Virus record (IMG/VR): IMGVR_UViG_3300025158_000017
Source of the DNA: an uncultured virus (IMG/VR IMGVR_UViG_3300025158_000017)
Lineage: Duplodnaviria; Heunggongvirae; Uroviricota; Caudoviricetes
DNA: 64,000 nucleotides
Direction: 5' to 3' (one strand)
A model generated the notes under the pieces. It was not told where the DNA came from, ran no database searches, and saw nothing but the letters and a program-made list of their open reading frames with translations. The position numbers and the translations under genes are program-made. Every line of letters begins with the position of its first letter. Within the stretch, counting starts at the first letter, position 1. This document shows, in pieces, positions 1 to 64,000 of the stretch.

Positions 1-842
1 TTGGCCTCGACTTCACGCGGATCATAACTGGCGTAATCGGCTGACCACTGCTGCGCCATCTCAAGCCCCGCGCTGGATCCGGCGTAGTAATCGTGAATGC
101 CCATAAGGCACTCTAGCCATGTCTTGTAGTCACTGGCGGCGGGCGCGTATCTCAGGGCCTCTCTGAATTGTTCTTCCGTGGCGCGTTCATCTGACTGATG
201 ATGGAACATGCCGATATTGAACAGTTGCGCAGTTTGCGGTGGCTGTGGCTTGCCGCCTGACCAATCCCGAATTTGTGCATTGGCCCAATCACGGAAATCC
301 TGCATTTCGGCTTTTGTGGGCACCGGCAGATCCGTGACCGGCGTTTCCCATAATTCGCGCCCGATCCACTTGTAGAACTGTCCGGTATCTGGGTGCCTGC
401 CATAAACCACGGCTTGCCGCGTCAGGGTGCGGATTTCAACCTGGGCGCTCAGGCCATCGGCCTCGGCCTTGACGGTGTTCTGGATCTTGTAGCCGCATTT
501 ATCGAGGCCAACCACGATAGCGGTCTTGGGATATTGCCCGACACGCTCAAGGCAACCGGGAAACCTGCGCTTTGCCTCATCTGCGATGGTGGCGGAAAGT
601 TCCGCATCATAAACATCTATGTCGATAAAGCAGTTGTTCGTATGCAGGACGCCAACCAGCATGTCAGGCTGATTGAAATATTTCGGCACATCTTCCTTTG
701 TCATTCTAAGGTTTTGCCAGCTGGGGAGCGTTGGCCCCTTACATCCTGCCGGGATTGGCACCGGGAAATATCCAAGCGTGATCAGGCGGCACACCAGATC
801 GGGCACGTCTTTGGGGCGAGAATACGCTTCTGCCGCCATCAT
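1..842 (-). CDS. Bifunctional DNA primase/polymerase (Prim-Pol) with PriCT-2-like domain, truncated by window edge
   Basis: Not in ORF track; manual translation from ATG 842: GYFPVPIPAGCKGP, FIDIDVYD, VEIRT..QAVVYGRHPDTGQFYKW, DYKTWLECLMGIH; open to position 1. Confidence 0.8.
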   Translation of the reverse strand, partial: MMAAEAYSRPKDVPDLVCRLITLGYFPVPIPAGCKGPTLPSWQNLRMTKEDVPKYFNQPDMLVGVLHTNNCFIDIDVYDAELSATIADEAKRRFPGCLERVGQYPKTAIVVGLDKCGYKIQNTVKAEADGLSAQVEIRTLTRQAVVYGRHPDTGQFYKWIGRELWETPVTDLPVPTKAEMQDFRDWANAQIRDWSGGKPQPPQTAQLFNIGMFHHQSDERATEEQFREALRYAPAASDYKTWLECLMGIHDYYAGSSAGLEMAQQWSADYASYDPREVEA

Positions 843-1147
843 TCATCGGCCTCGATAACACCAAATGGTTCCTCGCCTGCGTCTGCGATTGCCTCGTTTA
901 TGAGTACACGCATGGCGGCAAAGCCCTCGACCGCATACATGGGCTGTCGTTGACTTTTTGCCTTGTGCGGCCAGAAGTTCAGAATGATCGTCTCGGCATC
1001 CTCGATTGGCAGTATCGCCTGCACATGCCACGGTGCCTTGTCCGGGGAGGGTTGAAAGAAGCGGATGTCGGGATAGTATTCGATAACTGCGTCGAACTTC
1101 TGGCAGTTGCCGCGCTCAAAATCGTCTCGGAAATAGTATTGCATCAT
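839..1147 (-). CDS. Hypothetical phage protein
   Basis: ATGA overlap with prim-pol start; plausible composition. Confidence 0.65.
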   Translation of the reverse strand: MMQYYFRDDFERGNCQKFDAVIEYYPDIRFFQPSPDKAPWHVQAILPIEDAETIILNFWPHKAKSQRQPMYAVEGFAAMRVLINEAIADAGEEPFGVIEADE

Positions 1148-1254
1148 GCGGTCAAATCCTGATGAAGTCGCCGCACACTTTGGGGTCGGCTATTGTATGG
1201 TGGTCGGCGCAGGGCGGCGGTGTGCTTGCAGGCTGTTGCCGCCCTGCGCGCTAG

Positions 1255-2292
1255 TCAGAAACCTCCAGGCAGTGCCGCCGCGGGCTGCGGTGCGGGCTGT
1301 GGTGCCGGTTGAGGCGCGGGCGTTGGCGCAGCCGTTTCAATCGCGGGCGCATCATCCTTGAGGCAATCGGGGCGCTCGACCCAATCAATCACTTGCAGGA
1401 TCGGCTTGTTGCTGTTGCCGCTTTTCATGGTCTGAGATTCCACGCCGATCTGCTTGACCAGCGGCAGAAGCCGCCCGTTCTGCGATTTGGCGGGCCATTC
1501 GGCGCTGATCTGCTTTGCCAGCTTGGCAAAGGCATCATAGGCCCCGAAATTGCCTTGCTCCCACGTTGCCGCCTGCCCGCCACCGATGGCGCAGCGGATC
1601 GACAGTGCCTGCGACCACGCATATTTGCCGTTGGCCGTCTTGCTTTCGTCGGGGCGCGACGTGGCCTGGCTGAAAGTCGGGTTCCAGCGTTTTTCCGGGG
1701 CCTGCCCGGTTGCGCCGTCTTTCATCCATCCCAATTGCAGCGTGTCCAGATCGAGAACGCAGCCATTGGCAAAGGCGGGAATGACGTATTCGAACTTCTC
1801 GTCTTTTTCATCCTTGCCGCGCAATACCCACGATTTTGGGGCAAATCCCTTCTGCGCGGATCCGTTGCTGGTCCAATTCATCCACGGCCCTTTGCTGCCG
1901 CCTTCGTTTCCGGTGTCGATTTGAAAACTCATCGTCTTTTCCTTTTCTCTCGGTTCTGACAATTGCGCTATTGCCGGGATTGGCGCGGGCGCTCCCGCAT
2001 CGTGCAGACTGGCAGCGCCAGCTTGCAGAATGGCTTTATGATCTTCTTCGGCCTGTGCTATGGCGTCGTAGTATTCGGGATAATCGAGGCTGAGTGCGTC
2101 GAGGATCAGGCTTTCCTCGATCAGCGTGGCATTCACTTCCGCGATGGTTTCGCAGGCCTCGATTGCCGCGATGATCTGTCTGTGTTTGCGTTCTGCGCGC
2201 GTGGCAAAACCGCGAAACGTGACATCCCCATCGTATTCTTTTGGTGCAGGCGGAAATGGCAAGGCGCTGCCCGTGTCGATCGAGAATGTCAT
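1255..2292 (-). CDS. Putative ssDNA-binding/recombination protein with Pro-rich tail; possible internal start at 1932
   Basis: C-terminal APQPAPQP tail ending GGF; lies between resolvase and primase; RBS-like GAAAAGGA before MSFQIDTG. Confidence 0.5.
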   Translation of the reverse strand: MTFSIDTGSALPFPPAPKEYDGDVTFRGFATRAERKHRQIIAAIEACETIAEVNATLIEESLILDALSLDYPEYYDAIAQAEEDHKAILQAGAASLHDAGAPAPIPAIAQLSEPREKEKTMSFQIDTGNEGGSKGPWMNWTSNGSAQKGFAPKSWVLRGKDEKDEKFEYVIPAFANGCVLDLDTLQLGWMKDGATGQAPEKRWNPTFSQATSRPDESKTANGKYAWSQALSIRCAIGGGQAATWEQGNFGAYDAFAKLAKQISAEWPAKSQNGRLLPLVKQIGVESQTMKSGNSNKPILQVIDWVERPDCLKDDAPAIETAAPTPAPQPAPQPAPQPAAALPGGF

Positions 2293-2696
2293 GCCATTCC
2301 CTCCCTGATCAGGTAGGCAAATCCCTCAAGGCTGATGTCGATCAGGTGCACATCTTCGGCAGACCAGCGGCCCCGGCTGATGCACTCCATCGCGGCGCGG
2401 AGTTGAACGCGCACGCGGGCGTCCTGACGATCAAAGCGGTAAATCACGGCTGGGCGCTTGTCAGCGGCCAGAGCGGCCTTGACCGCCTGCGCCCACCATG
2501 CGGCCTGAAAGCCGCCGCCTGCGTAACGCTTTGCTTCAATGACAAAGGGAAAGGCCGGATCGTCGCAGATCAGGTCGCCCAAATCGGACTTGCGGTATTG
2601 GTCCAGATCGCGGCGGAACGTGATGCCGGTCAGCAAGAATAATTCCTTGCCAATTTCGCGCTCGAATGCGCTGCCCTTGTTGCGTGAATTAGTCAT
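2289..2696 (-). CDS. Holliday junction resolvase, PD-(D/E)XK family
   Basis: NSRNKGSAFERE, GDL, IEAKR motifs. Confidence 0.8.
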   Translation of the reverse strand: MTNSRNKGSAFEREIGKELFLLTGITFRRDLDQYRKSDLGDLICDDPAFPFVIEAKRYAGGGFQAAWWAQAVKAALAADKRPAVIYRFDRQDARVRVQLRAAMECISRGRWSAEDVHLIDISLEGFAYLIREGMA

Positions 2697-2705
2697 TCCG
2701 CCCCC

Positions 2706-3146
2706 TCAGAAAAGACCCCGACGCCTGGCGCGCCGGGGTGAGTTGACAGGAGACAGTAAACCCCGCTGCGGTCCCCGGCAGCGGACGGGATTCAGAAACA
2801 GCATCCCCACCGCCGCCAGCATGAGCCAGATGGAGGCGGGCAGTGGAACAGGTGTCGTGCTTGCCGGTGGCGGGGCAACAGCCTTGCCGTTCCCGCCGTC
2901 GCCGTCGAACAAAAGCAGAAGTGCTGCCACGAGAACAACGCCACCGATGATGGGCCACAGATCGCCCTGCACGGGCGCGGCCTCGATGATTGGCATTGGC
3001 GACCACTTGCCGCCGTGATAAATGCTGGCGTCGTAAATCGGCGGAAGCGTTGCAGCGTTCGCTGGTGCGGCGAGGCACAAGAGCGCCAGCGCGGCAAAGC
3101 GACCGGGCAGCGTGACATGTGTTGATGTGAGCGCGGTCAGTTTCAT
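2706..3146 (-). CDS. Small exported protein with VPLPA-CTERM sorting signal (start uncertain, frame open to 3350)
   Basis: Signal peptide ending APANA, then VPLPASIWLMLAAVGMLF and a basic tail. Confidence 0.7.
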   Translation of the reverse strand: MKLTALTSTHVTLPGRFAALALLCLAAPANAATLPPIYDASIYHGGKWSPMPIIEAAPVQGDLWPIIGGVVLVAALLLLFDGDGGNGKAVAPPPASTTPVPLPASIWLMLAAVGMLFLNPVRCRGPQRGLLSPVNSPRRARRRGLF

Positions 3147-3336
3147 CGCCAGATGTAGGGCGGCGGCAGTCGGCACTTTGCGTCCTTCACTGAACCGCAA
3201 AGCCGCGTTCGGGAGGTGTGACGCACGCCGCTTTATCAGTGCGGTGATGGGCATCATCCAGCTTTGCAACTGCATCACACCGCCGGAAAGCGGATGGACA
3301 GACCGGGCATAACGCCCGGCCAAATAGTTGATGAAA

Positions 3337-4128
3337 TCAGCCGACGACATAAACTGTCACATCCTCCGGCAGATCGGCCTTGAGAGCATCCACGCAGCGA
3401 TCAAATGCCTCGCGCAGAACGCGGTCACGGTCGTGCATGTCGATCTGAAAGCGCAGCTTGCCTTCCTCGATCCGAAAGCGAACCATGAACTTGATCCGCT
3501 GCGGGTCCATGCCGCGATAGACAGGGGCAAGAATGATGAAGTGATCCGGCAAGGTCACTGCGCCGCGCGTCTCATTTTCCTCAACATATTGGAATTGCCG
3601 CTGGCCATCGTACAGGCGTTGCGATGACTTAAACGAAACCTTTTTCGTCGCATCGAAAGTCATCACCATGTCCATTACGTCGGCTGCGTCGGGCTGCACG
3701 ACATCGACGGCACGCTCCTCCAGAAACATGCCGAATTCGACCTGCGACATGGCCCTACCGGAAACCTTGCGCCACGCCTTGAGAATATCGCTTTGCAAAG
3801 CCTCAAACCGCGCGTCGTGGGTTTTGTGCGACGGTTCGTCCGGCTCATCGCCGTCGATCTTAGCGATTATCTTCGCAGCCTCATAATTGGCAGTGATCAT
3901 TGTGGCGGTGGTCTGGAACCGCGCCAAGTATGCCGCCAAGGACGCGACATCGACAAAGCGATGGTCAGCTTTGATCCGGTCTGGCACCTTTTGGAACTGC
4001 TCCAAAGGTTCCATCCGGTAGCCGTCTGGCACCACGGCAAATTGCCCTGTCGCGGCGGGGTCAAACGAAACCGACGAAGCAAATTCGGCGCGACGAGCCG
4101 CTTCGTGTTCGGTAAGATCAGCCATCAA
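3337..4128 (-). CDS. DUF2303 family protein
   Basis: Length and motifs MSQVEFGMFLEE, FKSSQRLYDGQRQFQY, LPDHFIILAPVY. Confidence 0.8.
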   Translation of the reverse strand: MMADLTEHEAARRAEFASSVSFDPAATGQFAVVPDGYRMEPLEQFQKVPDRIKADHRFVDVASLAAYLARFQTTATMITANYEAAKIIAKIDGDEPDEPSHKTHDARFEALQSDILKAWRKVSGRAMSQVEFGMFLEERAVDVVQPDAADVMDMVMTFDATKKVSFKSSQRLYDGQRQFQYVEENETRGAVTLPDHFIILAPVYRGMDPQRIKFMVRFRIEEGKLRFQIDMHDRDRVLREAFDRCVDALKADLPEDVTVYVVG

Positions 4129-4438
4129 CGCGATCCCCCTTCATCAGCCCCAGATGCTCCATCGACGGGCTTTCACGAGTCAGGTCGCCGTTGCGACCCA
4201 TGAAAAAGAACGACTGCCCGAAGTCGATCTGCGGGGCCTTCGCGGAAACCTTGGCCGACGCTGCAAATCCCATCTCGCCGTTGGGAGCAATTTCCAGGGC
4301 GACAGTCACGGTGCCTTTTTTGCCTGTGCGCTGCACCGCGCCGATAACATCGCGCAGTTGCTGGTCTGCGGTCTCGACAGGCAAGCCGCCGTCGATCCGC
4401 CCGAGTGCCATTAGAAAATGGCTGTTTCCTTCGCTCAT
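4118..4438 (-). CDS. Conserved phage protein usually upstream of DUF2303
   Basis: AVQRTGKKGTVTVAL and FFMGRNGDLTRESP motifs; RBS AGAAGGA upstream. Confidence 0.7.
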   Translation of the reverse strand: MSEGNSHFLMALGRIDGGLPVETADQQLRDVIGAVQRTGKKGTVTVALEIAPNGEMGFAASAKVSAKAPQIDFGQSFFFMGRNGDLTRESPSMEHLGLMKGDRVDG

Positions 4439-4604
4439 TTCATGTATCCTTCTGTTGCAGGTGAATCCGAGCGCGCCGAATTGACGCCCGCCGCACTCGG
4501 GAAAGCGCCATTGCGCTTGCCAGAAAGCGGTTCTTGACCGGGCAGCGTGTTCCGCGCCGCCGCCCGGTCTGTCCCCAGCGCAGGGGAGGGCTGCGCAAGG
4601 GTGT

Positions 4605-5090
4605 TCATGTGGTGGCCCGATCTGACGATTTGAAACTGAACACGCTGCGCGGCAATGGCCTGCAAGCTGCGCGTTCCAATCCATCAAGCCATGATGCTGG
4701 CAACTTATCCCGCCACCGCGCGCGCAATACCGTTGCGACCGGAACGCCCAGAGCCTCGGCTACGCGCTCGTGGCCGATATCATCAAGTATTTTAGCAACC
4801 ACCGACAAACCTCTCGGAAAATATCCCTTATGTTTGTTAAACTTTGGCTTTTCTGTTCTGATTGCATTGGCTTCTGTTTTTAAAGCATCTGTCCGGTTGT
4901 CAAACCATTCATACTTTGTAGATGCGAGAAAATCAAAAAATTCAGACCCATAGTCATGTTCGAGGAGGCGACGATATGGATTTCCAGTGATACCAACGTA
5001 AAGAAGTTTTCCTCTTTCGTCATAATGACGATATACAGCAGTTTTGATTTTTTCCAGTTGAACAACGTTATTTTTTCCAAGCTGATTCAT
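4605..5090 (-). CDS. GIY-YIG nuclease domain fused to an HTH-like domain
   Basis: AVYRHYD..LLYVGIT..RRLLEH, E..AIRTEKPKFN; C-terminal VAEALGVPVATV. Confidence 0.7.
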   Translation of the reverse strand: MNQLGKNNVVQLEKIKTAVYRHYDERGKLLYVGITGNPYRRLLEHDYGSEFFDFLASTKYEWFDNRTDALKTEANAIRTEKPKFNKHKGYFPRGLSVVAKILDDIGHERVAEALGVPVATVLRARWRDKLPASWLDGLERAACRPLPRSVFSFKSSDRATT

Positions 5091-5271
5091 CGGAAATTTC
5101 CAATCCAGTTATCTGAGACAGCCGCGCGCGGAAAATACGACGCGGTATTGCGTGACCGTTTAACCACCTGGACAAATCAGATTGCCCAACTGGAACCTGC
5201 GAAGCCACCCAAGCCAGCTTGCGCCCTTCTTGCTCCGCCCATTTTCTGATTTGATCTCGTGCATTTTCCAT
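5068..5271 (-). CDS. Cro/XRE-like HTH regulator
   Basis: VASQVPVGQSDLSRWLNGHAIP; first gene after a leftward promoter. Confidence 0.7.
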   Translation of the reverse strand: MENARDQIRKWAEQEGRKLAWVASQVPVGQSDLSRWLNGHAIPRRIFRARLSQITGLEISDESAWKK

Positions 5272-5277
5272 ATAGCC

Positions 5278-5348
5278 AACCTAAACGCAAAATTTTTTGT
5301 TGTCAATCCGTCTTTTTTATTGCGTAACCGCAAGCGTTCCTGTAGTGT
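5278..5348. promoter_or_regulatory. Divergent sigma70-type promoters
   Basis: Leftward TTGACA-17-TAGGTT; rightward TTGCGT-17-TAGTGT. Confidence 0.65.
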
Positions 5349-5390
5349 CACTTCATCAACCGCGCATCTGCGCAGAGAGGGAGAGACGAA

Positions 5391-6179
5391 ATGAACAACC
5401 GCGTTAAAGCCTACAAGGCTTTCAATCAAGACATGACGTGTCGCGGATTTCAGTATGAAGTCGGCAAGACATACAAGCACGAGGGCGATGCAAGTCTTTG
5501 CAATACAGGCTTCCACGCCTACCTGCATCCGCTTGATGTCTTGAATTGCCACCCCGTCACATCGCGGTTCGCCGTTGTAGAACTGGACGGCGTTTCGCCT
5601 GAAACGGATGAGGACACAGAAGTTTGCGGTGCTGAAATCACAATTCAGGCCGAAGTGCAGATAAGCGATCTGGTGGATGCGGCTGTCAAACATGTGTTTG
5701 ACGCAGCGCAATGGATCAAAGGTAGTGCCGCAACAGGCGACAGAGGCGCGGCCCACGCAACAGGCCACAGAAGCGCGGCATCCGCAACAGGCATCAGCGG
5801 CGCGGCCTCCGCAACAGGCATCAGCGGCGCGGCCTTCGCAACAGGCCACAGTGGCGCGGCCTCCGCAACAGGCCGCAGTGGCGTGGCCTCCGCAACAGGC
5901 CACAGTGGCGCGGCCTTCGCAACAGGCAACGGCGGCGTGGCCTCCGCGACAGGCGACAACAGCGCGGCCTCCGCAACAGGCCACAGTGGCGCGGCAATGG
6001 CCAGCGGATATAAAGGTCGTGCAATGGGCGCGGAAGGCTGTGCCATTTTTCTCTGTGAACGCGACGATGCGACGGGGGAATTTCTGCACGTATGGGCGGG
6101 AATAGCTGGCCAAGACGGCATCAAGCCAATGACATGGTATTTTCTCAAAAATGGACACCCAATGGAGGTAGAAGAATGA
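5391..6179 (+). CDS. Phage protein with YKAF..CRGFQYEVGKTY domain and 11-aa ASATG repeats
   Basis: Widespread phage family pattern; strong RBS AGAGAGGGAG. Confidence 0.8.
   Translation: MNNRVKAYKAFNQDMTCRGFQYEVGKTYKHEGDASLCNTGFHAYLHPLDVLNCHPVTSRFAVVELDGVSPETDEDTEVCGAEITIQAEVQISDLVDAAVKHVFDAAQWIKGSAATGDRGAAHATGHRSAASATGISGAASATGISGAAFATGHSGAASATGRSGVASATGHSGAAFATGNGGVASATGDNSAASATGHSGAAMASGYKGRAMGAEGCAIFLCERDDATGEFLHVWAGIAGQDGIKPMTWYFLKNGHPMEVEE
5728..5996 (+). repeat. 33-bp coding tandem repeat, about 8 copies
   Basis: Recurrent CGCAACAGGC...GCGCGGCCT encoding ASATGxxGA. Confidence 0.85.
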
Positions 6180-6442
6180 ACATCCCCACCTACTACGTCA
6201 CCTTCGCGGAATATCACAACCGCATCGGCCACGCCTGCGATCCGACCGACTTCGACGGGGCCTGCGATGCCTATGCAGAGTGCCGCAGCGACGGGCAGGA
6301 CGCCTGCGTGATGCGGTATGACCCGCCGATCGGCAACAAATCCGGCATGATGATCGATGTCACCGAGGACGCAAACCGGCGCATTTCGATGCGCTATCGG
6401 CAGCGGTATCAGGACGCGCCAGAATGGCTGGTGGCGTCATGA
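6176..6442 (+). CDS. Hypothetical protein
   Basis: ATGA overlap, RBS GGAGG. Confidence 0.6.
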   Translation: MNIPTYYVTFAEYHNRIGHACDPTDFDGACDAYAECRSDGQDACVMRYDPPIGNKSGMMIDVTEDANRRISMRYRQRYQDAPEWLVAS

Positions 6443-6645
6443 CCTACCACGACGCAATGGCCGAATTGAACGAGGCGATCTATGCCGCCGTGCGCGCCGC
6501 AGACAACCATGACGGCGCGCCCGTCGAGGCGCTTAAACGGATCGCATCAGACATTGACTGCCTGATTGATCACAACTGCACCCGAGCTGAGTTCAAAGAC
6601 GCACACGCGCTCTACATGGGCGCGAAGCTGGCGGGGTTAGTGTGA
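6439..6645 (+). CDS. Hypothetical protein
   Basis: ATGA overlap chain. Confidence 0.55.
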   Translation: MTYHDAMAELNEAIYAAVRAADNHDGAPVEALKRIASDIDCLIDHNCTRAEFKDAHALYMGAKLAGLV

Positions 6646-6845
6646 TGAACCTGCCAGCCAACTACGATCAATGGCGTCTGCAAGGCCCCGACGAACCCGG
6701 TTGGGTTGGCGTCAAGGATGGCGACCTTTGCAACCGCTTCCCCGACGACGACATGCCGAGAGGCTATCGTCCGCGCCCTTGTCAGGGTGAAATGATTGAA
6801 CAGGCAGGCGAGATCGTCTGTGACGAATGTGGAGAACTGGCATGA
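6642..6845 (+). CDS. Small Cys-containing hypothetical protein
   Basis: CDEC motif; overlap chain. Confidence 0.6.
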   Translation: MMNLPANYDQWRLQGPDEPGWVGVKDGDLCNRFPDDDMPRGYRPRPCQGEMIEQAGEIVCDECGELA

Positions 6846-7204
6846 CTGAGATTGATTGGACCGCCCTTGAGGCGGATCGCGAAAACGGAACGCCGGGCCC
6901 TTGGCGCATCCGTAACTGCGACAGCATAGGCCATCGCTGCACTAACTACTATCAGGAAATATGGAACGAGGAGACTGACATACTTGTCACTACGGAGGTG
7001 ACGCGCGCCCACAATGACGGCGGAGCGGTAAATATGCGCCGCATCGCCCGCCTTCCCGAACTGGAAGCCTACGCCCTCGCCGCGCGCAAGAAGCTGAAGG
7101 CGGCGGAGAAGCTGGCAGAGGCTATCCAAAAAGAGAACTGGACAGAAGACGAAACGTGGGCGGCTCTAGACGCATGGGACGCAGCACAGGAGACAGGCCA
7201 ATGA
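6842..7204 (+). CDS. Ead/Ea22-like hypothetical protein
   Basis: TPGPW motif and N..RIARLPEL. Confidence 0.55.
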   Translation: MTEIDWTALEADRENGTPGPWRIRNCDSIGHRCTNYYQEIWNEETDILVTTEVTRAHNDGGAVNMRRIARLPELEAYALAARKKLKAAEKLAEAIQKENWTEDETWAALDAWDAAQETGQ

Positions 7205-7407
7205 CCGACCCAACCGAATATGCCCGAGACTTGAGGTTTTTCACCGAGATCCGCGACAGCGACGACGACAAGCAAAGCGGCAGGGGCGTCGCCACGGCCC
7301 CGGCGCTGGCTTTGGCTGTCCTGCTTGGCTTTGCTGCCGGATACGCCTTCGGCGATGTGCCGACAGAGGCGGCGGATCATGAGATTTGCACGGAAAGGGG
7401 ATGCTGA
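7201..7407 (+). CDS. Small membrane protein
   Basis: Hydrophobic ALALAVLLGFAAGYAFG; RBS AGGAG. Confidence 0.55.
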   Translation: MTDPTEYARDLRFFTEIRDSDDDKQSGRGVATAPALALAVLLGFAAGYAFGDVPTEAADHEICTERGC

Positions 7408-8009
7408 TGAACGCCTTCGGCATATCCACCAAGACACACCACGCCGCCGCCATAGATGGCCTGCGCATGGGGCTGGAGGTCCTGCCCGGTGCGGCGCTGC
7501 CAAACGCGCTCCTGTCGATCCTGCCGGATCTGCTTCCCGCCGCCGTCGCCCAATGGACCAAAGCAGCAGCGGAGACCCTGCCCGTTATGCGGCCAGAAAA
7601 TATTGAAGGAGACCACAGAATGACACAAGACATAAGCGACGAGGCTGTTGAGCGGTTCAGCGCGTCTGCCTCCTACACCGGGATCATGAAGCCATCGCGT
7701 GACGGGCTGTGGGTGCAATACCACGACTATGCCGCTCTCGTCGCACGGCTGAAAGAAGTGGAAGAGGAACGGGATGTGCAGAATGATCTGCGACAGATCG
7801 CAGAAGACGCGGCGGATGAATGGAGATCCCGCGCCGAGACCGCAGAGGCCAAGCTGGCAATAGCACGTTCATTTGACCTCGACGCCCTCCTAGCCGCAGC
7901 GGTGCGGGAGGGAGTCAAAATCGGAGCACATCCAGATTACCAAGTCATCGCCAACGAACCCGCCGCCATTGTCGCCGCTGTAGTGAGAGTGAAGGAAAAA
8001 CGCACATGA
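7404..8009 (+). CDS. Hypothetical protein (internal start likely at 7620)
   Basis: ORF track; internal RBS GAAGGAG before MTQDISDE. Confidence 0.5.
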   Translation: MMNAFGISTKTHHAAAIDGLRMGLEVLPGAALPNALLSILPDLLPAAVAQWTKAAAETLPVMRPENIEGDHRMTQDISDEAVERFSASASYTGIMKPSRDGLWVQYHDYAALVARLKEVEEERDVQNDLRQIAEDAADEWRSRAETAEAKLAIARSFDLDALLAAAVREGVKIGAHPDYQVIANEPAAIVAAVVRVKEKRT

Positions 8010-8052
8010 CGAAGGCGTATGAAGAAAACCGAATCAGAAGAGGAGAACTGAG

Positions 8053-8427
8053 ATGAGTGACGCACCGGAACGGATTTGGTTGCAGCACGGCGATCCATAC
8101 AATGCGTTTGATGAAAACACGTGGTTCAGTGAGCCGGTTGGTGAAACAGAGGCCGAAACGGAATACCTCCGCGCCGATCTGATTGACGCCCTCCTGGCCG
8201 AAGCGGTGCGGGAGGGGATAGGGGTTGCGGCGAAAGCAGCGTTCAATGCATGTCGCGCATCGCAGTCGGGTTATAAAGACGAAAATTCACGGCTACTACA
8301 GCGGGCCGAGAGCGAAATGCTGCTTGAAACTCAGAAAGCGATCAGGACCGCCGACGAAACCGCCATTGCTGAGGCCGTGGAAAGAGTGAAAAGGACAAAA
8401 GATGAGCACAATTCAACCAATCTATGA
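8053..8427 (+). CDS. Hypothetical protein (MSDAPERIW family)
   Basis: RBS AGGAG; shares a ~33-bp block with the upstream ORF (7881 vs 8185). Confidence 0.6.
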   Translation: MSDAPERIWLQHGDPYNAFDENTWFSEPVGETEAETEYLRADLIDALLAEAVREGIGVAAKAAFNACRASQSGYKDENSRLLQRAESEMLLETQKAIRTADETAIAEAVERVKRTKDEHNSTNL

Positions 8428-8686
8428 TGCCAGCATTTATCACGCTGGAAAATGGTCACCAACGCCGATCATTGAAGCTGCACCAGTTCAAGGCGAACTC
8501 TGGCCTATTCTCGGTGCAGTCGTTCTTGTTACTGCACTTATTCTACTTTTTGATAGTGGAGGTGAAAATGGAAACGGAAAACCATATTCTCCACCTCCAG
8601 AAGTTGTTCCACTTGGATCTTCTCTTTGGGCTATGCTCACAGCAATATTAGCTTTCATATTTATGAATAGGAGAAAAGTCAAATGA
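8402..8686 (+). CDS. Homolog of the 2706-3146 VPLPA-CTERM-like protein, lacking signal peptide
   Basis: PIYDASIYHAGKWSPTPIIEAAPVQGELWPI matches PIYDASIYHGGKWSPMPIIEAAPVQGDLWPI; VPLGSSLWAML plus RRKVK tail. Confidence 0.7.
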   Translation: MSTIQPIYDASIYHAGKWSPTPIIEAAPVQGELWPILGAVVLVTALILLFDSGGENGNGKPYSPPPEVVPLGSSLWAMLTAILAFIFMNRRKVK

Positions 8687-8925
8687 CTGAATTACAAATT
8701 GAAAATGGAATTCCAATTCCAACTCTAAATACACGTGGAAGAAAAGGTATTTATCCTTTCAAAAAGATGGAAATTGGCCAATCATTTTTTGTTGAATCAA
8801 ATGGAAATATACTTACGACAAGAAGTCGTGTATGTGCTGCGATAGGTCGAGCTCAAAAACTTCTTGGTTGGAGATTTACATACAAATCAAATTCAGAAGG
8901 TGTTCGTGTATGGAGGACAAAATGA
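8683..8925 (+). CDS. Small basic putative DNA-binding phage protein
   Basis: IENGIPIP, YPFKKMEIGQSFFV, GVRVWR pattern. Confidence 0.7.
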   Translation: MTELQIENGIPIPTLNTRGRKGIYPFKKMEIGQSFFVESNGNILTTRSRVCAAIGRAQKLLGWRFTYKSNSEGVRVWRTK

Positions 8926-8927
8926 AA

Positions 8928-8956
8928 TTGTCATATAAACTGTCACGGTTTATACT
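8928..8956 (+). promoter_or_regulatory. Sigma70-type early promoter
   Basis: TTGTCA-17 bp-TATACT. Confidence 0.7.
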
Positions 8957-8983
8957 GTAATCTCATAGCAAAAGGTAAACAAA

Positions 8984-9256
8984 ATGAAAAATCCAGAAGT
9001 AGAAGGCTTCGTTCTTTTAGTGCTGAAAAATGCAATCAAGATGTATGTCAATCATGGCATCAAAGCAAACCGCACATATACTCCTAAGAATATGCTGTTG
9101 AAAGCAGGTGAAATCACAGGAAAATCCTATAAAAGAGGAGAATTACCTGTAGCTCTTGCTGACCTTCAATCAAAATATGACGAGATCCTTGCAGCGCAGC
9201 AGAAAGAAGTCGATCATCAAGTCGATTTCCAGTATCACCACATTGGGAGGGACTGA
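8984..9256 (+). CDS. Hypothetical early protein
   Basis: RBS AAAGGT, follows promoter. Confidence 0.65.
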   Translation: MKNPEVEGFVLLVLKNAIKMYVNHGIKANRTYTPKNMLLKAGEITGKSYKRGELPVALADLQSKYDEILAAQQKEVDHQVDFQYHHIGRD

Positions 9257-9257
9257 C

Positions 9258-9482
9258 ATGACTCGTTATGTGAGTGCAGAAGCATTGAATACTGATGACT
9301 TCGGAGACAAATTCACTCATAAAGTCGGTGAAGTTGTTTATGATGCAAAAACTCGTCACGGTCCTTGGGCTACAATGACACAGCGTTCTTTTGATATGAA
9401 TGGACCCAAGAGACTTGGAACTGGTTTCGGTCAGAAATATGTTCGCAATGAACTTGGTCAACTTCACAAAGTAGAGGGCTGA
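9258..9482 (+). CDS. Hypothetical early protein
   Basis: RBS GGAGG; YDAKTRHGPWATM, LGTGFGQKY pattern. Confidence 0.65.
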   Translation: MTRYVSAEALNTDDFGDKFTHKVGEVVYDAKTRHGPWATMTQRSFDMNGPKRLGTGFGQKYVRNELGQLHKVEG

Positions 9483-9561
9483 TCATGATGTGTCTCAATT
9501 GGACGACAGGTAGAGGTGATTCACGTCGTGATCCAAGATTTGCAGAACAGGAGTTGCATCA

Positions 9562-9894
9562 ATGAGTTATGGATTATACAACTGGAGCTTTGAAAATCTA
9601 AACATTTATAATGATGTTAAAGATGAACCAAAGTCAGTTGATGTTGAATTTCAACTATGCTGCACAAATGTCGGTTATAGACCATCTGGTCTATTTGGTC
9701 CACCAGAACTGTATGATCCAGGTGAACCACCTACTTGGGAAATCAACACAATTGAGATTGTGTTTGATACTGTGAAAACTCTGAAAATCACAGAAGAACA
9801 GTTTGGTCAATTGTTTCCTGATGGGGATGATATGATCAATAATGCTATTGAAGCTGCGATAGACAATGGAGTAATAGAATATGACGAAGAATAA
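9562..9894 (+). CDS. Acidic hypothetical protein
   Basis: RBS AGGAG. Confidence 0.6.
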   Translation: MSYGLYNWSFENLNIYNDVKDEPKSVDVEFQLCCTNVGYRPSGLFGPPELYDPGEPPTWEINTIEIVFDTVKTLKITEEQFGQLFPDGDDMINNAIEAAIDNGVIEYDEE

Positions 9895-10213
9895 CACTCA
9901 GAAAAATCTTACTACTAAACAAGTAGTTGAGATTCATGGCTTTTTGTCAGAAGTTATTAATATAATTGATAGCCAGAATCATAAATATAAAACTGGCTGG
10001 ACAGACAAGCGTGTGTCTGAAAAATTCAAAACTTCACCATATCAAATTAGCAGAGTTCGTCGTGAAAATTTTGGTGAACTTCGTGCAACACCGACTTCAA
10101 CAACAGCTTCTCAATTAGAAGCTCGTATAACTGAACTTGAAAAGAAAGTATCAGATCTTATAAGTTTTGTTGAACAGAACTTTCAGCCTGAATATGAAGC
10201 AGTGAAGTCATAA
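9881..10213 (+). CDS. Hypothetical protein with HTH-like segment and coiled coil
   Basis: WTDKRVSE..ISRVRRENFG; LEARITELEKKV. Confidence 0.6.
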   Translation: MTKNNTQKNLTTKQVVEIHGFLSEVINIIDSQNHKYKTGWTDKRVSEKFKTSPYQISRVRRENFGELRATPTSTTASQLEARITELEKKVSDLISFVEQNFQPEYEAVKS

Positions 10214-10234
10214 ATTCAAAGAAAGGCAACTCTG

Positions 10235-10756
10235 GTGAATTTATTTATATTAGATGAAGATCCTGTCATTGCTGCTGCTGGACTAGATAACAAGCGTGTC
10301 AGTAGTGCTCTCAGAGAAGCAAACCAAATGATGTCTACAGCCGTGCTCAGAACGCCTCAGAGTGGCATGGAAATAGGGCCGGGGTTAGGTTGCGCACCAA
10401 CCCACCAAGACCATCCAGTGACGCTCTGGGTAGGCCAGACAATTGGGAATTTTACTTGGTGCTACGAATATGCAATGGCATGTATAAATGAGTGGGAGTT
10501 GAGATACGGAACAACACATGCGAGTGGAATACGAACCCCATACATATGGACATTTAGGAATTGCATACCTGATGGTCCCCTGCTATCATTTCAAAATAGT
10601 GCAAGACATGAAGGATTGGGACTCGATTTCACTCATCTGCCAGTTCCATATTCTTATAGGACATATCTACAAGAAAGATGGCTGACAGACAAACGGGCTC
10701 CTTCCTACAATAATAGGGAATGGCCAAAATGGGCGAATTGGAACCGAGAAGCATGA
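10235..10756 (+). CDS. Pyrimidine-dimer DNA glycosylase/endonuclease V-like protein
   Basis: MNLFILDEDP..AA..D.KRV, E..QM, PTH.DHP.TLW, RYG..H pattern. Confidence 0.65.
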   Translation: MNLFILDEDPVIAAAGLDNKRVSSALREANQMMSTAVLRTPQSGMEIGPGLGCAPTHQDHPVTLWVGQTIGNFTWCYEYAMACINEWELRYGTTHASGIRTPYIWTFRNCIPDGPLLSFQNSARHEGLGLDFTHLPVPYSYRTYLQERWLTDKRAPSYNNREWPKWANWNREA

Positions 10757-11049
10757 GAATCGCATCTGGACTTCGCGTTGGGTTTTGGAAACAGAACAAT
10801 AACTATTTCGAGGGAAGTCCATTCGTGCCCAAAGGATATTATACCGGACCTGATCTCGGAGACCACATACCTGGAACTTTACTTGAACAATCTTTAATGG
10901 AAGGAACACTACGTTTTCGCGTCGGTGTTCTTTTCCGTCCTGACTTAGGTAAGAGGCAACGCCTAGAAACAATTCTCATACTTGAGAACTGGATACCTGA
11001 GATGTTCGAATATGAAGATTGGTCGGAAGATTTAGCAATGGAGGCTTGA
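10753..11049 (+). CDS. Hypothetical protein
   Basis: ATGA overlap. Confidence 0.55.
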   Translation: MRIASGLRVGFWKQNNNYFEGSPFVPKGYYTGPDLGDHIPGTLLEQSLMEGTLRFRVGVLFRPDLGKRQRLETILILENWIPEMFEYEDWSEDLAMEA

Positions 11050-11051
11050 TT

Positions 11052-11300
11052 ATGACTGTTTATGTCGATGATAAGGAAATTCCTTTAGGGAGGATGAAGA
11101 TGTGTCATGTCGCTGCTGACACACGAGAAGAACTACAAGAAATGATGAAAAAGTTGGGAATCAAACTAGAATATATCCAACAAGAAGGCACATGGCGAGA
11201 ACACTTTGATATCTCTCAAATGAAGAGAGCTAAAGCTATCAAACTTGGTGCAGTTGAAGTCACCAGTAAAGAGCTTATTAAAATCTTACGAGACAAATAG
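11052..11300 (+). CDS. DUF4031 family protein
   Basis: MTVYVDD, MCH..ADT.EEL, HFDI...KR..AI..GA. Confidence 0.8.
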   Translation: MTVYVDDKEIPLGRMKMCHVAADTREELQEMMKKLGIKLEYIQQEGTWREHFDISQMKRAKAIKLGAVEVTSKELIKILRDK

Positions 11301-11368
11301 AATTTATCTTTTAAAGCCTTAAGGTGTAACCTAATGGTAGGCAATGGTGCCTATCAATGAGGTGAACA

Positions 11369-11557
11369 ATGAAGTCTCTACAAGAAATAGAGCGTGATAA
11401 ACTCCGGATGGAAGTTTTAATGCTTGAGCATCAATGCACTATGTATGTCCAAGAAAAAAGGTTTGACAGGGCGGCAGAACTTGCTGAGATTGCTCGCAAA
11501 AAACGCAGCAGAATAAACAAAATCACTATTGAGCGTATGCTCGCAGAACTGGAGTAA
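11369..11557 (+). CDS. Hypothetical early protein
   Basis: RBS GAGGTG behind a promoter cassette. Confidence 0.6.
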   Translation: MKSLQEIERDKLRMEVLMLEHQCTMYVQEKRFDRAAELAEIARKKRSRINKITIERMLAELE

Positions 11558-11562
11558 TTTAC

Positions 11563-11838
11563 ATGAAGAAATTTTATATTGATGTTGGTGTTGTCACCGA
11601 CAATGAAGCTCATCCAAACGCCAAAATTGGTGATACTGAATATCGATTCACGGATGACATGGACAGTCCAAGTTTTTCATATGATTACGTGTCATTGGAG
11701 AAAGGTATTGAAGAGAATTCTCCAGCAGTATTTATCTGGGTTCCTAAAGTAAGAAAAAATTTACGCCGAACTATGCAGATGAATGCGGAATTACCACAAA
11801 GACAACGTGATGTCCTTATCCTGAAAGGAATGATTTAG
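11563..11838 (+). CDS. Hypothetical protein
   Basis: RBS GGAG. Confidence 0.6.
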   Translation: MKKFYIDVGVVTDNEAHPNAKIGDTEYRFTDDMDSPSFSYDYVSLEKGIEENSPAVFIWVPKVRKNLRRTMQMNAELPQRQRDVLILKGMI

Positions 11839-12032
11839 TGGCTTTGTCTCAAGCCCAAAGACAGCAGATCGAATCTGCTACAGAAGCTGCTATTATGACA
11901 ATCTCTCTTGCAGGAGATGATTTTGTTAATGTTCTTATTTCAGTTATCCTAGACAGCACGTTGTCTGATAATGAAATAGAAGAACTTGGAAATCGAATTG
12001 GAAGAATTCCACAAGAAAGGCTTCGGAGATGA
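11838..12032 (+). CDS. Hypothetical protein
   Basis: Overlap chain. Confidence 0.55.
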   Translation: MALSQAQRQQIESATEAAIMTISLAGDDFVNVLISVILDSTLSDNEIEELGNRIGRIPQERLRR

Positions 12033-12343
12033 ATACATTTTACATCGCAGCAACTGATCGCATGTCTTGGGGTCGTGGAATAACAGAATGGGAAGCAATT
12101 GCTCATGCTTTATCACATGGTGGAATTGGAACTAAAACTCTTGTCATGTTTGAAATCAATTGCCCTGATGGTTCATTAGAGACTGATGTCAGAGTTAACG
12201 AAATGGGAAGTATTGCTGCTCCAAAAGGAAGCGAGATTAAACAAACTTCACAAATAATCAATGTTTTTACATTGAATGAAAAATTTATCACCTACAAAGA
12301 TATGGTCCAAGAACTCCTATATCCGGATGAAGAAATAGGCTAA
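12029..12343 (+). CDS. Hypothetical protein
   Basis: ATGA overlap, RBS GGAG. Confidence 0.6.
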   Translation: MNTFYIAATDRMSWGRGITEWEAIAHALSHGGIGTKTLVMFEINCPDGSLETDVRVNEMGSIAAPKGSEIKQTSQIINVFTLNEKFITYKDMVQELLYPDEEIG

Positions 12344-12414
12344 TAGAATTTGTCTTTGCAAACCTCCCGTGCAATTATACAGTATAAGGCAACCCTAACC
12401 AAGAGGTGAACAAA

Positions 12415-12729
12415 ATGAAAATAGATTACTTACCAACCGAAGACGACAATAGCTACACGATGTTCGCTTATTTCGATAAAGAAAAGAACAAAGTCGTCTG
12501 GGCTGGCATTTCAAACAATAACAGCATGATGAATGACATAATGGTTGACAGTGGCTATGCACAATTTCTAGTTTTTAGAAAAGATAAATGTGTGATCATA
12601 GAAAGCTGTGGATGGTATTCACCAGAATTCAAATTCAGATTTGAGATTACTGATACTCCAGAAAAAGCTATCTGTTTAGCGTCTTTCGCCGCAGATATGA
12701 TGGATAGACTTGATGCAGAGTCCTTTTGA
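12415..12729 (+). CDS. Hypothetical early protein
   Basis: RBS GAGGTG behind a promoter cassette. Confidence 0.6.
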   Translation: MKIDYLPTEDDNSYTMFAYFDKEKNKVVWAGISNNNSMMNDIMVDSGYAQFLVFRKDKCVIIESCGWYSPEFKFRFEITDTPEKAICLASFAADMMDRLDAESF

Positions 12730-13078
12730 TCCTTACGATGCAAGCCCCGAAGCAGTTGCATGGAGAAAATGGAATAAGAAAGTGATGCGTCCTTATGTCT
12801 GCAAACTTCCGAGAGATTATTGGTGGTTGAAATGGATAGCCATCTGGTTAGCGGCTGTAGCAGTAGCAGCAGGAAGCCTCTGAGCGCGCGTAGAAGGCAC
12901 CCTAGAGGCGCATGGAACAGCCCTGCGGGCGGTGGCTTGGTAACACCCGCAAAGGAAGCTCTGGGACCGTTCATAGTGGGTCTACCTTGCCCACAAGAAG
13001 GCTCTAAAATAGTGATTTCGGAATGAGCCGAGAAATCTGTTATAGAGTTGGTTCTGTGGGTTCGGAGTGATTCCTTTC

Positions 13079-13112
13079 CATTGTGGCGGGTCAGAAATGG
13101 CTCGCCACAATG
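13079..13112. terminator. Stem-loop, possible terminator
   Basis: CATTGTGGCGGGTC...GGCTCGCCACAATG inverted repeat directly before a promoter cassette. Confidence 0.45.
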
Positions 13113-13188
13113 TGACAAATAGATATTGTCTTTGGCACGTTCTCGTGCAATTATGCAGTATGGCAACCACAAACCAAAGGGGAATGAA

Positions 13189-13572
13189 ATGGACTACCTC
13201 AGCGAAGAAATCTCGATTTATCAATGCCAGACCTGCCTTGCAGCAGGTGAAAAGCATTTTTGGGTTGATGACCCTCATGTTGGCCTGTTCTGTGCAGAGT
13301 GTGGTAAAGAAGTAAAATACTCTCACTCACGCCCAGCGACTTGGTGGTCAGTAGGTGTTTATGAGATTGAAAGAGTATATGGTGGACCTAAAAAGGGTGG
13401 CCGGTTTTACACTACCGGAAACATCATTAAAGAATGGCTTGTAAGAGGCTTCCAAGATATGGATGAAGCTAACAACTACCGCTATGAGCTTGATGAAATG
13501 ATGAAACATAAAGATAACATTGATGTTCGTTGTTTCACTGAAAAACTTCCTTATCGTAGGTTTTCCGAATAA
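13189..13572 (+). CDS. Zinc-ribbon hypothetical protein
   Basis: CQTC...CAEC; YGGP..GG motif. Confidence 0.6.
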   Translation: MDYLSEEISIYQCQTCLAAGEKHFWVDDPHVGLFCAECGKEVKYSHSRPATWWSVGVYEIERVYGGPKKGGRFYTTGNIIKEWLVRGFQDMDEANNYRYELDEMMKHKDNIDVRCFTEKLPYRRFSE

Positions 13573-13601
13573 AAACCATTCTATTGCTGAAGGAGAAGCA
13601 G

Positions 13602-13781
13602 ATGAATACCGAAACCAGACTCTGGTTTACAGATACAAAGAGTGGAAAGAAATCGTTGATGGCAACGATCACTCCAACAAGCAGGTTCAAAACCTCAAGC
13701 CAAAAGGAGTTGAAAGAACTCCTGAAGACAAAAACATTTCAAGAAGTCTGTGAAGCTGCCAAATCAATTGTCTGTTACTGA
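13602..13781 (+). CDS. Hypothetical protein
   Basis: RBS AAGGAG. Confidence 0.55.
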   Translation: MNTETRLWFTDTKSGKKSLMATITPTSRFKTSSQKELKELLKTKTFQEVCEAAKSIVCY

Positions 13782-13852
13782 AAGCTAGACTTTGTCAGCC
13801 CTACCCTCGCATTGTATTGTATGGGTAGGGCAACACACACAAGGTGAGATCT

Positions 13853-14056
13853 ATGTTTGACGACTTACTTACAATTTTCAGCGGTGTTCGTGTAGAACAT
13901 GTCGGGCGTGTTTATTGCAAGACCGATAAACATCTCATTGCTTTTGATGCGTTCAATCAAGAGTTTCTGCTTTGGAATACAGTAGATCCTCTTGCTGCTG
14001 AACTCGTTGACCCTCAATCTTTCGATACACTGGAGGAGTTGAAATGTTCAATCTAA
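13853..14056 (+). CDS. Hypothetical early protein
   Basis: RBS AAGGTG; promoter TTGTCA-17-TATTGT upstream. Confidence 0.55.
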   Translation: MFDDLLTIFSGVRVEHVGRVYCKTDKHLIAFDAFNQEFLLWNTVDPLAAELVDPQSFDTLEELKCSI

Positions 14057-14436
14057 ATAAAAACGATATCGCCAGATGTGGTAAAAATATCGGTATCACT
14101 ATTAAGTGGGATGGTAGTGAATTCCAAGTTTATCCGAAAGGAACTGGTCCAGAGCATGATGAGTCATACTTCACGACAAATGGTGAAGATGCTTTAAGAA
14201 CTGCTCTCAGGATGGTTCAAAATAAAGAAGTTGGTTCTGTTCGTGAGTTTATGACTACAGAAGAGCTTGATATTTCAACAGTAGATTTCTGGATGGTTGA
14301 AGATGGGTATGCAGAGCATCCTATCGGAGATCGTTTATATGCTGTCGGAGATAATGTGTATCGTGTCGAGTATTCTGATGGTATAATCAAATACTACTTC
14401 TCTCTTAAAGAAGCACTAGAAGGATCACCAGAATGA
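14044..14436 (+). CDS. Hypothetical protein
   Basis: RBS GGAGG. Confidence 0.6.
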   Translation: MFNLNKNDIARCGKNIGITIKWDGSEFQVYPKGTGPEHDESYFTTNGEDALRTALRMVQNKEVGSVREFMTTEELDISTVDFWMVEDGYAEHPIGDRLYAVGDNVYRVEYSDGIIKYYFSLKEALEGSPE

Positions 14437-14777
14437 GAGCAATCTTAATCAATCCGTGGTTTAAATCAATCACTGAAGTCGATATTGGCGGAGACAATGA
14501 TATTGAGAAGCTACTCAACAATCCATTAGGACCAAAAGTCTATGTGTTCACATGTGGAATGATGTGGCCTAATGGTGACACTCTTTATATCGATGACGAA
14601 GGACTTCTCAAACCTGGAGGTAGAGCATTCACAATCCATACAGATGATGGAATAAAAGCTCTTGTCGGAAACGCCCTTATCTTGGGTTCTGATGAAGAGG
14701 GAAACAGTGTGGACGTGAAAGCCACGCTAACTGAAATTCAAACACTGGTTGACTGGCCATATATGGTGACAACATGA
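14433..14777 (+). CDS. DUF3846-like protein
   Basis: MRAILINP, LYIDDEGLL, GNALILGSDEEG. Confidence 0.7.
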   Translation: MRAILINPWFKSITEVDIGGDNDIEKLLNNPLGPKVYVFTCGMMWPNGDTLYIDDEGLLKPGGRAFTIHTDDGIKALVGNALILGSDEEGNSVDVKATLTEIQTLVDWPYMVTT

Positions 14778-14992
14778 GATACAAAGAAGAATCTTTAGCT
14801 GTGATTGGGAAAATTTCCAAAAGCGAGAAACTCAGGCTCTTATCAATTCTCCTGGAGACTATGGCTTCGGAGATCCGTGAATACATTGAGGTTATTCTCA
14901 ATATGCAGACAATTCACGATAGCCCCGATACTCTTATCGAAGTTCTTTATGAAATGGCTGGAAAGAAAGTTCCAATTGATGTGCTTCAATGA
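14774..14992 (+). CDS. Hypothetical protein
   Basis: ATGA overlap. Confidence 0.5.
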   Translation: MRYKEESLAVIGKISKSEKLRLLSILLETMASEIREYIEVILNMQTIHDSPDTLIEVLYEMAGKKVPIDVLQ

Positions 14993-15186
14993 CAGCTGAA
15001 TTTTTTATGCGACTATCTGTAGGAATTCTTATATGTGGAGTTGTTCCTGCATGTCTGGTGTATCTCATCATACATCACTTAGAAATTACATGGCTCAACA
15101 TTTTCCTAGTATCAGGATTAGAGAGCCTTTTCGTATTCCTTGCGTGGGAACTCGGCAAATGGGTAAGGGAATCCTGGAATGAGTGA
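14989..15186 (+). CDS. Small two-TM membrane protein
   Basis: Two hydrophobic stretches; ATGA overlap. Confidence 0.55.
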   Translation: MTAEFFMRLSVGILICGVVPACLVYLIIHHLEITWLNIFLVSGLESLFVFLAWELGKWVRESWNE

Positions 15187-15397
15187 GAAAGAAGTGAAGC
15201 TCCTCTATCAAGAGCTCGAATTCAGGTTTGTTCAATTTCAAGTTGAACTCGTAGCCCAAAGAAATAAAGAGGCTGAGCTTGCCGAAGCTCGTATCCATTA
15301 TCTGATCGAAGAGATCCTCAAACAATTGCGAGTCCACGCCTCCGACATCATCTCAAACACTGAGTTCGCGAGCCTCCTTTCGCAAAAACTTCAATAG
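15179..15397 (+). CDS. Hypothetical protein
   Basis: Overlap chain. Confidence 0.5.
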   Translation: MSEKEVKLLYQELEFRFVQFQVELVAQRNKEAELAEARIHYLIEEILKQLRVHASDIISNTEFASLLSQKLQ

Positions 15398-16056
15398 GGC
15401 ATTGGCTTCTTTCTTGGGAACACTTGTGATTCCTTGATATGTTGATCGACTTTCCTTTCGGGATACTTGACCAACAATTCGCGCCAATCTGGCTCTTTCA
15501 TTACATACAAGATGTTATCCGAGACGAGTGGTGTCTCATAAAGATTTAAATATTCTTTTTCACTTGATGTTGCTATCTCGTCAAGTGCATCTTGCATAAT
15601 CTGTTGCATGTCCTCATATGTGTGCTCTTTGGTGATTTCTTTATTCACCTGCATCCAGTGAAATAACGGCGCGCAGATCTGCCACTCCAATCCGTAAGTT
15701 AGGTCCATGGGATTACGAAAGATATAGGTCATCGAAACTCCTAAACCTTTCCTGTTCCTATTCTTTAGAACTCGTGGTTCATAAAGGACTGAGTTCACAA
15801 CTGCATGTCCCATTGATGTTTTGCTTGATGTGTTTCTAAGATCTTGAGTGAAAAAGCAATAATCATAAACGTCTCCGATCTTTGCTCCAGATGGGATTGC
15901 TCCTTCTCGGGCGGCTCTGTATAGTCTTAGGACTGCAACGAGATGGTGGATAGAGTAAAATCGTGGAAATCTGATATGATCTTTAGGCTGAGTTCTATAC
16001 CAGAGAATTCCTTCCTCATCTACTTCTGGGCGGGATGGTTGAGCCTTGTTGAACAT
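15391..16056 (-). CDS. Hypothetical protein, only clear minus-strand gene of phage B
   Basis: 221-aa ORF, RBS AGGAG on minus strand. Confidence 0.75.
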   Translation of the reverse strand: MFNKAQPSRPEVDEEGILWYRTQPKDHIRFPRFYSIHHLVAVLRLYRAAREGAIPSGAKIGDVYDYCFFTQDLRNTSSKTSMGHAVVNSVLYEPRVLKNRNRKGLGVSMTYIFRNPMDLTYGLEWQICAPLFHWMQVNKEITKEHTYEDMQQIMQDALDEIATSSEKEYLNLYETPLVSDNILYVMKEPDWRELLVKYPERKVDQHIKESQVFPRKKPMPY

Positions 16057-16068
16057 ATCTACTCCTAT

Positions 16069-16335
16069 AAGTATGGTTAGGTATGGCTGAACCTATATAG
16101 GTCTTATTGTTCATTTGCAATGGGTTAAGCGTCGCGATAAGACGTTAATTTGTTAAGAAGCTTGACCACCAGTTTTTTTGTGGTAAGCCCAAGGCAGGCG
16201 GCGGGAGGTTGCTGTGGTCTGCTGGGTTTTTAGTATGGTCAGACTTCTTATCTCTTTACTTCTTTTTATAAAGAAATAGAATATAATATTACCAATAAAA
16301 ACAAGGGGTTGAGGGATAAGAAGCTTGACCATACT
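16069..16335. repeat. AGTATGGTCA-type repeats, including a ~25-bp inverted pair around an AT-rich spacer
   Basis: AGTATGGTCAGACTTCTTATCTCT at 16232 vs GAGGGATAAGAAGCTTGACCATACT at 16311; further variants at 16070 and 16081. Confidence 0.7.
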
Positions 16336-16457
16336 TTATTTGATATAGACTCAGTATAAACTGTGGGAATTTAGGGCTGTTATTTCTGTTTGGGTTGAGA
16401 TAACCTGTAAAGCGAGAGATCTCGTCTCTTTCTTCATCATATGAATGCAGGTGATTA

Positions 16458-17081
16458 ATGATGACTGACGAATACACACAAGACACATATGACAATAATA
16501 ACGTGAGGAGGAGACCAATTTCGCTCCTGGATAGAAGATCAAAACCAGTAGTCGTGGATTACCAGGATGAGGATGGAGAGTGGCGACGTCGGATAAAAAT
16601 GTCCCGGATAAAATTTGGGGATACAGAAAAAGCCATATTCTTGGAAGAATACCGGAAGTGGGGAAGAATGGGAGAGAGCGCCGCTAAGGTGGGAGTCTCG
16701 ACCCAATGTGTCCGAGCTCATATACACGAAGATGAAGAATTCGCCGAAGCTCTCCTGATTGCTGAGGAAGAGTATCGAGAGAAACTCATTGGGCATCAGC
16801 AAGATCTTGTCTTTAATGGGACGATAAAGAAGAGTTATGATAGAAATGGTAATCTCGTTTCTGAAGAGACAATTTATCCGATTCGTCTCATTGAACTAGA
16901 ATTGAAGAAGCATGATCCTGGATATAGAGAGCGCCAAGAAGTCTCTGTCAATCATTCTGGTGGTGTTCTAGTTGCTCCAGCAGAAATGTTGTCAATTGAT
17001 GATTGGGAAAAGAAATTCCAGAACATGAAAAATGTCACACCGGATCCTCTCTTGATAAATGTTGAGGATGAAGACGATTGA
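16458..17081 (+). CDS. terS: Terminase small subunit
   Basis: FLEEYRKWG..SAAKVGVS HTH, DEEFAEA, LELKKHDPGYRE, HSGGVLVAP. Confidence 0.75.
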   Translation: MMTDEYTQDTYDNNNVRRRPISLLDRRSKPVVVDYQDEDGEWRRRIKMSRIKFGDTEKAIFLEEYRKWGRMGESAAKVGVSTQCVRAHIHEDEEFAEALLIAEEEYREKLIGHQQDLVFNGTIKKSYDRNGNLVSEETIYPIRLIELELKKHDPGYRERQEVSVNHSGGVLVAPAEMLSIDDWEKKFQNMKNVTPDPLLINVEDEDD

Positions 17082-17276
17082 CCGAGTAGATCAATCCTAA
17101 AATCGGCCGAGTGAGTTTATCCGAGTCGTCATCCTCCTTTCGTCAGATGATTTATATTATCATCTTCATCTTCGAACCTCTGCTCTCACAGGATGAGATA
17201 AATAGAACTGTTCTTTGTGTGTGTTCCTGTGTTAGTGTGTAGGTAGGCAATGGTGCCTATCAACGAGGTAAACCAA

Positions 17277-17558
17277 ATGGAAATCAAGCTCTACTCACCA
17301 AAGGTCTGGTCTTATAATCACTTGGACCAGAATGGTCATGCTCTACCGGGTCATGGTCATTTCTGCCGAGAAGTCCCTTACTCTGTCTACCAAGATAGTG
17401 TGAAGAACAACAAGGTTGGAGATATCGTTCGCGCACATGCAAGCAGCCCCGGCATTGGCTTCGTTGATCATCGCATAACCAGGATTGATGAAACTGGTGT
17501 CTATGCTGTAGAGGTCAACAACACGATAAGAGAACTCACTAAGGAGGATGTCATATGA
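17277..17558 (+). CDS. Hypothetical protein
   Basis: RBS GAGGT behind a promoter cassette. Confidence 0.65.
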   Translation: MEIKLYSPKVWSYNHLDQNGHALPGHGHFCREVPYSVYQDSVKNNKVGDIVRAHASSPGIGFVDHRITRIDETGVYAVEVNNTIRELTKEDVI

Positions 17559-17672
17559 TGTCCAAAAGAATTGTTGCCAGCCTTCAATCGGCAACATTTA
17601 AGTAAAAATCGGCCGAGTCAGTTCTTCTGACTCGGTCTTCTCTTGAGTCATCTTCTTCTTCGAATATCTTTC

Positions 17673-17730
17673 AGATAAATGAGGATGAAGATAAAGAAGA
17701 GATAAATGAGGATGAAGATAAAGAAGAGAT
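17673..17730 (+). repeat. 27-bp purine-rich tandem repeat, 2 copies
   Basis: AGATAAATGAGGATGAAGATAAAGAAG x2. Confidence 0.9.
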
Positions 17731-17802
17731 GGGTTGTTCTCCCCGCGTCACATTCTACTGTGTAGGTGGGTAATAATGCCTGCACAAAGAAAGGTAAAAC
17801 CG

Positions 17803-17967
17803 ATGGACAATCAATCACATGGCCCGTTTCGTAAAACCCACATTTACACGCTTAACCTGCCCAAGAAGTTCTTGCGTGAAACTCTTGCCCAAATGACAGA
17901 AGAGTATCTGGCTCTTGGTGGCAAGATCACTGTCGGTCGCACAGTATGGGCGCGGGGGGCACGGTGA
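17803..17967 (+). CDS. Small hypothetical protein
   Basis: RBS AAAGGT; EYLALGGKITV motif. Confidence 0.6.
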   Translation: MDNQSHGPFRKTHIYTLNLPKKFLRETLAQMTEEYLALGGKITVGRTVWARGAR

Positions 17968-18123
17968 TGGTGTGGGGGTCAACAGCGTCCATGTGGTGAT
18001 GTTACTCTCCACGCATCTGGTCCTCGGCCTCGGTGCAAAGGTGACACTTTGCGATTCACACTCTATAATGGTGATGAAGAAGTTCGTTCTGTTTAGTTTC
18101 AAGCAGTAATCAACGATTGAAAT

Positions 18124-18154
18124 GAGTGAGGGCTTCGGTCCTCACTCTTTCTTT
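18124..18154 (+). terminator. Rho-independent terminator
   Basis: GAGTGAGGGC-TTCG-GTCCTCACTC followed by TTTCTTT. Confidence 0.8.
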
Positions 18155-18418
18155 GGGCGACTATCATCTTCTTCTTTTCAAAAATTGACGAGTGATTGAT
18201 TGACCGAGTCGGTCAATCCGATCGTCTCTTCAACCGTCAAAATCATTATCTTCTTCTTCTTTCCTCGCCTCATTTTGCTGCACCGCAGCATCCACACATG
18301 CCGCAGCGCAGCAATAAAAATTTTAAATTCTTTTAGTTTGGCCTTAATTTTGCCACATTTGCCTGCCATATATGTAATTGCCAATAACGGCGCAACACAA
18401 GCAAAAGGCACTAACACA

Positions 18419-18817
18419 ATGGCAAACGCAAACACTAAAACCGCAGCACCTGCAACCAAAGCTAAGGCACCTGTAGCACCTACCGCAGCGCCCGCAGCAC
18501 CTACCGCAGCGCCCGCAGCACCTACCGCACCAACTTATATAATGGGGGGCTGGCCTGCAAAAGCGCAAGGCGGTGGTAGTGTGCGCGCATACTGTTATCA
18601 AGTAGCACAAGGCTTGCTTAAGGCAAATCCGGCAGGCTTTACAAAAGCGCAATATGCTAGTGCGCTTGCCGCAAACGCCGCTGGCAGCACATGCAAGCAA
18701 CCAAGCACAGGCTGGGGCACTAGTGCTAAGCCCAACGGTGCAGCACATGCCCACGCCAATTGGTTTGCGCACACCAAGCAAGGCTGGCTTGTCCCTGCCC
18801 CTAACAGCAAGGCTTAA
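18419..18817 (+). CDS. Ala/Lys/Pro-rich 132-aa protein with no Asp or Glu, in GA-free island
   Basis: RBS AAAAGG before ATG 18419; PTAAPAA repeats; no GA dinucleotide in gene. Confidence 0.7.
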   Translation: MANANTKTAAPATKAKAPVAPTAAPAAPTAAPAAPTAPTYIMGGWPAKAQGGGSVRAYCYQVAQGLLKANPAGFTKAQYASALAANAAGSTCKQPSTGWGTSAKPNGAAHAHANWFAHTKQGWLVPAPNSKA

Positions 18818-18872
18818 GCCTGCCCTGCCCCTGCCACTAGGGCAGGGGCAACACTTAACCTAAAGGTGCAAA

Positions 18873-18974
18873 ATGTTACATATTCTCTATCCACTGGCGG
18901 GCGTTGCGTTTGTTGCATACGTGCTATGCAATACTTATGCCGGTCTGCTTGCCACGCTGGCAACCCTGCCCTAG
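18873..18974 (+). CDS. 33-aa hydrophobic peptide in GA-free island
   Basis: Manual translation MLHILYPLAGVAFVAYVLCNTYAGLLATLATLP; RBS AAAGGT. Confidence 0.55.
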   Translation: MLHILYPLAGVAFVAYVLCNTYAGLLATLATLP

Positions 18975-19098
18975 CACTACCCCGCCCCTAGCATGGCTGT
19001 AGGCCGCTAGGGGCTGTAGGCCGCTCTCCCTCCACCCCACTTGTCAATCAACCCGACACTTTCTGCATTCCAAAAATAAAAAACGGAGATGGACTCAT

Positions 19099-19398
19099 AT
19101 GGCTTTTCTCATATACAATGAAAACGAAATTCGCACAGGAGCTATGCCCGATTTTTCAAAGTTAGACTCCAATAGACAATTTCGAAGACATTTAGAAAAT
19201 TGGTTCTTTTTAAAATTGACCTTGCGTAATGGTAATATGATTGATAGACATCAAGCCAGTAAGGAAATGGTTATTTGTGACCGGAAATTAGAGTTCTGGG
19301 AGAAAAAACCATCATTTGATCAGAAACAAGCAGAAATCGATATCGCCGAACTTCGCGATTTATGGGAGTTGGAGTATGACAGAAAATCTGGATCATGA
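19099..19398 (+). CDS. Hypothetical protein
   Basis: RBS-like GGAG/TGGA; ORF track. Confidence 0.65.
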   Translation: MAFLIYNENEIRTGAMPDFSKLDSNRQFRRHLENWFFLKLTLRNGNMIDRHQASKEMVICDRKLEFWEKKPSFDQKQAEIDIAELRDLWELEYDRKSGS

Positions 19399-19540
19399 AG
19401 CAATCTTAGCAGAATATTATAAGAAACAAGGTAAGAAGAAAGTTCATTTTTGCCCAGAATGGGACTTTATGGCAATCCACGAAGAATCACCGGAATTTCA
19501 GGCTTGTTTATGCTATTCAGACGAGCTACCTTTGACATAG
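19376..19540 (+). CDS. Small protein with HFCPEWD motif
   Basis: HFCPEWDFM..E.SPEF.AC.C pattern. Confidence 0.6.
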   Translation: MTENLDHEAILAEYYKKQGKKKVHFCPEWDFMAIHEESPEFQACLCYSDELPLT

Positions 19541-19562
19541 TCAAATCACATGGCGCGCACGA

Positions 19563-19835
19563 GTGCTATTTATTGGGATTATGATCGTGTCCGAAGTTAC
19601 AGAATTTCCTGTATTGAAGATTCTTACTGCTGACGAAGCCATTGCTGTATCACAGAGGTTAGGAGCGAAGAGAGGGGTGATCATGTATGATTGCCCTTGT
19701 GGCTGTGGTAAGATTGATACGATTTATATAGGGGAGCCCAATGTTAGGGATTTGCTCTTCTATGCTAAAAATTTAGAGAACTACGCAATGGTAGAATATT
19801 GTGAAGATATAGAGCAGAGTAATGAAATTTCCTGA
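19563..19835 (+). CDS. Hypothetical protein with CPCGCG motif
   Basis: ORF track; overlaps terL start. Confidence 0.5.
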   Translation: MLFIGIMIVSEVTEFPVLKILTADEAIAVSQRLGAKRGVIMYDCPCGCGKIDTIYIGEPNVRDLLFYAKNLENYAMVEYCEDIEQSNEIS

Positions 19836-21330
19836 TAATGTTGTCTGGAGACCCATGAAGGGGAGCCAAGAGGCTTTTCTTTCGACAACTCCGATATTTG
19901 AAGTTTTGTTTGAAGGGACTCGCGGAGGCGGGAAAACAGATTGTCTGCTTATGTCATTCGGTATGCATATTGGAAAAGGATTTGGACCAGCTTGGAAAGG
20001 AATTCTGTTCAGGCAGACTTACAAGCAGCTTGGTGATGTGATTTCGAAAACACAGAAATGGTTTCCTCAAATTTGGCCGAAAGCGAAGTTCAATCAATCT
20101 GATTCGAGTTGGACTTGGCCTGATGGTGAAAAGCTTCTTCTTCGTCAGTTTATGAAGAGTGATGACTACTGGAACTATCACGGACACGAATACCCATGGA
20201 TCGGATGGGAAGAGCTCTGTAACTGGCCGACTGATGAGGGTTACAAACGCATGATGTCATGCTGTCGAAGCTCACAAAAGGGTATGCCTCGTATGGTTCG
20301 CTCAACGACTAACCCATATGGACCTGGACACAATTGGGTGAAACATCGCTTCAAACCTGGAGTGATGAATATGATTGTTCGGAAAGACTTGGTCGATGAA
20401 AATGGCATGAAAGAGCCACCGAGACTAAGTATTCATAGTCATATTGACGAAAATATTGCTCTTTTGGAAGCTGACCCTGATTATAAGCAGAAAATCGCTG
20501 CAAGTGCTCGTAATGCGGCTGAAAGAGCAGCTTGGCTTGAAGGTTCTTGGGACATCGTCTCCGGAGGCATGTTTGACGATGTGTGGGACCCGAAATGGAA
20601 TGTGGTTCCAGTGTTTGAAATCCCTGAAAATTGGCGAATTATTCGTTCTTTTGACTGGGGCGCGTCAAAACCTTTCTCTGTTGGGTGGTGGGCCATTTCT
20701 GATGGATCAGATGTGCAATGGCCTGATGGAACTTGGCGATCTACAGTTCGTGGAGACGTTTTTCGTGTGCGGGAGTGGTATGGATGCACTGGAAAGCCCA
20801 ATGAAGGACTAGATCTGCTCGCATCAGAGATCGCAGAAGGTATAGTTAAGAGAGAATTAGAGTGGGGTTGGCGTCGCCAAGCTGAAAACTGGTGCAGAGT
20901 AAAGCCTGGAGTAGCAGATTCGCAAATTTTTGCTGCTGAAAATGGAAATTGCATTGCTACAGACATGAAAGTCAAGGTTCGACTAGATGATGGCTTCAAA
21001 TATCCAGGAATTAGATGGAATCCAGCAGACAAACGTCCTGGAAGTCGTGCTACAGGCTGGACACAAATGCGTCAGAAGCTGAAAAATGCTTGGCCGAACG
21101 TGAAAAAAGTAAATGAAGAGAAAAGATTGTATCCTCGTGAGAGACCTGGACTCTTCATCTTCGAGCATTGTAAATGGTTTATAGAGACAGTTCCTGTATT
21201 ACCTCGTGATGATAAAGACATGGACGATATAAATACAGACGCAGAAGATCACATCGCAGACGAAACTCGTTATCTCGTTCGCTTTATTCAGCATCCTAGC
21301 TCTTCTGGATCAGTAATCGGGAACTATTAG
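19822..21330 (+). CDS. terL: Terminase large subunit
   Basis: GTRGGGKT Walker A, WEEL Walker B, TTNPYGPGH, FDWG and EDHIADETRY nuclease motifs. Confidence 0.95.
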   Translation: MKFPDNVVWRPMKGSQEAFLSTTPIFEVLFEGTRGGGKTDCLLMSFGMHIGKGFGPAWKGILFRQTYKQLGDVISKTQKWFPQIWPKAKFNQSDSSWTWPDGEKLLLRQFMKSDDYWNYHGHEYPWIGWEELCNWPTDEGYKRMMSCCRSSQKGMPRMVRSTTNPYGPGHNWVKHRFKPGVMNMIVRKDLVDENGMKEPPRLSIHSHIDENIALLEADPDYKQKIAASARNAAERAAWLEGSWDIVSGGMFDDVWDPKWNVVPVFEIPENWRIIRSFDWGASKPFSVGWWAISDGSDVQWPDGTWRSTVRGDVFRVREWYGCTGKPNEGLDLLASEIAEGIVKRELEWGWRRQAENWCRVKPGVADSQIFAAENGNCIATDMKVKVRLDDGFKYPGIRWNPADKRPGSRATGWTQMRQKLKNAWPNVKKVNEEKRLYPRERPGLFIFEHCKWFIETVPVLPRDDKDMDDINTDAEDHIADETRYLVRFIQHPSSSGSVIGNY

Positions 21331-21369
21331 GCTTGCAAGACAAATATGTTTTAGGATAGGCTCAGCAAT

Positions 21370-22896
21370 ATGGTAAGTTCACTCTCATCAGCACATCCTG
21401 AAGCATCTCATGCGAGAGATGATTGGGTTTTAATGCGCGATGCCTATAAAGGCGAACGAGCAGTGAAATCTCGTGGCTCTTTGTATTTACCTATGACGAG
21501 CAGTCATATCATTGATGGTGCTTTGACGAATATTACTTCTGTCGGCTATAAAGCCTATGATGCTTACAAGAAAAGAGCTCGTTTTCCTAATTTTACCCGA
21601 GAAGCTATTCAGATGGCTATCGGTATGATGCATTCACAACCACCAGAAATTAAAATGCCGAAAGTGATGGAGAAGATCACTTCTCGGATGGGAGAATCAC
21701 TGCCTGTGCTTCTAAGGAAGATTAACACTGAGCAATTGATGACTGGTCGCGTTGGTTTGATGGCTGATTTGGCGACTAAACCTCTCCCAGGAAAAGATCT
21801 ACCATATTTGGCGACTTATGTTCCTGAAAGAATCATTAATTGGGATGATGGTCGTGTTGAGCAACTTGTTCCACAGAGTTTGAATCTAGTTGTTATCAAT
21901 GAATCTGAATATGAACGTCAATCAGATTTCACTTGGGACGAAGAACAGAAATATCGCGTTTTGATAATCGGCGACGTTGTTGAAAATGAACAAGAAGCTG
22001 TTTATCGTCAAGGTGTATTTGAAGAAGAAAATTTTGATGAAAGTAAACTGATCACTCCTACATGGAGAGGCAGAACTCTCAGTAAGATTCCATTCGTATT
22101 TATAAATTCTTGTGATATTACTCCAGACGTTGATGATCCACCTCTATTGGATCTTGGTAATATGTGCATGACAATCTATCGAGCAGATGCCGATTACAGG
22201 CAGAATTTGTTCATGCAGGGTCAAGATACTTTTGTCACAATTGGTGGGGCTTGGGACGAAACAGAAGAAGTTCGAGTTGGTGCAGGTTCTCGGATTGATT
22301 TGCCCCAAGGTGCCGATGCTAAATATGTCGGCGTGACAAGTGCTGGTCTCAGTGAACAACGTCAAGCTCTTGAGCGTCTTGAAGCACGTGCTTCTAGTAT
22401 GGGAGCACAAACTCTTGATAGCACGAGCAGAGAACGTGAATCTGGTGATAGTCTTAGAATTCGAGTTGCTGCTAGAACAGCAGACTTGAATACTATTGCT
22501 GACACTGGTGCTGCTGGACTAGAACACATATTGAAAATTGTAGCTGAATGGATGGGTGAAAACCCTGAAGAAGTTTCAGTTCTTGCAAATAAAGAATTTG
22601 GTGAAATGCCATTGACTGGACAGTCGATGGTAGAAATTGCAACTGCTCGTAATCTTGGTTGGCCGATCTCTGCTAAATCTATGCATGATCTCTCACGTAA
22701 GCGTCACATGACGACGAAAACGTTCGAAGAAGAGCTTGCAGAAGCCAAGAAAGAGAATGACCAAGAAGATTTCGTTTTTGCAAAACCTGATTCTGGTGAT
22801 AGGGCTGCCCTTCAGCCTAATGACCCGAATAATCCTGGAGGTCAGAATAAAACTCCAGGTCAAACTACTAACCCGAGTGGGAGAGATAGCAAATGA
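21370..22896 (+). CDS. Portal protein (DUF4055-type)
   Basis: Follows terL; YLP..Y..YKKRARFPN, IPFVFIN, PPLLDL. Confidence 0.9.
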   Translation: MVSSLSSAHPEASHARDDWVLMRDAYKGERAVKSRGSLYLPMTSSHIIDGALTNITSVGYKAYDAYKKRARFPNFTREAIQMAIGMMHSQPPEIKMPKVMEKITSRMGESLPVLLRKINTEQLMTGRVGLMADLATKPLPGKDLPYLATYVPERIINWDDGRVEQLVPQSLNLVVINESEYERQSDFTWDEEQKYRVLIIGDVVENEQEAVYRQGVFEEENFDESKLITPTWRGRTLSKIPFVFINSCDITPDVDDPPLLDLGNMCMTIYRADADYRQNLFMQGQDTFVTIGGAWDETEEVRVGAGSRIDLPQGADAKYVGVTSAGLSEQRQALERLEARASSMGAQTLDSTSRERESGDSLRIRVAARTADLNTIADTGAAGLEHILKIVAEWMGENPEEVSVLANKEFGEMPLTGQSMVEIATARNLGWPISAKSMHDLSRKRHMTTKTFEEELAEAKKENDQEDFVFAKPDSGDRAALQPNDPNNPGGQNKTPGQTTNPSGRDSK

Positions 22897-23006
22897 CAAT
22901 GTTGGAAAATTTCACTGATTGGCTTAAGTCTGCTTGGGCAGATCATCCAATCTACACTCTAATGTTCGGCGGTATTTGTTTCGTTATCGGCGGCATTATA
23001 CTCTAA
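22893..23006 (+). CDS. 37-aa membrane peptide
   Basis: Manual translation MTMLENFTDWLKSAWADHPIYTLMFGGICFVIGGIIL; ATGA overlap. Confidence 0.45.
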   Translation: MTMLENFTDWLKSAWADHPIYTLMFGGICFVIGGIIL

Positions 23007-23043
23007 CAGGGCGTGATGCCCAATAAGATAGGAAAAATCGGAT

Positions 23044-23877
23044 ATGGATCCGCTAGAAATTACTTACGATTCAATTGATGCAGTTCCAGAAGCATTTCGT
23101 GGACTTTATTCTGAAGACAATGGAAAAGCAGTTCTCACTCATGTTAATGGGTTGAAAACTCAACAAGATATTTTCAATGTTCAGGAAGCACTTCGTAAAG
23201 AACGTGCTGATCACGCGGCTGCAAAACAAGCTCTTCAACCTTGGACCAGATTGGGAGATGATCCCACCAAGATTCAGGCACAGCTTGATCGCATCACTGA
23301 ACTTGAAGCTGCTGCTGGTGGTTCTCTTGATGAGACTAAACTGCAATCTCTTGTTGAAGCACGTCTATCACAAAAGACTGCTCCTCTTGAACGACAACTG
23401 AGAGAAACAGCAACAACTCTCGAAACACTTCAAACTGAAAATTCTAACTTGAAGAATTCTCTGCTTAATCGTGATAGGAATGATGCTATTCGAGCAGTAG
23501 CAATAGAAATGAAAGTATTACCAACTGCTATTCCAGATGTGGAAATGGTTGCTGGTATGTTTCTTGAACGAGATGAAACTTCTGGTCAGTTCATTGTTAA
23601 AGCTGATGCAAAAGGTGTGACACCTGGAGCAGATGTAAAACAATTCCTGAAAGAAATGCAGATTCAACGTCCCCATTGGTGGCCTACTTCTCAAGGTGGT
23701 GGTGCTGGCGGTGGACGTGGAATGGGTGATTCAGAAGACAATCCTTGGTCTGTAAAAGGCTGGTCTCTTACAAAACAAGGACAATATATTAGAGAACATG
23801 GTTTGGCGAAAGCTGAAGAAGCAGCAAAATCTGCTAATTCAAAAGTTGGAGCTACTCGTGCAACCGTGAAGACTTAG
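23044..23877 (+). CDS. Capsid scaffolding protein
   Basis: Coiled coil, PHWWP..SQGGGAGG, NPW, position before MCP. Confidence 0.8.
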   Translation: MDPLEITYDSIDAVPEAFRGLYSEDNGKAVLTHVNGLKTQQDIFNVQEALRKERADHAAAKQALQPWTRLGDDPTKIQAQLDRITELEAAAGGSLDETKLQSLVEARLSQKTAPLERQLRETATTLETLQTENSNLKNSLLNRDRNDAIRAVAIEMKVLPTAIPDVEMVAGMFLERDETSGQFIVKADAKGVTPGADVKQFLKEMQIQRPHWWPTSQGGGAGGGRGMGDSEDNPWSVKGWSLTKQGQYIREHGLAKAEEAAKSANSKVGATRATVKT

Positions 23878-24082
23878 CGGGAAGTTCCACCCAGATTCCC
23901 GCTAAAGCGCCCCTGTTGAGTTTTGCCCGGAGCTCCAGGGGCGCACTCGTTACAAAAACACTGTTGCAATCTTTCTACCTTGCGGGTATGGTATAAAGCA
24001 TTCGTTTGATGACGTGATGTCATCTCCCCGATCAGCGAGCATGGGTTCGCATTCCCCAACATAGCCATTGAAAGGACAAATC

Positions 24083-25141
24083 ATGGCAGCAGGTCCTACG
24101 ACTCGGGTGAGCGACATCATCGTCCCCGAAGTATTCACCCCTTATATGCAAGTTCTCACTGAAGAGAAGTCTCGACTGGTTCAATCTGGTCTGCTTTCTC
24201 GTTCAGAAGCTCTTGACAATCTTCTCTCTGGTGGCGGTATCACTTTCAATGTCCCGTCGTTCCGAGATCTTGACAATGATGCTGATCGCATTTCGACTGA
24301 CACTTCTGTGCCTTTCGCAGATGCTGATGCATCTCTTCCGACTGGTGTGGCTCGTCCGCCCAATCCGCTGAAAATCCAAACTCAGCGTGAAATCGCTGTG
24401 CGCTTGAATCGTAACAACTCCTGGTCCACTACTGACCTCGCTGCGATTCTTGCTGGTGCTGACCCGATGCAAGCAATTGCGAATCGCGTCGCTGCATACT
24501 GGACTCGTCGTCTTCAAGCTGCATTCATTGCAACTTGGAATGGCGTTATCGCTGATAACTCTGCAAACGATTTTGGTGATTACATCAATGATATCTCCGG
24601 TGGTGGTTTTGTTGATGGTGTGACCAACTTTTCTGCAGAGGCATTTCTTGATGCTGCTCAGACGATGGGTGATTCGCAAGAAGATCTGGTCGCCTGTGCT
24701 GTTCACTCGGTTGTTTATAACCGTATGCAGAAAAACAACCTGATTGATTTTATTCCTGATGCTCGTGGCGAAATCAATATTCCCACTTTCCTTGGGCGTG
24801 AAGTCATTGTTGACGATGGTCTTCCTCGGACTGGCTCTGTCTACGATACTTGGCTCTTCGGCGCTGGTGCAACTCAGATGGGTGTTGGCACTCCTCCGGT
24901 TGCAACTGAAGTTGAGCGCAAAGCTGGTGGTGGGAATGGTGGTGGTCAAGACGTGCTCTACTCGCGCGTCATGTGGACTCTGCATCCTGCTGGTCACGCT
25001 TGGGTTGGAACTGCTGGTGATGGTGGTCCTGCAAACACTGGAACGGGATCTTCGGATCTTGATGAAGCAGCTTCGTGGAACCGTGTATATCCCGAACGCA
25101 AGCAAATCAAGTTCGCTCGTCTCGTAAGCCGTGAAGCATAA
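24083..25141 (+). CDS. Major capsid protein
   Basis: TRVSDIIVPEVF, ADPMQAIANRVAAYW, GREVIVDDG; strong RBS and downstream terminator. Confidence 0.92.
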   Translation: MAAGPTTRVSDIIVPEVFTPYMQVLTEEKSRLVQSGLLSRSEALDNLLSGGGITFNVPSFRDLDNDADRISTDTSVPFADADASLPTGVARPPNPLKIQTQREIAVRLNRNNSWSTTDLAAILAGADPMQAIANRVAAYWTRRLQAAFIATWNGVIADNSANDFGDYINDISGGGFVDGVTNFSAEAFLDAAQTMGDSQEDLVACAVHSVVYNRMQKNNLIDFIPDARGEINIPTFLGREVIVDDGLPRTGSVYDTWLFGAGATQMGVGTPPVATEVERKAGGGNGGGQDVLYSRVMWTLHPAGHAWVGTAGDGGPANTGTGSSDLDEAASWNRVYPERKQIKFARLVSREA

Positions 25142-25143
25142 TA

Positions 25144-25171
25144 GAGGGGCCGAAGCCCCTCTTTTCACTTT
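25144..25171 (+). terminator. Rho-independent terminator after MCP
   Basis: AGAGGGGC-CGAA-GCCCCTCT then TTTCACTTT. Confidence 0.8.
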
Positions 25172-25189
25172 CATCTTTGGAGGCACAAA

Positions 25190-25711
25190 ATGACCAAAGG
25201 ACTTCCTCGCTCATTGTCGCGTGGTAAAGCACAGCGTCAAGTCGTAAGCAAACTTCAACTCGCTGTTCGTGGTGTTGCTGTCACTGTCGCTGCTGCAAGC
25301 ACGGCAGTCGGTTTCGGAACTGTAGTTATTGGCGATTTTCCAGAAGCACAAATCAAAATGATTGGTGCCGCTGCAAAACTTCAATTCTCTGGCTCTGGTG
25401 CTGATGCCAATCTCACTGCTGATTGGGAAGGTGATTTCAGTATTGGCACGACCGCTACTGCTGACGTTACTCTCAATGGAACTGATGTCAACATTATTGC
25501 TTCAACTGCAATTCCAGCAGCGACTGCTGAAGTTTCGCCAGTTGTGAATGCAATCAATTCAACTGACGCTATTTTTGATAATACTGATGGTTCTCTTGAA
25601 GTTAACCTGAATGTCCTTATCGATGCAATAGGCATTGTTGATGATCAATCAGTTGTATTGACTGTTGATGGTGTTGTTGAAATCACCTACATCACTCTTC
25701 TTGATGATTAA
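25190..25711 (+). CDS. Virion structural protein (head decoration-like)
   Basis: Beta-rich, follows MCP, RBS GGAGG. Confidence 0.65.
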   Translation: MTKGLPRSLSRGKAQRQVVSKLQLAVRGVAVTVAAASTAVGFGTVVIGDFPEAQIKMIGAAAKLQFSGSGADANLTADWEGDFSIGTTATADVTLNGTDVNIIASTAIPAATAEVSPVVNAINSTDAIFDNTDGSLEVNLNVLIDAIGIVDDQSVVLTVDGVVEITYITLLDD

Positions 25712-25757
25712 TGTGGTCGGCCTTATTGGGCCGACTACTTACTAATGGAGAAATAAA

Positions 25758-26411
25758 ATGGATATCAAAGAAGCTCTTGCTGAACTCGACATTTTCAATG
25801 ATGATCAATGGACTGCTGATGGCGCTCCGAAAACTGATACTGTCTCTGAAATTATGGGAAAGAAAGTATCTCGTGCTGATATCACGAATGCTGCTCCTAA
25901 ATTCTCAAGGACAAATGTTGATCTTGAAGAAGTCGAGCCAATAGCAGAAGTCGAAGAAGTTGAAGAAGTCGAAGAGACTGAAGATCTTGATATTTCTATT
26001 CTTCAACAATTTACAGACATGGAGCCAATGCTTCCTCAAGAGCTTGCTGAAAAAGTTCTGAAGAAAATTGATGCACGTTTGCTTCCTGAAGTTGAACTTC
26101 TTTTGGCTCAACAAATGCAAGCTCTTGAATCTAAACAATCAGAACTTGATGAGCTTAAAAGGAAAGTCAAACTTGGACGTTCTTTGACCCAAACATGGAT
26201 CAAACAACTTATTCCTGATATGTCTAATCAACAGGCAATTCAAGAATATATTCGTTCTTCTGCTGCTCATCGTGCAGAGAAAGCTGGTCAGATTCAAAAA
26301 ATCCTTGGTGGTCTTAAACCATCTGATATTGCGAAACTTGATCCTCGTGCTCCTATCGATCGTGCGTTCGCACGTAAAACAGCGCGTGGTGGTGCGAGGC
26401 CTGTGAGATAA
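25758..26411 (+). CDS. Hypothetical head-module protein
   Basis: DDQWTADGAPK motif, acidic linker. Confidence 0.7.
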   Translation: MDIKEALAELDIFNDDQWTADGAPKTDTVSEIMGKKVSRADITNAAPKFSRTNVDLEEVEPIAEVEEVEEVEETEDLDISILQQFTDMEPMLPQELAEKVLKKIDARLLPEVELLLAQQMQALESKQSELDELKRKVKLGRSLTQTWIKQLIPDMSNQQAIQEYIRSSAAHRAEKAGQIQKILGGLKPSDIAKLDPRAPIDRAFARKTARGGARPVR

Positions 26412-27094
26412 TGGCAAGTCGTCGTTCAAAACGTCTTATAGGGCCAATGAGCGCTCAGCTTAGAGCGGCGCTATATTATGCACGAAAAAGACGTTTAGGA
26501 CGACTTGCTGATGCTTCAACTCCGGAAGCAGAACCTGTATTCTTTAATCCTGATGATAAAGCAACAGCTATTTTTCTCAGTAATGGAAATCTAAATGTTG
26601 GAAAAACTGGACTTTTAGGATGGGTTTCTGTTCGTGCAAATATTGGTAGAAGTTCTGGAAAATTTTATCTAGAATCATCTTTTAATTTTTTTACTAACAG
26701 TTTTATAGGATTTGGTGTCGGAAATAGTTCTCAAACTCTTTCCTCTTTTGTTGGTTCTAGCACAAATAGTATTGGTCTGATAACTGATGGAAATTCATTT
26801 TTCAATGGATCTCCGACTGACACAATAAATTTTTTTACTAACACCAACATTTGTTCTATTGCAGTAGATCTTAATATCAGAAAAATTTGGTTTAGAAAAC
26901 AAAATGAAGCATGGAATTCAAAAATTGCTGGAGTTCAAAATCCTGCTACATCTGAGGGTGGTCTAAATGTTCCAGCAGGAGTTATTTTTCCGATTGCTTC
27001 TGTTCAAAGAGATACTGATAGTCAAACTGGTCGTTTCAAATTGAGTGATTTTAGTTTTTCTGCACCTTCTGGTTTCCTTCCATGGGAGTCTTAA
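26411..27094 (+). CDS. SPRY/concanavalin-like domain virion protein
   Basis: SVRANIGRSSGKFYLE, IGFGV, IAVDLNIRKIWF, PSGFLPW. Confidence 0.65.
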   Translation: MASRRSKRLIGPMSAQLRAALYYARKRRLGRLADASTPEAEPVFFNPDDKATAIFLSNGNLNVGKTGLLGWVSVRANIGRSSGKFYLESSFNFFTNSFIGFGVGNSSQTLSSFVGSSTNSIGLITDGNSFFNGSPTDTINFFTNTNICSIAVDLNIRKIWFRKQNEAWNSKIAGVQNPATSEGGLNVPAGVIFPIASVQRDTDSQTGRFKLSDFSFSAPSGFLPWES

Positions 27095-27095
27095 A

Positions 27096-27626
27096 ATGCC
27101 TTTCACAGTAGAAGATGGCACGGGAATAACGGATGCAAACTCTTATACAGATGTTGCATTCGCTGATGCTTATTTTCTAGATCGTGGTAATGCTGCATGG
27201 GCTGCTGCTTTGACTGCTGCTAAAGAACAAGCCTTGATTAAAGCGACTGACTATATCGAATTGAGATTCAAAGATAGATGGAAAGGAATGCTCTCTATTG
27301 ATGCGACAACACTTTCTTTTCCTCGAAACTATATGTATGACAGAAAAGGTGAATTGATCGACTTTACAGTTGATGGAATCCCAACAGATATTCAGAAAGC
27401 GACGTGTGAATATGCTTATAGAGCTCTTACTTCTGATCTTCTGCCTGACCCTACTGTTTCCGATTCTGGTCAAGCTGTCAAGCGAACATTCGATAAAGTT
27501 GGACCAATCGAAACAGAAATCGAGTATGAAGGGGCCGCTGCTCGCCCTGATCTTATTCGTCCTTATCCAACAGCCGACAAACTTCTACTTTATTGGATCA
27601 CAGGTGTAGGAGGCGTGATTCGATAA
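27096..27626 (+). CDS. Head-tail adaptor (DnaT-like family)
   Basis: VEDGTG..ANSY, AL.KATDYI, L.FPR, IP..IQKATCE.A, KVGPIETEY-like. Confidence 0.8.
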   Translation: MPFTVEDGTGITDANSYTDVAFADAYFLDRGNAAWAAALTAAKEQALIKATDYIELRFKDRWKGMLSIDATTLSFPRNYMYDRKGELIDFTVDGIPTDIQKATCEYAYRALTSDLLPDPTVSDSGQAVKRTFDKVGPIETEIEYEGAAARPDLIRPYPTADKLLLYWITGVGGVIR

Positions 27627-28024
27627 TGGCGATCGATTATAATAAACTCGCAGCGAAGGCTCAACAACTAATTACTGACAGTGGAAGAACTGTTAGATTA
27701 GTCAAACCTGGAATTGTTCCAGTAGATCCGACAAAACCATGGAATGGAAATATTCCTACTGGTGAAGTGACATTAGAAGTTCCAGCAGTTCAACTTCTTC
27801 CAAACGCTGTGAGAATATTCTCTCTTTCTGCATTGGGCGATGCAAATGAATTTCGTGGTCTTGTAACATTTTCTGAACTTGTGTATATTATATTTCAAGG
27901 TGAAGAAAATCTTGAGGACTATACTATTGTTCGCGATGGTGGTGTTGATTTTCAAATAGAAGCAACTCAGGCTTTGAAACCAGCGAATAAAACATTGCTT
28001 GGATTTATTGGAGTTCGTCGATGA
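27626..28024 (+). CDS. Head closure/stopper protein
   Basis: Synteny; A..LI.DSGR.V pattern. Confidence 0.65.
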   Translation: MAIDYNKLAAKAQQLITDSGRTVRLVKPGIVPVDPTKPWNGNIPTGEVTLEVPAVQLLPNAVRIFSLSALGDANEFRGLVTFSELVYIIFQGEENLEDYTIVRDGGVDFQIEATQALKPANKTLLGFIGVRR

Positions 28025-28437
28025 GTTTGACCTATCTCCAAGCTAACAACGATATTCTTTCTCTACTAAAAGCTGCTTGGGACCCAACAGGTCACAAGAT
28101 GTTTTGGGAAGGAGTTCGAGATCAGCGTGAAACTGATCAATCAGCGTGGGCAACAGTAGTTGTCCGTCATGCGACTGGACAACAAGACACTCTTGGAGGA
28201 GTTGGAAGTAGACAATTTTTACGAAATGGTATCGTTCTTGTCACAATAAATACTCCATCAACTTCTGGCTTGTCAGATGCTTATGTTTTGGCTAAGGTTG
28301 TCGCAGATGCCTATGAAGGTGTTGCGTCACCGAATGGAGTGTGGTTCCGAAACGTCAGAATTAATGAATTAGGTCGTGAAGGAACTTTTAATCAAATCAA
28401 TGTAGTAATCGATTTTGAATACTACGAAACTAAGTAA
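28021..28437 (+). CDS. Tail terminator
   Basis: Synteny before tail tube; VWFRNVR. Confidence 0.7.
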   Translation: MSLTYLQANNDILSLLKAAWDPTGHKMFWEGVRDQRETDQSAWATVVVRHATGQQDTLGGVGSRQFLRNGIVLVTINTPSTSGLSDAYVLAKVVADAYEGVASPNGVWFRNVRINELGREGTFNQINVVIDFEYYETK

Positions 28438-28449
28438 GGAGGCCAGAAT

Positions 28450-30006
28450 ATGGCACAGGTCCCAAAGATCGACTCCAATATCACTGGTCTCGCCTACGCT
28501 GAAGAAGCTCAGCTCGGCTTGCTCCCCGGTGAAGGCGGACTTGGAGGCTCACCAGTTTGGTATCGTTTGAATCCAAACAGTTATAACGATTTTGGTGGTG
28601 AAATTATCACAGTCGCACCAAATCCAATCAATCCATCTCGTCAAAGACGTAAAGGTGTCACGACCGACCTTAATGCGTCTGGTGGTTTCAATCATAACCT
28701 GACTTATCGAAATTTGACAAATCTTATGCAAGGTGTATTCTTTGCTGATCTTCGCGTAAAAGGTGAAGAAGCAGTTACACTTGTTGATATTGATTTGGCA
28801 AACCCTGATGAGTATGAAGTTGCATCAACAACAGGATTCATTGTCGGTAATCTAATTATCGGTAGGAATTTTGCAAATGCTGCGAACAATGCTTTGAATG
28901 TCGTAACTGCAATCGTTGCTAATACTTCAATTGAAGTTGCATCTGGTCAGCTTGTTGATGAAACTCCAGGAGCTGATGCAATTGTCAAAGTAGTTGGATT
29001 TCAATTTGCTGATGCAGATGCAGTGATTGATGTTTCTGGTGATCTTCCAGCTCTTACATCAACCGCAGTTGTTGATCTAACTGTCTTTGGTATTGTCCCA
29101 GGTCAATGGGTCTACATTGGTGGCGATATTGCAGCAAATACTTTCACAGCAGCGGCCAATAATGGATTCAAGCGTGTTCGATCTGTTACCGCTGATGCAA
29201 TTACTTTCGATAAATCAGATGCAGCTATGGTTGCTGATTCTGGTGTCGCTGGTAAAACAATTCGCCTTTTCTTCGGAGATGTTCTTCGAAATGAAACAGG
29301 TGCTTTGATTACTCGCAGAACTTACAATATCGAAAGAACTCTCGGCGCTCCTGATGATGCTTCACCAGCACAGATTCAATCTGAAGTTCTGATTGGTGCT
29401 ATTCCTAATGAAGTTTCGTTGAACATTCCTCAGGCTGATCTAGCATCTGTTGATATCACTTTCGTTGCAACTGACAATGCCCAACGAGACGGAGCAACCG
29501 GTCCTAAACAAACTGGTGTCATTGAACCTGAAGCTGCTTCGGAATATAATACTTCCAGTGATGTTGGTCGTATTCGTCTTGGAGTTGTGAGTAACACTGA
29601 TGAAGCTCCAACAGCATTGTTCGCATATGTGACAGAAGCAACGATTAATATCAACAATAACGTCACACCGAACAAAGCTGTCGGTGTTCTTGGTGCGTTT
29701 GATGTCACTGCTGGCACGTTTGAAGTTTCTGGTGAGTTGACTGCATACTTCTCAAATGTTGCAGCAACTCAAGCAGTCAGGGCAAACGCAAGTGTTACTC
29801 TTGATATCTCTTTCGTAAAAGACAATACTGCGATGATTATCGATCTCCCATTGATCTCTTTGGGTGATGGTCGTCTCAATATTGAAGTTGATGCACCGAT
29901 TACTCTGCCTCTATCAACTGATGCTGCTTCTGGTCAAGATGTTTCGACAGATCTTGATCATACTGCTCTCATCACTTACTTTGATTATGTTCCGTCCGCG
30001 GCATAA
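28450..30006 (+). CDS. Major tail tube protein
   Basis: L.PNSY.DFGG, PINPSRQRRKG, G.FEVSG.LTAYF. Confidence 0.85.
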   Translation: MAQVPKIDSNITGLAYAEEAQLGLLPGEGGLGGSPVWYRLNPNSYNDFGGEIITVAPNPINPSRQRRKGVTTDLNASGGFNHNLTYRNLTNLMQGVFFADLRVKGEEAVTLVDIDLANPDEYEVASTTGFIVGNLIIGRNFANAANNALNVVTAIVANTSIEVASGQLVDETPGADAIVKVVGFQFADADAVIDVSGDLPALTSTAVVDLTVFGIVPGQWVYIGGDIAANTFTAAANNGFKRVRSVTADAITFDKSDAAMVADSGVAGKTIRLFFGDVLRNETGALITRRTYNIERTLGAPDDASPAQIQSEVLIGAIPNEVSLNIPQADLASVDITFVATDNAQRDGATGPKQTGVIEPEAASEYNTSSDVGRIRLGVVSNTDEAPTALFAYVTEATININNNVTPNKAVGVLGAFDVTAGTFEVSGELTAYFSNVAATQAVRANASVTLDISFVKDNTAMIIDLPLISLGDGRLNIEVDAPITLPLSTDAASGQDVSTDLDHTALITYFDYVPSAA

Positions 30007-30078
30007 TCTACGAAGCACGAGCTGATGCTCCAGAGCGGGGAAGGGCCGCTCATCAACATAACATAAGGAATATCTCAG

Positions 30079-30510
30079 ATGGGAATGTATGACGTATTCG
30101 AGACAGACGAAGATCTCGAAACTGATGGAATTTGGCTTGATTATGGTGACTTCCGTGTGAAGATCGCTTCTGCTGGTCAAGGCAATAAAAAATATGTGAA
30201 ATATGCTGAAAAAGCATTGAAGCCTGTTCGCAAAGCAATGCAAGCTGGAGCGCTCTCAAATGAACGTTCTATCTCAATCATGTCAGACATCTATGCTAAA
30301 ACTATTGTCCTTGACTGGGAAGTTATGGTTGACAAGAAGTTGACAAAAGGCATTGAATCTCGGGAAGGTGAAATCCTTCCAATGACTTATGAGAATGTTC
30401 GTCAGGCTTTTATGGATCTTCCAAATTTGTTCATAGATATTCAGGAACAAGCAAATTCAATTGCTAATTTCAGAAAGGCAGAACTTGAGGAAGACTCGGG
30501 AAACTTGTAA
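30079..30510 (+). CDS. Tail assembly chaperone (G)
   Basis: F.TD.DLE..GIWLDY; synteny; ends in a slippery site. Confidence 0.8.
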   Translation: MGMYDVFETDEDLETDGIWLDYGDFRVKIASAGQGNKKYVKYAEKALKPVRKAMQAGALSNERSISIMSDIYAKTIVLDWEVMVDKKLTKGIESREGEILPMTYENVRQAFMDLPNLFIDIQEQANSIANFRKAELEEDSGNL

Positions 30511-30830
30511 GTGTCCTTGAATATCAGATGGATCAAGGACACATAGAAGAGCAAATCATCAAGCAAGCTATGAAGAGCGGCTTGCCTATACCTAGTCGTA
30601 TTGAAAATGCCCCTAGTATTTGGCCCGGACTTGAGCTATACTATCTAGGGTTCTTGGAGCTTAATTCCTCCAGGCAAATCGGTTTTCAGCTAGGGCCAAT
30701 TCCATGGTTGTCTATTGAACAATATTCAAAAGCTAAGGAACTAGATGAAGAACAAACTGAAGCAATGCATTTTCATATAGGTGAAATGGATAAAGCCTAT
30801 TTGAAACATCAAGCAAAGAAGTCTAAATAA
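30498..30830 (+). CDS. Tail assembly chaperone GT extension via -1 frameshift
   Basis: In-frame G GGA AAC at 30498-30504; -1 frame open into ORF 30528-30830 (F.EL...RQ.GF..GPIPW). Confidence 0.75.
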   Translation, partial: GKLVSVLEYQMDQGHIEEQIIKQAMKSGLPIPSRIENAPSIWPGLELYYLGFLELNSSRQIGFQLGPIPWLSIEQYSKAKELDEEQTEAMHFHIGEMDKAYLKHQAKKSK

Positions 30831-31294
30831 TGCCGACACTTCAATTCTCAAAAAATATCCGTGAAAGAGGTAGACAGTTTGAGAATTCGGCTTCTGCTTT
30901 AGTTCGTGCTGCTGCAAAGAGAGGTCTTAAATCTCTCGTGTTTAATACGAAAGCTGACACTGGTAAAGCTAGATCTAATTGGAGAGTTGGTATTGGGGCT
31001 CCAACTCGTGCTGTTATTCAACCTTATAGTCCTTATAAAAAAGGATCTAAGGCAGATGGTCAAGGAATTAGTGAGACAGCAAATGCTCAAGCTGCAATTT
31101 CTGCTGGTTTTGCTCGCATTAATTCTGTAAGAGGAATTAGTGGTGTTGGTCTTACAACTGGTATCTTTATCAGCAATAATGTAGATTACATAGACAAAGC
31201 TCTTATTCCAGGTTCACTTGAATTAGCAAGTGCTGAAGCAAGAGCAGCAATTCGTGGATTCAAACTTTTTGTTGATAACCCGAGGGACGAATAA
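30830..31294 (+). CDS. Tail completion/neck protein (HK97 gp10-like)
   Basis: DTGKARSNW, IFISNNVDYI. Confidence 0.75.
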   Translation: MPTLQFSKNIRERGRQFENSASALVRAAAKRGLKSLVFNTKADTGKARSNWRVGIGAPTRAVIQPYSPYKKGSKADGQGISETANAQAAISAGFARINSVRGISGVGLTTGIFISNNVDYIDKALIPGSLELASAEARAAIRGFKLFVDNPRDE

Positions 31295-34200
31295 TGGTAA
31301 CTGAAACAGTTAATGTTCGTTTTGTAGAAACTGGTGCCAGAGTTATCAAAAGACGCATTGATGAAATCGGTGTGGCTGCTGACAAGACTACTCGTGGTAT
31401 CTTTCTTCTAAAGCGAGCTTTATTCGTAATTGGTGGTGCTGGCATTGCCAGAGGATTAGCATCGTATGCTGATTCTCTAACTAATGTTGAAAACCGTCTT
31501 AGATTGACTACTGATAGCACAGCCCAATTGGAAGCAGTCCAATCTAAACTCTTTCAGGTTGCCAGAAATTCTCGTTCTGATTTTGCAGGAACTGCTGACG
31601 TATATAATCGAATTGCTCTTTCTGCTAAAAATCTTGGCGTCGGTCAACAAGAAATTCTAAATGTTACTGAGACCTTGAATAAGGCAGCAATTCTCTCTGG
31701 TGCATCAGCTCGAGAAGCTAACGCTGCTCTTGTTCAGCTTGGGCAAGGTATTGCATCTGATCGCTTGTCTGGTGATGAACTTCGTTCTGTTTTAGAACAA
31801 CTTCCAGCAGTTGCTGATATTCTTGTTGATTACTTGAATGATGTTGGGACATTTGGTGAAGTTACGAGAGGCACACTAAGGAAACTTGGTAAAGAAGGAA
31901 AACTCACTGCTGAAATCGTTGTCAATGCTGTTTCTGCAGCTAAGGGAAATATTGACGAGTTGTTCAGTCAGACAGACATCACAATTGACCAAGCATTTAA
32001 TAATCTAGAAACTGGTTTTCTAGAATTACTTGATTCTTTTGAAGATGCATTTAAATTGAGCAATAAATTTGCAATTTTGATAGATACTCTTTCTAAGAAT
32101 CTCGATGTTTTAGCTTTTGGAGTTGTATCTGTAGGAGTTGCTCTCGGAGCATTTGTGACTGCGAAAGCTCTTGATGTTATTTCAACATTTGTAACAAAAT
32201 TGAAAATTGCTGGAGGAGCATTAGCTAGACTTAGATCTATTCAATCAACAGTCGCTGCTTCTTCTGTTGCTTCTTCTGCTGCTCTAGCTGCTGATACAAG
32301 ATCTAGAGTTGCAAATCTAACTGCTATAAATGTAAGATCAGCAGCTCAAGTTAATTCTGCTAGACTTGAATATGCTGAAGCAACTGCTGCATTTCAAAAT
32401 GGTCGTGCAAGAGATTTACTAACTGGTAGATTTGTTGCAAACGCTGCTGCTCGTGATAGATTAACGGCTGCAAGTGTTCGTCTTGCAAATGCAGAACGAG
32501 TTAATCTTGCTTTGTCTAGGAGTCTAACTGGAGCAAGAACTGCTAGCATAGCGGCTGACAATGTTGCTGCTGGTGCTGCTACACGCGCAGGTGCAGCACA
32601 AGCGGCAAGGGCAGGGGTATTGGCGCGGCTAAGTGCCACCTTCCCCCTACTAGCTGGTGCTGCTAGGCTGGCCGCTGCGGCAGTCTCAGCCCTATTCCTT
32701 GTTTTGGCAGCAAATCCGTATACTGCTCTGATAACTGTTATCGCACTGGCAACTATTGCTCTATTCACTTTTGGTAATAGAATTAAAGTAACTGAAGATG
32801 GCGTGGTCGGTTTGAAAGATGCAGCTATCGCTGCTTTTCAACTTATAACAGAAGCGATTGTTCCAGTCACTAATTTTCTTTCTGAAAGTTTTAGAACAGC
32901 AATTGAAAATATCAAAGCTGCTTTTGGAATAGAATTTCCATCTATCTTTGAATTAGTTAAATCTGTTATCTTTGGGATTATAGACACAATAACATTTTTA
33001 CCAAGAGTCGTCATTGGTGTTTTGGCTGGAATCAACGCTGCGTGGGATTCTTTGCCTGGAGCAGTAGGAACAGCAATTGATACTGTGGTTGATATCTTCG
33101 TAAGTGGATTTGAGAATCTTGTTAACATAGCTTTTCGTGGTCTTAATAAGATTATCAGAGGATTCAATTCACTAGCAGGAACAAGAGTTGGTGATGCTCT
33201 TGGTCTTAAAAAATTAAATGAACAAACGGGTATTCAACTAGATAATCTAAGAACTAATTTCGGTAAAGGAGCCAAAGGAGCAGGAGAAGCTTTCACTGAA
33301 GGTTTTACCAATGCTTTTGAAGCTGGGAAAATAGAGAATGTTCTAGACAATTTTGGTAATCGTATTATTGAAAGAGCAAGAAAAAATATTGCTGAGGCTG
33401 AATTGAATAAAGGTTCAGTCACCACTGGTGATCCAGAATCTACAACTCCTACTGATGGTGGAGGCAATAAAACTGATTTTGCAAGTGAACTTGCTGAACT
33501 TCAACAAAAGATTGATTTAGAAAAACAATTCGGAATTCAAAAAGAAATCACGAATAATATTCTCAGTATTGAGAAAACAATTAAACGTGAATTAACTGCT
33601 GTTGAAAGAGATCAAGTTGCAAATGCAACTCGTTTACTTGAAATTAGTAAAATTCAAGGAGAAGTCCTACAGAGCATTCTTGGGCCACAAGAAACTCTTA
33701 GATTTACTCAATCAGCACTGAATGAACTTTTTGCCCAAGGAGCTATAACTCTAGAGCAATATAACACAAAACTTCGAGAGACACAAATTGCTGCTGATCG
33801 TGCTGCTGGAACTCTAAGTGGTGGATTCAAAGCTGCTATTGCATCAAGTATTCAATCAGCGAGTCAGTTTGGTTCTACTCTAGGAGATTTCGTTGTAGGT
33901 CAAGCAAATGCTGCCGCTGATGCAATTGTTGAATTTGCTAAAACTGGCCAATTCAACATAAGACAATTTTTCCAAGATCTGTTTGCGCAGCTTTTGAAAC
34001 TAGCTGCTCAAAGATTGTTGCTGAGTCTTCTTGGTGGACTTTTTGGAGCTCCAGGTGCTGGTCTCAGTGGTCTAAGTCAAGGTGGGTCCATCTTGCCAAG
34101 TTTTGCTGGTGGTGGTAGCATGATGCCAAATGGTCCAGGTTCTACCGATACTCAACTCGTTGCATTTAATAAGAGACCTGATGAAAGAGTTGATGTATTG

Positions 34201-34398
34201 ACTCCAAGTCAACAATCTGCTCAAAGGAACAACATGAATACTGGAGGAAGAACTACTGTCAATAACACGACAAACGTCGCTGCTGTTATTTCACCTTCTG
34301 ATATTCAGGGAGCTTTTGATAATGCAGATGGTGAAACAATAGTTGTGAACATGATCCAAAGAAATGCTTCTACAATTAGACAAATCATAGGTAACTAA
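31294..34398 (+). CDS. Tape measure protein
   Basis: QLGQG..S..L.GDELRS.LEQLP tape-measure domain; Ala-rich; GPGSTD near C-terminus. Confidence 0.92.
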   Translation: MVTETVNVRFVETGARVIKRRIDEIGVAADKTTRGIFLLKRALFVIGGAGIARGLASYADSLTNVENRLRLTTDSTAQLEAVQSKLFQVARNSRSDFAGTADVYNRIALSAKNLGVGQQEILNVTETLNKAAILSGASAREANAALVQLGQGIASDRLSGDELRSVLEQLPAVADILVDYLNDVGTFGEVTRGTLRKLGKEGKLTAEIVVNAVSAAKGNIDELFSQTDITIDQAFNNLETGFLELLDSFEDAFKLSNKFAILIDTLSKNLDVLAFGVVSVGVALGAFVTAKALDVISTFVTKLKIAGGALARLRSIQSTVAASSVASSAALAADTRSRVANLTAINVRSAAQVNSARLEYAEATAAFQNGRARDLLTGRFVANAAARDRLTAASVRLANAERVNLALSRSLTGARTASIAADNVAAGAATRAGAAQAARAGVLARLSATFPLLAGAARLAAAAVSALFLVLAANPYTALITVIALATIALFTFGNRIKVTEDGVVGLKDAAIAAFQLITEAIVPVTNFLSESFRTAIENIKAAFGIEFPSIFELVKSVIFGIIDTITFLPRVVIGVLAGINAAWDSLPGAVGTAIDTVVDIFVSGFENLVNIAFRGLNKIIRGFNSLAGTRVGDALGLKKLNEQTGIQLDNLRTNFGKGAKGAGEAFTEGFTNAFEAGKIENVLDNFGNRIIERARKNIAEAELNKGSVTTGDPESTTPTDGGGNKTDFASELAELQQKIDLEKQFGIQKEITNNILSIEKTIKRELTAVERDQVANATRLLEISKIQGEVLQSILGPQETLRFTQSALNELFAQGAITLEQYNTKLRETQIAADRAAGTLSGGFKAAIASSIQSASQFGSTLGDFVVGQANAAADAIVEFAKTGQFNIRQFFQDLFAQLLKLAAQRLLLSLLGGLFGAPGAGLSGLSQGGSILPSFAGGGSMMPNGPGSTDTQLVAFNKRPDERVDVLTPSQQSAQRNNMNTGGRTTVNNTTNVAAVISPSDIQGAFDNADGETIVVNMIQRNASTIRQIIGN

Positions 34399-34399
34399 G

Positions 34400-35851
34400 A
34401 TGCCCAATTCAACAGGAACAGCAAGAACTCCAGGTGAACTTCTTGTAGCGATAAATACATTGGTTCTGGCAAATTCATGGACAAAACTCCGTGGAGAAAC
34501 TGATCAAGCATGTGCATCTCCTAAGTCTGCTCGTTACTGGCGCTTGGTGTGGCTTAAGAATGAAGATCCACTTAGTGATTTTCGTGAACTAACAACCATG
34601 CAATTTAGAACGACTCTTGGTGGCTCAGCTATTTCTGGGACATGGACTTCTAAAGGTATTGCATCAGGAACTCTTCCAGGTCTTTTCAGAACTGGTGATA
34701 TTAATAATGATTATTGGTGGATCAAACTTGATGCTGGTTCTGCCACAATTGTTCGCGAATGTATGATTCAGTGTCAGACTGATAATGAAGCTCCAAGTGA
34801 TTTCATTATTCAATGGTCTAATGATGATCTTACATGGACAACTATGTTCAGGGCTTCTGGTCTTGCTTGGGTTGATGATGAAACTAAAATTTTTCAATTT
34901 GACGATGCTCATTTAGATTCTTTTCATCCAAGTTCCACACAAGCTCTTAGAACTGGTTTTGATGTAAGAAATGAGACATTAAATTTTAGTTCTTCTAGTG
35001 GATATGGAGATTATTCTGACGATCGCTTTATTTGGCAAGCTCCAGGATATGATGCAAATCGTAGAATTTATATTCAAGCTCGTGGGCACACAAATGCTTT
35101 CACATCTTCATCTTATATTGAATTTTCTGTAAGTCCATCTTATGATGCTTCTATTTCAGGAATGAATTCTCAGGTTGGTGGATTCACTAGTTCTGTTTGG
35201 CATCTAATGGATTCTACTTCTTCATTTGATTATTGGATCTATATGAATGCAACAAGATTGATTCTAATCACTAAGCATGGTGTTGATGATTATGTTTCAA
35301 CTTACATTGGATTCATGGGAGCTTTTGCTGACCCAGACAATTATCCATCTCCATTGATCTTGTCTTCAACTAGCAACACAAGAGATGCTTATAATGCAGT
35401 GAATAACAAATTGTCTTCTATGGCAGATCCAGGATTTGAAGCTGCTGCTGTTCGTTTGTGGGACAATTCTTGGAATTTTGCATATAATAGATTAAATTCT
35501 GGATTAACAAATCTATATAGACCTAATCCAGATATTTTCTTCTGGCCTTATCATTGTGGTGGTGCTTTAGATGAAAATTGGCCTTTTGCTTGGATTGGAA
35601 GTCCAGTTGATTTTGATAATCACTGGTTGAACCAACATGATCCTACAGAACAAGGTGATCTTCCACTTTATCCAATTATAGTGACAAGTGATGTATTTGG
35701 AAACTTAGGTGCTCTTCAAGGAGTATTTTGTATTCCTGGCGGAACTCTTGTTCCAGAGCAAGTATTCACAATTTCTTTTGTTAATTATAGAGCTTTCCCG
35801 AATAGAAATAGACGTGAAGGCTGCAACTGGTTTGTCGTGAGGGAAGATTAA
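34400..35851 (+). CDS. Tail/baseplate structural protein with possible carbohydrate-binding insert
   Basis: Follows TMP; ARYWRL and AP.DF.IQWS.D discoidin-like motifs. Confidence 0.65.
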   Translation: MPNSTGTARTPGELLVAINTLVLANSWTKLRGETDQACASPKSARYWRLVWLKNEDPLSDFRELTTMQFRTTLGGSAISGTWTSKGIASGTLPGLFRTGDINNDYWWIKLDAGSATIVRECMIQCQTDNEAPSDFIIQWSNDDLTWTTMFRASGLAWVDDETKIFQFDDAHLDSFHPSSTQALRTGFDVRNETLNFSSSSGYGDYSDDRFIWQAPGYDANRRIYIQARGHTNAFTSSSYIEFSVSPSYDASISGMNSQVGGFTSSVWHLMDSTSSFDYWIYMNATRLILITKHGVDDYVSTYIGFMGAFADPDNYPSPLILSSTSNTRDAYNAVNNKLSSMADPGFEAAAVRLWDNSWNFAYNRLNSGLTNLYRPNPDIFFWPYHCGGALDENWPFAWIGSPVDFDNHWLNQHDPTEQGDLPLYPIIVTSDVFGNLGALQGVFCIPGGTLVPEQVFTISFVNYRAFPNRNRREGCNWFVVRED

Positions 35852-36930
35852 TGGCTTATTCAACAGGATCTGGTGATTATCTTGCATTGATGGCTGCTGT
35901 CCTCGCACATGCAGTTACTGATGGATGGGTTGAAGCTGGTGGTATCGGCACAGGCTGGCCTATCAGCAAAGGAAACGTCAGAGGAATTGATTGGGCAACT
36001 GACACTGTTGCTGCTACTGATTACACGAATGGAGCTGCCGTTCCAAAAACTGCAAGATTCCTAAAATTAGCTGCTGGAACTAGTCCTGCGAATGCGACTG
36101 CAAATGCTGCTGGATCTATTTATGCTCATGTTCCTAATATGGAATATAATTTTGATGCATGGCATATTTTTTCTGATCCTTCTTTGTGTGATTACATTCA
36201 TGTTGTAGTTCAATTCACAAATGGAATTGATGCACAAGTATTTGGACATTTTTCTTTTGGAGAGATCTTTAAACACGGAATGGGTTATACTGCGATTGCA
36301 TATACTTCTGCTCATCCTGTCAGAGGTTTTAGCCCAGATAACTTTTTTAGTAATAATCAAACAAATGATGCTCATTCTGGTGTCTACGGTAGAATTAGAA
36401 GAATTTTCACTGGAAATCTAGGATGGTTTTCTTTCCTATCATTTTTCACTGTTGGAAATCCTGTAACTTTTATAGTTGATCCCACAGTAAATCCATTTCC
36501 AGTTTCAGGTGTTTGGCCGACACCTGATGTTCTTTATGATAGCTCGAGTCTTTTAGATTCTTATGGACCAAGTAGTGGTTCTTTCTTTGTTGATTCAGAC
36601 GATCCAGGTGTAAAAAACGCAAAATTCTCTCACAATTCTCTTTTTACTATTTCTCAGCCATACTCAGGTGGTGTTTCCCTTGGGCCAATTCCTTTGTTCA
36701 TAGCTAACTCAACTTCTAATATTTCAAGTTTGAGATTTATAAATGTTGGATCATTTCCAAATGTTAGGCTTTGTTCACTCGCTAACTTACTCGCTGGAGA
36801 CGAAATCACATATGCATCTGATACTTGGAAAGTATTTCCTTTCGTTGCTAGAAAAGAAAGATCAACTCTTGGTCAACAGTATAAAGTTTCAAGTGCATTC
36901 TATGGTCTAGCTTATAAGAAAGTAATTTAA
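35851..36930 (+). CDS. Virion structural protein
   Basis: MAYSTG start, WKVFP, YGLAYKK end; synteny. Confidence 0.65.
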   Translation: MAYSTGSGDYLALMAAVLAHAVTDGWVEAGGIGTGWPISKGNVRGIDWATDTVAATDYTNGAAVPKTARFLKLAAGTSPANATANAAGSIYAHVPNMEYNFDAWHIFSDPSLCDYIHVVVQFTNGIDAQVFGHFSFGEIFKHGMGYTAIAYTSAHPVRGFSPDNFFSNNQTNDAHSGVYGRIRRIFTGNLGWFSFLSFFTVGNPVTFIVDPTVNPFPVSGVWPTPDVLYDSSSLLDSYGPSSGSFFVDSDDPGVKNAKFSHNSLFTISQPYSGGVSLGPIPLFIANSTSNISSLRFINVGSFPNVRLCSLANLLAGDEITYASDTWKVFPFVARKERSTLGQQYKVSSAFYGLAYKKVI

Positions 36931-38648
36931 TGGCTGGAATCATACTTGATGAAGATCTAATTGGATTTTTAATTCCAGATCTCACTAATCCTTATTCTAT
37001 TGTTTTGCTTCAACCTGGAGCAGTTCCACAATATGGTGGTTCTGCTGACAATATCAGGGAAGCAATCAGAGATGCATGGATTGATTCACCAATCGTGACA
37101 AATGCAACTCCTGGAACTCCTCCTGCTGGTTTAACTCAAGGTAATAATTACATTGCCACGAGTCAACATACAGATTTTCATTTCCGTCTTTGGGTAATCC
37201 CTACTGTTCTACAATTAAACAATCCTCAGCTTAATGTTGATATTCCATTTCGTATATGGAGCACAAATCCAAAAAGTGAAACAGTAACTGATGTGTTAAT
37301 CAGTGGAAGTTCTGTTCTGAGCTTTGATTTAACTGCTGGACAAGTTATTGGAGATTTTCAATTTCGTGAAGTTAACATGCAAGTTGAAAATGATACAGAA
37401 GCGACAATTGATGCTCTCATCCAAATCGTTACAACAAATCTTATTGGAATTCTTAATGTTCTAGGTGCTATCTCTGATACATTTAATCTTATTCCTGATG
37501 AACCAATTAAAGAAATCTGGGAATTCAAGACAGATGTTCTCGTAAATCATAAAGGCGGCGAACAAAGAATTTCTCTACGTCGTTATCCTCGGATTCGTCA
37601 AGAATTTACATTTGAAATAATTGATCTTAGACAAAGACGTGATCAATATAATGTTTTGAGAAAAAATATAGCTGTTCAATCTCTGGTTCCACTTTATCAA
37701 TATTCAGTAAATCCAGATTTACCAGCTTCTATCGGTGCAACTAAAATATTTCTAGATAATGCTCGATCTAATTTTCGTGCAGATGAGTTTGCTGTAATAG
37801 TAAACCCAACGACAGAAAGTCTCATACTCAGTAGAGTAGCTTCTGTAGATTCTGATGGAATTACATTGCAGTCTTCAATTGGATTTGACATTGATGACCA
37901 TTGGGTTTGTGCTCCTGCAATAAACTCTATGATAAACGATGGCAGCGGCATCGATATGAGAAATGTCACTGGTCAACTTTCAATCAAAGCTGATAGTTTT
38001 GAAGAGTCTGCTTTGTTGAGACCAAATGCAACAAGAGTCATCGATACATTTGATGGAATTCCTTGGTTAGATCGTAGACCTTTGATAACTGCTAATGAAG
38101 ATTTTACTTTTGAAAGAGAAATCCTTGATAATGAAACTGGTGTTCGTGTTGTCAAAAGTAGATGGCCTCACCCAAAAGTAGATGGGACAAGAAAATTTAC
38201 AATTCAGCGTGAATTTGATCCTGATGAGATGGATTATTGGCGCAGCTTTTTTGACACTATTCGTGGTGGACAGAAATCATTTTTAATGGCGACCTATTTT
38301 CCAGATTTAACTCTTGTAGTTCCAAATCTTGATGTTCAAGGTGTTTCAACTCTTAATATTAATGAAGGATATTTTCCAAACCTTTATTATCAATATCTGA
38401 CTTGGAAAAGAATTCAAATAGAATACACCAATGGACTTAAAACTCAACACGTGATAACAAATGCTGTTGTTAATGAAGATGGAACATGTGATATTTCTTT
38501 TACTCCAGTAATTCCTCTCGATCCTCTTTATACTACTATAAAATACATTAGTTTCTTGATGCGTTGGAAAGCATCAGACAGGGTTGCGTTTAGACATTTT
38601 GCCAATTATAGTGAGGTTAGCTTTGGTGTCTTTAGTTCGGATGAATAA
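36930..38648 (+). CDS. Distal tail-like protein
   Basis: E.WEFKTDVL...GGEQRISLRRYPR; F...RG..KSF. Confidence 0.7.
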   Translation: MAGIILDEDLIGFLIPDLTNPYSIVLLQPGAVPQYGGSADNIREAIRDAWIDSPIVTNATPGTPPAGLTQGNNYIATSQHTDFHFRLWVIPTVLQLNNPQLNVDIPFRIWSTNPKSETVTDVLISGSSVLSFDLTAGQVIGDFQFREVNMQVENDTEATIDALIQIVTTNLIGILNVLGAISDTFNLIPDEPIKEIWEFKTDVLVNHKGGEQRISLRRYPRIRQEFTFEIIDLRQRRDQYNVLRKNIAVQSLVPLYQYSVNPDLPASIGATKIFLDNARSNFRADEFAVIVNPTTESLILSRVASVDSDGITLQSSIGFDIDDHWVCAPAINSMINDGSGIDMRNVTGQLSIKADSFEESALLRPNATRVIDTFDGIPWLDRRPLITANEDFTFEREILDNETGVRVVKSRWPHPKVDGTRKFTIQREFDPDEMDYWRSFFDTIRGGQKSFLMATYFPDLTLVVPNLDVQGVSTLNINEGYFPNLYYQYLTWKRIQIEYTNGLKTQHVITNAVVNEDGTCDISFTPVIPLDPLYTTIKYISFLMRWKASDRVAFRHFANYSEVSFGVFSSDE

Positions 38649-38650
38649 AT

Positions 38651-39457
38651 ATGGCATATCAAGATGAAGAAACTGGTTTGACATCAGGAAGGCCAATTGA
38701 GCTTTATTCCTTTGATGGAACTTATAACGATTATTATTTGACGAGTTACTCATTACCTGTCACTTCTAATGCTCGTTTATTTACTCCAATAATGATTTCA
38801 CGAAATAAACTGAAAGTTGCAACTCAGGAAGAAACTGAGAATGCACTTGAAATTACTATGCCATTTGATCATCCTCTAGTGAACGAGTATGCTTATCAGA
38901 ATGCTCCACCAGATCTCGTTTTCACATTGAGTCGTGCTCATGAAACAGATCTAAATGATACAGTTGTTTTATGGAATGGAAGGGTTACTGGTTTTTCTGT
39001 AGAAGGAAGAATTGCAAAACTCAAAGTTCCAGCTTTAATGTCTTATGCATTGAATGGTAATGCTCCAACTCCAAGATATCAAGCACCATGTAATCATATT
39101 TTATATGATTCAAGATGTAGAGTAGATCCAGCAACAAATCAGCATGTGACGACAGTAACACAAATCACTGGCAACATTATCACTGTTGCTTCATATCCTT
39201 GGGCTCCTGGTGATGCTGTTGCAGGCCAATTCATCTCACCTGCTGGAGAACAAAGAATGATTATTTCTACTGTTGGAAATGACATAACTGTTACATATCC
39301 ATTTGCCAGTATAAATATTGGTGATAGTGTGACTTTGCGTAAAGGTTGCGATCATGCTTTTGATGGTGATTGTAAAAACAAATTCTCAAATGGAGCTAGA
39401 TTTGGTGGTTTCCCAATAGTTCCAGCACGTAACCCTTTCACGAGCACACTCACATGA
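38651..39457 (+). CDS. Baseplate hub, DUF2163/BR0599 (GTA-like) family
   Basis: P.ELY.F, YQ.PC.H.LYD..C, GCDH....C..KF.N..RFGGFP. Confidence 0.85.
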   Translation: MAYQDEETGLTSGRPIELYSFDGTYNDYYLTSYSLPVTSNARLFTPIMISRNKLKVATQEETENALEITMPFDHPLVNEYAYQNAPPDLVFTLSRAHETDLNDTVVLWNGRVTGFSVEGRIAKLKVPALMSYALNGNAPTPRYQAPCNHILYDSRCRVDPATNQHVTTVTQITGNIITVASYPWAPGDAVAGQFISPAGEQRMIISTVGNDITVTYPFASINIGDSVTLRKGCDHAFDGDCKNKFSNGARFGGFPIVPARNPFTSTLT

Positions 39458-42400
39458 TATGGTTCACACTCGCACTATTTGTTGTCTCATTTATTCTTAC
39501 TGCTTTGTTGGCTCCGAAGCCAAAGCTAGAGAATGCTAGAGCTCGAAGTCTTGATGACGTTGATTTTCCAAGAGCCACAGAAAACGCTCCTATTCCGTTA
39601 GTCCTTGGGACTATTCGAATGGCTGCACCAAATGTGATTTGGTATGGAAATTTCAAAACTGTTCCAATTAAAGAGAAAGTAAAAACTGGTCTATTTTCAT
39701 CTAAGAAAGTGATTGTGGGTTATAGATACTTTCTATCAATGGATATGGCTCTTGCTATGGGCGAGGGTGTAACTCTACGTGAAATATATGTTGATGATAA
39801 ACTTGCTTGGTCTGGTGACACAGGTGGTGGAGCAGCTTATTCTTTGTCTGGGGTTGGAATAAGTTTTGGTGGCTATAAAGAAGGTGGTGCAATGAACATG
39901 GGTGGAACTTTCTACTCTGGTTCATTTGATATTGCCGATCAACCAGTAGATACTTTCATTGAAGGACTAGTTGGTTCTGGTGGTGTTCCTGCTTATCTTG
40001 GAACTTCTCATCTTGTTCTTGATGGAGAGCTTGGAGAGTCTGCTCAACTTCGTAAAATGGCATTTGTTCTAGAGCGTTTCACTAATCAATTAGGTTTGGT
40101 GAACAATGGGCAAATTGGTGTTGATATGAATCCAGCAGAAGCAATCTATCAATTAATGACAGACACATGGAATGGACTTGGGCTGTCTCCTTCTATAATT
40201 GATATTACAACTCTTCAAAATATTGGTCAAGTTCTTTATGATGAAAGTAATGGAGTTTCTGTTCAAGTTACTGCTGAAACTGATGGGAAAACAGTTCTCA
40301 ATGAAATTCTAAGACAAATTGATGGTGTTGCTTATCAAGATCCAGAAACAGGAAAAATTATTTTTAAATTGATCAGAGAAGATTATGATGTCGATTTGCT
40401 CGATACATATGATGAAGATTCAATATTGAAAATCAATAATTTTTCACGTTCAGGTTGGGACGAAGTAATTGCCCAAGTTAAAGTCAGTTTCCCACAAAGG
40501 GACAAAGAAAGTGATGCTGTCGCTATTTCTCAAGATATGGCTACTGCTGGCATGATTGGTCGCCTTAGAAGCACAACTATCTCAATGCCTTTTTGTTATG
40601 ATGCAACTCTTGCAAATAAAATTGCATCTAGAGAAAGAGCTCAACTTTCAGTGCCTCTTTTCAGAATGACTATTGAAATGAATAGAAATGGAAATAGGCT
40701 GCGTCCAGGAGATGTTTTCAAAGTAAATTGGCCAGATTATAGTATAACTTCTATTGTTATGAGAGTTCAACAATTTGATTTTGGATCGCTTCTAGAGGGG
40801 AAATTAGTTGTTCAATGTCTTCAAGATAATTTTGCTCTCTCTGATGTTGTTCTTGCTCCTCCTCCTGAAAGTAATTGGGTTGCTCCAGTGGTTGCTCCAG
40901 AAGAGATTCTTGTTCAAGAACTTCTTGAAATGCCTCGGTTCTTTATGAATAGAGTTCAATTCCCAATTGCAGATGGAAAAGCTGGTGTTATTCCTCTTGC
41001 ATTGAAACCTAGCACAGCATCATCTTCATTTGATTTGCTTTCTGGAATTGTTAGTGGAGATCTTGATGTTCGTGAACCTCAGCAAGCTACGTATCCGACA
41101 ACTGGTAATCTACTCGCAGAATATGATAGAATGGAAGGTTTTGTAACTGGAGTAGACTCTGTAGGTTTCGATGTTATCAACGTAGTAGGAGAAGATGGAT
41201 TTCTACCTGCTGGATCATTGACAGAGCTTAGAGAAGGTGAAACTGGTTTGCTTTATGCAAATGGTGAATTTATGGGTTTCACTTCTGCTGTTGATAATAT
41301 GGATGGCTCATGGACCATCAGCAATGTTTATCGTGGTCTTCTTGGAACTTCTCCAAAAACTCATCCAATAAATACACGAGTTTGGCAAATAACTCCAGAG
41401 CTTTATGGTGAAGGAAATCAAGACAATCTTTCTGAAACTGGAACTCTATATTATAAGCTGCTTGACCGAGTGGGTCCATCCGCAATAGATCCTGATGATA
41501 TAACTCAGGAAAATCAAACAATGGCTCGTTTTGCACGACGCCCTCAAAGAGTTAGAAATCTTCAACTCGATGGAAATAGAAATTCTTTTGTTGCTAATAA
41601 CTCAACAGGAGTTACAACTGTGTCTTGGGCAAGATCTGATAGAGAAGCTTCTTTAATCACAATAGAAACAGATCCTGATGAAACTCCAGATATATCTGAT
41701 GCACTTGCTGAAGAATATGATATTGAACTTTATCATGAAGGAGTTCTAATTTATAGTGATCTTGCTCAACCTGGACCGACATCTGATACAATTAACTTTG
41801 GAGCTTATACTCTTTCTGGTGATGGAGAAATTAGAGTAATTCCTCGCTGGGAATATAATCCTGCTGCTGATGTATTTGCGTTTGATTATTCTTTTCTTCC
41901 CTTCACTTGGGATCAAGTCCTGCTTTCTGCGGCTTACAAGAATGCTGGAAACCACGTCATCATTGAAAGCGGAACTAGCATCAACATTCCATATCCAACG
42001 AGTTTGAATGCTGGTGATCTTCTGCTGCTCACGATCATGGCTCGTTCTGATGTTATGACACCAACCGGCTGGGTTCTACTTGAGCGTCAAGACGGCCCGC
42101 TCAATAGGATCTATATCTTCGGTCGTCGTTCTAACGGAACAGAAAGCGGGAACATAACGATCAGTCAAGCAGTCGCGAACCGTTTCATAGGGCAAATCGC
42201 TGCATTCGAAGGATACTCTGGTGTTCCGTCTTTCTATACTGAAGTAGAAGGAACGAATTTGAACCAGAGTCCTCCTTTCACTGCTGGTTCATCTGTGATT
42301 GACTACGACGACACTATCGTCTTTACGACAATGGCGAACCATCTTTCTAAAGTAGGAATTACTATTGAAATAGAAGCAGGCTATACCCAAATCAGCCCAA

Positions 42401-43257
42401 TAACAATCAATCAGAACAGGCTCGGTATCGGTATTTCTGCTCAGAGAGATATCGGAACTGATGATCCAGGTATCGTCTGGACTAGCAACGTCGGCGGCTC
42501 TACGAACAATATCTCGTTCATCACTGGTCATATCACTGATGCCTTTGATGTGAAGCTGTTCAACTATCCGAACACTCCAACTGGTGGAATCCTCTACAGG
42601 TTCGAGAATGATCATGTTTGGGAAGACATTCTTCTTTCGAACTCTGCAGAGAATGGCGATCTCATCATGGCACTGACTGATCTCAGTGGCAACAGCCAGA
42701 ATGCGACTCAGGGTAGCACTGGTTTCTCTCCGACTTATGATCTCACAAACCGCGACGCTATCTTTGCTACTAACAATAGAATGATAACTTCGGAACTTCC
42801 CAATGCAGCACAGGGTTCGTTCTTTGCTCGTTTCCGCGCGAATACTGGAGCCACTGGAACTCAAACTTTTATTGGATCTGCTAACGGGTCTAACAGAGCT
42901 TGGATCTCGCTGACGAACGGTATCGCCTCTATGGGTCTTGGTTCTGTTGGGTCTAATATGTTCCAGGATCTAGGGATTGTCGATCTTCGCTCTGCTACTG
43001 ATTGGCACACCATTGTCAGCACTTGGGATGGAACTGATATGTTCCTCTATGTCGACGGTGTGCAGGTAAACACAACTGCGAAAGCTGGAACGATCTCTAA
43101 TCAAGCAATGTATATCGGCGGAAGGCATACTGGTTCAGGTTTGGTAGACAACTTCTTCAACGGAGACATCTTCGCAGTCGGCTATATCGATCGCACTCTA
43201 ACTGCGACTGAAGTCGCGATCCTCGATCAATACTATAGACTGGCACAGACATCATGA
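39454..43257 (+). CDS. Central tail tip/host-specificity protein with C-terminal LamG-like domain
   Basis: FP.A.E..PIP.V.GT, PAY.G, NPAE.IY, RG.LGT; C-terminal WH.I..TWDG..M.LYVDG, IGG, F.GDI. Confidence 0.85.
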   Translation: MIWFTLALFVVSFILTALLAPKPKLENARARSLDDVDFPRATENAPIPLVLGTIRMAAPNVIWYGNFKTVPIKEKVKTGLFSSKKVIVGYRYFLSMDMALAMGEGVTLREIYVDDKLAWSGDTGGGAAYSLSGVGISFGGYKEGGAMNMGGTFYSGSFDIADQPVDTFIEGLVGSGGVPAYLGTSHLVLDGELGESAQLRKMAFVLERFTNQLGLVNNGQIGVDMNPAEAIYQLMTDTWNGLGLSPSIIDITTLQNIGQVLYDESNGVSVQVTAETDGKTVLNEILRQIDGVAYQDPETGKIIFKLIREDYDVDLLDTYDEDSILKINNFSRSGWDEVIAQVKVSFPQRDKESDAVAISQDMATAGMIGRLRSTTISMPFCYDATLANKIASRERAQLSVPLFRMTIEMNRNGNRLRPGDVFKVNWPDYSITSIVMRVQQFDFGSLLEGKLVVQCLQDNFALSDVVLAPPPESNWVAPVVAPEEILVQELLEMPRFFMNRVQFPIADGKAGVIPLALKPSTASSSFDLLSGIVSGDLDVREPQQATYPTTGNLLAEYDRMEGFVTGVDSVGFDVINVVGEDGFLPAGSLTELREGETGLLYANGEFMGFTSAVDNMDGSWTISNVYRGLLGTSPKTHPINTRVWQITPELYGEGNQDNLSETGTLYYKLLDRVGPSAIDPDDITQENQTMARFARRPQRVRNLQLDGNRNSFVANNSTGVTTVSWARSDREASLITIETDPDETPDISDALAEEYDIELYHEGVLIYSDLAQPGPTSDTINFGAYTLSGDGEIRVIPRWEYNPAADVFAFDYSFLPFTWDQVLLSAAYKNAGNHVIIESGTSINIPYPTSLNAGDLLLLTIMARSDVMTPTGWVLLERQDGPLNRIYIFGRRSNGTESGNITISQAVANRFIGQIAAFEGYSGVPSFYTEVEGTNLNQSPPFTAGSSVIDYDDTIVFTTMANHLSKVGITIEIEAGYTQISPITINQNRLGIGISAQRDIGTDDPGIVWTSNVGGSTNNISFITGHITDAFDVKLFNYPNTPTGGILYRFENDHVWEDILLSNSAENGDLIMALTDLSGNSQNATQGSTGFSPTYDLTNRDAIFATNNRMITSELPNAAQGSFFARFRANTGATGTQTFIGSANGSNRAWISLTNGIASMGLGSVGSNMFQDLGIVDLRSATDWHTIVSTWDGTDMFLYVDGVQVNTTAKAGTISNQAMYIGGRHTGSGLVDNFFNGDIFAVGYIDRTLTATEVAILDQYYRLAQTS

Positions 43258-43493
43258 ACACAGAACAGAGATTTCAGCATCGCCGTCGCATTGCGAAGAT
43301 CAGCTTCTTCTTGATGTCAAGTTTCATCGTGGTCCTTGTCTCTCTTGGGCTATACAGTGCTGAGCTTGCCCAAAGGATGGAGGACATGCGCTGGCTCATA
43401 ACGACTGCAACTGGTCTCTGGTCCACTCTGATCCTCGGCTATTATATCGCTGCAAGCTATGAGCAGGGAAGAATGACAAATGAAGAACGCTAG
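43254..43493 (+). CDS. Holin-like two-TM protein
   Basis: HRRRIA then two TM segments; first lysis-region gene. Confidence 0.55.
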   Translation: MNTEQRFQHRRRIAKISFFLMSSFIVVLVSLGLYSAELAQRMEDMRWLITTATGLWSTLILGYYIAASYEQGRMTNEER

Positions 43494-43634
43494 GGACGTC
43501 CAGGGACGCCCGCAACGGCTGGCAGGTGGTAGGGTAGCAGGCAGGGGGCACAAGCGGCCCTCTGGCGCATCCTGTGGCGGCGCTGGTGGTATGGTAGGGC
43601 GTTGCTTTGCATCCAGCACGTCCAGGGAGGTCAC

Positions 43635-44009
43635 ATGTTTATATCGCTTTTAACAACATGGTTTGGAACACGCCTTGGGGTTGCATTATCCCGCGTTTTA
43701 CCGTATATCTTGGCAATTCTCCTCGTGGTGGGAGTCGGTCTTTATATATCGTGGTCTTCATATAACCGTGGGGTTGAAGATACCACTCAAAGATATGAAA
43801 TTTTAGCTGCAGAAGAACGTGATCGTTTAAATGCTGCTAATCAATCAGCCCTACGGAAATCAAATGAAAAAATAGAAGAACTTGAAGAGTTTCTGAAAGA
43901 GAAAAATGCTGAGATCTTGGATCTCCAAATTAAAGCTGGTGAAGATGTTGACGCCGATCGTCCTGCTATCAACTCTGGTAGCGTGCAGCGAATCAATCGG
44001 ATCCGTTGA
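43635..44009 (+). CDS. i-spanin (Rz-like)
   Basis: N-terminal TM then coiled coil; RBS GGAGG. Confidence 0.7.
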   Translation: MFISLLTTWFGTRLGVALSRVLPYILAILLVVGVGLYISWSSYNRGVEDTTQRYEILAAEERDRLNAANQSALRKSNEKIEELEEFLKEKNAEILDLQIKAGEDVDADRPAINSGSVQRINRIR

Positions 44010-44220
44010 ACCACCGAGTCTAGCTTCTCCTCGTTCTGAGTTGTTAAAAGAGTGTGCTCAACCTGTTCTTCTTCCTGATAAATCATTATCACAATTTGAA
44101 GTTGAAAAATTCTGGATTCGTGATAGAATAAATCTTATAGAATGTGCCAAGTATAAAACTCTTTTACAAGATTTTTATGCAGATCGGGATGCGAAAATTC
44201 AAGGAAACAAAATTGAGTGA
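43945..44220 (+). CDS. o-spanin (Rz1-like lipoprotein)
   Basis: MLTPIVLLSTLVAC lipobox, overlaps i-spanin, Pro-rich, DR..L.EC. Confidence 0.75.
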   Translation: MLTPIVLLSTLVACSESIGSVEPPSLASPRSELLKECAQPVLLPDKSLSQFEVEKFWIRDRINLIECAKYKTLLQDFYADRDAKIQGNKIE

Positions 44221-44440
44221 GCAATTGGAACAGCGAATCAAAACATTAGAAGATTGGAAATATACCCAAACTACTGACGCGGCGGTTAGGGCTGAAAGAG
44301 ACAGACACATGAACAAACGATTCGACAAACTTGAAGAGGGTGTCGGAGAAGTGAAGGGCTATCTTCTTCGTATTGTTTGGGTTATTATCATGGGTATTAT
44401 AGGATCATTAATGACATTTCTAATTCAAGGGGGGCTTTAA
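44144..44440 (+). CDS. Coiled-coil plus C-terminal TM protein (holin/XhlA-like; start likely ~44213)
   Basis: LEQRIKTLE, RFDKLE, C-terminal hydrophobic helix. Confidence 0.6.
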   Translation: MPSIKLFYKIFMQIGMRKFKETKLSEQLEQRIKTLEDWKYTQTTDAAVRAERDRHMNKRFDKLEEGVGEVKGYLLRIVWVIIMGIIGSLMTFLIQGGL

Positions 44441-44871
44441 TGTTGTCCCGTGAAAAACAGCTTCATAGATTTTTAAGTTTTCCGATTCTTTATCTTTTGA
44501 TACTACTCGGATTTATTCCTATCATGTGGCCTATATTTTCACAGTATGAAGGAGAATATTTTCCAGTCATAAAAAATGTTCAGATTTCTGATACAAAAGA
44601 AATTGAGACAGGATTAGTTATTTCACTTTCATTTGATAAAGTTAGATCATGTGAATTTGTTGGATTATCTTGGTTCAATCAAATTGGAAATAGAATCATA
44701 ATTCAATTTGAATCTACATCAGCTTCTTTACCATATTCAAGACCAGTTTATAATAATCAAAAAGCTGGTCCATGGGAATTAACTGGTTTGAAGAGTTTAG
44801 AAAACACAATAGCGATAGTAAGCCATAGATGCCATCCTTTGTGGATTACATATACTAAATTCTATCCATAG
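44440..44871 (+). CDS. Membrane-anchored hypothetical protein
   Basis: N-terminal TM; KVRSCEF, HRCHPLW. Confidence 0.6.
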   Translation: MLSREKQLHRFLSFPILYLLILLGFIPIMWPIFSQYEGEYFPVIKNVQISDTKEIETGLVISLSFDKVRSCEFVGLSWFNQIGNRIIIQFESTSASLPYSRPVYNNQKAGPWELTGLKSLENTIAIVSHRCHPLWITYTKFYP

Positions 44872-44880
44872 GAGTGAGAT

Positions 44881-45690
44881 ATGAAAGATAATCTAGAAAC
44901 TGCGACTAATTGGATTTTAGTTCATGAAGGTGGTTATGTGAATCACCCAGACGATCCAGGTGGTGCAACGAATAAAGGTATTATACAGACAACCTATGAT
45001 GCTTTCAGGCGCAGAAAAGGTTTGAAAAGTCGATCTGTTAAGAGCATCACAAACTCAGAAGTTTTAGAAATCTACAAAGATCAGTATTGGGACAAAGTTT
45101 GGGGTGATCATCTACCAAATGGTCTAGACTATGCAATGTATGATTTTGCAATCAATTCAGGCCCAAGTAGAGCAATAAAATTTCTCCAAGAACTAGTTCA
45201 TGTTAAAGCTGATGGAATTCTTGGAAATATTACTCTCGATGCAATTAGATCCAGTGATAATATTGAATCACTTATAACAGATTTATGTTATAAGCGTTGG
45301 GGATGGTTGAAAAGACTCAGACATTACAAGACTTTCGGTAAAGGTTGGACTCGTCGTGTAATGGGAGAGGAAGAAGGTTTTCAGGAAAGAGATATCGGAG
45401 TTATTGATAGAGCAGTAATGCTTTATAGAAAAGATTTGAATATTCCTGCCCCCAGAAAAGTTAATGATGGCTCTAATCAGAAAACTGATGATGAGCCTTT
45501 GTCTCGAACTGAAGAAGTAAAAGATGGTCTAACTCTAGACAATGCAGCTAAAATCGGTGCTGGTTCTCTTCCTGCATGGATGACGGCTGCTGCTGCACTT
45601 CCTGAAGGTCCATTACAGTGGGCATTCGCTGCTGGTGCTGTCATGGTGTTTGGAATAGTTGCATTCTGGCTAGTCAAGCGATTGCGCTAA
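44881..45690 (+). CDS. Endolysin, glycoside hydrolase family 108
   Basis: HEGGYVNHPDDPGGATNKGI, YW, DFAINSG, ADG..G..T, FGKGW.RR. Confidence 0.9.
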   Translation: MKDNLETATNWILVHEGGYVNHPDDPGGATNKGIIQTTYDAFRRRKGLKSRSVKSITNSEVLEIYKDQYWDKVWGDHLPNGLDYAMYDFAINSGPSRAIKFLQELVHVKADGILGNITLDAIRSSDNIESLITDLCYKRWGWLKRLRHYKTFGKGWTRRVMGEEEGFQERDIGVIDRAVMLYRKDLNIPAPRKVNDGSNQKTDDEPLSRTEEVKDGLTLDNAAKIGAGSLPAWMTAAAALPEGPLQWAFAAGAVMVFGIVAFWLVKRLR

Positions 45691-45943
45691 GTATGGTCAG
45701 TATGGTCAGGAAGAAAAATGTAAACCATTGTCTAGCATACATAAAACTTCACTGACCATACTTGACACACATGCCGCACACAATTTGCAAGCCAAGGCTA
45801 TCAGCTATTTCCTGGCAACCTAAAAACAGTATGACAAGTATGGTAAGTATGGTCAGTGACAAATTAACCCAATAGAGACAAGCACTTAGAATGGTCATAC
45901 TTTATTTCTTTTTGATTTTCAAAGTATGGTAAGTATGGTCAGG
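45689..45943. repeat. Iteron-like 9-bp AGTATGGT(A/C) repeat cluster
   Basis: Tandem copies at 45690, 45828-45856 and 45923-45942, inverted copy at 45752. Confidence 0.8.
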
Positions 45944-46004
45944 ATAAATGGAACTAGTCGTGCCTGTTTACTTGGGCTAGTATAAAATTAGAAAAGGAGC
46001 AAAT

Positions 46005-47474
46005 ATGGATATTCATAGCTACCCGCATCAAATAGAGCCTTTTTCTCATCAAAGAAAACACTTAGAAAATCATATGATGAAAAAGTCATGGGGTTTATTG
46101 TGGGAACAGGGAACAGCAAAAACGAAACCTATTATTGATACAGCTTCAATCATGTATATGAATGGAGAAATCAATGGTTTACTAGTTGTCGCTCCTCCAG
46201 GAGTTGAGCGCAATTGGAACACAGATGAAATTCCAGCACATATGCCTCCAGAAGTTGCATTAGAGACAATGGTGCAAGTTTTTAAAACTGCGAAAAAAGG
46301 AACACAGCACCATAAAAGATCCATGAATAGTTTATTCAATCATAATGGTCTTGCTGTTCTTTTGATGAGCTATAATGCTTTCATGACAAAAGAAGGTAAA
46401 GAGCTTGTATGGAAATTTCTAAAGAATAAAGAAGTTCTTTATGTTCTTGATGAGGCACATAATATCAAGTCACCTGCTGCAAAGAGAACAAAATCTATAG
46501 TTGCATCTGCAAAATATGCTAAGTATAGAAGAATTCTAACTGGAACTCCAATGTCAGTCGGCCCATTTGATTTGTATAGTCAAATCCGTTTTCTTGACGA
46601 GTGGTTTTGGAAGAATAAAGGTATTCATGGAACTGTAGAATTTCGAAACTATTTTGGGCGATGGTTCACTGCTGCTGATTGTAAGAAATTACATGGTTAT
46701 GATCCAGGATATGACAAACTAATTGAGTATCAAAATCTTGATAAATTAGAATCTTGGCTTTCAGAAATTACTGATCGCGTTTTGAAAGATGATGTTCTTG
46801 ATCTGCCTCCGAAACTTTATCAAAAACGATATTTTGAAATGTCTCATGAGATGCGTGTTTCATATGAACAACTTAAAGAAGAGATGATGTTGGAAATCGG
46901 TGATACTTTAATCACAGCAGAACTTCCAATTGTTATGCTTCTACGACTTCAACAAATTACATGCAATTATGTTCCTGTTGGAGAAGACGAACCAGTCCAC
47001 ATGTTTTCAAAACAAAATCCTAGAATGAATGTGATGGAAGCAATCCGTGATGAGACTTATAGTCCTGGAATTGTTTGGGCTAGATTCCGTCATGATATTG
47101 ATCAAATCATGGATCTATTAGGTAAGAATGCTGTTCGTTATGATGGAGCTGTTGATGATGATACTGCTGAAAGAAATAAGCTCGCTTTCCAAAAAGGTGA
47201 TGTTCAGTGGTTCGTTGGTAATGCTCAAAAGGGCGGTTCTGGTCTGACTCTAACTCAAGCAAAGACAATGGTTTATTATTCTAATTCTTTTAGACTAATA
47301 GATCGACTTCAATCTGAAGATCGCGCACACCGCGGAGGCATGGACGAGCATCCAGTCAATTATATTGATATCATGAGTGATGCTCATATTGATGAACATA
47401 TCGTCACTAATTTACGCAATAAACGTGATGTTTCTGCAAAAATCCTTGGCGACAATCTCAAGGAGTGGATATGA
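46005..47474 (+). CDS. SNF2/SF2 DNA helicase
   Basis: EQGTAKT, DEAH, LTGTP, QSEDRAHR. Confidence 0.9.
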   Translation: MDIHSYPHQIEPFSHQRKHLENHMMKKSWGLLWEQGTAKTKPIIDTASIMYMNGEINGLLVVAPPGVERNWNTDEIPAHMPPEVALETMVQVFKTAKKGTQHHKRSMNSLFNHNGLAVLLMSYNAFMTKEGKELVWKFLKNKEVLYVLDEAHNIKSPAAKRTKSIVASAKYAKYRRILTGTPMSVGPFDLYSQIRFLDEWFWKNKGIHGTVEFRNYFGRWFTAADCKKLHGYDPGYDKLIEYQNLDKLESWLSEITDRVLKDDVLDLPPKLYQKRYFEMSHEMRVSYEQLKEEMMLEIGDTLITAELPIVMLLRLQQITCNYVPVGEDEPVHMFSKQNPRMNVMEAIRDETYSPGIVWARFRHDIDQIMDLLGKNAVRYDGAVDDDTAERNKLAFQKGDVQWFVGNAQKGGSGLTLTQAKTMVYYSNSFRLIDRLQSEDRAHRGGMDEHPVNYIDIMSDAHIDEHIVTNLRNKRDVSAKILGDNLKEWI

Positions 47475-47809
47475 CTGTTTATGTAGTCCAGCAACAAATG
47501 AAATTTGATCAAGTGAAAAAAGAACTTGTTCCTCGTTTCATAAGTATTAATAAAGCAGAAAAATGGGGGGAGATACAATATCTTCTTTCTCCTAGTGCTC
47601 ATCCTTTTAATCCTGAACTTGTGCTTGGTGATCTTCATGAAAAACTATCCGGTTTTTCTGATGATGATTTCCTCTTACTCATCGGCAATCCAGGTTTAAT
47701 TGGAATGGCAACTGCTCTAGCATCTCACTATAATGATGGTAGAGTTAAATTTCTTCAATGGAGTGGTAGACATAATGAATATACTGAAATCATAGTTAAG
47801 ATCTATTAG
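47471..47809 (+). CDS. Hypothetical protein
   Basis: DDFLLLIGNP; RBS AGGAG. Confidence 0.65.
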   Translation: MTVYVVQQQMKFDQVKKELVPRFISINKAEKWGEIQYLLSPSAHPFNPELVLGDLHEKLSGFSDDDFLLLIGNPGLIGMATALASHYNDGRVKFLQWSGRHNEYTEIIVKIY

Positions 47810-47873
47810 ACAAATATTGCTTGTCTTTTTACAGGGCTACTAGTAATTTAGTCAGGCTAGTAGGGGACATCTA

Positions 47874-48425
47874 ATGGATGAATATGCAGCTTTTCGTGAT
47901 AAACCAAGCAGCAATTTAACAACTGTTCTAAGACAGTTAGCTGATGAGTATTTAGCAGCAGAAACTGAAATAATTCAAATCGAAGCAAAATTAGAATTTG
48001 CAAAATCTGTTATGAAAGATATTGCAGAAGTTCGTATTCCACAAGCAACTGATGGCATGGATGGAAAATTCAATCTAGGTGATGGAAGAGAACTTCAAGT
48101 AAAAGAAGAAATTAGATCAAGCATTGCTGGTGATAAACGTATTCCAGCTATAAACTGGCTTGATGAACATGATTATGGTCATATTGTCAAGCGAGAAGTA
48201 ATTATTGAGTTTGGTAAAGGTGAAACAGAAAGAACAGAAGCCTTTCTAAAAGCGTTGAAATCTATTGAAAAAGAACTCGGAACATTGGTTGTGAAAACAA
48301 ATTTCACTGTGCATCATGCAACTCTCAACTCTTGGGTTAAAGAACAACTTAGTGAAGGAGTTAATCTTCCAGTTGATATTTTCGGAATTTTCCGCCAAAG
48401 AACAGCGAAAGTCAAAGAATTGTAA
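47874..48425 (+). CDS. Conserved replication-module protein
   Basis: WL.EHDYG.IVK, VHHATL.SWVKE; promoter TTGTCT-17-TAATTT upstream. Confidence 0.7.
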   Translation: MDEYAAFRDKPSSNLTTVLRQLADEYLAAETEIIQIEAKLEFAKSVMKDIAEVRIPQATDGMDGKFNLGDGRELQVKEEIRSSIAGDKRIPAINWLDEHDYGHIVKREVIIEFGKGETERTEAFLKALKSIEKELGTLVVKTNFTVHHATLNSWVKEQLSEGVNLPVDIFGIFRQRTAKVKEL

Positions 48426-48500
48426 TCCTGCTCAACTAGGATAGTGTTGAGGCTGACCGCTGGTCATGTAACAAGAACCGATAGCCTATAGGAGCCCAAA

Positions 48501-49364
48501 ATGGCTGGCAAAACAGAAGTAGCAGAAGTGAAAAACGCACAAGTTGCATCATATGATTATGGTGAACACGCGCACGAAGGATTCGAAGGAACAACAATTG
48601 CTGATCTTTCAATTCCTTTTATCAAGATCATGCAATCAAATTCTCCAGAAGTTGAGGACGAGCTAGTTCCAGGAATTAAAGCTGGTGATTTGGTTAACTC
48701 AGTTTCAAAAGAAATTATCAAACAACCTGTCATTGTTCAACCAGTTTTCAAAGAATCTGCTGTTGTTGAATGGATTCCTCGGAATAAAGGTGGTGGGATT
48801 GCTTCACGTCATGAAATTGATAGTGAAATCTATCTTGAAGCTATCAAGAAAAATAATGGATCTCGTATTCCACCTAAAGATGCAGACGGTAAACGAATTC
48901 CATTCAAATCTCCAGAAAATAATGATCTCGTTGAAACATACTATGTATATTGTCTGATTCTTGATCAAACTGGAGAAAGTGTTGAAGGTTTTTGTGTGTT
49001 GAGCTTCGCATCAACAAACATTAAAGTCTACAAAGATTGGTTGACATCGATGTATTCCATCAAAGGTGCTCCTCCAATTTATGCAAACAGATGCAAAGTT
49101 TCTACAGCAAAGCAGAAAAATGCTGATGGAACCTTTTTCACTTTTGCAATCAATCCACTCGCAGACAATTATAGAGAGTCTCTTATTAACCCCGGAACCG
49201 ATGAAGGTAAAGCACTTCTCGAAGAAGGTCGTGAATTTGGGAAAATGATTGATAATGGTTTGGCTCGGGCTGATCATGATAGTATGAAAGGTGATACTGT
49301 TGATGTAAATGCACCGAGTGGCACAAAAGATGCGAGCTCTGATGACGAAGAGATGCCGTTCTAA
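48501..49364 (+). CDS. Putative single-stranded DNA-binding protein
   Basis: GFE....DL.IPFIK.MQ.NSPE; acidic tail DDEEMPF. Confidence 0.65.
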   Translation: MAGKTEVAEVKNAQVASYDYGEHAHEGFEGTTIADLSIPFIKIMQSNSPEVEDELVPGIKAGDLVNSVSKEIIKQPVIVQPVFKESAVVEWIPRNKGGGIASRHEIDSEIYLEAIKKNNGSRIPPKDADGKRIPFKSPENNDLVETYYVYCLILDQTGESVEGFCVLSFASTNIKVYKDWLTSMYSIKGAPPIYANRCKVSTAKQKNADGTFFTFAINPLADNYRESLINPGTDEGKALLEEGREFGKMIDNGLARADHDSMKGDTVDVNAPSGTKDASSDDEEMPF

Positions 49365-49434
49365 GTTATGAATGGTTGTGGGCATAGTGGATGAGGACTC
49401 TGCTATGCCTACTCTTTTTTATCAGGAGAAAATC

Positions 49435-50685
49435 ATGAAATTTTCACCACAGCAAAACGCTGCCTTGAAAGCTGTTCACGAATGGTATAATAAGAGTGAT
49501 AAACAAGTTTTCCGTTTCTTTGGGTATGCAGGAACTGGAAAAACTACATTAGCAAAACACATCGCCGAAGGAATTGGTGGAAATGTTTTGTTCGCAGCAT
49601 ATACTGGAAAAGCTGCTCATGTTTTACAGACAAAAGGCTGCGGTCAAGCATCAACAATTCATTCCTTGATATATATCAGTCGTGATAAATCTAAACAACA
49701 TCTAGAAAATCTACAAAAACAACTCAATGAATTATTGATATCTCTTAAAGATATGACGCAAGAGTTTATTAATGATCACCCAAAGGTAAGGGCTCTGCAA
49801 AGAGATATTGAAACAGAAGCTAAAAATGCGAATCAACCAATGTTCATTCTCAACACAGAGAGTGAAGTTAAAAATGCAGACATGATTGTTATTGATGAAT
49901 GTTCTATGGTTGATTCTGTTATGGGTCTAGATCTATTGTCTTTTGGAACACCAATTCTTGTTCTTGGTGATCCTGCTCAATTACCTCCAGTTGGTGCTGC
50001 TGGCTTCTTTACTGAGAATGTAAAACCAGACATAATGTTAGACGAAATTCATAGACAAGCAAAAGAAAGTCCTGTCATAAGAATGGCGACAGATGTTCGT
50101 GAAGGTAAAACTTTACAACTTGGTGATTGGGGAAATGATTGTCATGTTATGCCGTTCGGAACAAAGCTAGATCAGAAAAGAGTTTTATCGTTTGATCAAC
50201 TTCTAGTTGGTAAAAACAAAACTCGTCATGCTATGAATTCAAGAGTTCGTAAGTTTCTTGGGCATGAAGGCGAATACCCAATAATCTCAGACCGTTTAGT
50301 TTGCCTTAGAAATAATTCTGAGCTAGGCTTACTGAATGGTGCTCTTTTCGACGTCACTGGAATGACTGGTGTGATGGACGGAAAAGTTCACATGACTGTT
50401 CGTTCAGCAGATGATCCAATGAAGAGTGATGTAGAAGTAGCAGCTTTAGAACATCATTTTCTTGGTAGAGGAAAAGAGTTAGATACTCAATATTGGCTTC
50501 GTTCTGAAGGTCAAGAATTTGATTATGGTTATGCTCTAACAGTTCATAAATCTCAAGGTTCACAATGGGATTCTGTTGCTGTTTTTGATGAAAGTTGGGG
50601 ACCAAGAAAAGAAAGACAACGCTGGCTCTATACAGCAATAACCCGAGCGGCTGAAAAAGTTACAGTCGTTGATATGCATAGCTAA
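49435..50685 (+). CDS. RecD/Dda-like SF1 helicase
   Basis: GYAGTGKT, IDECSM, GDPAQLPPV, YALTVHKSQGSQW, YTAITRA. Confidence 0.9.
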   Translation: MKFSPQQNAALKAVHEWYNKSDKQVFRFFGYAGTGKTTLAKHIAEGIGGNVLFAAYTGKAAHVLQTKGCGQASTIHSLIYISRDKSKQHLENLQKQLNELLISLKDMTQEFINDHPKVRALQRDIETEAKNANQPMFILNTESEVKNADMIVIDECSMVDSVMGLDLLSFGTPILVLGDPAQLPPVGAAGFFTENVKPDIMLDEIHRQAKESPVIRMATDVREGKTLQLGDWGNDCHVMPFGTKLDQKRVLSFDQLLVGKNKTRHAMNSRVRKFLGHEGEYPIISDRLVCLRNNSELGLLNGALFDVTGMTGVMDGKVHMTVRSADDPMKSDVEVAALEHHFLGRGKELDTQYWLRSEGQEFDYGYALTVHKSQGSQWDSVAVFDESWGPRKERQRWLYTAITRAAEKVTVVDMHS

Positions 50686-50697
50686 AGGAAAAATCCA

Positions 50698-52539
50698 ATG
50701 GAGTCAAGACGAATGTATGGTCCACAAAATCCCGATTGTGATCTAGTTCATGCAGAAAAATACCGTGGAGAAAACGAAAGTTTCCGTGAAGCTGCTAATC
50801 GGTGGTCTGGTTTTTTGCAAGACGGTCACGAACACTATATGGCATTTCGCGAAATCAGTATTGATCAACGCTTTATGCCTCCGGGTCGAGTTCAAGCAGG
50901 GGCAGGTTCTCTTAAAAATGTAACTCTCTATAATTGTTTCGTAATGGCAACAATTCATGATAGTTTCACTGATGGACCAACTCAAGCAGAACTAGACATT
51001 CTAAAACCTGGAATGCATGATCCACTTTCTATTATGGATACTGCTAAGAATGCTGCTATCACAATGCGACAGGGCGGTGGTGTAGGGTATGACATTAGCA
51101 CATTACGTCCTTCTGGAGATCTTATCAGAGGCGTTCAGAGCACCACAGACGGTCCTCTTGCATTTGCACCTATATATGATGCCATATGCAAAGCAACTTC
51201 CTCTGCTGGCAACAGACGCGGCGCACAAATGCTAGTGATGAGAATTGATCATCCTGATATTGAAGCATTCATTCGTGCAAAGCAAGTTTCAGATGACTCA
51301 GTTCCATGGGAGTTTCGTCCACTTCGTGGTTTCAATATGTCAGTTGCTGTTACAGACAAATTCATGGAATGTCTCGCAAGTAATAAACCTTTTCCACTGC
51401 AATTTGGTGGTAGAGTTTATCGCGAAGTAGATCCACATGCTTTGTGGGACATGATTATGCGAGGAACATATGATTGGGCAGAACCTGGAGTTCTTTTTAT
51501 CGATCAAATCAATCGCATGAATAATCTCTATTATTGTGAAACTATTGCAGCAACAAATCCATGTGGTGAACAACCTCTGCCTCCGTATGGTGCATGTCTC
51601 TTGGGTAGTTTCAATTGGGTAAAATATCTTCGTAAAGATGCTGAAGGAAAGTTCTGGTTTGACTTTGATCAAATGGAAATAGATATTCCACATGTTGTTC
51701 GAGCAATGGACAATGTAGTTGATCGGAGCCGTTATCCACTACCGCAACAACGCATTGAAGCCCAAAGGAAACGACGTATGGGCCTCGGTCATACTGGTGT
51801 TGCAAATGCTCTAGAAGCTATGGGTTTTCCATATGGATCTCCAGAATTTCTTGATAAGCAAGATCAAATTATGTCTTTCATCACAAATAAGTGTTATCGG
51901 GCATCTGCGATTCTTGCTGGTGAAAAAGGTTCTTTCCCACTATATGACGAAGATCGCTATATGGCTGGTGAATTTGTTAGTGGTTTGTGGGAAGAAACAA
52001 AAGACTTGATTCGTAAGTTTGGAATGAGAAACTCTCATCTTACAAGTATCGCTCCAACAGGAACAATCTCATTCACTGCTGATAACGTATCATCAGGTAT
52101 TGAACCAGTTCTCGATTATGAGCAGTCACGTCGTGTTATTATTCCAGGTGGTCATCGTATAATCACAGTTGCTGATTATGGTGTTGCTCATCTTGGTGTT
52201 AAAGGCAAGACAGTAGTCTCTGGACTAATTACTCCAGCAGAACATATTGGAGTTCTCTGCACAGCTCAAATGAGTATTGATGCTGCCTGTTCAAAAACAG
52301 TGAATATTCCCACAAATACTAGCTTCAAAGATTTCAAAGACATCTACACGATGGCTTATAACAATGGAGCAAAAGGCTGCACCACATATCGTCCAGCAGG
52401 AAAATATGATGAGCCTATTCAATCTTCAAAGAAAGAAGTTATTGCTGAACGTGATGCTTTGATATCTTTAGAATACGGAGAAGCATGTGGTTTTAATCCA
52501 GAAACAGGTCAAAGAACAGGTGCTTGTGCAGAAGACTAA
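50698..52539 (+). CDS. nrdJ: Class II (B12-dependent) ribonucleotide reductase
   Basis: NCFV, RRGAQM, TNPCGEQPL..GACLLGS, IAPTGTIS; no beta subunit gene nearby. Confidence 0.85.
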   Translation: MESRRMYGPQNPDCDLVHAEKYRGENESFREAANRWSGFLQDGHEHYMAFREISIDQRFMPPGRVQAGAGSLKNVTLYNCFVMATIHDSFTDGPTQAELDILKPGMHDPLSIMDTAKNAAITMRQGGGVGYDISTLRPSGDLIRGVQSTTDGPLAFAPIYDAICKATSSAGNRRGAQMLVMRIDHPDIEAFIRAKQVSDDSVPWEFRPLRGFNMSVAVTDKFMECLASNKPFPLQFGGRVYREVDPHALWDMIMRGTYDWAEPGVLFIDQINRMNNLYYCETIAATNPCGEQPLPPYGACLLGSFNWVKYLRKDAEGKFWFDFDQMEIDIPHVVRAMDNVVDRSRYPLPQQRIEAQRKRRMGLGHTGVANALEAMGFPYGSPEFLDKQDQIMSFITNKCYRASAILAGEKGSFPLYDEDRYMAGEFVSGLWEETKDLIRKFGMRNSHLTSIAPTGTISFTADNVSSGIEPVLDYEQSRRVIIPGGHRIITVADYGVAHLGVKGKTVVSGLITPAEHIGVLCTAQMSIDAACSKTVNIPTNTSFKDFKDIYTMAYNNGAKGCTTYRPAGKYDEPIQSSKKEVIAERDALISLEYGEACGFNPETGQRTGACAED

Positions 52540-52648
52540 TTATTTCTGATTTTTGATAAATAACACTTGTGGTCAGAAGTTCGATACAGTAATGTTCTAA
52601 TACTGGCCACAAGTAGTGAGCCACTATATCTCAGAAATGGAGTCACAG

Positions 52649-53368
52649 ATGACCGATAAAATTACTTTCCTTGACAAAGCCTATGACCGTGCAACTCTCG
52701 AAAGCATGGATGATGAGGCTCTGCTCAAACTTCGCAATCTCGTTGCAGCAAATCTTGGTGTTGCAACTGTGAAAGCATTCAAAGATCATACGACTGCTGT
52801 CGAGCAAACTTTGAAAGCATTGCAGAAATATGAAGCTGAAGCAGATGGTAAAGCTCCAGCCAAGAAAGCTCCGAAAGAGCCAAAAGAGCCGAAAGATCGT
52901 AGACTGACAAAACCTGCTGAAGCACAGCATATCAAGCGTCCGACGAAGAAAATGTTTTCCATTGTGAAAATTGTCAAACCATTTGATGGTGAAGAAGACC
53001 GTGCTCATCGTTCTGGTAATTACAAAGATGGTATGCTTATCATCAATGCAATTGAAGGTGAAGGCACTCTTCCTTGGGACATCTACAATTGGGAAAAAGC
53101 TGGTTACATGTCTGTAACTGAGCCTACCGATGAAGAATATGCTGAGCGTCGGGCCGCTTGGTATAAGGCAAGTGGTCGAGAAGACCCTGATCTTTCCAAG
53201 ATGCAAGCCATTGCTAAACGTGCTGCTGAGAAAGAAGCAAAAGCTGCTGAACGTGAAGCCAAAAAAGCAGAACGTGAAGCTGAGAAAGCTGCCAAAGCCG
53301 AAGCTGCTGCAAAAGCAAAAGCTGAAAAAGAAGCAGCGAAAGCTGCAAAGGCTCAGGCTGCAGAATGA
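52649..53368 (+). CDS. Hypothetical protein with Lys/Ala/Glu-rich tail
   Basis: KAAE repeats; RBS GGAG; own promoter TTGTGG-17-TAATGT. Confidence 0.75.
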   Translation: MTDKITFLDKAYDRATLESMDDEALLKLRNLVAANLGVATVKAFKDHTTAVEQTLKALQKYEAEADGKAPAKKAPKEPKEPKDRRLTKPAEAQHIKRPTKKMFSIVKIVKPFDGEEDRAHRSGNYKDGMLIINAIEGEGTLPWDIYNWEKAGYMSVTEPTDEEYAERRAAWYKASGREDPDLSKMQAIAKRAAEKEAKAAEREAKKAEREAEKAAKAEAAAKAKAEKEAAKAAKAQAAE

Positions 53369-54273
53369 TGTCTCTTGATCATGCAGCATCGTTCTTTGAT
53401 TATCTCAATGAACGTGAAAGCGTCCGCCTTCGAAAGGAGGCAGGCGATTTCTTTCCATGGACTGAAGACAAGATTCTTCAGACATATAAATTCACCAATG
53501 TTCGACGTCAGCATGACAAAACGAGCATGATGCTAAGGGAGCTATTCTACAAAGAACACTTTAATGATAATCGTGAAGCAATTCTATTGAATTGTGCTAC
53601 ATTCAGATATTTCGGAACATATGAGTTTGCAACAGAAATAGGTTGGACTGATTGGGAAGACTTTACTGATGTTCATTGGGAAAATGTTAAAGAAACGGCT
53701 GCTGACAGACTCTCGAATAGAGAAAGAGTATTTACAGGAGCCTATGTTATCACGAACCAAGGTATATCTGCTCCGAAACAAGAAGTGGTGGTCGATTACT
53801 TCCTCAAGAGTCTACAGACAAATATTTCCGAAATCATAGCATGTGCTGGTAGCTCTGATTCATGGGAAAAAACTGCAAAAATCATGATGACAATAAATGG
53901 TTTTGGTGGATCAGGATTCATGACCAAAGAAATTCTCATTGATACAACCTACACTGGTTTCTGGGGTAGATATCATGAAGAGCCTAATGAGTTGCCTCTA
54001 ACTTTCCCTCGTGATTGGGATACATGGACACCTATTGGTCCTGGAGCATTGCGTGGAGCAGCGCGTGTTTCCGGAAACTATGCTGGAAAACCGTTCAAAA
54101 ATGAACAAGCAATGGAAGTGATAATGCAATTGCATCATCTGCAAGATTCATTCTTTGAACACAATTTCAAACTATCTCCGACTGATATTCAATTCGGTCT
54201 GTGTGAGTTTGATAAATATGAGCGTGTTCGTCTTGGGCAAGGTAGACCTAGGAGTAGATATCATGCTTCCTAA
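53365..54273 (+). CDS. 5-hmdU DNA kinase (aGPT-Pplase1/HMUDK helical family)
   Basis: ERE..R.RK..G...PWTED.IL..YKFTNVRR.HD, FTGAY, GPGA.RG, LCEFDKY.R. Confidence 0.8.
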   Translation: MMSLDHAASFFDYLNERESVRLRKEAGDFFPWTEDKILQTYKFTNVRRQHDKTSMMLRELFYKEHFNDNREAILLNCATFRYFGTYEFATEIGWTDWEDFTDVHWENVKETAADRLSNRERVFTGAYVITNQGISAPKQEVVVDYFLKSLQTNISEIIACAGSSDSWEKTAKIMMTINGFGGSGFMTKEILIDTTYTGFWGRYHEEPNELPLTFPRDWDTWTPIGPGALRGAARVSGNYAGKPFKNEQAMEVIMQLHHLQDSFFEHNFKLSPTDIQFGLCEFDKYERVRLGQGRPRSRYHAS

Positions 54274-54460
54274 CTATGCTCTATTTCTTATTTGGTGGTT
54301 TCTTTGTTATTGGTTACTTTTAACATGGTATGATAATGAAATTAAAAAAGGAAGAAAACCTAAGATGAATCCGCTCGTTGCAATCATCTTATTTATAATG
54401 TCTGGTTTCACTCCTTTCATAGCAATCTTTCTCTTGTTTACAAAAAGGACAAAAAGTTAG
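54263..54460 (+). CDS. Small two-TM membrane protein
   Basis: RBS AGGAG; two hydrophobic helices. Confidence 0.55.
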   Translation: MLPNYALFLIWWFLCYWLLLTWYDNEIKKGRKPKMNPLVAIILFIMSGFTPFIAIFLLFTKRTKS

Positions 54461-54517
54461 TTGTCTTTTTAATTGTCCTAGCTTTATGCTTACTTAATAC
54501 ATAACCGGGAGATTTCC

Positions 54518-55801
54518 ATGAAAATATGCATCGCCTTCCATGCTTGCATGGACCTTGGAGGCATTATCAATCATACAGAACAATTAATTGGTGGCCTTGT
54601 TGATTTGGGTCATAGCGTCACTTTATTTGAAATGGTCTATGCTGATAATGCTGGAAGTCAAAATAAAATAGGTGACTTTGAACGTGGTCCAAGTGGGATT
54701 CCTTTTGATCAAGGAAAAGGTTGGAATTTCCCAAACAGAAACAGAATTGCCTATAAGACATTTGCTGGTGTGAATAGTGCAAAACAAATTCTAAATGAAT
54801 TTGATATAGTGATCTGGACAGTTCCAGTTGTTCCTAAAAATCAGCAACATCTTGGAAATGATAAATGGCCTGAGCTCTATGCTCTCGAACCAAGAGTAAA
54901 ACAGATCGCTTTTATTCATGATGGTAACTGTCCACAAGGTTATCCACATATTTATCACATTGCAGAGCATTTGACTGGTCTAGCTTGTGTTCATTCTGCT
55001 GCAATGAATGGAGCTTCTAAAGTGCCAGTTCCTCGCGCAATGATACTAAATCCACAATATCAACCGATTAGAGAAATTACTGCTTGGTATGATAAGCATG
55101 AAGGTTTTGTATCTATGCAAACTTTCAAAGCATGGAAACGTGTTCATGAATTGATTGAAGCTATCTCTTATATGCCACCTCTTCAACGTGGTGAATTAAG
55201 AGAAATAGCTGGCAAAGGAATTGAATATCAGTATATGACTTCTGAGAATAAATGCAAAGAAGCATATTATCATGATAATCCAGAAAAACCATTTCATACA
55301 AGACGTATCTGGGATTCTGCTATTGAAAATGGCATGATTCATCATGAATATTGGAACACGAATGAAGTAGAAGAATGGCTATCAATGGCTCGTGTCCTTG
55401 TTGATCCATCTTGGTCAAAGAAATATGGCAAACTTGGTGGACATTGGAATCGTGTGATTGTTGATGCCATGATTCATTGTGTAATTCCAGTAGCTCATAA
55501 GAAGCATATGGGTGAAGAACTTTTCCAAGCTGGAAAACACTATGTTGACTTAGATCCTGCAAGAGATGCACAAGATTATGCAGACATTATTCTTGAAGCA
55601 GGTAGTGATAATCTAATTCATGCTCAACATTATCGTGACTATGCACGTGAAGTTCTTCCAATGTTTGATCGTAAATCTGTAGCACAAAGATTGATCGATC
55701 TTGCATATGGAAACATTGAAACAGTCGTTGGTGAAATAGATCCAAAGACACATGAGAAATATGAAGAAATTATGTTCAGACATTTTGGAGTTTTGGTATG
55801 A
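54518..55801 (+). CDS. Glycosyltransferase-like (GT-B) protein in DNA modification cluster
   Basis: MKI.I..H....GG...H...L..GL..LGH.V start, IHD, K..HELIEA, L.DPS, DAM....PV. Confidence 0.65.
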   Translation: MKICIAFHACMDLGGIINHTEQLIGGLVDLGHSVTLFEMVYADNAGSQNKIGDFERGPSGIPFDQGKGWNFPNRNRIAYKTFAGVNSAKQILNEFDIVIWTVPVVPKNQQHLGNDKWPELYALEPRVKQIAFIHDGNCPQGYPHIYHIAEHLTGLACVHSAAMNGASKVPVPRAMILNPQYQPIREITAWYDKHEGFVSMQTFKAWKRVHELIEAISYMPPLQRGELREIAGKGIEYQYMTSENKCKEAYYHDNPEKPFHTRRIWDSAIENGMIHHEYWNTNEVEEWLSMARVLVDPSWSKKYGKLGGHWNRVIVDAMIHCVIPVAHKKHMGEELFQAGKHYVDLDPARDAQDYADIILEAGSDNLIHAQHYRDYAREVLPMFDRKSVAQRLIDLAYGNIETVVGEIDPKTHEKYEEIMFRHFGVLV

Positions 55802-56826
55802 AAGTTATAACAGCACAGAATGTGAATGAAGCTCTCCTCCTTGGGTTGCAAGCCCTTAAAGAAGAAGGTGTGAGGCGTGATTCAAGAAATGGTTCAGTTC
55901 TAGTTTTTCCTGGTCCAGTCACAACTCACTATAAACATCCAGAAAATAGAGTTTTATTTTATCCAGAACGTGATGCTAATCCTTATTTCCATTTTATGGA
56001 AAGTTTGTGGATGCTTTCTGGTCGTCGTGATGTAGAGTTCCCTTCTCGTTTTGCAAGTAACATTATGAATTATACTGATGATGGTGTCAATTTTCATGGA
56101 GCCTATGGCTATCGTTGGCGTAATCATTTCAATATTGTTGAGCTTACAAGAAATGGAATAAAAGAAGAAGTCGGAGTTCTTGATCAACTCGAGACTATCG
56201 CTAATCTACTTCGTAAAAATCCTGATGATCGTCGTGTTGTGCTTCAAATGTGGGATGCAACTTGTGATCTCGGAATGGAAGGCAAAGACTTTCCTTGTAA
56301 CTTGATCTGCACATTTCGTATTAATCCTTATGGTAAACTAGACATGTCTGTATTCAATCGCAGTAATGATATGATCTGGGGTGCTTATGGAGCAAATGCT
56401 GTTCACTTCTCAGTATTGCAAGAAGTGATGGCTGCATGGGTGGGCGTTCCTATTGGAGGTTATTGGCAAGTTAGCACGAACTTTCACGCTTATGAAAATA
56501 TACTTGATAAACATGGTGAAGTCGTTCATAATTGTCCAGGACATGATCCATATTGTTTAAATGAAGTTCAAAGCGAACCAATCGTTAATACTTCAATTGA
56601 ACAATGGTTTCAAGATCTGCAAATGTTTATGGAAGTTGGTCCAACTATCGGACTTAAAGATAAGTTCTTTAAAAAGACAGCAGTTCCAATGTTGCAATCT
56701 TGGAATGCTTGGAAAGATAGAGAAAATCCAAATTTCAAAGAGAAAGCAATTTCTTTTGCTGATCAAATAAGTTCGCCTGATTGGCGTAGAGCTTGTAGAG
56801 AATGGTTGGGGCGTAGAATTAAATGA
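55798..56826 (+). CDS. Thymidylate synthase homolog, likely dUMP hydroxymethylase
   Basis: GAYG.R, DRR.V, KDFPCN, RSNDMIWG..GAN (Asn indicates dU specificity), N.HAY. Confidence 0.85.
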   Translation: MKVITAQNVNEALLLGLQALKEEGVRRDSRNGSVLVFPGPVTTHYKHPENRVLFYPERDANPYFHFMESLWMLSGRRDVEFPSRFASNIMNYTDDGVNFHGAYGYRWRNHFNIVELTRNGIKEEVGVLDQLETIANLLRKNPDDRRVVLQMWDATCDLGMEGKDFPCNLICTFRINPYGKLDMSVFNRSNDMIWGAYGANAVHFSVLQEVMAAWVGVPIGGYWQVSTNFHAYENILDKHGEVVHNCPGHDPYCLNEVQSEPIVNTSIEQWFQDLQMFMEVGPTIGLKDKFFKKTAVPMLQSWNAWKDRENPNFKEKAISFADQISSPDWRRACREWLGRRIK

Positions 56827-57380
56827 AAACATATCCTCATGTAGAAACAATTACTCAGAAAATAAAATTTATGAGAGAAGCAGGTGCAGTTCGTCGTTGC
56901 CACACTATGCCTGTAATTGGTGAATATAATGTCGGCATTCATGTCTATAATATGTTGTCTATGCTTAGAATTCTTTGGACATCAGCACCAAACTCTCTCA
57001 TATGGGCTATTCTCGAACATGATGCACCAGAACGTTTGACAGGTGATATTCCTGCTCCTGTAAAATGGTTTGGTATAATAGATAGAGAAATACTTGACAA
57101 GATTGAACAATCAATAATGCTTGATACTTTAGAGTATGATTATATTGGAGAATTAAGTAAGAATGAGCAAGCATGGTTTCATTCTCTTGATATTTTTGAA
57201 TTAGCACTATTTTGTCGTGATCAAATAATGCTAGGAAATCGTAACTTCGAAGTCATGCTTGAACGTATTCATAAATATGTCACAAATAATTCTGCAAAAT
57301 TAGAACCTATAGTTCTAGATGTTTATTGGGAGTCTTTGAAATATGATTGGTCAATGCTTCCTGATTTAGGAGATGTGTGA
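56823..57380 (+). CDS. HD-domain nucleotidase (YfbR-like)
   Basis: V.RCHT, H, HD.PE..TGDIPAPVK. Confidence 0.8.
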   Translation: MKTYPHVETITQKIKFMREAGAVRRCHTMPVIGEYNVGIHVYNMLSMLRILWTSAPNSLIWAILEHDAPERLTGDIPAPVKWFGIIDREILDKIEQSIMLDTLEYDYIGELSKNEQAWFHSLDIFELALFCRDQIMLGNRNFEVMLERIHKYVTNNSAKLEPIVLDVYWESLKYDWSMLPDLGDV

Positions 57381-58147
57381 TGGGAAACTCTAATTGTGAT
57401 TTCTGTGGTTATGATAAACGAATGTGTATTTGTAAAGACAAAGTATCTTATGTAGCCCAAGAAGGTGGTGATCATTACCAAGCAGACTATCAACATTGGG
57501 ATTGGGTCATTGATTGTAAGATTCATTATCTGCCAGCAAATTGCACAAAGTATGTTTCTCGTTGGAAAAAGAAAAATGGTATAGTTGATCTTAAGAAAGC
57601 TATGACTTATATTGATAAAATGATAGCAACTCTTAAAGATAGACCAACATATACTTTTAATCCTCCAAGTGCATATACGACTGGTGTATGCACAGATCGT
57701 TTAATAGAAACTCTCAAACTAAATGGATTAGAGCGTTCTATTATTGAGATTCTCAGTGGTCCTTGTCATATCAGGATGCTTGAACTTGCAAAAGAAAATT
57801 TAGACAAACTTATTAGGAACGCTCAGAGGACGCAGGAGGCACAAGCTGATGCTGCTGGCATGGTTACGCCTGCCGCACAAACAAGTGCATCCCTGGACCA
57901 AAAAACAGGCCTCCCCGGACGTGCTGGCGGCACCACTACCCAAGCACTTGCATCCAACGCGTCCACAGAACTCGCATATAAAACATTCGGTGCTTGTCCA
58001 TGTGGTTGTGGACGTCCAAGAAGGAAAAATATGGATTTCGCCTCTGATGATTGTATTGATAGTAGAACAATAGAAGGTATGAAGAACCCGTTTGGTTATA
58101 ATGAAGATGGAGAGAAAAATGAGAGAAATCAATGTAGGGAAAATTAA
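57377..58147 (+). CDS. DUF3310-domain protein with low-complexity insert
   Basis: Q.GGDHY, KY.SRW.KKNG..DL.KA..Y. Confidence 0.75.
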   Translation: MMGNSNCDFCGYDKRMCICKDKVSYVAQEGGDHYQADYQHWDWVIDCKIHYLPANCTKYVSRWKKKNGIVDLKKAMTYIDKMIATLKDRPTYTFNPPSAYTTGVCTDRLIETLKLNGLERSIIEILSGPCHIRMLELAKENLDKLIRNAQRTQEAQADAAGMVTPAAQTSASLDQKTGLPGRAGGTTTQALASNASTELAYKTFGACPCGCGRPRRKNMDFASDDCIDSRTIEGMKNPFGYNEDGEKNERNQCREN

Positions 58148-58170
58148 ACAGCCGAGAAAGGCATTGGTTG

Positions 58171-60249
58171 ATGGTCGCTCGTAAGAAAACAGACCCTAAT
58201 AGTGGTGGATCTCTTCAGCTTGGGTTTTTCACTCCAGAGTCTAAATGGGAACCACCTTCTTTATCAGATCTTCCATCTTGGAAAGGTGCAAAAAGGATAG
58301 CAATAGATGCAGAAACCAGAGATCCTTCAATCGCAAATAATCTTGGAAGCGGAGCCCTACGAGACGGATATACAGTTGGATGGGGATTCGCTATTGAGGG
58401 AGGACCAAAACATTATCTTCCATTCCGCCACGAAGGAGGCGACAACTTACCTATCGAGGGCGTTCTCGGTTATCTTAGAGAACAAATTAAAAACTTTGAT
58501 GGAGAGTTCGTGGGAGCCAACCTCGCCTATGATGTTGATTATGGATATAACGATGGATTTGATTGGCACCATGATGCGAAGTTCCGTGACATTCAAATTG
58601 CAGACCCTCTCATCTATGAACTCCACAGATCCTATTCTCTTGCAAATATTGGACAAAGATGCGGTATCGAAGCTAAAGATGAATCCACACTTTTGGAAGC
58701 TGCAGAATCTTACGGTCTCGATCCAAAGAAAGGATTGTGGAGACTTCCTGCGAGATATGTAGGTGCTTATGGAGAACAAGATGTTACATCTCCATTAGAA
58801 ATTCTACGCAAGCAAGAAAAAGAAATTCAGAAACTTAATCTACAACAAATCTGGGATTTAGAAACAAGGACTTTACCAGTTCTTGTTCGTATGAGAAGAC
58901 GTGGCGTTAGAATTGATTTTGATAAACTATCTCAGATTGAAGAGTGGTCTATCAAAGAAGAAACAAAAGCACTTGATTACATTCGTAGAGAAACTGGTAT
59001 TCATATTGGATTTGGAGAAGTCTGGAAAGCCGTAGCTCTTGCTCCAGCACTACAGGCAATAGGGATGCGTCTACAAAAAACTGCGACAGGAGCTCCACAG
59101 ATTGATAGGTTCCTTTTGGGCAGTAATAATCATCCTGTATGTGAAGCTATTCTAAGGGCACGAAAAGTCAACAAACTTAGAACTACTTTTGCTGAGAGTA
59201 TTAGAAAATATGCAGTCAATGGAAGAATTCATTGTTCTTTCAGACAAATTGCTGCTGAAACAGAGAGTGGTGAACAGAAGGGTGTGCGTTATGGCAGACT
59301 TTCTGCGATTGATCCTAATCTACAACAACAACCAAGTCCAGACAGAGATCCTGAAATCGCTGGAGAATGGCGTAAGATTTTCATACCAGAAGAAGGAGCA
59401 TTGTGGGGAGTTAATGACTATTCTCAACAAGAACCTCGTTGGACGACACACTTTGCAGCAGTCTTAGATCTACCAAGAGCAAGAGAAGCTGCTGAAAGAT
59501 ATCAGAATAATCCTGATACTGATAACCATGATATGATGACTAGGCTAGTTTATGGTGATTCTCAAGTAGATCAATGGTATTTGAATGACCCAAAAGGATC
59601 ATATAAAGTTCATCGTGGTTATTCGAAGAATATTTTCCTTGGACTTTGCTATGGTGAGGGTGGACCTAAACTTGCTCGTGATTTGAGTAAGCCTACAAGA
59701 TGGGCTGTGAGTTATGGATGGGGTTCAGACAAACGAATTGAGTTTTTCAAAACTCAGCATGATGCGATGCAATATAAATTTGAAATTCAGAAAGGCTTTG
59801 TTCGAGAAATGGCTGGAGAAGAAGCACAGCTAATTCTCGATAATTTTGATAAAGAAGTTCCTTATGTTCGAGAACTTGCTAGGGCAGCAACTAAAAGAGC
59901 AGAAGCTCGTGGTTTTGTAAACACAATCTTAGGAAGACGTTTGAACTTTGAAACTAGAGATGATGGAACTTTCGATTATACACATAAAGCATTGAATAGA
60001 ATTATTCAAGGATCCTCTGCAGATCAAACTAAATTAGCTATATGTGAAATTGATAGAGCTGGTCATTTTCTACAACTGCAAGTTCATGATGAAACGGATG
60101 GCAGTTATGCTGATGTCACAGAAGCTAAAACAGTTGGTGATATCATGAGAGATTGTATCAGGGATACATATCCAGGAAAACTCTGGGTTCCTTTTAAAGT
60201 TGATACAGAAGTTGGCCAATCATGGGGCGAGATCATGGGTGTGAAATGA
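58171..60249 (+). CDS. polA: DNA polymerase, family A, with 3'-5' exonuclease
   Basis: DAET, GRLS..DPNLQQQP, DYSQQEPR, K...LGLCYG, N.IIQGSSAD, QVHDE. Confidence 0.93.
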   Translation: MVARKKTDPNSGGSLQLGFFTPESKWEPPSLSDLPSWKGAKRIAIDAETRDPSIANNLGSGALRDGYTVGWGFAIEGGPKHYLPFRHEGGDNLPIEGVLGYLREQIKNFDGEFVGANLAYDVDYGYNDGFDWHHDAKFRDIQIADPLIYELHRSYSLANIGQRCGIEAKDESTLLEAAESYGLDPKKGLWRLPARYVGAYGEQDVTSPLEILRKQEKEIQKLNLQQIWDLETRTLPVLVRMRRRGVRIDFDKLSQIEEWSIKEETKALDYIRRETGIHIGFGEVWKAVALAPALQAIGMRLQKTATGAPQIDRFLLGSNNHPVCEAILRARKVNKLRTTFAESIRKYAVNGRIHCSFRQIAAETESGEQKGVRYGRLSAIDPNLQQQPSPDRDPEIAGEWRKIFIPEEGALWGVNDYSQQEPRWTTHFAAVLDLPRAREAAERYQNNPDTDNHDMMTRLVYGDSQVDQWYLNDPKGSYKVHRGYSKNIFLGLCYGEGGPKLARDLSKPTRWAVSYGWGSDKRIEFFKTQHDAMQYKFEIQKGFVREMAGEEAQLILDNFDKEVPYVRELARAATKRAEARGFVNTILGRRLNFETRDDGTFDYTHKALNRIIQGSSADQTKLAICEIDRAGHFLQLQVHDETDGSYADVTEAKTVGDIMRDCIRDTYPGKLWVPFKVDTEVGQSWGEIMGVK

Positions 60250-60518
60250 GCGTCGAGGTAACAGTCAAGTTCAGTGATTTGAAATATACTCGTTATGAAT
60301 ACTGGCTCAATGACACGACTTTGTATTTGAACAAGATGTTGGTTCTTGAAAGACTGACTACACGACACAAGCTGAAAGTCGATTTCAGGAATTCTTATTT
60401 CAGAGTTGACCATGGATACTACGGTATCAAAGAAGAACCTGATGTCGAAATTGAAATACAGCAAGAGGCGCTCCGTATAGCAAGGGGCATGATCAAAGTA
60501 GAAAGATGGATCAAATGA
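60246..60518 (+). CDS. Hypothetical protein
   Basis: ATGA overlap. Confidence 0.55.
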   Translation: MSVEVTVKFSDLKYTRYEYWLNDTTLYLNKMLVLERLTTRHKLKVDFRNSYFRVDHGYYGIKEEPDVEIEIQQEALRIARGMIKVERWIK

Positions 60519-61246
60519 AATATGGTGTCTTAGTTGATGGAGAGTTTGAACAACGTGATATCGTTGAAATGTATGCAAAAGGATTTTCTCATCCCATGTA
60601 TGGAAGATCTGATACATTTGATCATTATGTAATGAAAGAAATCAATAGAAGCTATGGTAAGCTAGAAGTAGAAAACAAAGTTGTTCTTGATGTTGGAGCA
60701 AATATAGGAGCTTTCTCTTGTTGGGCGTTAGAAAGAAATCCTTCTCATGTTATTTGTCTAGAGCCAGAAGTAAATAATTTTCAAATGTTGAAACTCAACG
60801 TCTCATACTTTTCTAATGAAAATGTGGAAAATCCATTTACTCTGCATAATGTTGCTCTGCACTCTGAGTATAGTGGTCCAGAGAAATTGTATCTTGCGAA
60901 AAGTGGTAAAAATCCTGGAAATTCTAGCACGACAGAAAGGAGAGGAAGAATTGAAATACCAATTGATATGATGTCTGTGTCACAATTAAAAGAGTATCAT
61001 CCTGTTATCAATGCTGCAAAAGTGGATTGTGAAGGTGCTGAATATGAATTCATGAAAACATTTATTGAAGCATATCCTGATTTGGAGCAAATAGCTTTAG
61101 AAATTCATATAAATGGATTTGATCTACAAAAAGCAAAAGATCTAAATCAAATGATGATTGATAATGGATTTGAAACTCAAGTTTTTCCAAGACTTCATAA
61201 CAATAGACTATGGCAAACTCTAGCTACATATAGGAGACCGAAATGA
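60515..61246 (+). CDS. FkbM family SAM-dependent methyltransferase
   Basis: VLDVGANIGAFS, LEP...NF..L..N, KVDCEGAEYE, LEIH. Confidence 0.85.
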   Translation: MKYGVLVDGEFEQRDIVEMYAKGFSHPMYGRSDTFDHYVMKEINRSYGKLEVENKVVLDVGANIGAFSCWALERNPSHVICLEPEVNNFQMLKLNVSYFSNENVENPFTLHNVALHSEYSGPEKLYLAKSGKNPGNSSTTERRGRIEIPIDMMSVSQLKEYHPVINAAKVDCEGAEYEFMKTFIEAYPDLEQIALEIHINGFDLQKAKDLNQMMIDNGFETQVFPRLHNNRLWQTLATYRRPK

Positions 61247-61422
61247 AAATAGTAGATTTAGATGCCACACTTCATGCTGAAACAGAATTAGCAAGGGGTT
61301 TCAAATTCTCTGAAGATCAAGAAAATCTCATATGGATACCAAAATCTCAACATGAATGGGATGAACATGATTGGGTTGTTTCTTTACCAGAACAAATTGC
61401 TTTTGATAAAGGGTTGATCTAA
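61243..61422 (+). CDS. 59-aa conserved phage protein
   Basis: Manual translation: ETE.A, WIPKSQ, LPE.IA.DKGLI; RBS AGGAG. Confidence 0.6.
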   Translation: MKIVDLDATLHAETELARGFKFSEDQENLIWIPKSQHEWDEHDWVVSLPEQIAFDKGLI

Positions 61423-61958
61423 TGAGACATGTAATGCTTGATTTAGAAACATGGGGAACAAAGCCGGGTTCTGCTCTTCGTTCAATTGGTTTAGTTCAAT
61501 TTGACCCAAGGACTCCAGGATTCGGAAAAGAATTTTATTGTAATATTGAGAGAGATAGTCAGATTGCTCTCGGTGCTACTATAAATGAAGGAACAGAAAA
61601 ATGGTGGGCTCAGCAAAGTGGAGCAGCTAGAAAAGCTCTAGAAGAAAATCAAATTCATTTGCTGCAAGCGTGTCTCCAAGTGAAGACATATTTTTGTGAA
61701 ACTAAAGTCACATATGTCTGGGCTCAAGGTTCTAACTTTGATCCAGTTCTATTAGAAGCAAGTTTTGATTTAGTTGATCTCTCTGTTCCGTGGAGATTTT
61801 ATAATACTCGTGACACAAGAACTATTTACAATGCTGCGAGTTTGGATACTAAGTTGATCACACGTAAAGGAGAACACCATAATGCACTAGAAGATGCGAA
61901 ACATCAAGTTCGTTGTGTTTACATGGCTTTTAAAATTCTTCATGGAGACAAGAAATGA
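61422..61958 (+). CDS. DEDDh 3'-5' exonuclease
   Basis: MLDLET, WAQG.NFD, RDTRT, HNALEDA..Q. Confidence 0.85.
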   Translation: MRHVMLDLETWGTKPGSALRSIGLVQFDPRTPGFGKEFYCNIERDSQIALGATINEGTEKWWAQQSGAARKALEENQIHLLQACLQVKTYFCETKVTYVWAQGSNFDPVLLEASFDLVDLSVPWRFYNTRDTRTIYNAASLDTKLITRKGEHHNALEDAKHQVRCVYMAFKILHGDKK

Positions 61959-62425
61959 TTCTTAGTGGTAGGACTATTCAACAACTTCAAATAATTAAAC
62001 CTTTCTATGGTAGAACCAGACACGAAGGTCTTACATTCGGTTGTGGTCCTGCTGGCTATGATGTAAGAGTTGAATTTGATAATGAAGGTAAATGTAATAC
62101 AGTAGAATTACTTCCAAATCAATTCATGTTGGCAAGCACGATAGAACATTTCACAATGCCAAAAGATGTTCTCGGAATTGTTCATGATAAATCTACTTGG
62201 GCTCGTCTTGGACTTGCATGTCAGAATACTGTTATTGAACCTGGATGGTCTGGTTTTCTAACACTAGAACTCACTAACCATGGAAATAATTCTTTGGTTA
62301 TAAAACGTGGAATGCCAATTGCTCAGATTATTTTTCACTTCATAGATGAGGATACTAATGGTTATGAAGGAAAATATCAAAATCAAAAGCGCGGACCAGT
62401 CAAACCGATTATAGAGACAAGTTAG
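61955..62425 (+). CDS. dcd: dCTP deaminase
   Basis: PAGYDVR, KSTWARLG, IEPGWSG.LTLEL.N, Y.GKYQ.Q. Confidence 0.85.
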   Translation: MILSGRTIQQLQIIKPFYGRTRHEGLTFGCGPAGYDVRVEFDNEGKCNTVELLPNQFMLASTIEHFTMPKDVLGIVHDKSTWARLGLACQNTVIEPGWSGFLTLELTNHGNNSLVIKRGMPIAQIIFHFIDEDTNGYEGKYQNQKRGPVKPIIETS

Positions 62426-62486
62426 ACTTGTGGCTGAACTGGTGCTAGGGTAAATTAAAGGCTGGCACTAGCACTCGGAAACCTTC

Positions 62487-62924
62487 ATGTCAGAGAATAG
62501 TATGAAGGGAGTTTTAGTCAAGAGGCTGTCTTTATTAGACGCTTGTTCGATTGAATCTCCTATGACTGGTATTGGTATCCCTGATATCAATTTCATTGGT
62601 GGATGGATTGAATGTAAAGCCATGAAATTATGGCCCAAAGGATGTGATATCAGACCAGTGAAATTTCCTCATCCATTGAGTAAAGAACAGCAAGTCTGGC
62701 TTTATCGTAGAGAAAGAGCAGGAGGGCTTGCTTTAGTTTGTGTGAAAGTTAGTAACTCTTGGTTCTTTTTCTCTGGTAGAGACATAAAGGAAAATAATCT
62801 ATGGGACAATATGACAAGACCTCAAATGTATCACTGGTCATTGAAAGTTTTCGAAAGATCTTTACCAGAAAGAGAACTTTGCCAATTTCTAATTTCACTA
62901 ACTCAAAAAACTCTCAAACTATAA
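62487..62924 (+). CDS. VRR-NUC/resolvase-like PD-(D/E)XK nuclease
   Basis: GIPD, WIECK, Q..WL..R..AGG. Confidence 0.75.
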   Translation: MSENSMKGVLVKRLSLLDACSIESPMTGIGIPDINFIGGWIECKAMKLWPKGCDIRPVKFPHPLSKEQQVWLYRRERAGGLALVCVKVSNSWFFFSGRDIKENNLWDNMTRPQMYHWSLKVFERSLPERELCQFLISLTQKTLKL

Positions 62925-62936
62925 GGTTCTGGTGAA

Positions 62937-64000
62937 ATGAAAGGCAATAGCCAAAAATCAATAGAATTTCTAAAACTTTTTAAACCGGGAGGACCATGGA
63001 CACTAGGAGCAATTGCTCCTGATCGTAAACAAGTTACATTTAAAACTTTTACAGATGAACAATCTGCATATACTTTTGTTGAACAAGAGAATGGTATTCG
63101 TAATATCTATTTTCTAGTCAACGAACCAAGATTAGATATCAATTCAAAGCCAAGTAAAACAGATATTGAAAATGGTCTGTGGTTGCATGTTGATATTGAT
63201 AGTGATGCACCAGATGCTGAGGGTCTTGAAAATGATCGCAGTATAATGCTTTCACGTCTAACAACTAATCTACCAAAAGGAATTCAGAAACCAACAGTAA
63301 TTATTTTCTCAGGTAATGGATATTGGGGCTTCTGGAAACTCAAGGAACCATTTCCTATCCAAGGAACAGAAGTAAAGTGGGAAGATTTTGAGCTATATAA
63401 CAAACGTCTTGAACAAGTTTTCGGAGGTGATCATTGCTTTAACGTAGATCGTATTGCTCGCCTTCCTGGGACAATAAATATTCCAAATCCACAGAAACGT
63501 AAAAAAGGTAGAGTTGAAGTTGAAGCTTCACTTCTAGAATACGATCCTAGTTGTGTGTATGATATTGCAGATTTTAAGAAAGCCGCTGGAACTCAAGTTT
63601 CCGGATCCATGATGGATGGTGGAAAAATAAAAGATGTTGATATTGATGTTGGTAATATTGATCGCATACAAGATCTCAATGAATTGGATGAATGGTCTGT
63701 CCCAGACAGAATTAAAATTATCATTGCCCAAGGGCATCATCCTGATCAGCCAAAAGCCTCAGACAATTCTAGGTCCGCTTGGGTTTTTGATTGTGTCTGT
63801 GGTCTTGCTCGTTGTGATGTTCCAGATCATGTAATTTATTCGATACTTACAGATCCAGAATGGTTGATCTCACAATCTGTTTTAGAATTGAAATCTGGTG
63901 CAGATAGATATGCTCGTAGACAAATATCAAGAGCAAAGCAATATAGTGAAGATCCAAATCTACTTATGATGAATGATAGACATGCTGTTATTGGTAACAT
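62937..64000 (+). CDS. RepB-like AEP primase (probably primase-helicase), truncated by window edge
   Basis: Not in ORF track; manual translation NIYF.VN, WLHVDID, SGNGYWGFW, DRIARLPGTIN. Confidence 0.8.
   Translation, partial: MKGNSQKSIEFLKLFKPGGPWTLGAIAPDRKQVTFKTFTDEQSAYTFVEQENGIRNIYFLVNEPRLDINSKPSKTDIENGLWLHVDIDSDAPDAEGLENDRSIMLSRLTTNLPKGIQKPTVIIFSGNGYWGFWKLKEPFPIQGTEVKWEDFELYNKRLEQVFGGDHCFNVDRIARLPGTINIPNPQKRKKGRVEVEASLLEYDPSCVYDIADFKKAAGTQVSGSMMDGGKIKDVDIDVGNIDRIQDLNELDEWSVPDRIKIIIAQGHHPDQPKASDNSRSAWVFDCVCGLARCDVPDHVIYSILTDPEWLISQSVLELKSGADRYARRQISRAKQYSEDPNLLMMNDRHAVIGN

Follow-up and report, generated by a model that had tools for sequence, protein, structure and literature searches.

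A conserved gene cassette nearly devoid of the TC/GA step in an uncultured phage that encodes a thymidine hypermodification pathway

Results

Organization of the cassette and its surroundings

The window, i.e., the whole stretch of 64,000 nt that was analysed (IMG/VR record IMGVR_UViG_3300025158_000017), derives from an uncultured groundwater/spring phage known from metagenomes only. An island that would constitute a self-contained unit lies between genes terS (16458–17081, phrog_4044) and terL (19822–21330), with the following features:

18124–18147, + strand: terminator-like hairpin GAGTGAGGGCTTCGGTCCTCACTC, followed by TTTCTTT, which closes the upstream unit just ahead of the island
18160–18271, unstranded: left boundary module, dense in GA/TC, with a palindrome followed by a TC-rich tract
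18198–18218: palindrome (10+10) GATTGACCGA/TCGGTCAATC, inside the left boundary module
18222–18271, + strand: TC-rich tract with 13 TC, following the palindrome of the left boundary module
18221–19054, + strand: GA-free run
18272–19024, unstranded: core island, with 0 GA and 9 TC, the TC/GA step being nearly gone from both strands
18350–18378, + strand: candidate promoter TTGCCA-17 nt-TGTAAT
18379–18392, + strand: weak leader hairpin, with 4 pairs in the window
18404–18408, + strand: ribosome-binding site (AAAGG) for the ORF of 132 aa
18419–18817, + strand: ORF for a basic protein of 132 aa
18826–18850, + strand: GC-rich hairpin (10+10) past the stop codon, lacking a U tract
18862–18866, + strand: ribosome-binding site (AAAGG) for the ORF of 33 aa
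18873–18974, + strand: ORF for a hydrophobic peptide of 33 aa
18980–19025, + strand: end region, hairpin-forming (GCCCCTAGC / GCTAGGGGC)
18995–19008 and 19012–19025, + strand: two direct copies of GGCTGTAGGCCGCT, in the end region

The edges of this cassette appear to fit a transcription unit, with an upstream terminator, conserved leader and post-stop hairpins, and a candidate promoter. The leader position is occupied in relatives by stems of 4–8 pairs, and a GC-rich hairpin of this kind stands behind the gene in all 25 distinct homologues; both hairpins are conserved with stem sequences that differ among relatives, and those of the island have no U tracts. The candidate promoter was read by eye, and its TTGCCACA recurs at the same place in six relatives; a scan for consensus promoters found none inside the island. 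A consensus −35 hexamer, TTGACA, would itself contain GA. Relatives also display similar switches from GA-rich to TC-rich sequence upstream of the island. Contigs assembled from four short-read runs revealed two substitutions, 18367 C>T and 18921 G>A, a number too small to be informative, and neither of them makes a GA or a TC. Among the 24 runs listed, no RNA run contains the stretch.

The island is purged of GA and TC

A first-pass annotation had proposed that GA is absent from positions 18222 to 19054 and that only about nine TC occur between 18272 and 19024. Both counts hold: GA occurs on the + strand at 18220 and then at 19055, a gap of 835, while the second-longest such gap of the whole 64 kb is 178, and there are exactly nine TC on the + strand of the core (18291, 18329, 18598, 18628, 18792, 18884, 18886, 18890, and 18944). 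From the base composition of the island itself, 45.7 GA and 56.2 TC would be expected in 18222–19054, versus the 0 and 27 observed, and 13 of these 27 TC fall within the tract at 18222–18271. The flanks (18222–18271 and 19025–19054) are TC-rich pyrimidine tracts, which is why the GA-free run is longer than the TC-poor core at both ends; therefore, the apparent strand asymmetry is partly compositional. The non-coding segments are likewise free of GA, versus expectations of 7.4 (18272–18418), 3.6 (18818–18872), and 2.8 (18975–19054).

The rest of the phage is rich in both steps, as had been stated, with about 55–105 GA and 46–98 TC per kb, and elsewhere in positions 8001–64000 the longest segments free of GA/TC are 85 and 56 nt. 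The purge is thus real and unique within the genome. GC content is 0.54 in the core island versus about 0.40 for the phage. A general depletion across the intergenic DNA of the phage was ruled out, with 409 GA/TC observed versus 399 expected in its other intergenic regions, and promoters elsewhere and early genes carry normal GA/TC. Nor did highly expressed genes avoid GA on their sense strand in any graded manner: the major capsid gene is undepleted (71 GA versus 77.7 expected), and capsid and tail genes are enriched in TC (z +6.3 and +5.1).

Features of the two gene products

As had been claimed, the 132-aa protein is free of Asp and Glu, which make up 12.3% of residues in the other genes of the phage; its six Ser codons are all AGY (three AGT and three AGC), AAAGG precedes both start codons, and the two ORFs end with TAA (132 aa) and TAG (33 aa). 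The larger ORF also lacks codons GGA, CGA, and AGA. When the 132-aa protein is recoded synonymously with the codon usage of the phage, 7.2 GA are expected, versus 0 observed (P=0.0004), and 17.5 TC, versus 3 observed (0 of 5000 simulations as low), so that the purge exceeds the effect of amino-acid composition. Among 61 genes, this one is the extreme outlier, with z values of −3.7 (GA) and −5.1 (TC). By our estimate, its asymmetry between GA (0 of 7.2) and TC (3 of 17.5) falls short of significance, since about 1.2 GA would be expected if GA were as relaxed as TC, and then 0 has a probability of about 0.3.

Residues 1–38 of the protein form a disordered tail rich in Ala, Pro, Thr, and Lys, encoded with a 21-nt tandem repeat (18467–18529), and are followed by a folded domain (40–126) with a weak, predicted winged-helix-like fold. 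The AlphaFold model has a pLDDT of 75 overall and of about 87 for residues 40–126. With VIA-align, the best match (Z 5.9, rmsd 3.4, 77 residues aligned) has a Z below the reliable level of the tool, and the matches at such Z values include many winged-helix domains (JetA, MukF, ORC, H1/H5, cullin WHB). Foldseek retrieved no matches to the model in the PDB, the Pfam and PHROG families contained none for either island protein, and a feature search of the ESM Atlas returned only unnamed viral clusters (0.83–0.86, under the trusted level of the tool). The 132-aa protein looks like a nucleic-acid binder.

The 33-aa peptide (MLHILYPLAGVAFVAYVLCNTYAGLLATLATLP) obeys the GA rule, as had been noted, with 0 GA and 4 TC. 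Of 25 homologous loci, 9 were scored by script as carrying a hydrophobic peptide, and inspection by eye identified an alike peptide in about 10 loci, all within the sub-family of the window. The window does not contain any paralogue of normal composition for the 132-aa gene.

Conservation of the purge in relatives

Homologues of the 132-aa gene occur in 30 of 80 loci with a related TerL. Within the matched part of the gene, 10 of these 30 loci have neither GA nor TC, and 18 have at most two GA and three TC, with some loci in both counts being copies of one phage; in addition, 18 loci from distinct records contain islands of 424–1100 bp with 0–3 GA and 0–3 TC. For 21 genes, synonymous recoding yields 260 GA and 331 TC, versus 41 and 89 observed. 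Asp and Glu are absent from 47 of 68 homologues, and the other 21 have Glu or Asp at positions where the rest carry Gln, Thr, Asn, or Ala; a cluster look-up with four homologues that bear Asp/Glu gave neither names nor accessions. The purge extends to synonymous sites and to DNA outside the genes, indicating that the constraint is on DNA rather than on protein. Looked for in relatives, as the first-pass annotation had proposed, the purge is therefore conserved and selected, with selection acting on the DNA of the island.

Divergence among the homologous proteins is deep (37–83% identity), and because the purge persists across this range we rejected horizontal transfer or composition as its cause. 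Long runs free of TA, TT, or AA also occur in relatives and are explained by low A/T content or modest expectations. A nucleotide search of cultured phages with positions 17000–21000 of the window gave no match, nor did tblastn of cultured phages with the 132-aa protein, and hence no cultured relative is known; the region is also without a match in the nearest record.

The first-pass annotation had postulated an absolute loss on the template strand, with some tolerance on the coding strand. This asymmetry is seen in one sub-clade, and in loci L051, L047, and L042 avoidance is limited to sense-strand GA: upon recoding, L051 retains 2 of 11.2 expected GA and 16 of 18.2 TC, and L042 retains 0 of 15.2 GA and 8 of 15.6 TC. 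The purge of sense GA while TC returns would fit a stronger constraint on the template strand in these phages; in the gene of the window, however, the asymmetry is not significant, and in ten relatives both strands are fully purged.

Normal GA and Asp/Glu contents in homologues from modifying relatives, which had been named as evidence against the earlier reading, were found in part. The gene is relaxed in G006 (9 GA, 17 TC, 3 Asp/Glu) and in G011 (7 GA, 15 TC, 3 Asp/Glu), both of which keep the palindrome signature described below (p<0.001 in each), and therefore the cassette is dispensable for TC-protected phages. Another homologue (20 GA, 6 Asp/Glu) is on a 5-kb contig, L093, which may or may not come from a modifying phage. 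Among the 39 related loci in which 3 kb or more of sequence precede TerL, 16 have neither the gene nor any island, and we saw no link of island strictness with the presence of 5-HMUDK or with the palindrome signature.

Thymine-modification genes and a TC-linked palindrome signature

A module for the thymidine hypermodification pathway proposed by the first-pass annotation is indeed present, and includes the following genes:

53365–54273, + strand: 5-hmdU DNA kinase (5-HMUDK; PF18723, E 2e-32, 113 bits, cut-off 25)
54518–55801, + strand: GT1-type glycosyltransferase, neighbour of the kinase
55798–56826, + strand: thymidylate-synthase homologue, neighbour of the kinase (PF00303, E 9e-21; phrog_5131, E 2e-122), whose family matches fit hydroxymethylase and methylase alike

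Supporting genes are also present, for DCD (dCTP-deaminase)/dUTPase-like, YfbR-like, and nucleotide-kinase-like proteins. The kinase, which would set the sequence context of hypermodification, was found in 8 of 8 related records at least 85% complete. We found no match to the aGPT-Pplase type pyrophosphorylase/transferase family, the neighbours of the kinase being the GT1 glycosyltransferase and a protein of 250 aa that matches no family. None of the annotated ORFs was recognised as a phage RNA polymerase; the T7-like family PF00940 was found in 0 of 5 relatives, although its control also matched nowhere, making this search uninformative. Promoters outside the island, early genes, and the capsid gene have normal GA/TC, so that a host polymerase would somehow read modified, TC-rich DNA.

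In six pooled genomes, 6-mer palindromes without GA/TC are depleted (1833 observed versus 3104 expected, O/E 0.59), whereas all 16 palindromes with GA/TC have an O/E of at least 0.73; per genome, the O/E is 0.83–0.99 with the step and 0.40–0.76 without it. The relief associated with GA/TC was significant in 11 of 11 genomes (one-sided Mann-Whitney, p≤0.024), and the control steps AG/CT, GT/AC, CA/TG, and GG/CC conferred none; palindromes with AA/TT showed a weak secondary relief (p 0.005–0.93 across the 11 genomes). The tetranucleotide TCGA, itself containing TC, is a discordant case, being depleted in six genomes (O/E 0.62–0.85); GTAC is absent from 56 kb of this phage, versus about 80 copies expected. 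The pattern of the 6-mer palindromes argues for TC as the context that is modified and protected and supports, indirectly, the context that had been postulated for the modification, in that palindromes with the step escape depletion in every genome and those with the four control steps do not. Depletion of palindromes without GA/TC is at least as strong in the islands as in the flanks (O/E 0.45 versus 0.60), indicating that defence pressure acts on island DNA.

Discussion

A probable exemption of the cassette from modification by the phage itself

On balance, the cassette is probably kept free of the thymine hypermodification of the phage itself, likely for the sake of its expression from modified DNA. 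We envisage a conserved expression cassette that would comprise, from left to right, the candidate promoter, a 5′ hairpin, the gene for the basic winged-helix-like protein, the GC hairpin, the gene for the small membrane peptide, and the end hairpins, with selection stripping the TC/GA step from both strands. The phage would replace T with 5-hmdU and hypermodify it after replication through the 5-hmdU DNA kinase pathway, and the genome-wide palindrome pattern suggests that the modified and protected context is T followed by C; the identity of the modified base, its chemistry, and the context are thus predictions from sequence. With no TC on either strand, hypermodification would be impossible and the cassette would stay as ordinary (T or 5-hmU) DNA in every copy of the genome, including fully modified virion DNA. 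The likeliest benefit would be that host RNA polymerase can initiate at, and read through, the cassette in any modification state, an advantage that would be greatest on the incoming genome.

Bacterial RNA polymerase is blocked by bulky groups in the major groove, probably at initiation (PMC4838386). Transcription from a 5hmU template was 350%, and after phosphorylation by 5-HMUDK it was 37% of that of natural DNA (PMC6457204); with T7 RNA polymerase, natural thymine hypermodifications have moderate effects only, positive or negative (PMC11550810). As for the first-pass interpretation as a whole, the pathway genes and the conserved purge stand and the TC context is supported indirectly, while its strand asymmetry is not significant in the gene of the window, the gene is relaxed in G006 and G011, and TC-rich genes elsewhere in the genome would have to be read.

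The first-pass annotation also suggested that the cassette would be readable immediately after injection and that its product might license transcription of the modified genome or counter defence. In a more far-reaching form, the cassette would be a 'pioneer' gene, the sole part of a hypermodified virion genome at once usable by host polymerase, whose acid-free, linker-histone-like winged-helix product would then bind either the polymerase or modified DNA and make the remaining genome accessible to transcription. We regard this as a tentative possibility, and a doubtful one.

Alternative explanations

It is rather unlikely that the island is a landing pad that must remain clear of bulky bases for a protein to recognise or act on it, with genes there by chance; such a pad could serve terminase (as a pac site), replication (as an origin), or some host factor. 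Its location between terS and terL would agree with such a role, as would the direct repeats at its right end and the three GA/TC-dense repeat modules between terS and the island that contain CCGAGTC, a motif with 4 of its 7 copies in the window within 17121–18210. Nevertheless, the purge has the same extent as an apparent transcription unit, at the expense of Asp and Glu in the encoded proteins; conservation is seen in the protein but is poor in the DNA of the island, and terL lies at variable distances (322–5043 nt); besides, the sense-only purge of GA in one sub-clade would be unexpected for a double-stranded binding site.

Escape from a nuclease or defence that reads TC/GA or the modified base, such as a host type IV-like restriction enzyme or a glycosylase, would leave a surviving cassette whose product is possibly a countermeasure. 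A duplex-acting enzyme predicts the purge of both strands seen in most relatives, and palindromes without GA/TC are indeed depleted in the islands; but one intact piece of 0.8 kb is of little use if the rest of the genome is cut, and this explanation, decidedly unlikely in our view, shares every observation with the preferred one and adds an unseen player. The purge most likely evades the phage's own enzyme rather than a host nuclease.

Avoidance could also operate on RNA, with a phage or host endoribonuclease cutting at GA and GA-free mRNA being long-lived. T4 RegB, for instance, cuts GGAG, and here the sense strand is wholly GA-free, both ribosome-binding sites are AAAGG instead of GGAG, and sense-strand GA alone is avoided in L051, L047, and L042. 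We find this most improbable, because it fails to account for the complete loss of sense-strand TC in 10 loci and for the whole-genome palindrome signature, which is a property of DNA. Finally, modification of the G or A of 5′-GA-3′ (e.g., 7-deazaguanine), instead of the T of 5′-TC-3′, is scarcely credible: sequence data are blind to which strand's base is marked, and preQ0 of phage CAjan sits at GA and GGC (PMC7544227), but GGC is abundant in the island, the 5-HMUDK pathway is in all complete genomes tested, and the TGT/DpdA family PF01702 was found in 0 of 5 complete relatives (control matched in 14 of 14 genomes) and in none of the window ORFs scanned.

Comparison with known systems

Hypermodification is sequence-specific (PMC8989533), with restriction-resistant sites that contain TG or TC in the case of M6, ViI, and PhiW-14 (PMC6449724) and a mainly TG context in Acinetobacter phage SH-Ab 15599 (PMC13458397). 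The phage described here has a 5-hmdU DNA kinase in common with Pseudomonas M6, Salmonella ViI, Delftia PhiW-14, and SH-Ab 15599, together with a homologue of thymidylate synthase; in those phages thymine modification is partial, depends on a dinucleotide context, and protects against restriction enzymes, and the same would apply here. Unlike the TG/TC of M6, ViI, and PhiW-14, the context here would be TC only, since palindromes with TG/CA show no relief, and, unlike in the four phages, the kinase adjoins a GT1 glycosyltransferase and no pyrophosphorylase or transferase was recognised. The available portions of the published accounts of these four phages describe no gene kept clear of the modification context, and our literature search found no hypermodified phage with a described region free of modification or of a motif. 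The phage T-dioxygenase 5mYOX97, which marks T after replication, prefers NTC, with NTT second (PMC13229309), reminiscent of the TC preference and the weak AA/TT relief seen here; however, that pathway oxidises T in place, whereas here 5-hmdU would be incorporated and then acted upon by the kinase.

As with restriction-site avoidance in phages, in which short palindromic words are selected out of the DNA and which this phage also practises (GTAC), the purge removes a short word; unlike it, the word is a two-letter step, only one unit of 0.75 kb is affected, and two amino acids are excluded. T4 Alc acts on cytosine DNA and SPO1 TF1 on hmU DNA, both being cases of modification-coupled control of transcription. 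The likeness is that the state of the base would decide the template of the host polymerase and that a small DNA-binding protein may take part; in contrast, those proteins discriminate whole genomes, and the cis-encoded hole described here would exempt a single gene.

If our interpretation is correct, phages with bulky thymine adducts recode genes into deliberate holes in their cloak, even banning two amino acids, which would suggest that hypermodification has a cost in gene expression that phages must engineer around. The cassette, compared with the rest of the genome, would be a natural test object for bacterial RNA polymerase on modified templates. Similarly, the context of an unidentified modification would be readable from the genome alone, through purged islands and the palindrome signature, without any chemistry and also for uncultured viruses. 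Were the pioneer reading true as well, a cis-encoded hole in the epigenetic coat of the virus would be the ignition switch of infection.

GA and TC Are Purged from a Unit between terS and terL

On the + strand, GA occurs at 18220 and next at 19055 (word positions), leaving a gap of 835 bp against 178 for the second-longest GA gap in the 64-kb window. This bears out the absence of GA from 18222 to 19054 and the roughly nine TC from 18272 to 19024 (exactly nine on the + strand) counted by hand in the first-pass annotation; of its expectation of 45–50 of each word in 18222–19054, the figure for GA stands (45.7 from the island's own base composition), whereas that for TC is higher on the same estimate (56.2). 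That the GA-free run outreaches the TC-poor core is due solely to the core's two flanks (18222–18271, with 13 TC, and 19025–19054), which are pyrimidine-rich tracts on the + strand. The remaining phage carries ~55–105 GA/kb and ~46–98 TC/kb, the longest segments elsewhere that lack both words measure 85 and 56 nt, and its intergenic DNA overall shows no depletion (409 GA/TC observed vs. 399 expected). Among 61 phage genes, the 132-aa gene is the extreme outlier for both words (z of −3.7 and −5.1). The counts along the genome and in relatives that had been proposed as a check show that the island is unique in this phage and that the purge recurs in related loci; it is real and far beyond chance.

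Features of the island and its surroundings
16458–17081, terS
18124–18147, terminator-like hairpin, end of the upstream unit
18198–18218, perfect 10+10 palindrome, in the GA/TC-dense boundary with a TC-rich tract
18350–18378, + strand, candidate promoter TTGCCA-17-TGTAAT, found by eye
Between the candidate promoter and the 132-aa gene, leader hairpin, then AAAGG
18419–18817, + strand, 132-aa gene
18826–18850, GC hairpin (10+10) without U tract, then AAAGG
18873–18974, + strand, gene for a 33-aa hydrophobic peptide
After the 33-aa gene, up to 19025, additional hairpins, plus a 14-nt direct repeat in two copies
19822–21330, terL

A consensus −35 element, TTGACA, would itself contain GA; the candidate promoter has TTGCCA. 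AAAGG precedes both start codons. A leader hairpin, its stem differing in sequence, is found again across 25 distinct homologous loci, all of which have a strong post-stop hairpin, while the small hydrophobic peptide is kept in the window's sub-family only (scored in 9 of the 25 by script, with ~10 alike by eye).

Three GA/TC-dense modules lie between terS and the island (17060–17190, 17600–17735, and 18160–18272). Inverted repeats of the GATGAAGA / TCTTCATC type occur in them, as does CCGAGTC, four of whose seven copies in the window fall in 17121–18210; the modules could serve as terminators whose tails are TC-rich, as boxes of a pac site, or as spacers kept heavily modified on purpose. In 18041–18155, a near-consensus promoter, GTGACA-17-TATAAT (11/12), has the terminator hairpin 18124–18147 ~55 nt downstream; this predicted pair overlaps the end of ORF 17915–18109 and could produce a small RNA of ~80 nt or an attenuated leader. 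A 21-nt tandem repeat (18467–18529) in the 132-aa gene encodes the PTAAPAA units of the protein's tail; the database variant P0002 (125 aa) appears one unit short, which suggests that repeat number varies in nature. Assembly units break at this repeat, and the unit 17701–18504 (804 bp) has 1.5–1.8x the depth of its two neighbors in all four metagenome runs (30.7 vs. 20.2/16.7; 70.9 vs. 44.8/46.2; 71.5 vs. 43.5/48.5; 13.8 vs. 9.3/7.6), an excess that may stem from GC bias, from shared strains, or from DNA that carries less modification and is sequenced better.

The Constraint Acts on DNA at a Cost to the Protein

When the 132-aa protein was synonymously rewritten with the phage's own codon usage (5000 simulations), the recoded gene was expected to contain 7.2 GA and 17.5 TC; the observed numbers are 0 (P = 0.0004) and 3, a count as low in 0 of the 5000 simulations. 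GA is likewise absent from the non-coding segments 18272–18418, 18818–18872, and 18975–19054, where 7.4, 3.6, and 2.8 were expected. The constraint acts on DNA. Its imprint agrees throughout with the first reading, which had listed the lack of Asp and Glu, Ser codons restricted to AGY (6/6 in the 132-aa ORF), AAAGG ribosome-binding sites, TAA/TAG stops (TAA here), and a 33-aa membrane peptide under the same rule (0 GA, 4 TC, and stop TAG in its ORF); GGA, CGA, and AGA codons are also missing from the 132-aa ORF. Acidic residues do occur in 21 of 68 homologs (up to seven), at columns with Gln, Thr, Asn, or Ala elsewhere; the protein therefore tolerates them, and the loss of Asp and Glu reads as the price of the DNA rule.

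The Purge Is Conserved among Relatives

Of 80 IMG/VR loci whose TerL is related (50–100% identity), 30 contain the 132-aa gene, which in each case precedes terL on its strand by 322–5043 nt; these 30 include three copies of the window phage (L001–L003) and a few other duplicates. The gene is present in 23 of the 39 loci having at least 3 kb upstream of terL, and the other 16 show neither the gene nor any island. The matched gene part has no GA and no TC in 10 loci, and at most two GA and three TC in 18 of the 30; whole islands of 424–1100 bp with 0–3 GA and 0–3 TC occur in 18 loci, all distinct records. GA-free and TC-free runs reach, respectively, 811 and 648 in locus L009, 793 and 721 in L013, 1060 and 785 in L048, and 1023 and 622 in L054. 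Asp and Glu are wholly absent from 47 of the 68 homologs and amount to 0.4 and 0.2% of the homologs overall, vs. 12.3% for both in the phage's other genes. Composition or recent transfer as the cause is excluded, because the purge is conserved through 37–83% protein identity. The gene copies of two related genomes, G006 and G011, are largely relaxed (9 and 7 GA, 17 and 15 TC, 3 Asp/Glu), although both retain the palindrome signature described below; these two, putatively modifying, go part of the way toward the relatives with normal-GA homologs that the first-pass annotation held would speak against its reading, alongside the 18 of 30 loci that keep the purge.

The tape-measure gene contains an 85-nt GA/TC-free stretch in an Ala-rich segment (32558–32642; GA-free 32557–32730), and the homologous segment (AAQ..ARLTALFPTLAG) is GA/TC-free over 117 nt in the related genome G008, 124 in G007, 112 in G009, 96 in G010, and 74 in G002; the stretch may result from the use of Ala/Gly codons or mark a second protected site. 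Another type of GA/TC-free element, of ~117 nt with GGACGT-containing words at both ends, is absent from the window and occurs twice in G004 (31530–31646 and 46202–46317) and in G005 (24238–24354 and 38301–38438), and also in G006, G011, G007, and G003 (loci L116–L150).

TC as the Putative Modified Context

From ~8 kb on, the window represents a genome of siphovirus type (~40% GC) with portal, capsid, tail, tape-measure, and lysis genes and a replication module (SNF2 and SF1 helicases, Pam3 gp32-34-like proteins, ribonucleotide reductase, and family A DNA polymerase); no RNA polymerase gene was recognized among the scanned ORFs. The first 8000 nt have 55–61% GC and two GTAC sites; ORFs 7386–8009 and 8053–8427 run across the GC change without a gap, and this part is probably a mosaic early arm of the same phage genome rather than a second phage. 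The stretch occurs in aquifer and spring metagenomes and in no RNA run, and cultured phages gave no match to the island region or to the 132-aa protein.

The encoded thymidine hypermodification pathway that had been claimed is represented by a gene module: a 5-hmdU DNA kinase (53365–54273; PF18723, E = 2e-32) is accompanied by a GT1 glycosyltransferase, a thymidylate-synthase homolog, and HD-type deoxynucleotidase-like, DUF3310/nucleotide-kinase-like, and dCTP-deaminase/dUTPase-like proteins. In 52616–55801 the kinase is flanked by a family-less 250-aa protein and the glycosyltransferase, not by known pyrophosphorylase-type transferases, and the final thymine adduct may be sugar-bearing or otherwise undescribed.

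Thymidine hypermodification is reported as sequence-specific (PMC8989533), linked to TG/TC in M6, ViI, and PhiW-14 (PMC6449724) and mainly to TG in SH-Ab 15599 (PMC13458397), and a phage T-dioxygenase is described as preferring NTC (PMC13229309). Masking of the T in TC would spare the phage from having to avoid restriction sites that include this step. Against a maximal-order Markov model, 6-mer palindromes without GA/TC are strongly depleted when the window phage is pooled with five complete relatives (1833 observed vs. 3104 expected, O/E 0.59), to near absence for GCATGC (0/62), GCCGGC (0/28), GGTACC (0/27), and GGCGCC (1/61), while none of the 16 palindromes with GA/TC falls below an O/E of 0.73. 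Per genome, O/E is 0.83–0.99 with GA/TC and 0.40–0.76 without (one-sided Mann-Whitney p ≤ 0.024 in 11/11 genomes, ≤ 0.001 in 10). GC-matched comparisons agree (GGATCC 0.73 vs. GGTACC 0.00 and GGCGCC 0.02; GAGCTC 1.66 vs. CAGCTG 0.35). The control steps AG/CT, GT/AC, CA/TG, and GG/CC gave no such relief, and AA/TT a weak one in some genomes; discordantly, TCGA is depleted (0.62–0.85) but GATC is not (0.94–1.05). GTAC is absent from 8001–64000 (~80 expected) and from G005, and the whole window has two (at 904 and 3610) vs. ~98 expected, as if a single restriction site, one without a TC step, were avoided completely.

Deazaguanine at GA, the system reported for CAjan (PMC7544227), is unlikely to be the modification, as the TGT/DpdA family is missing from all five complete relatives in a search whose control responded in all 14 genomes. 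The view that the modification context is absent from the island has good, though indirect, support.

The 132-aa Protein and the Possible Role of the Cassette

The 132-aa protein matches no Pfam or PHROG family. Its 68 homologs in a large protein collection (35 representative clusters) bear no functional name, one being labeled "hypothetical protein" by its source. The predicted structure (pLDDT 75 overall, ~87 for residues 40–126) combines a disordered tail rich in Ala, Pro, Thr, and Lys with a small domain of helices and strands; Foldseek found no match in the PDB, and winged-helix domains are frequent among the VIA-align rows (best Z 5.9), no more than a weak hint of a fold that binds nucleic acids.

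Bulky major-groove groups are reported to block bacterial RNA polymerases in vitro, probably at initiation (PMC4838386), and transcription from a 5hmU template is given as 350% of normal, and 37% after 5-HMUDK treatment (PMC6457204). A TC-free unit would escape silencing of this kind in every genome copy. In the sub-clade of loci L051, L047, and L042, sense-strand GA (template TC) is still purged (2/11.2, 2/14.1, and 0/15.2 observed/expected) and TC has returned (16/18.2, 11/18.8, and 8/15.6), which fits a process reading the template strand. The stronger template-strand loss claimed initially holds for this sub-clade, but in the window the longer GA-free run owes to the pyrimidine-rich flanks.

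The location of the island, flanked by terS and terL and close to repeat modules, would suit a pac site or another platform for binding; this reading is unlikely, since the purge coincides with a transcription unit, is one-stranded in some relatives, and lies in poorly conserved DNA. Slightly less probable still is that the island escapes a nuclease reading TC/GA or the modified base, an explanation that shares every observation with escape from silencing but requires an extra unseen enzyme. Avoidance driven by an RNase cutting at GA is very improbable, leaving both the TC loss and the genome-wide DNA signature unexplained.

A simple model in which modification blocks the polymerase has evidence against it: GA/TC is normal in other promoters, early genes, and the capsid gene, natural hypermodifications are reported to have only moderate effects on T7 RNA polymerase (PMC11550810), and there are the relaxed G006 and G011 copies and the 16 of 39 loci without the gene. 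The cassette is thus, as judged from these comparisons, advantageous and not indispensable. Literature searches found no description of a hypermodified phage with a region free of modification or of a motif. Escape from silencing would matter most on the fully modified incoming genome, and a first-transcribed licensing gene, as first suggested, would be an attractive extension.
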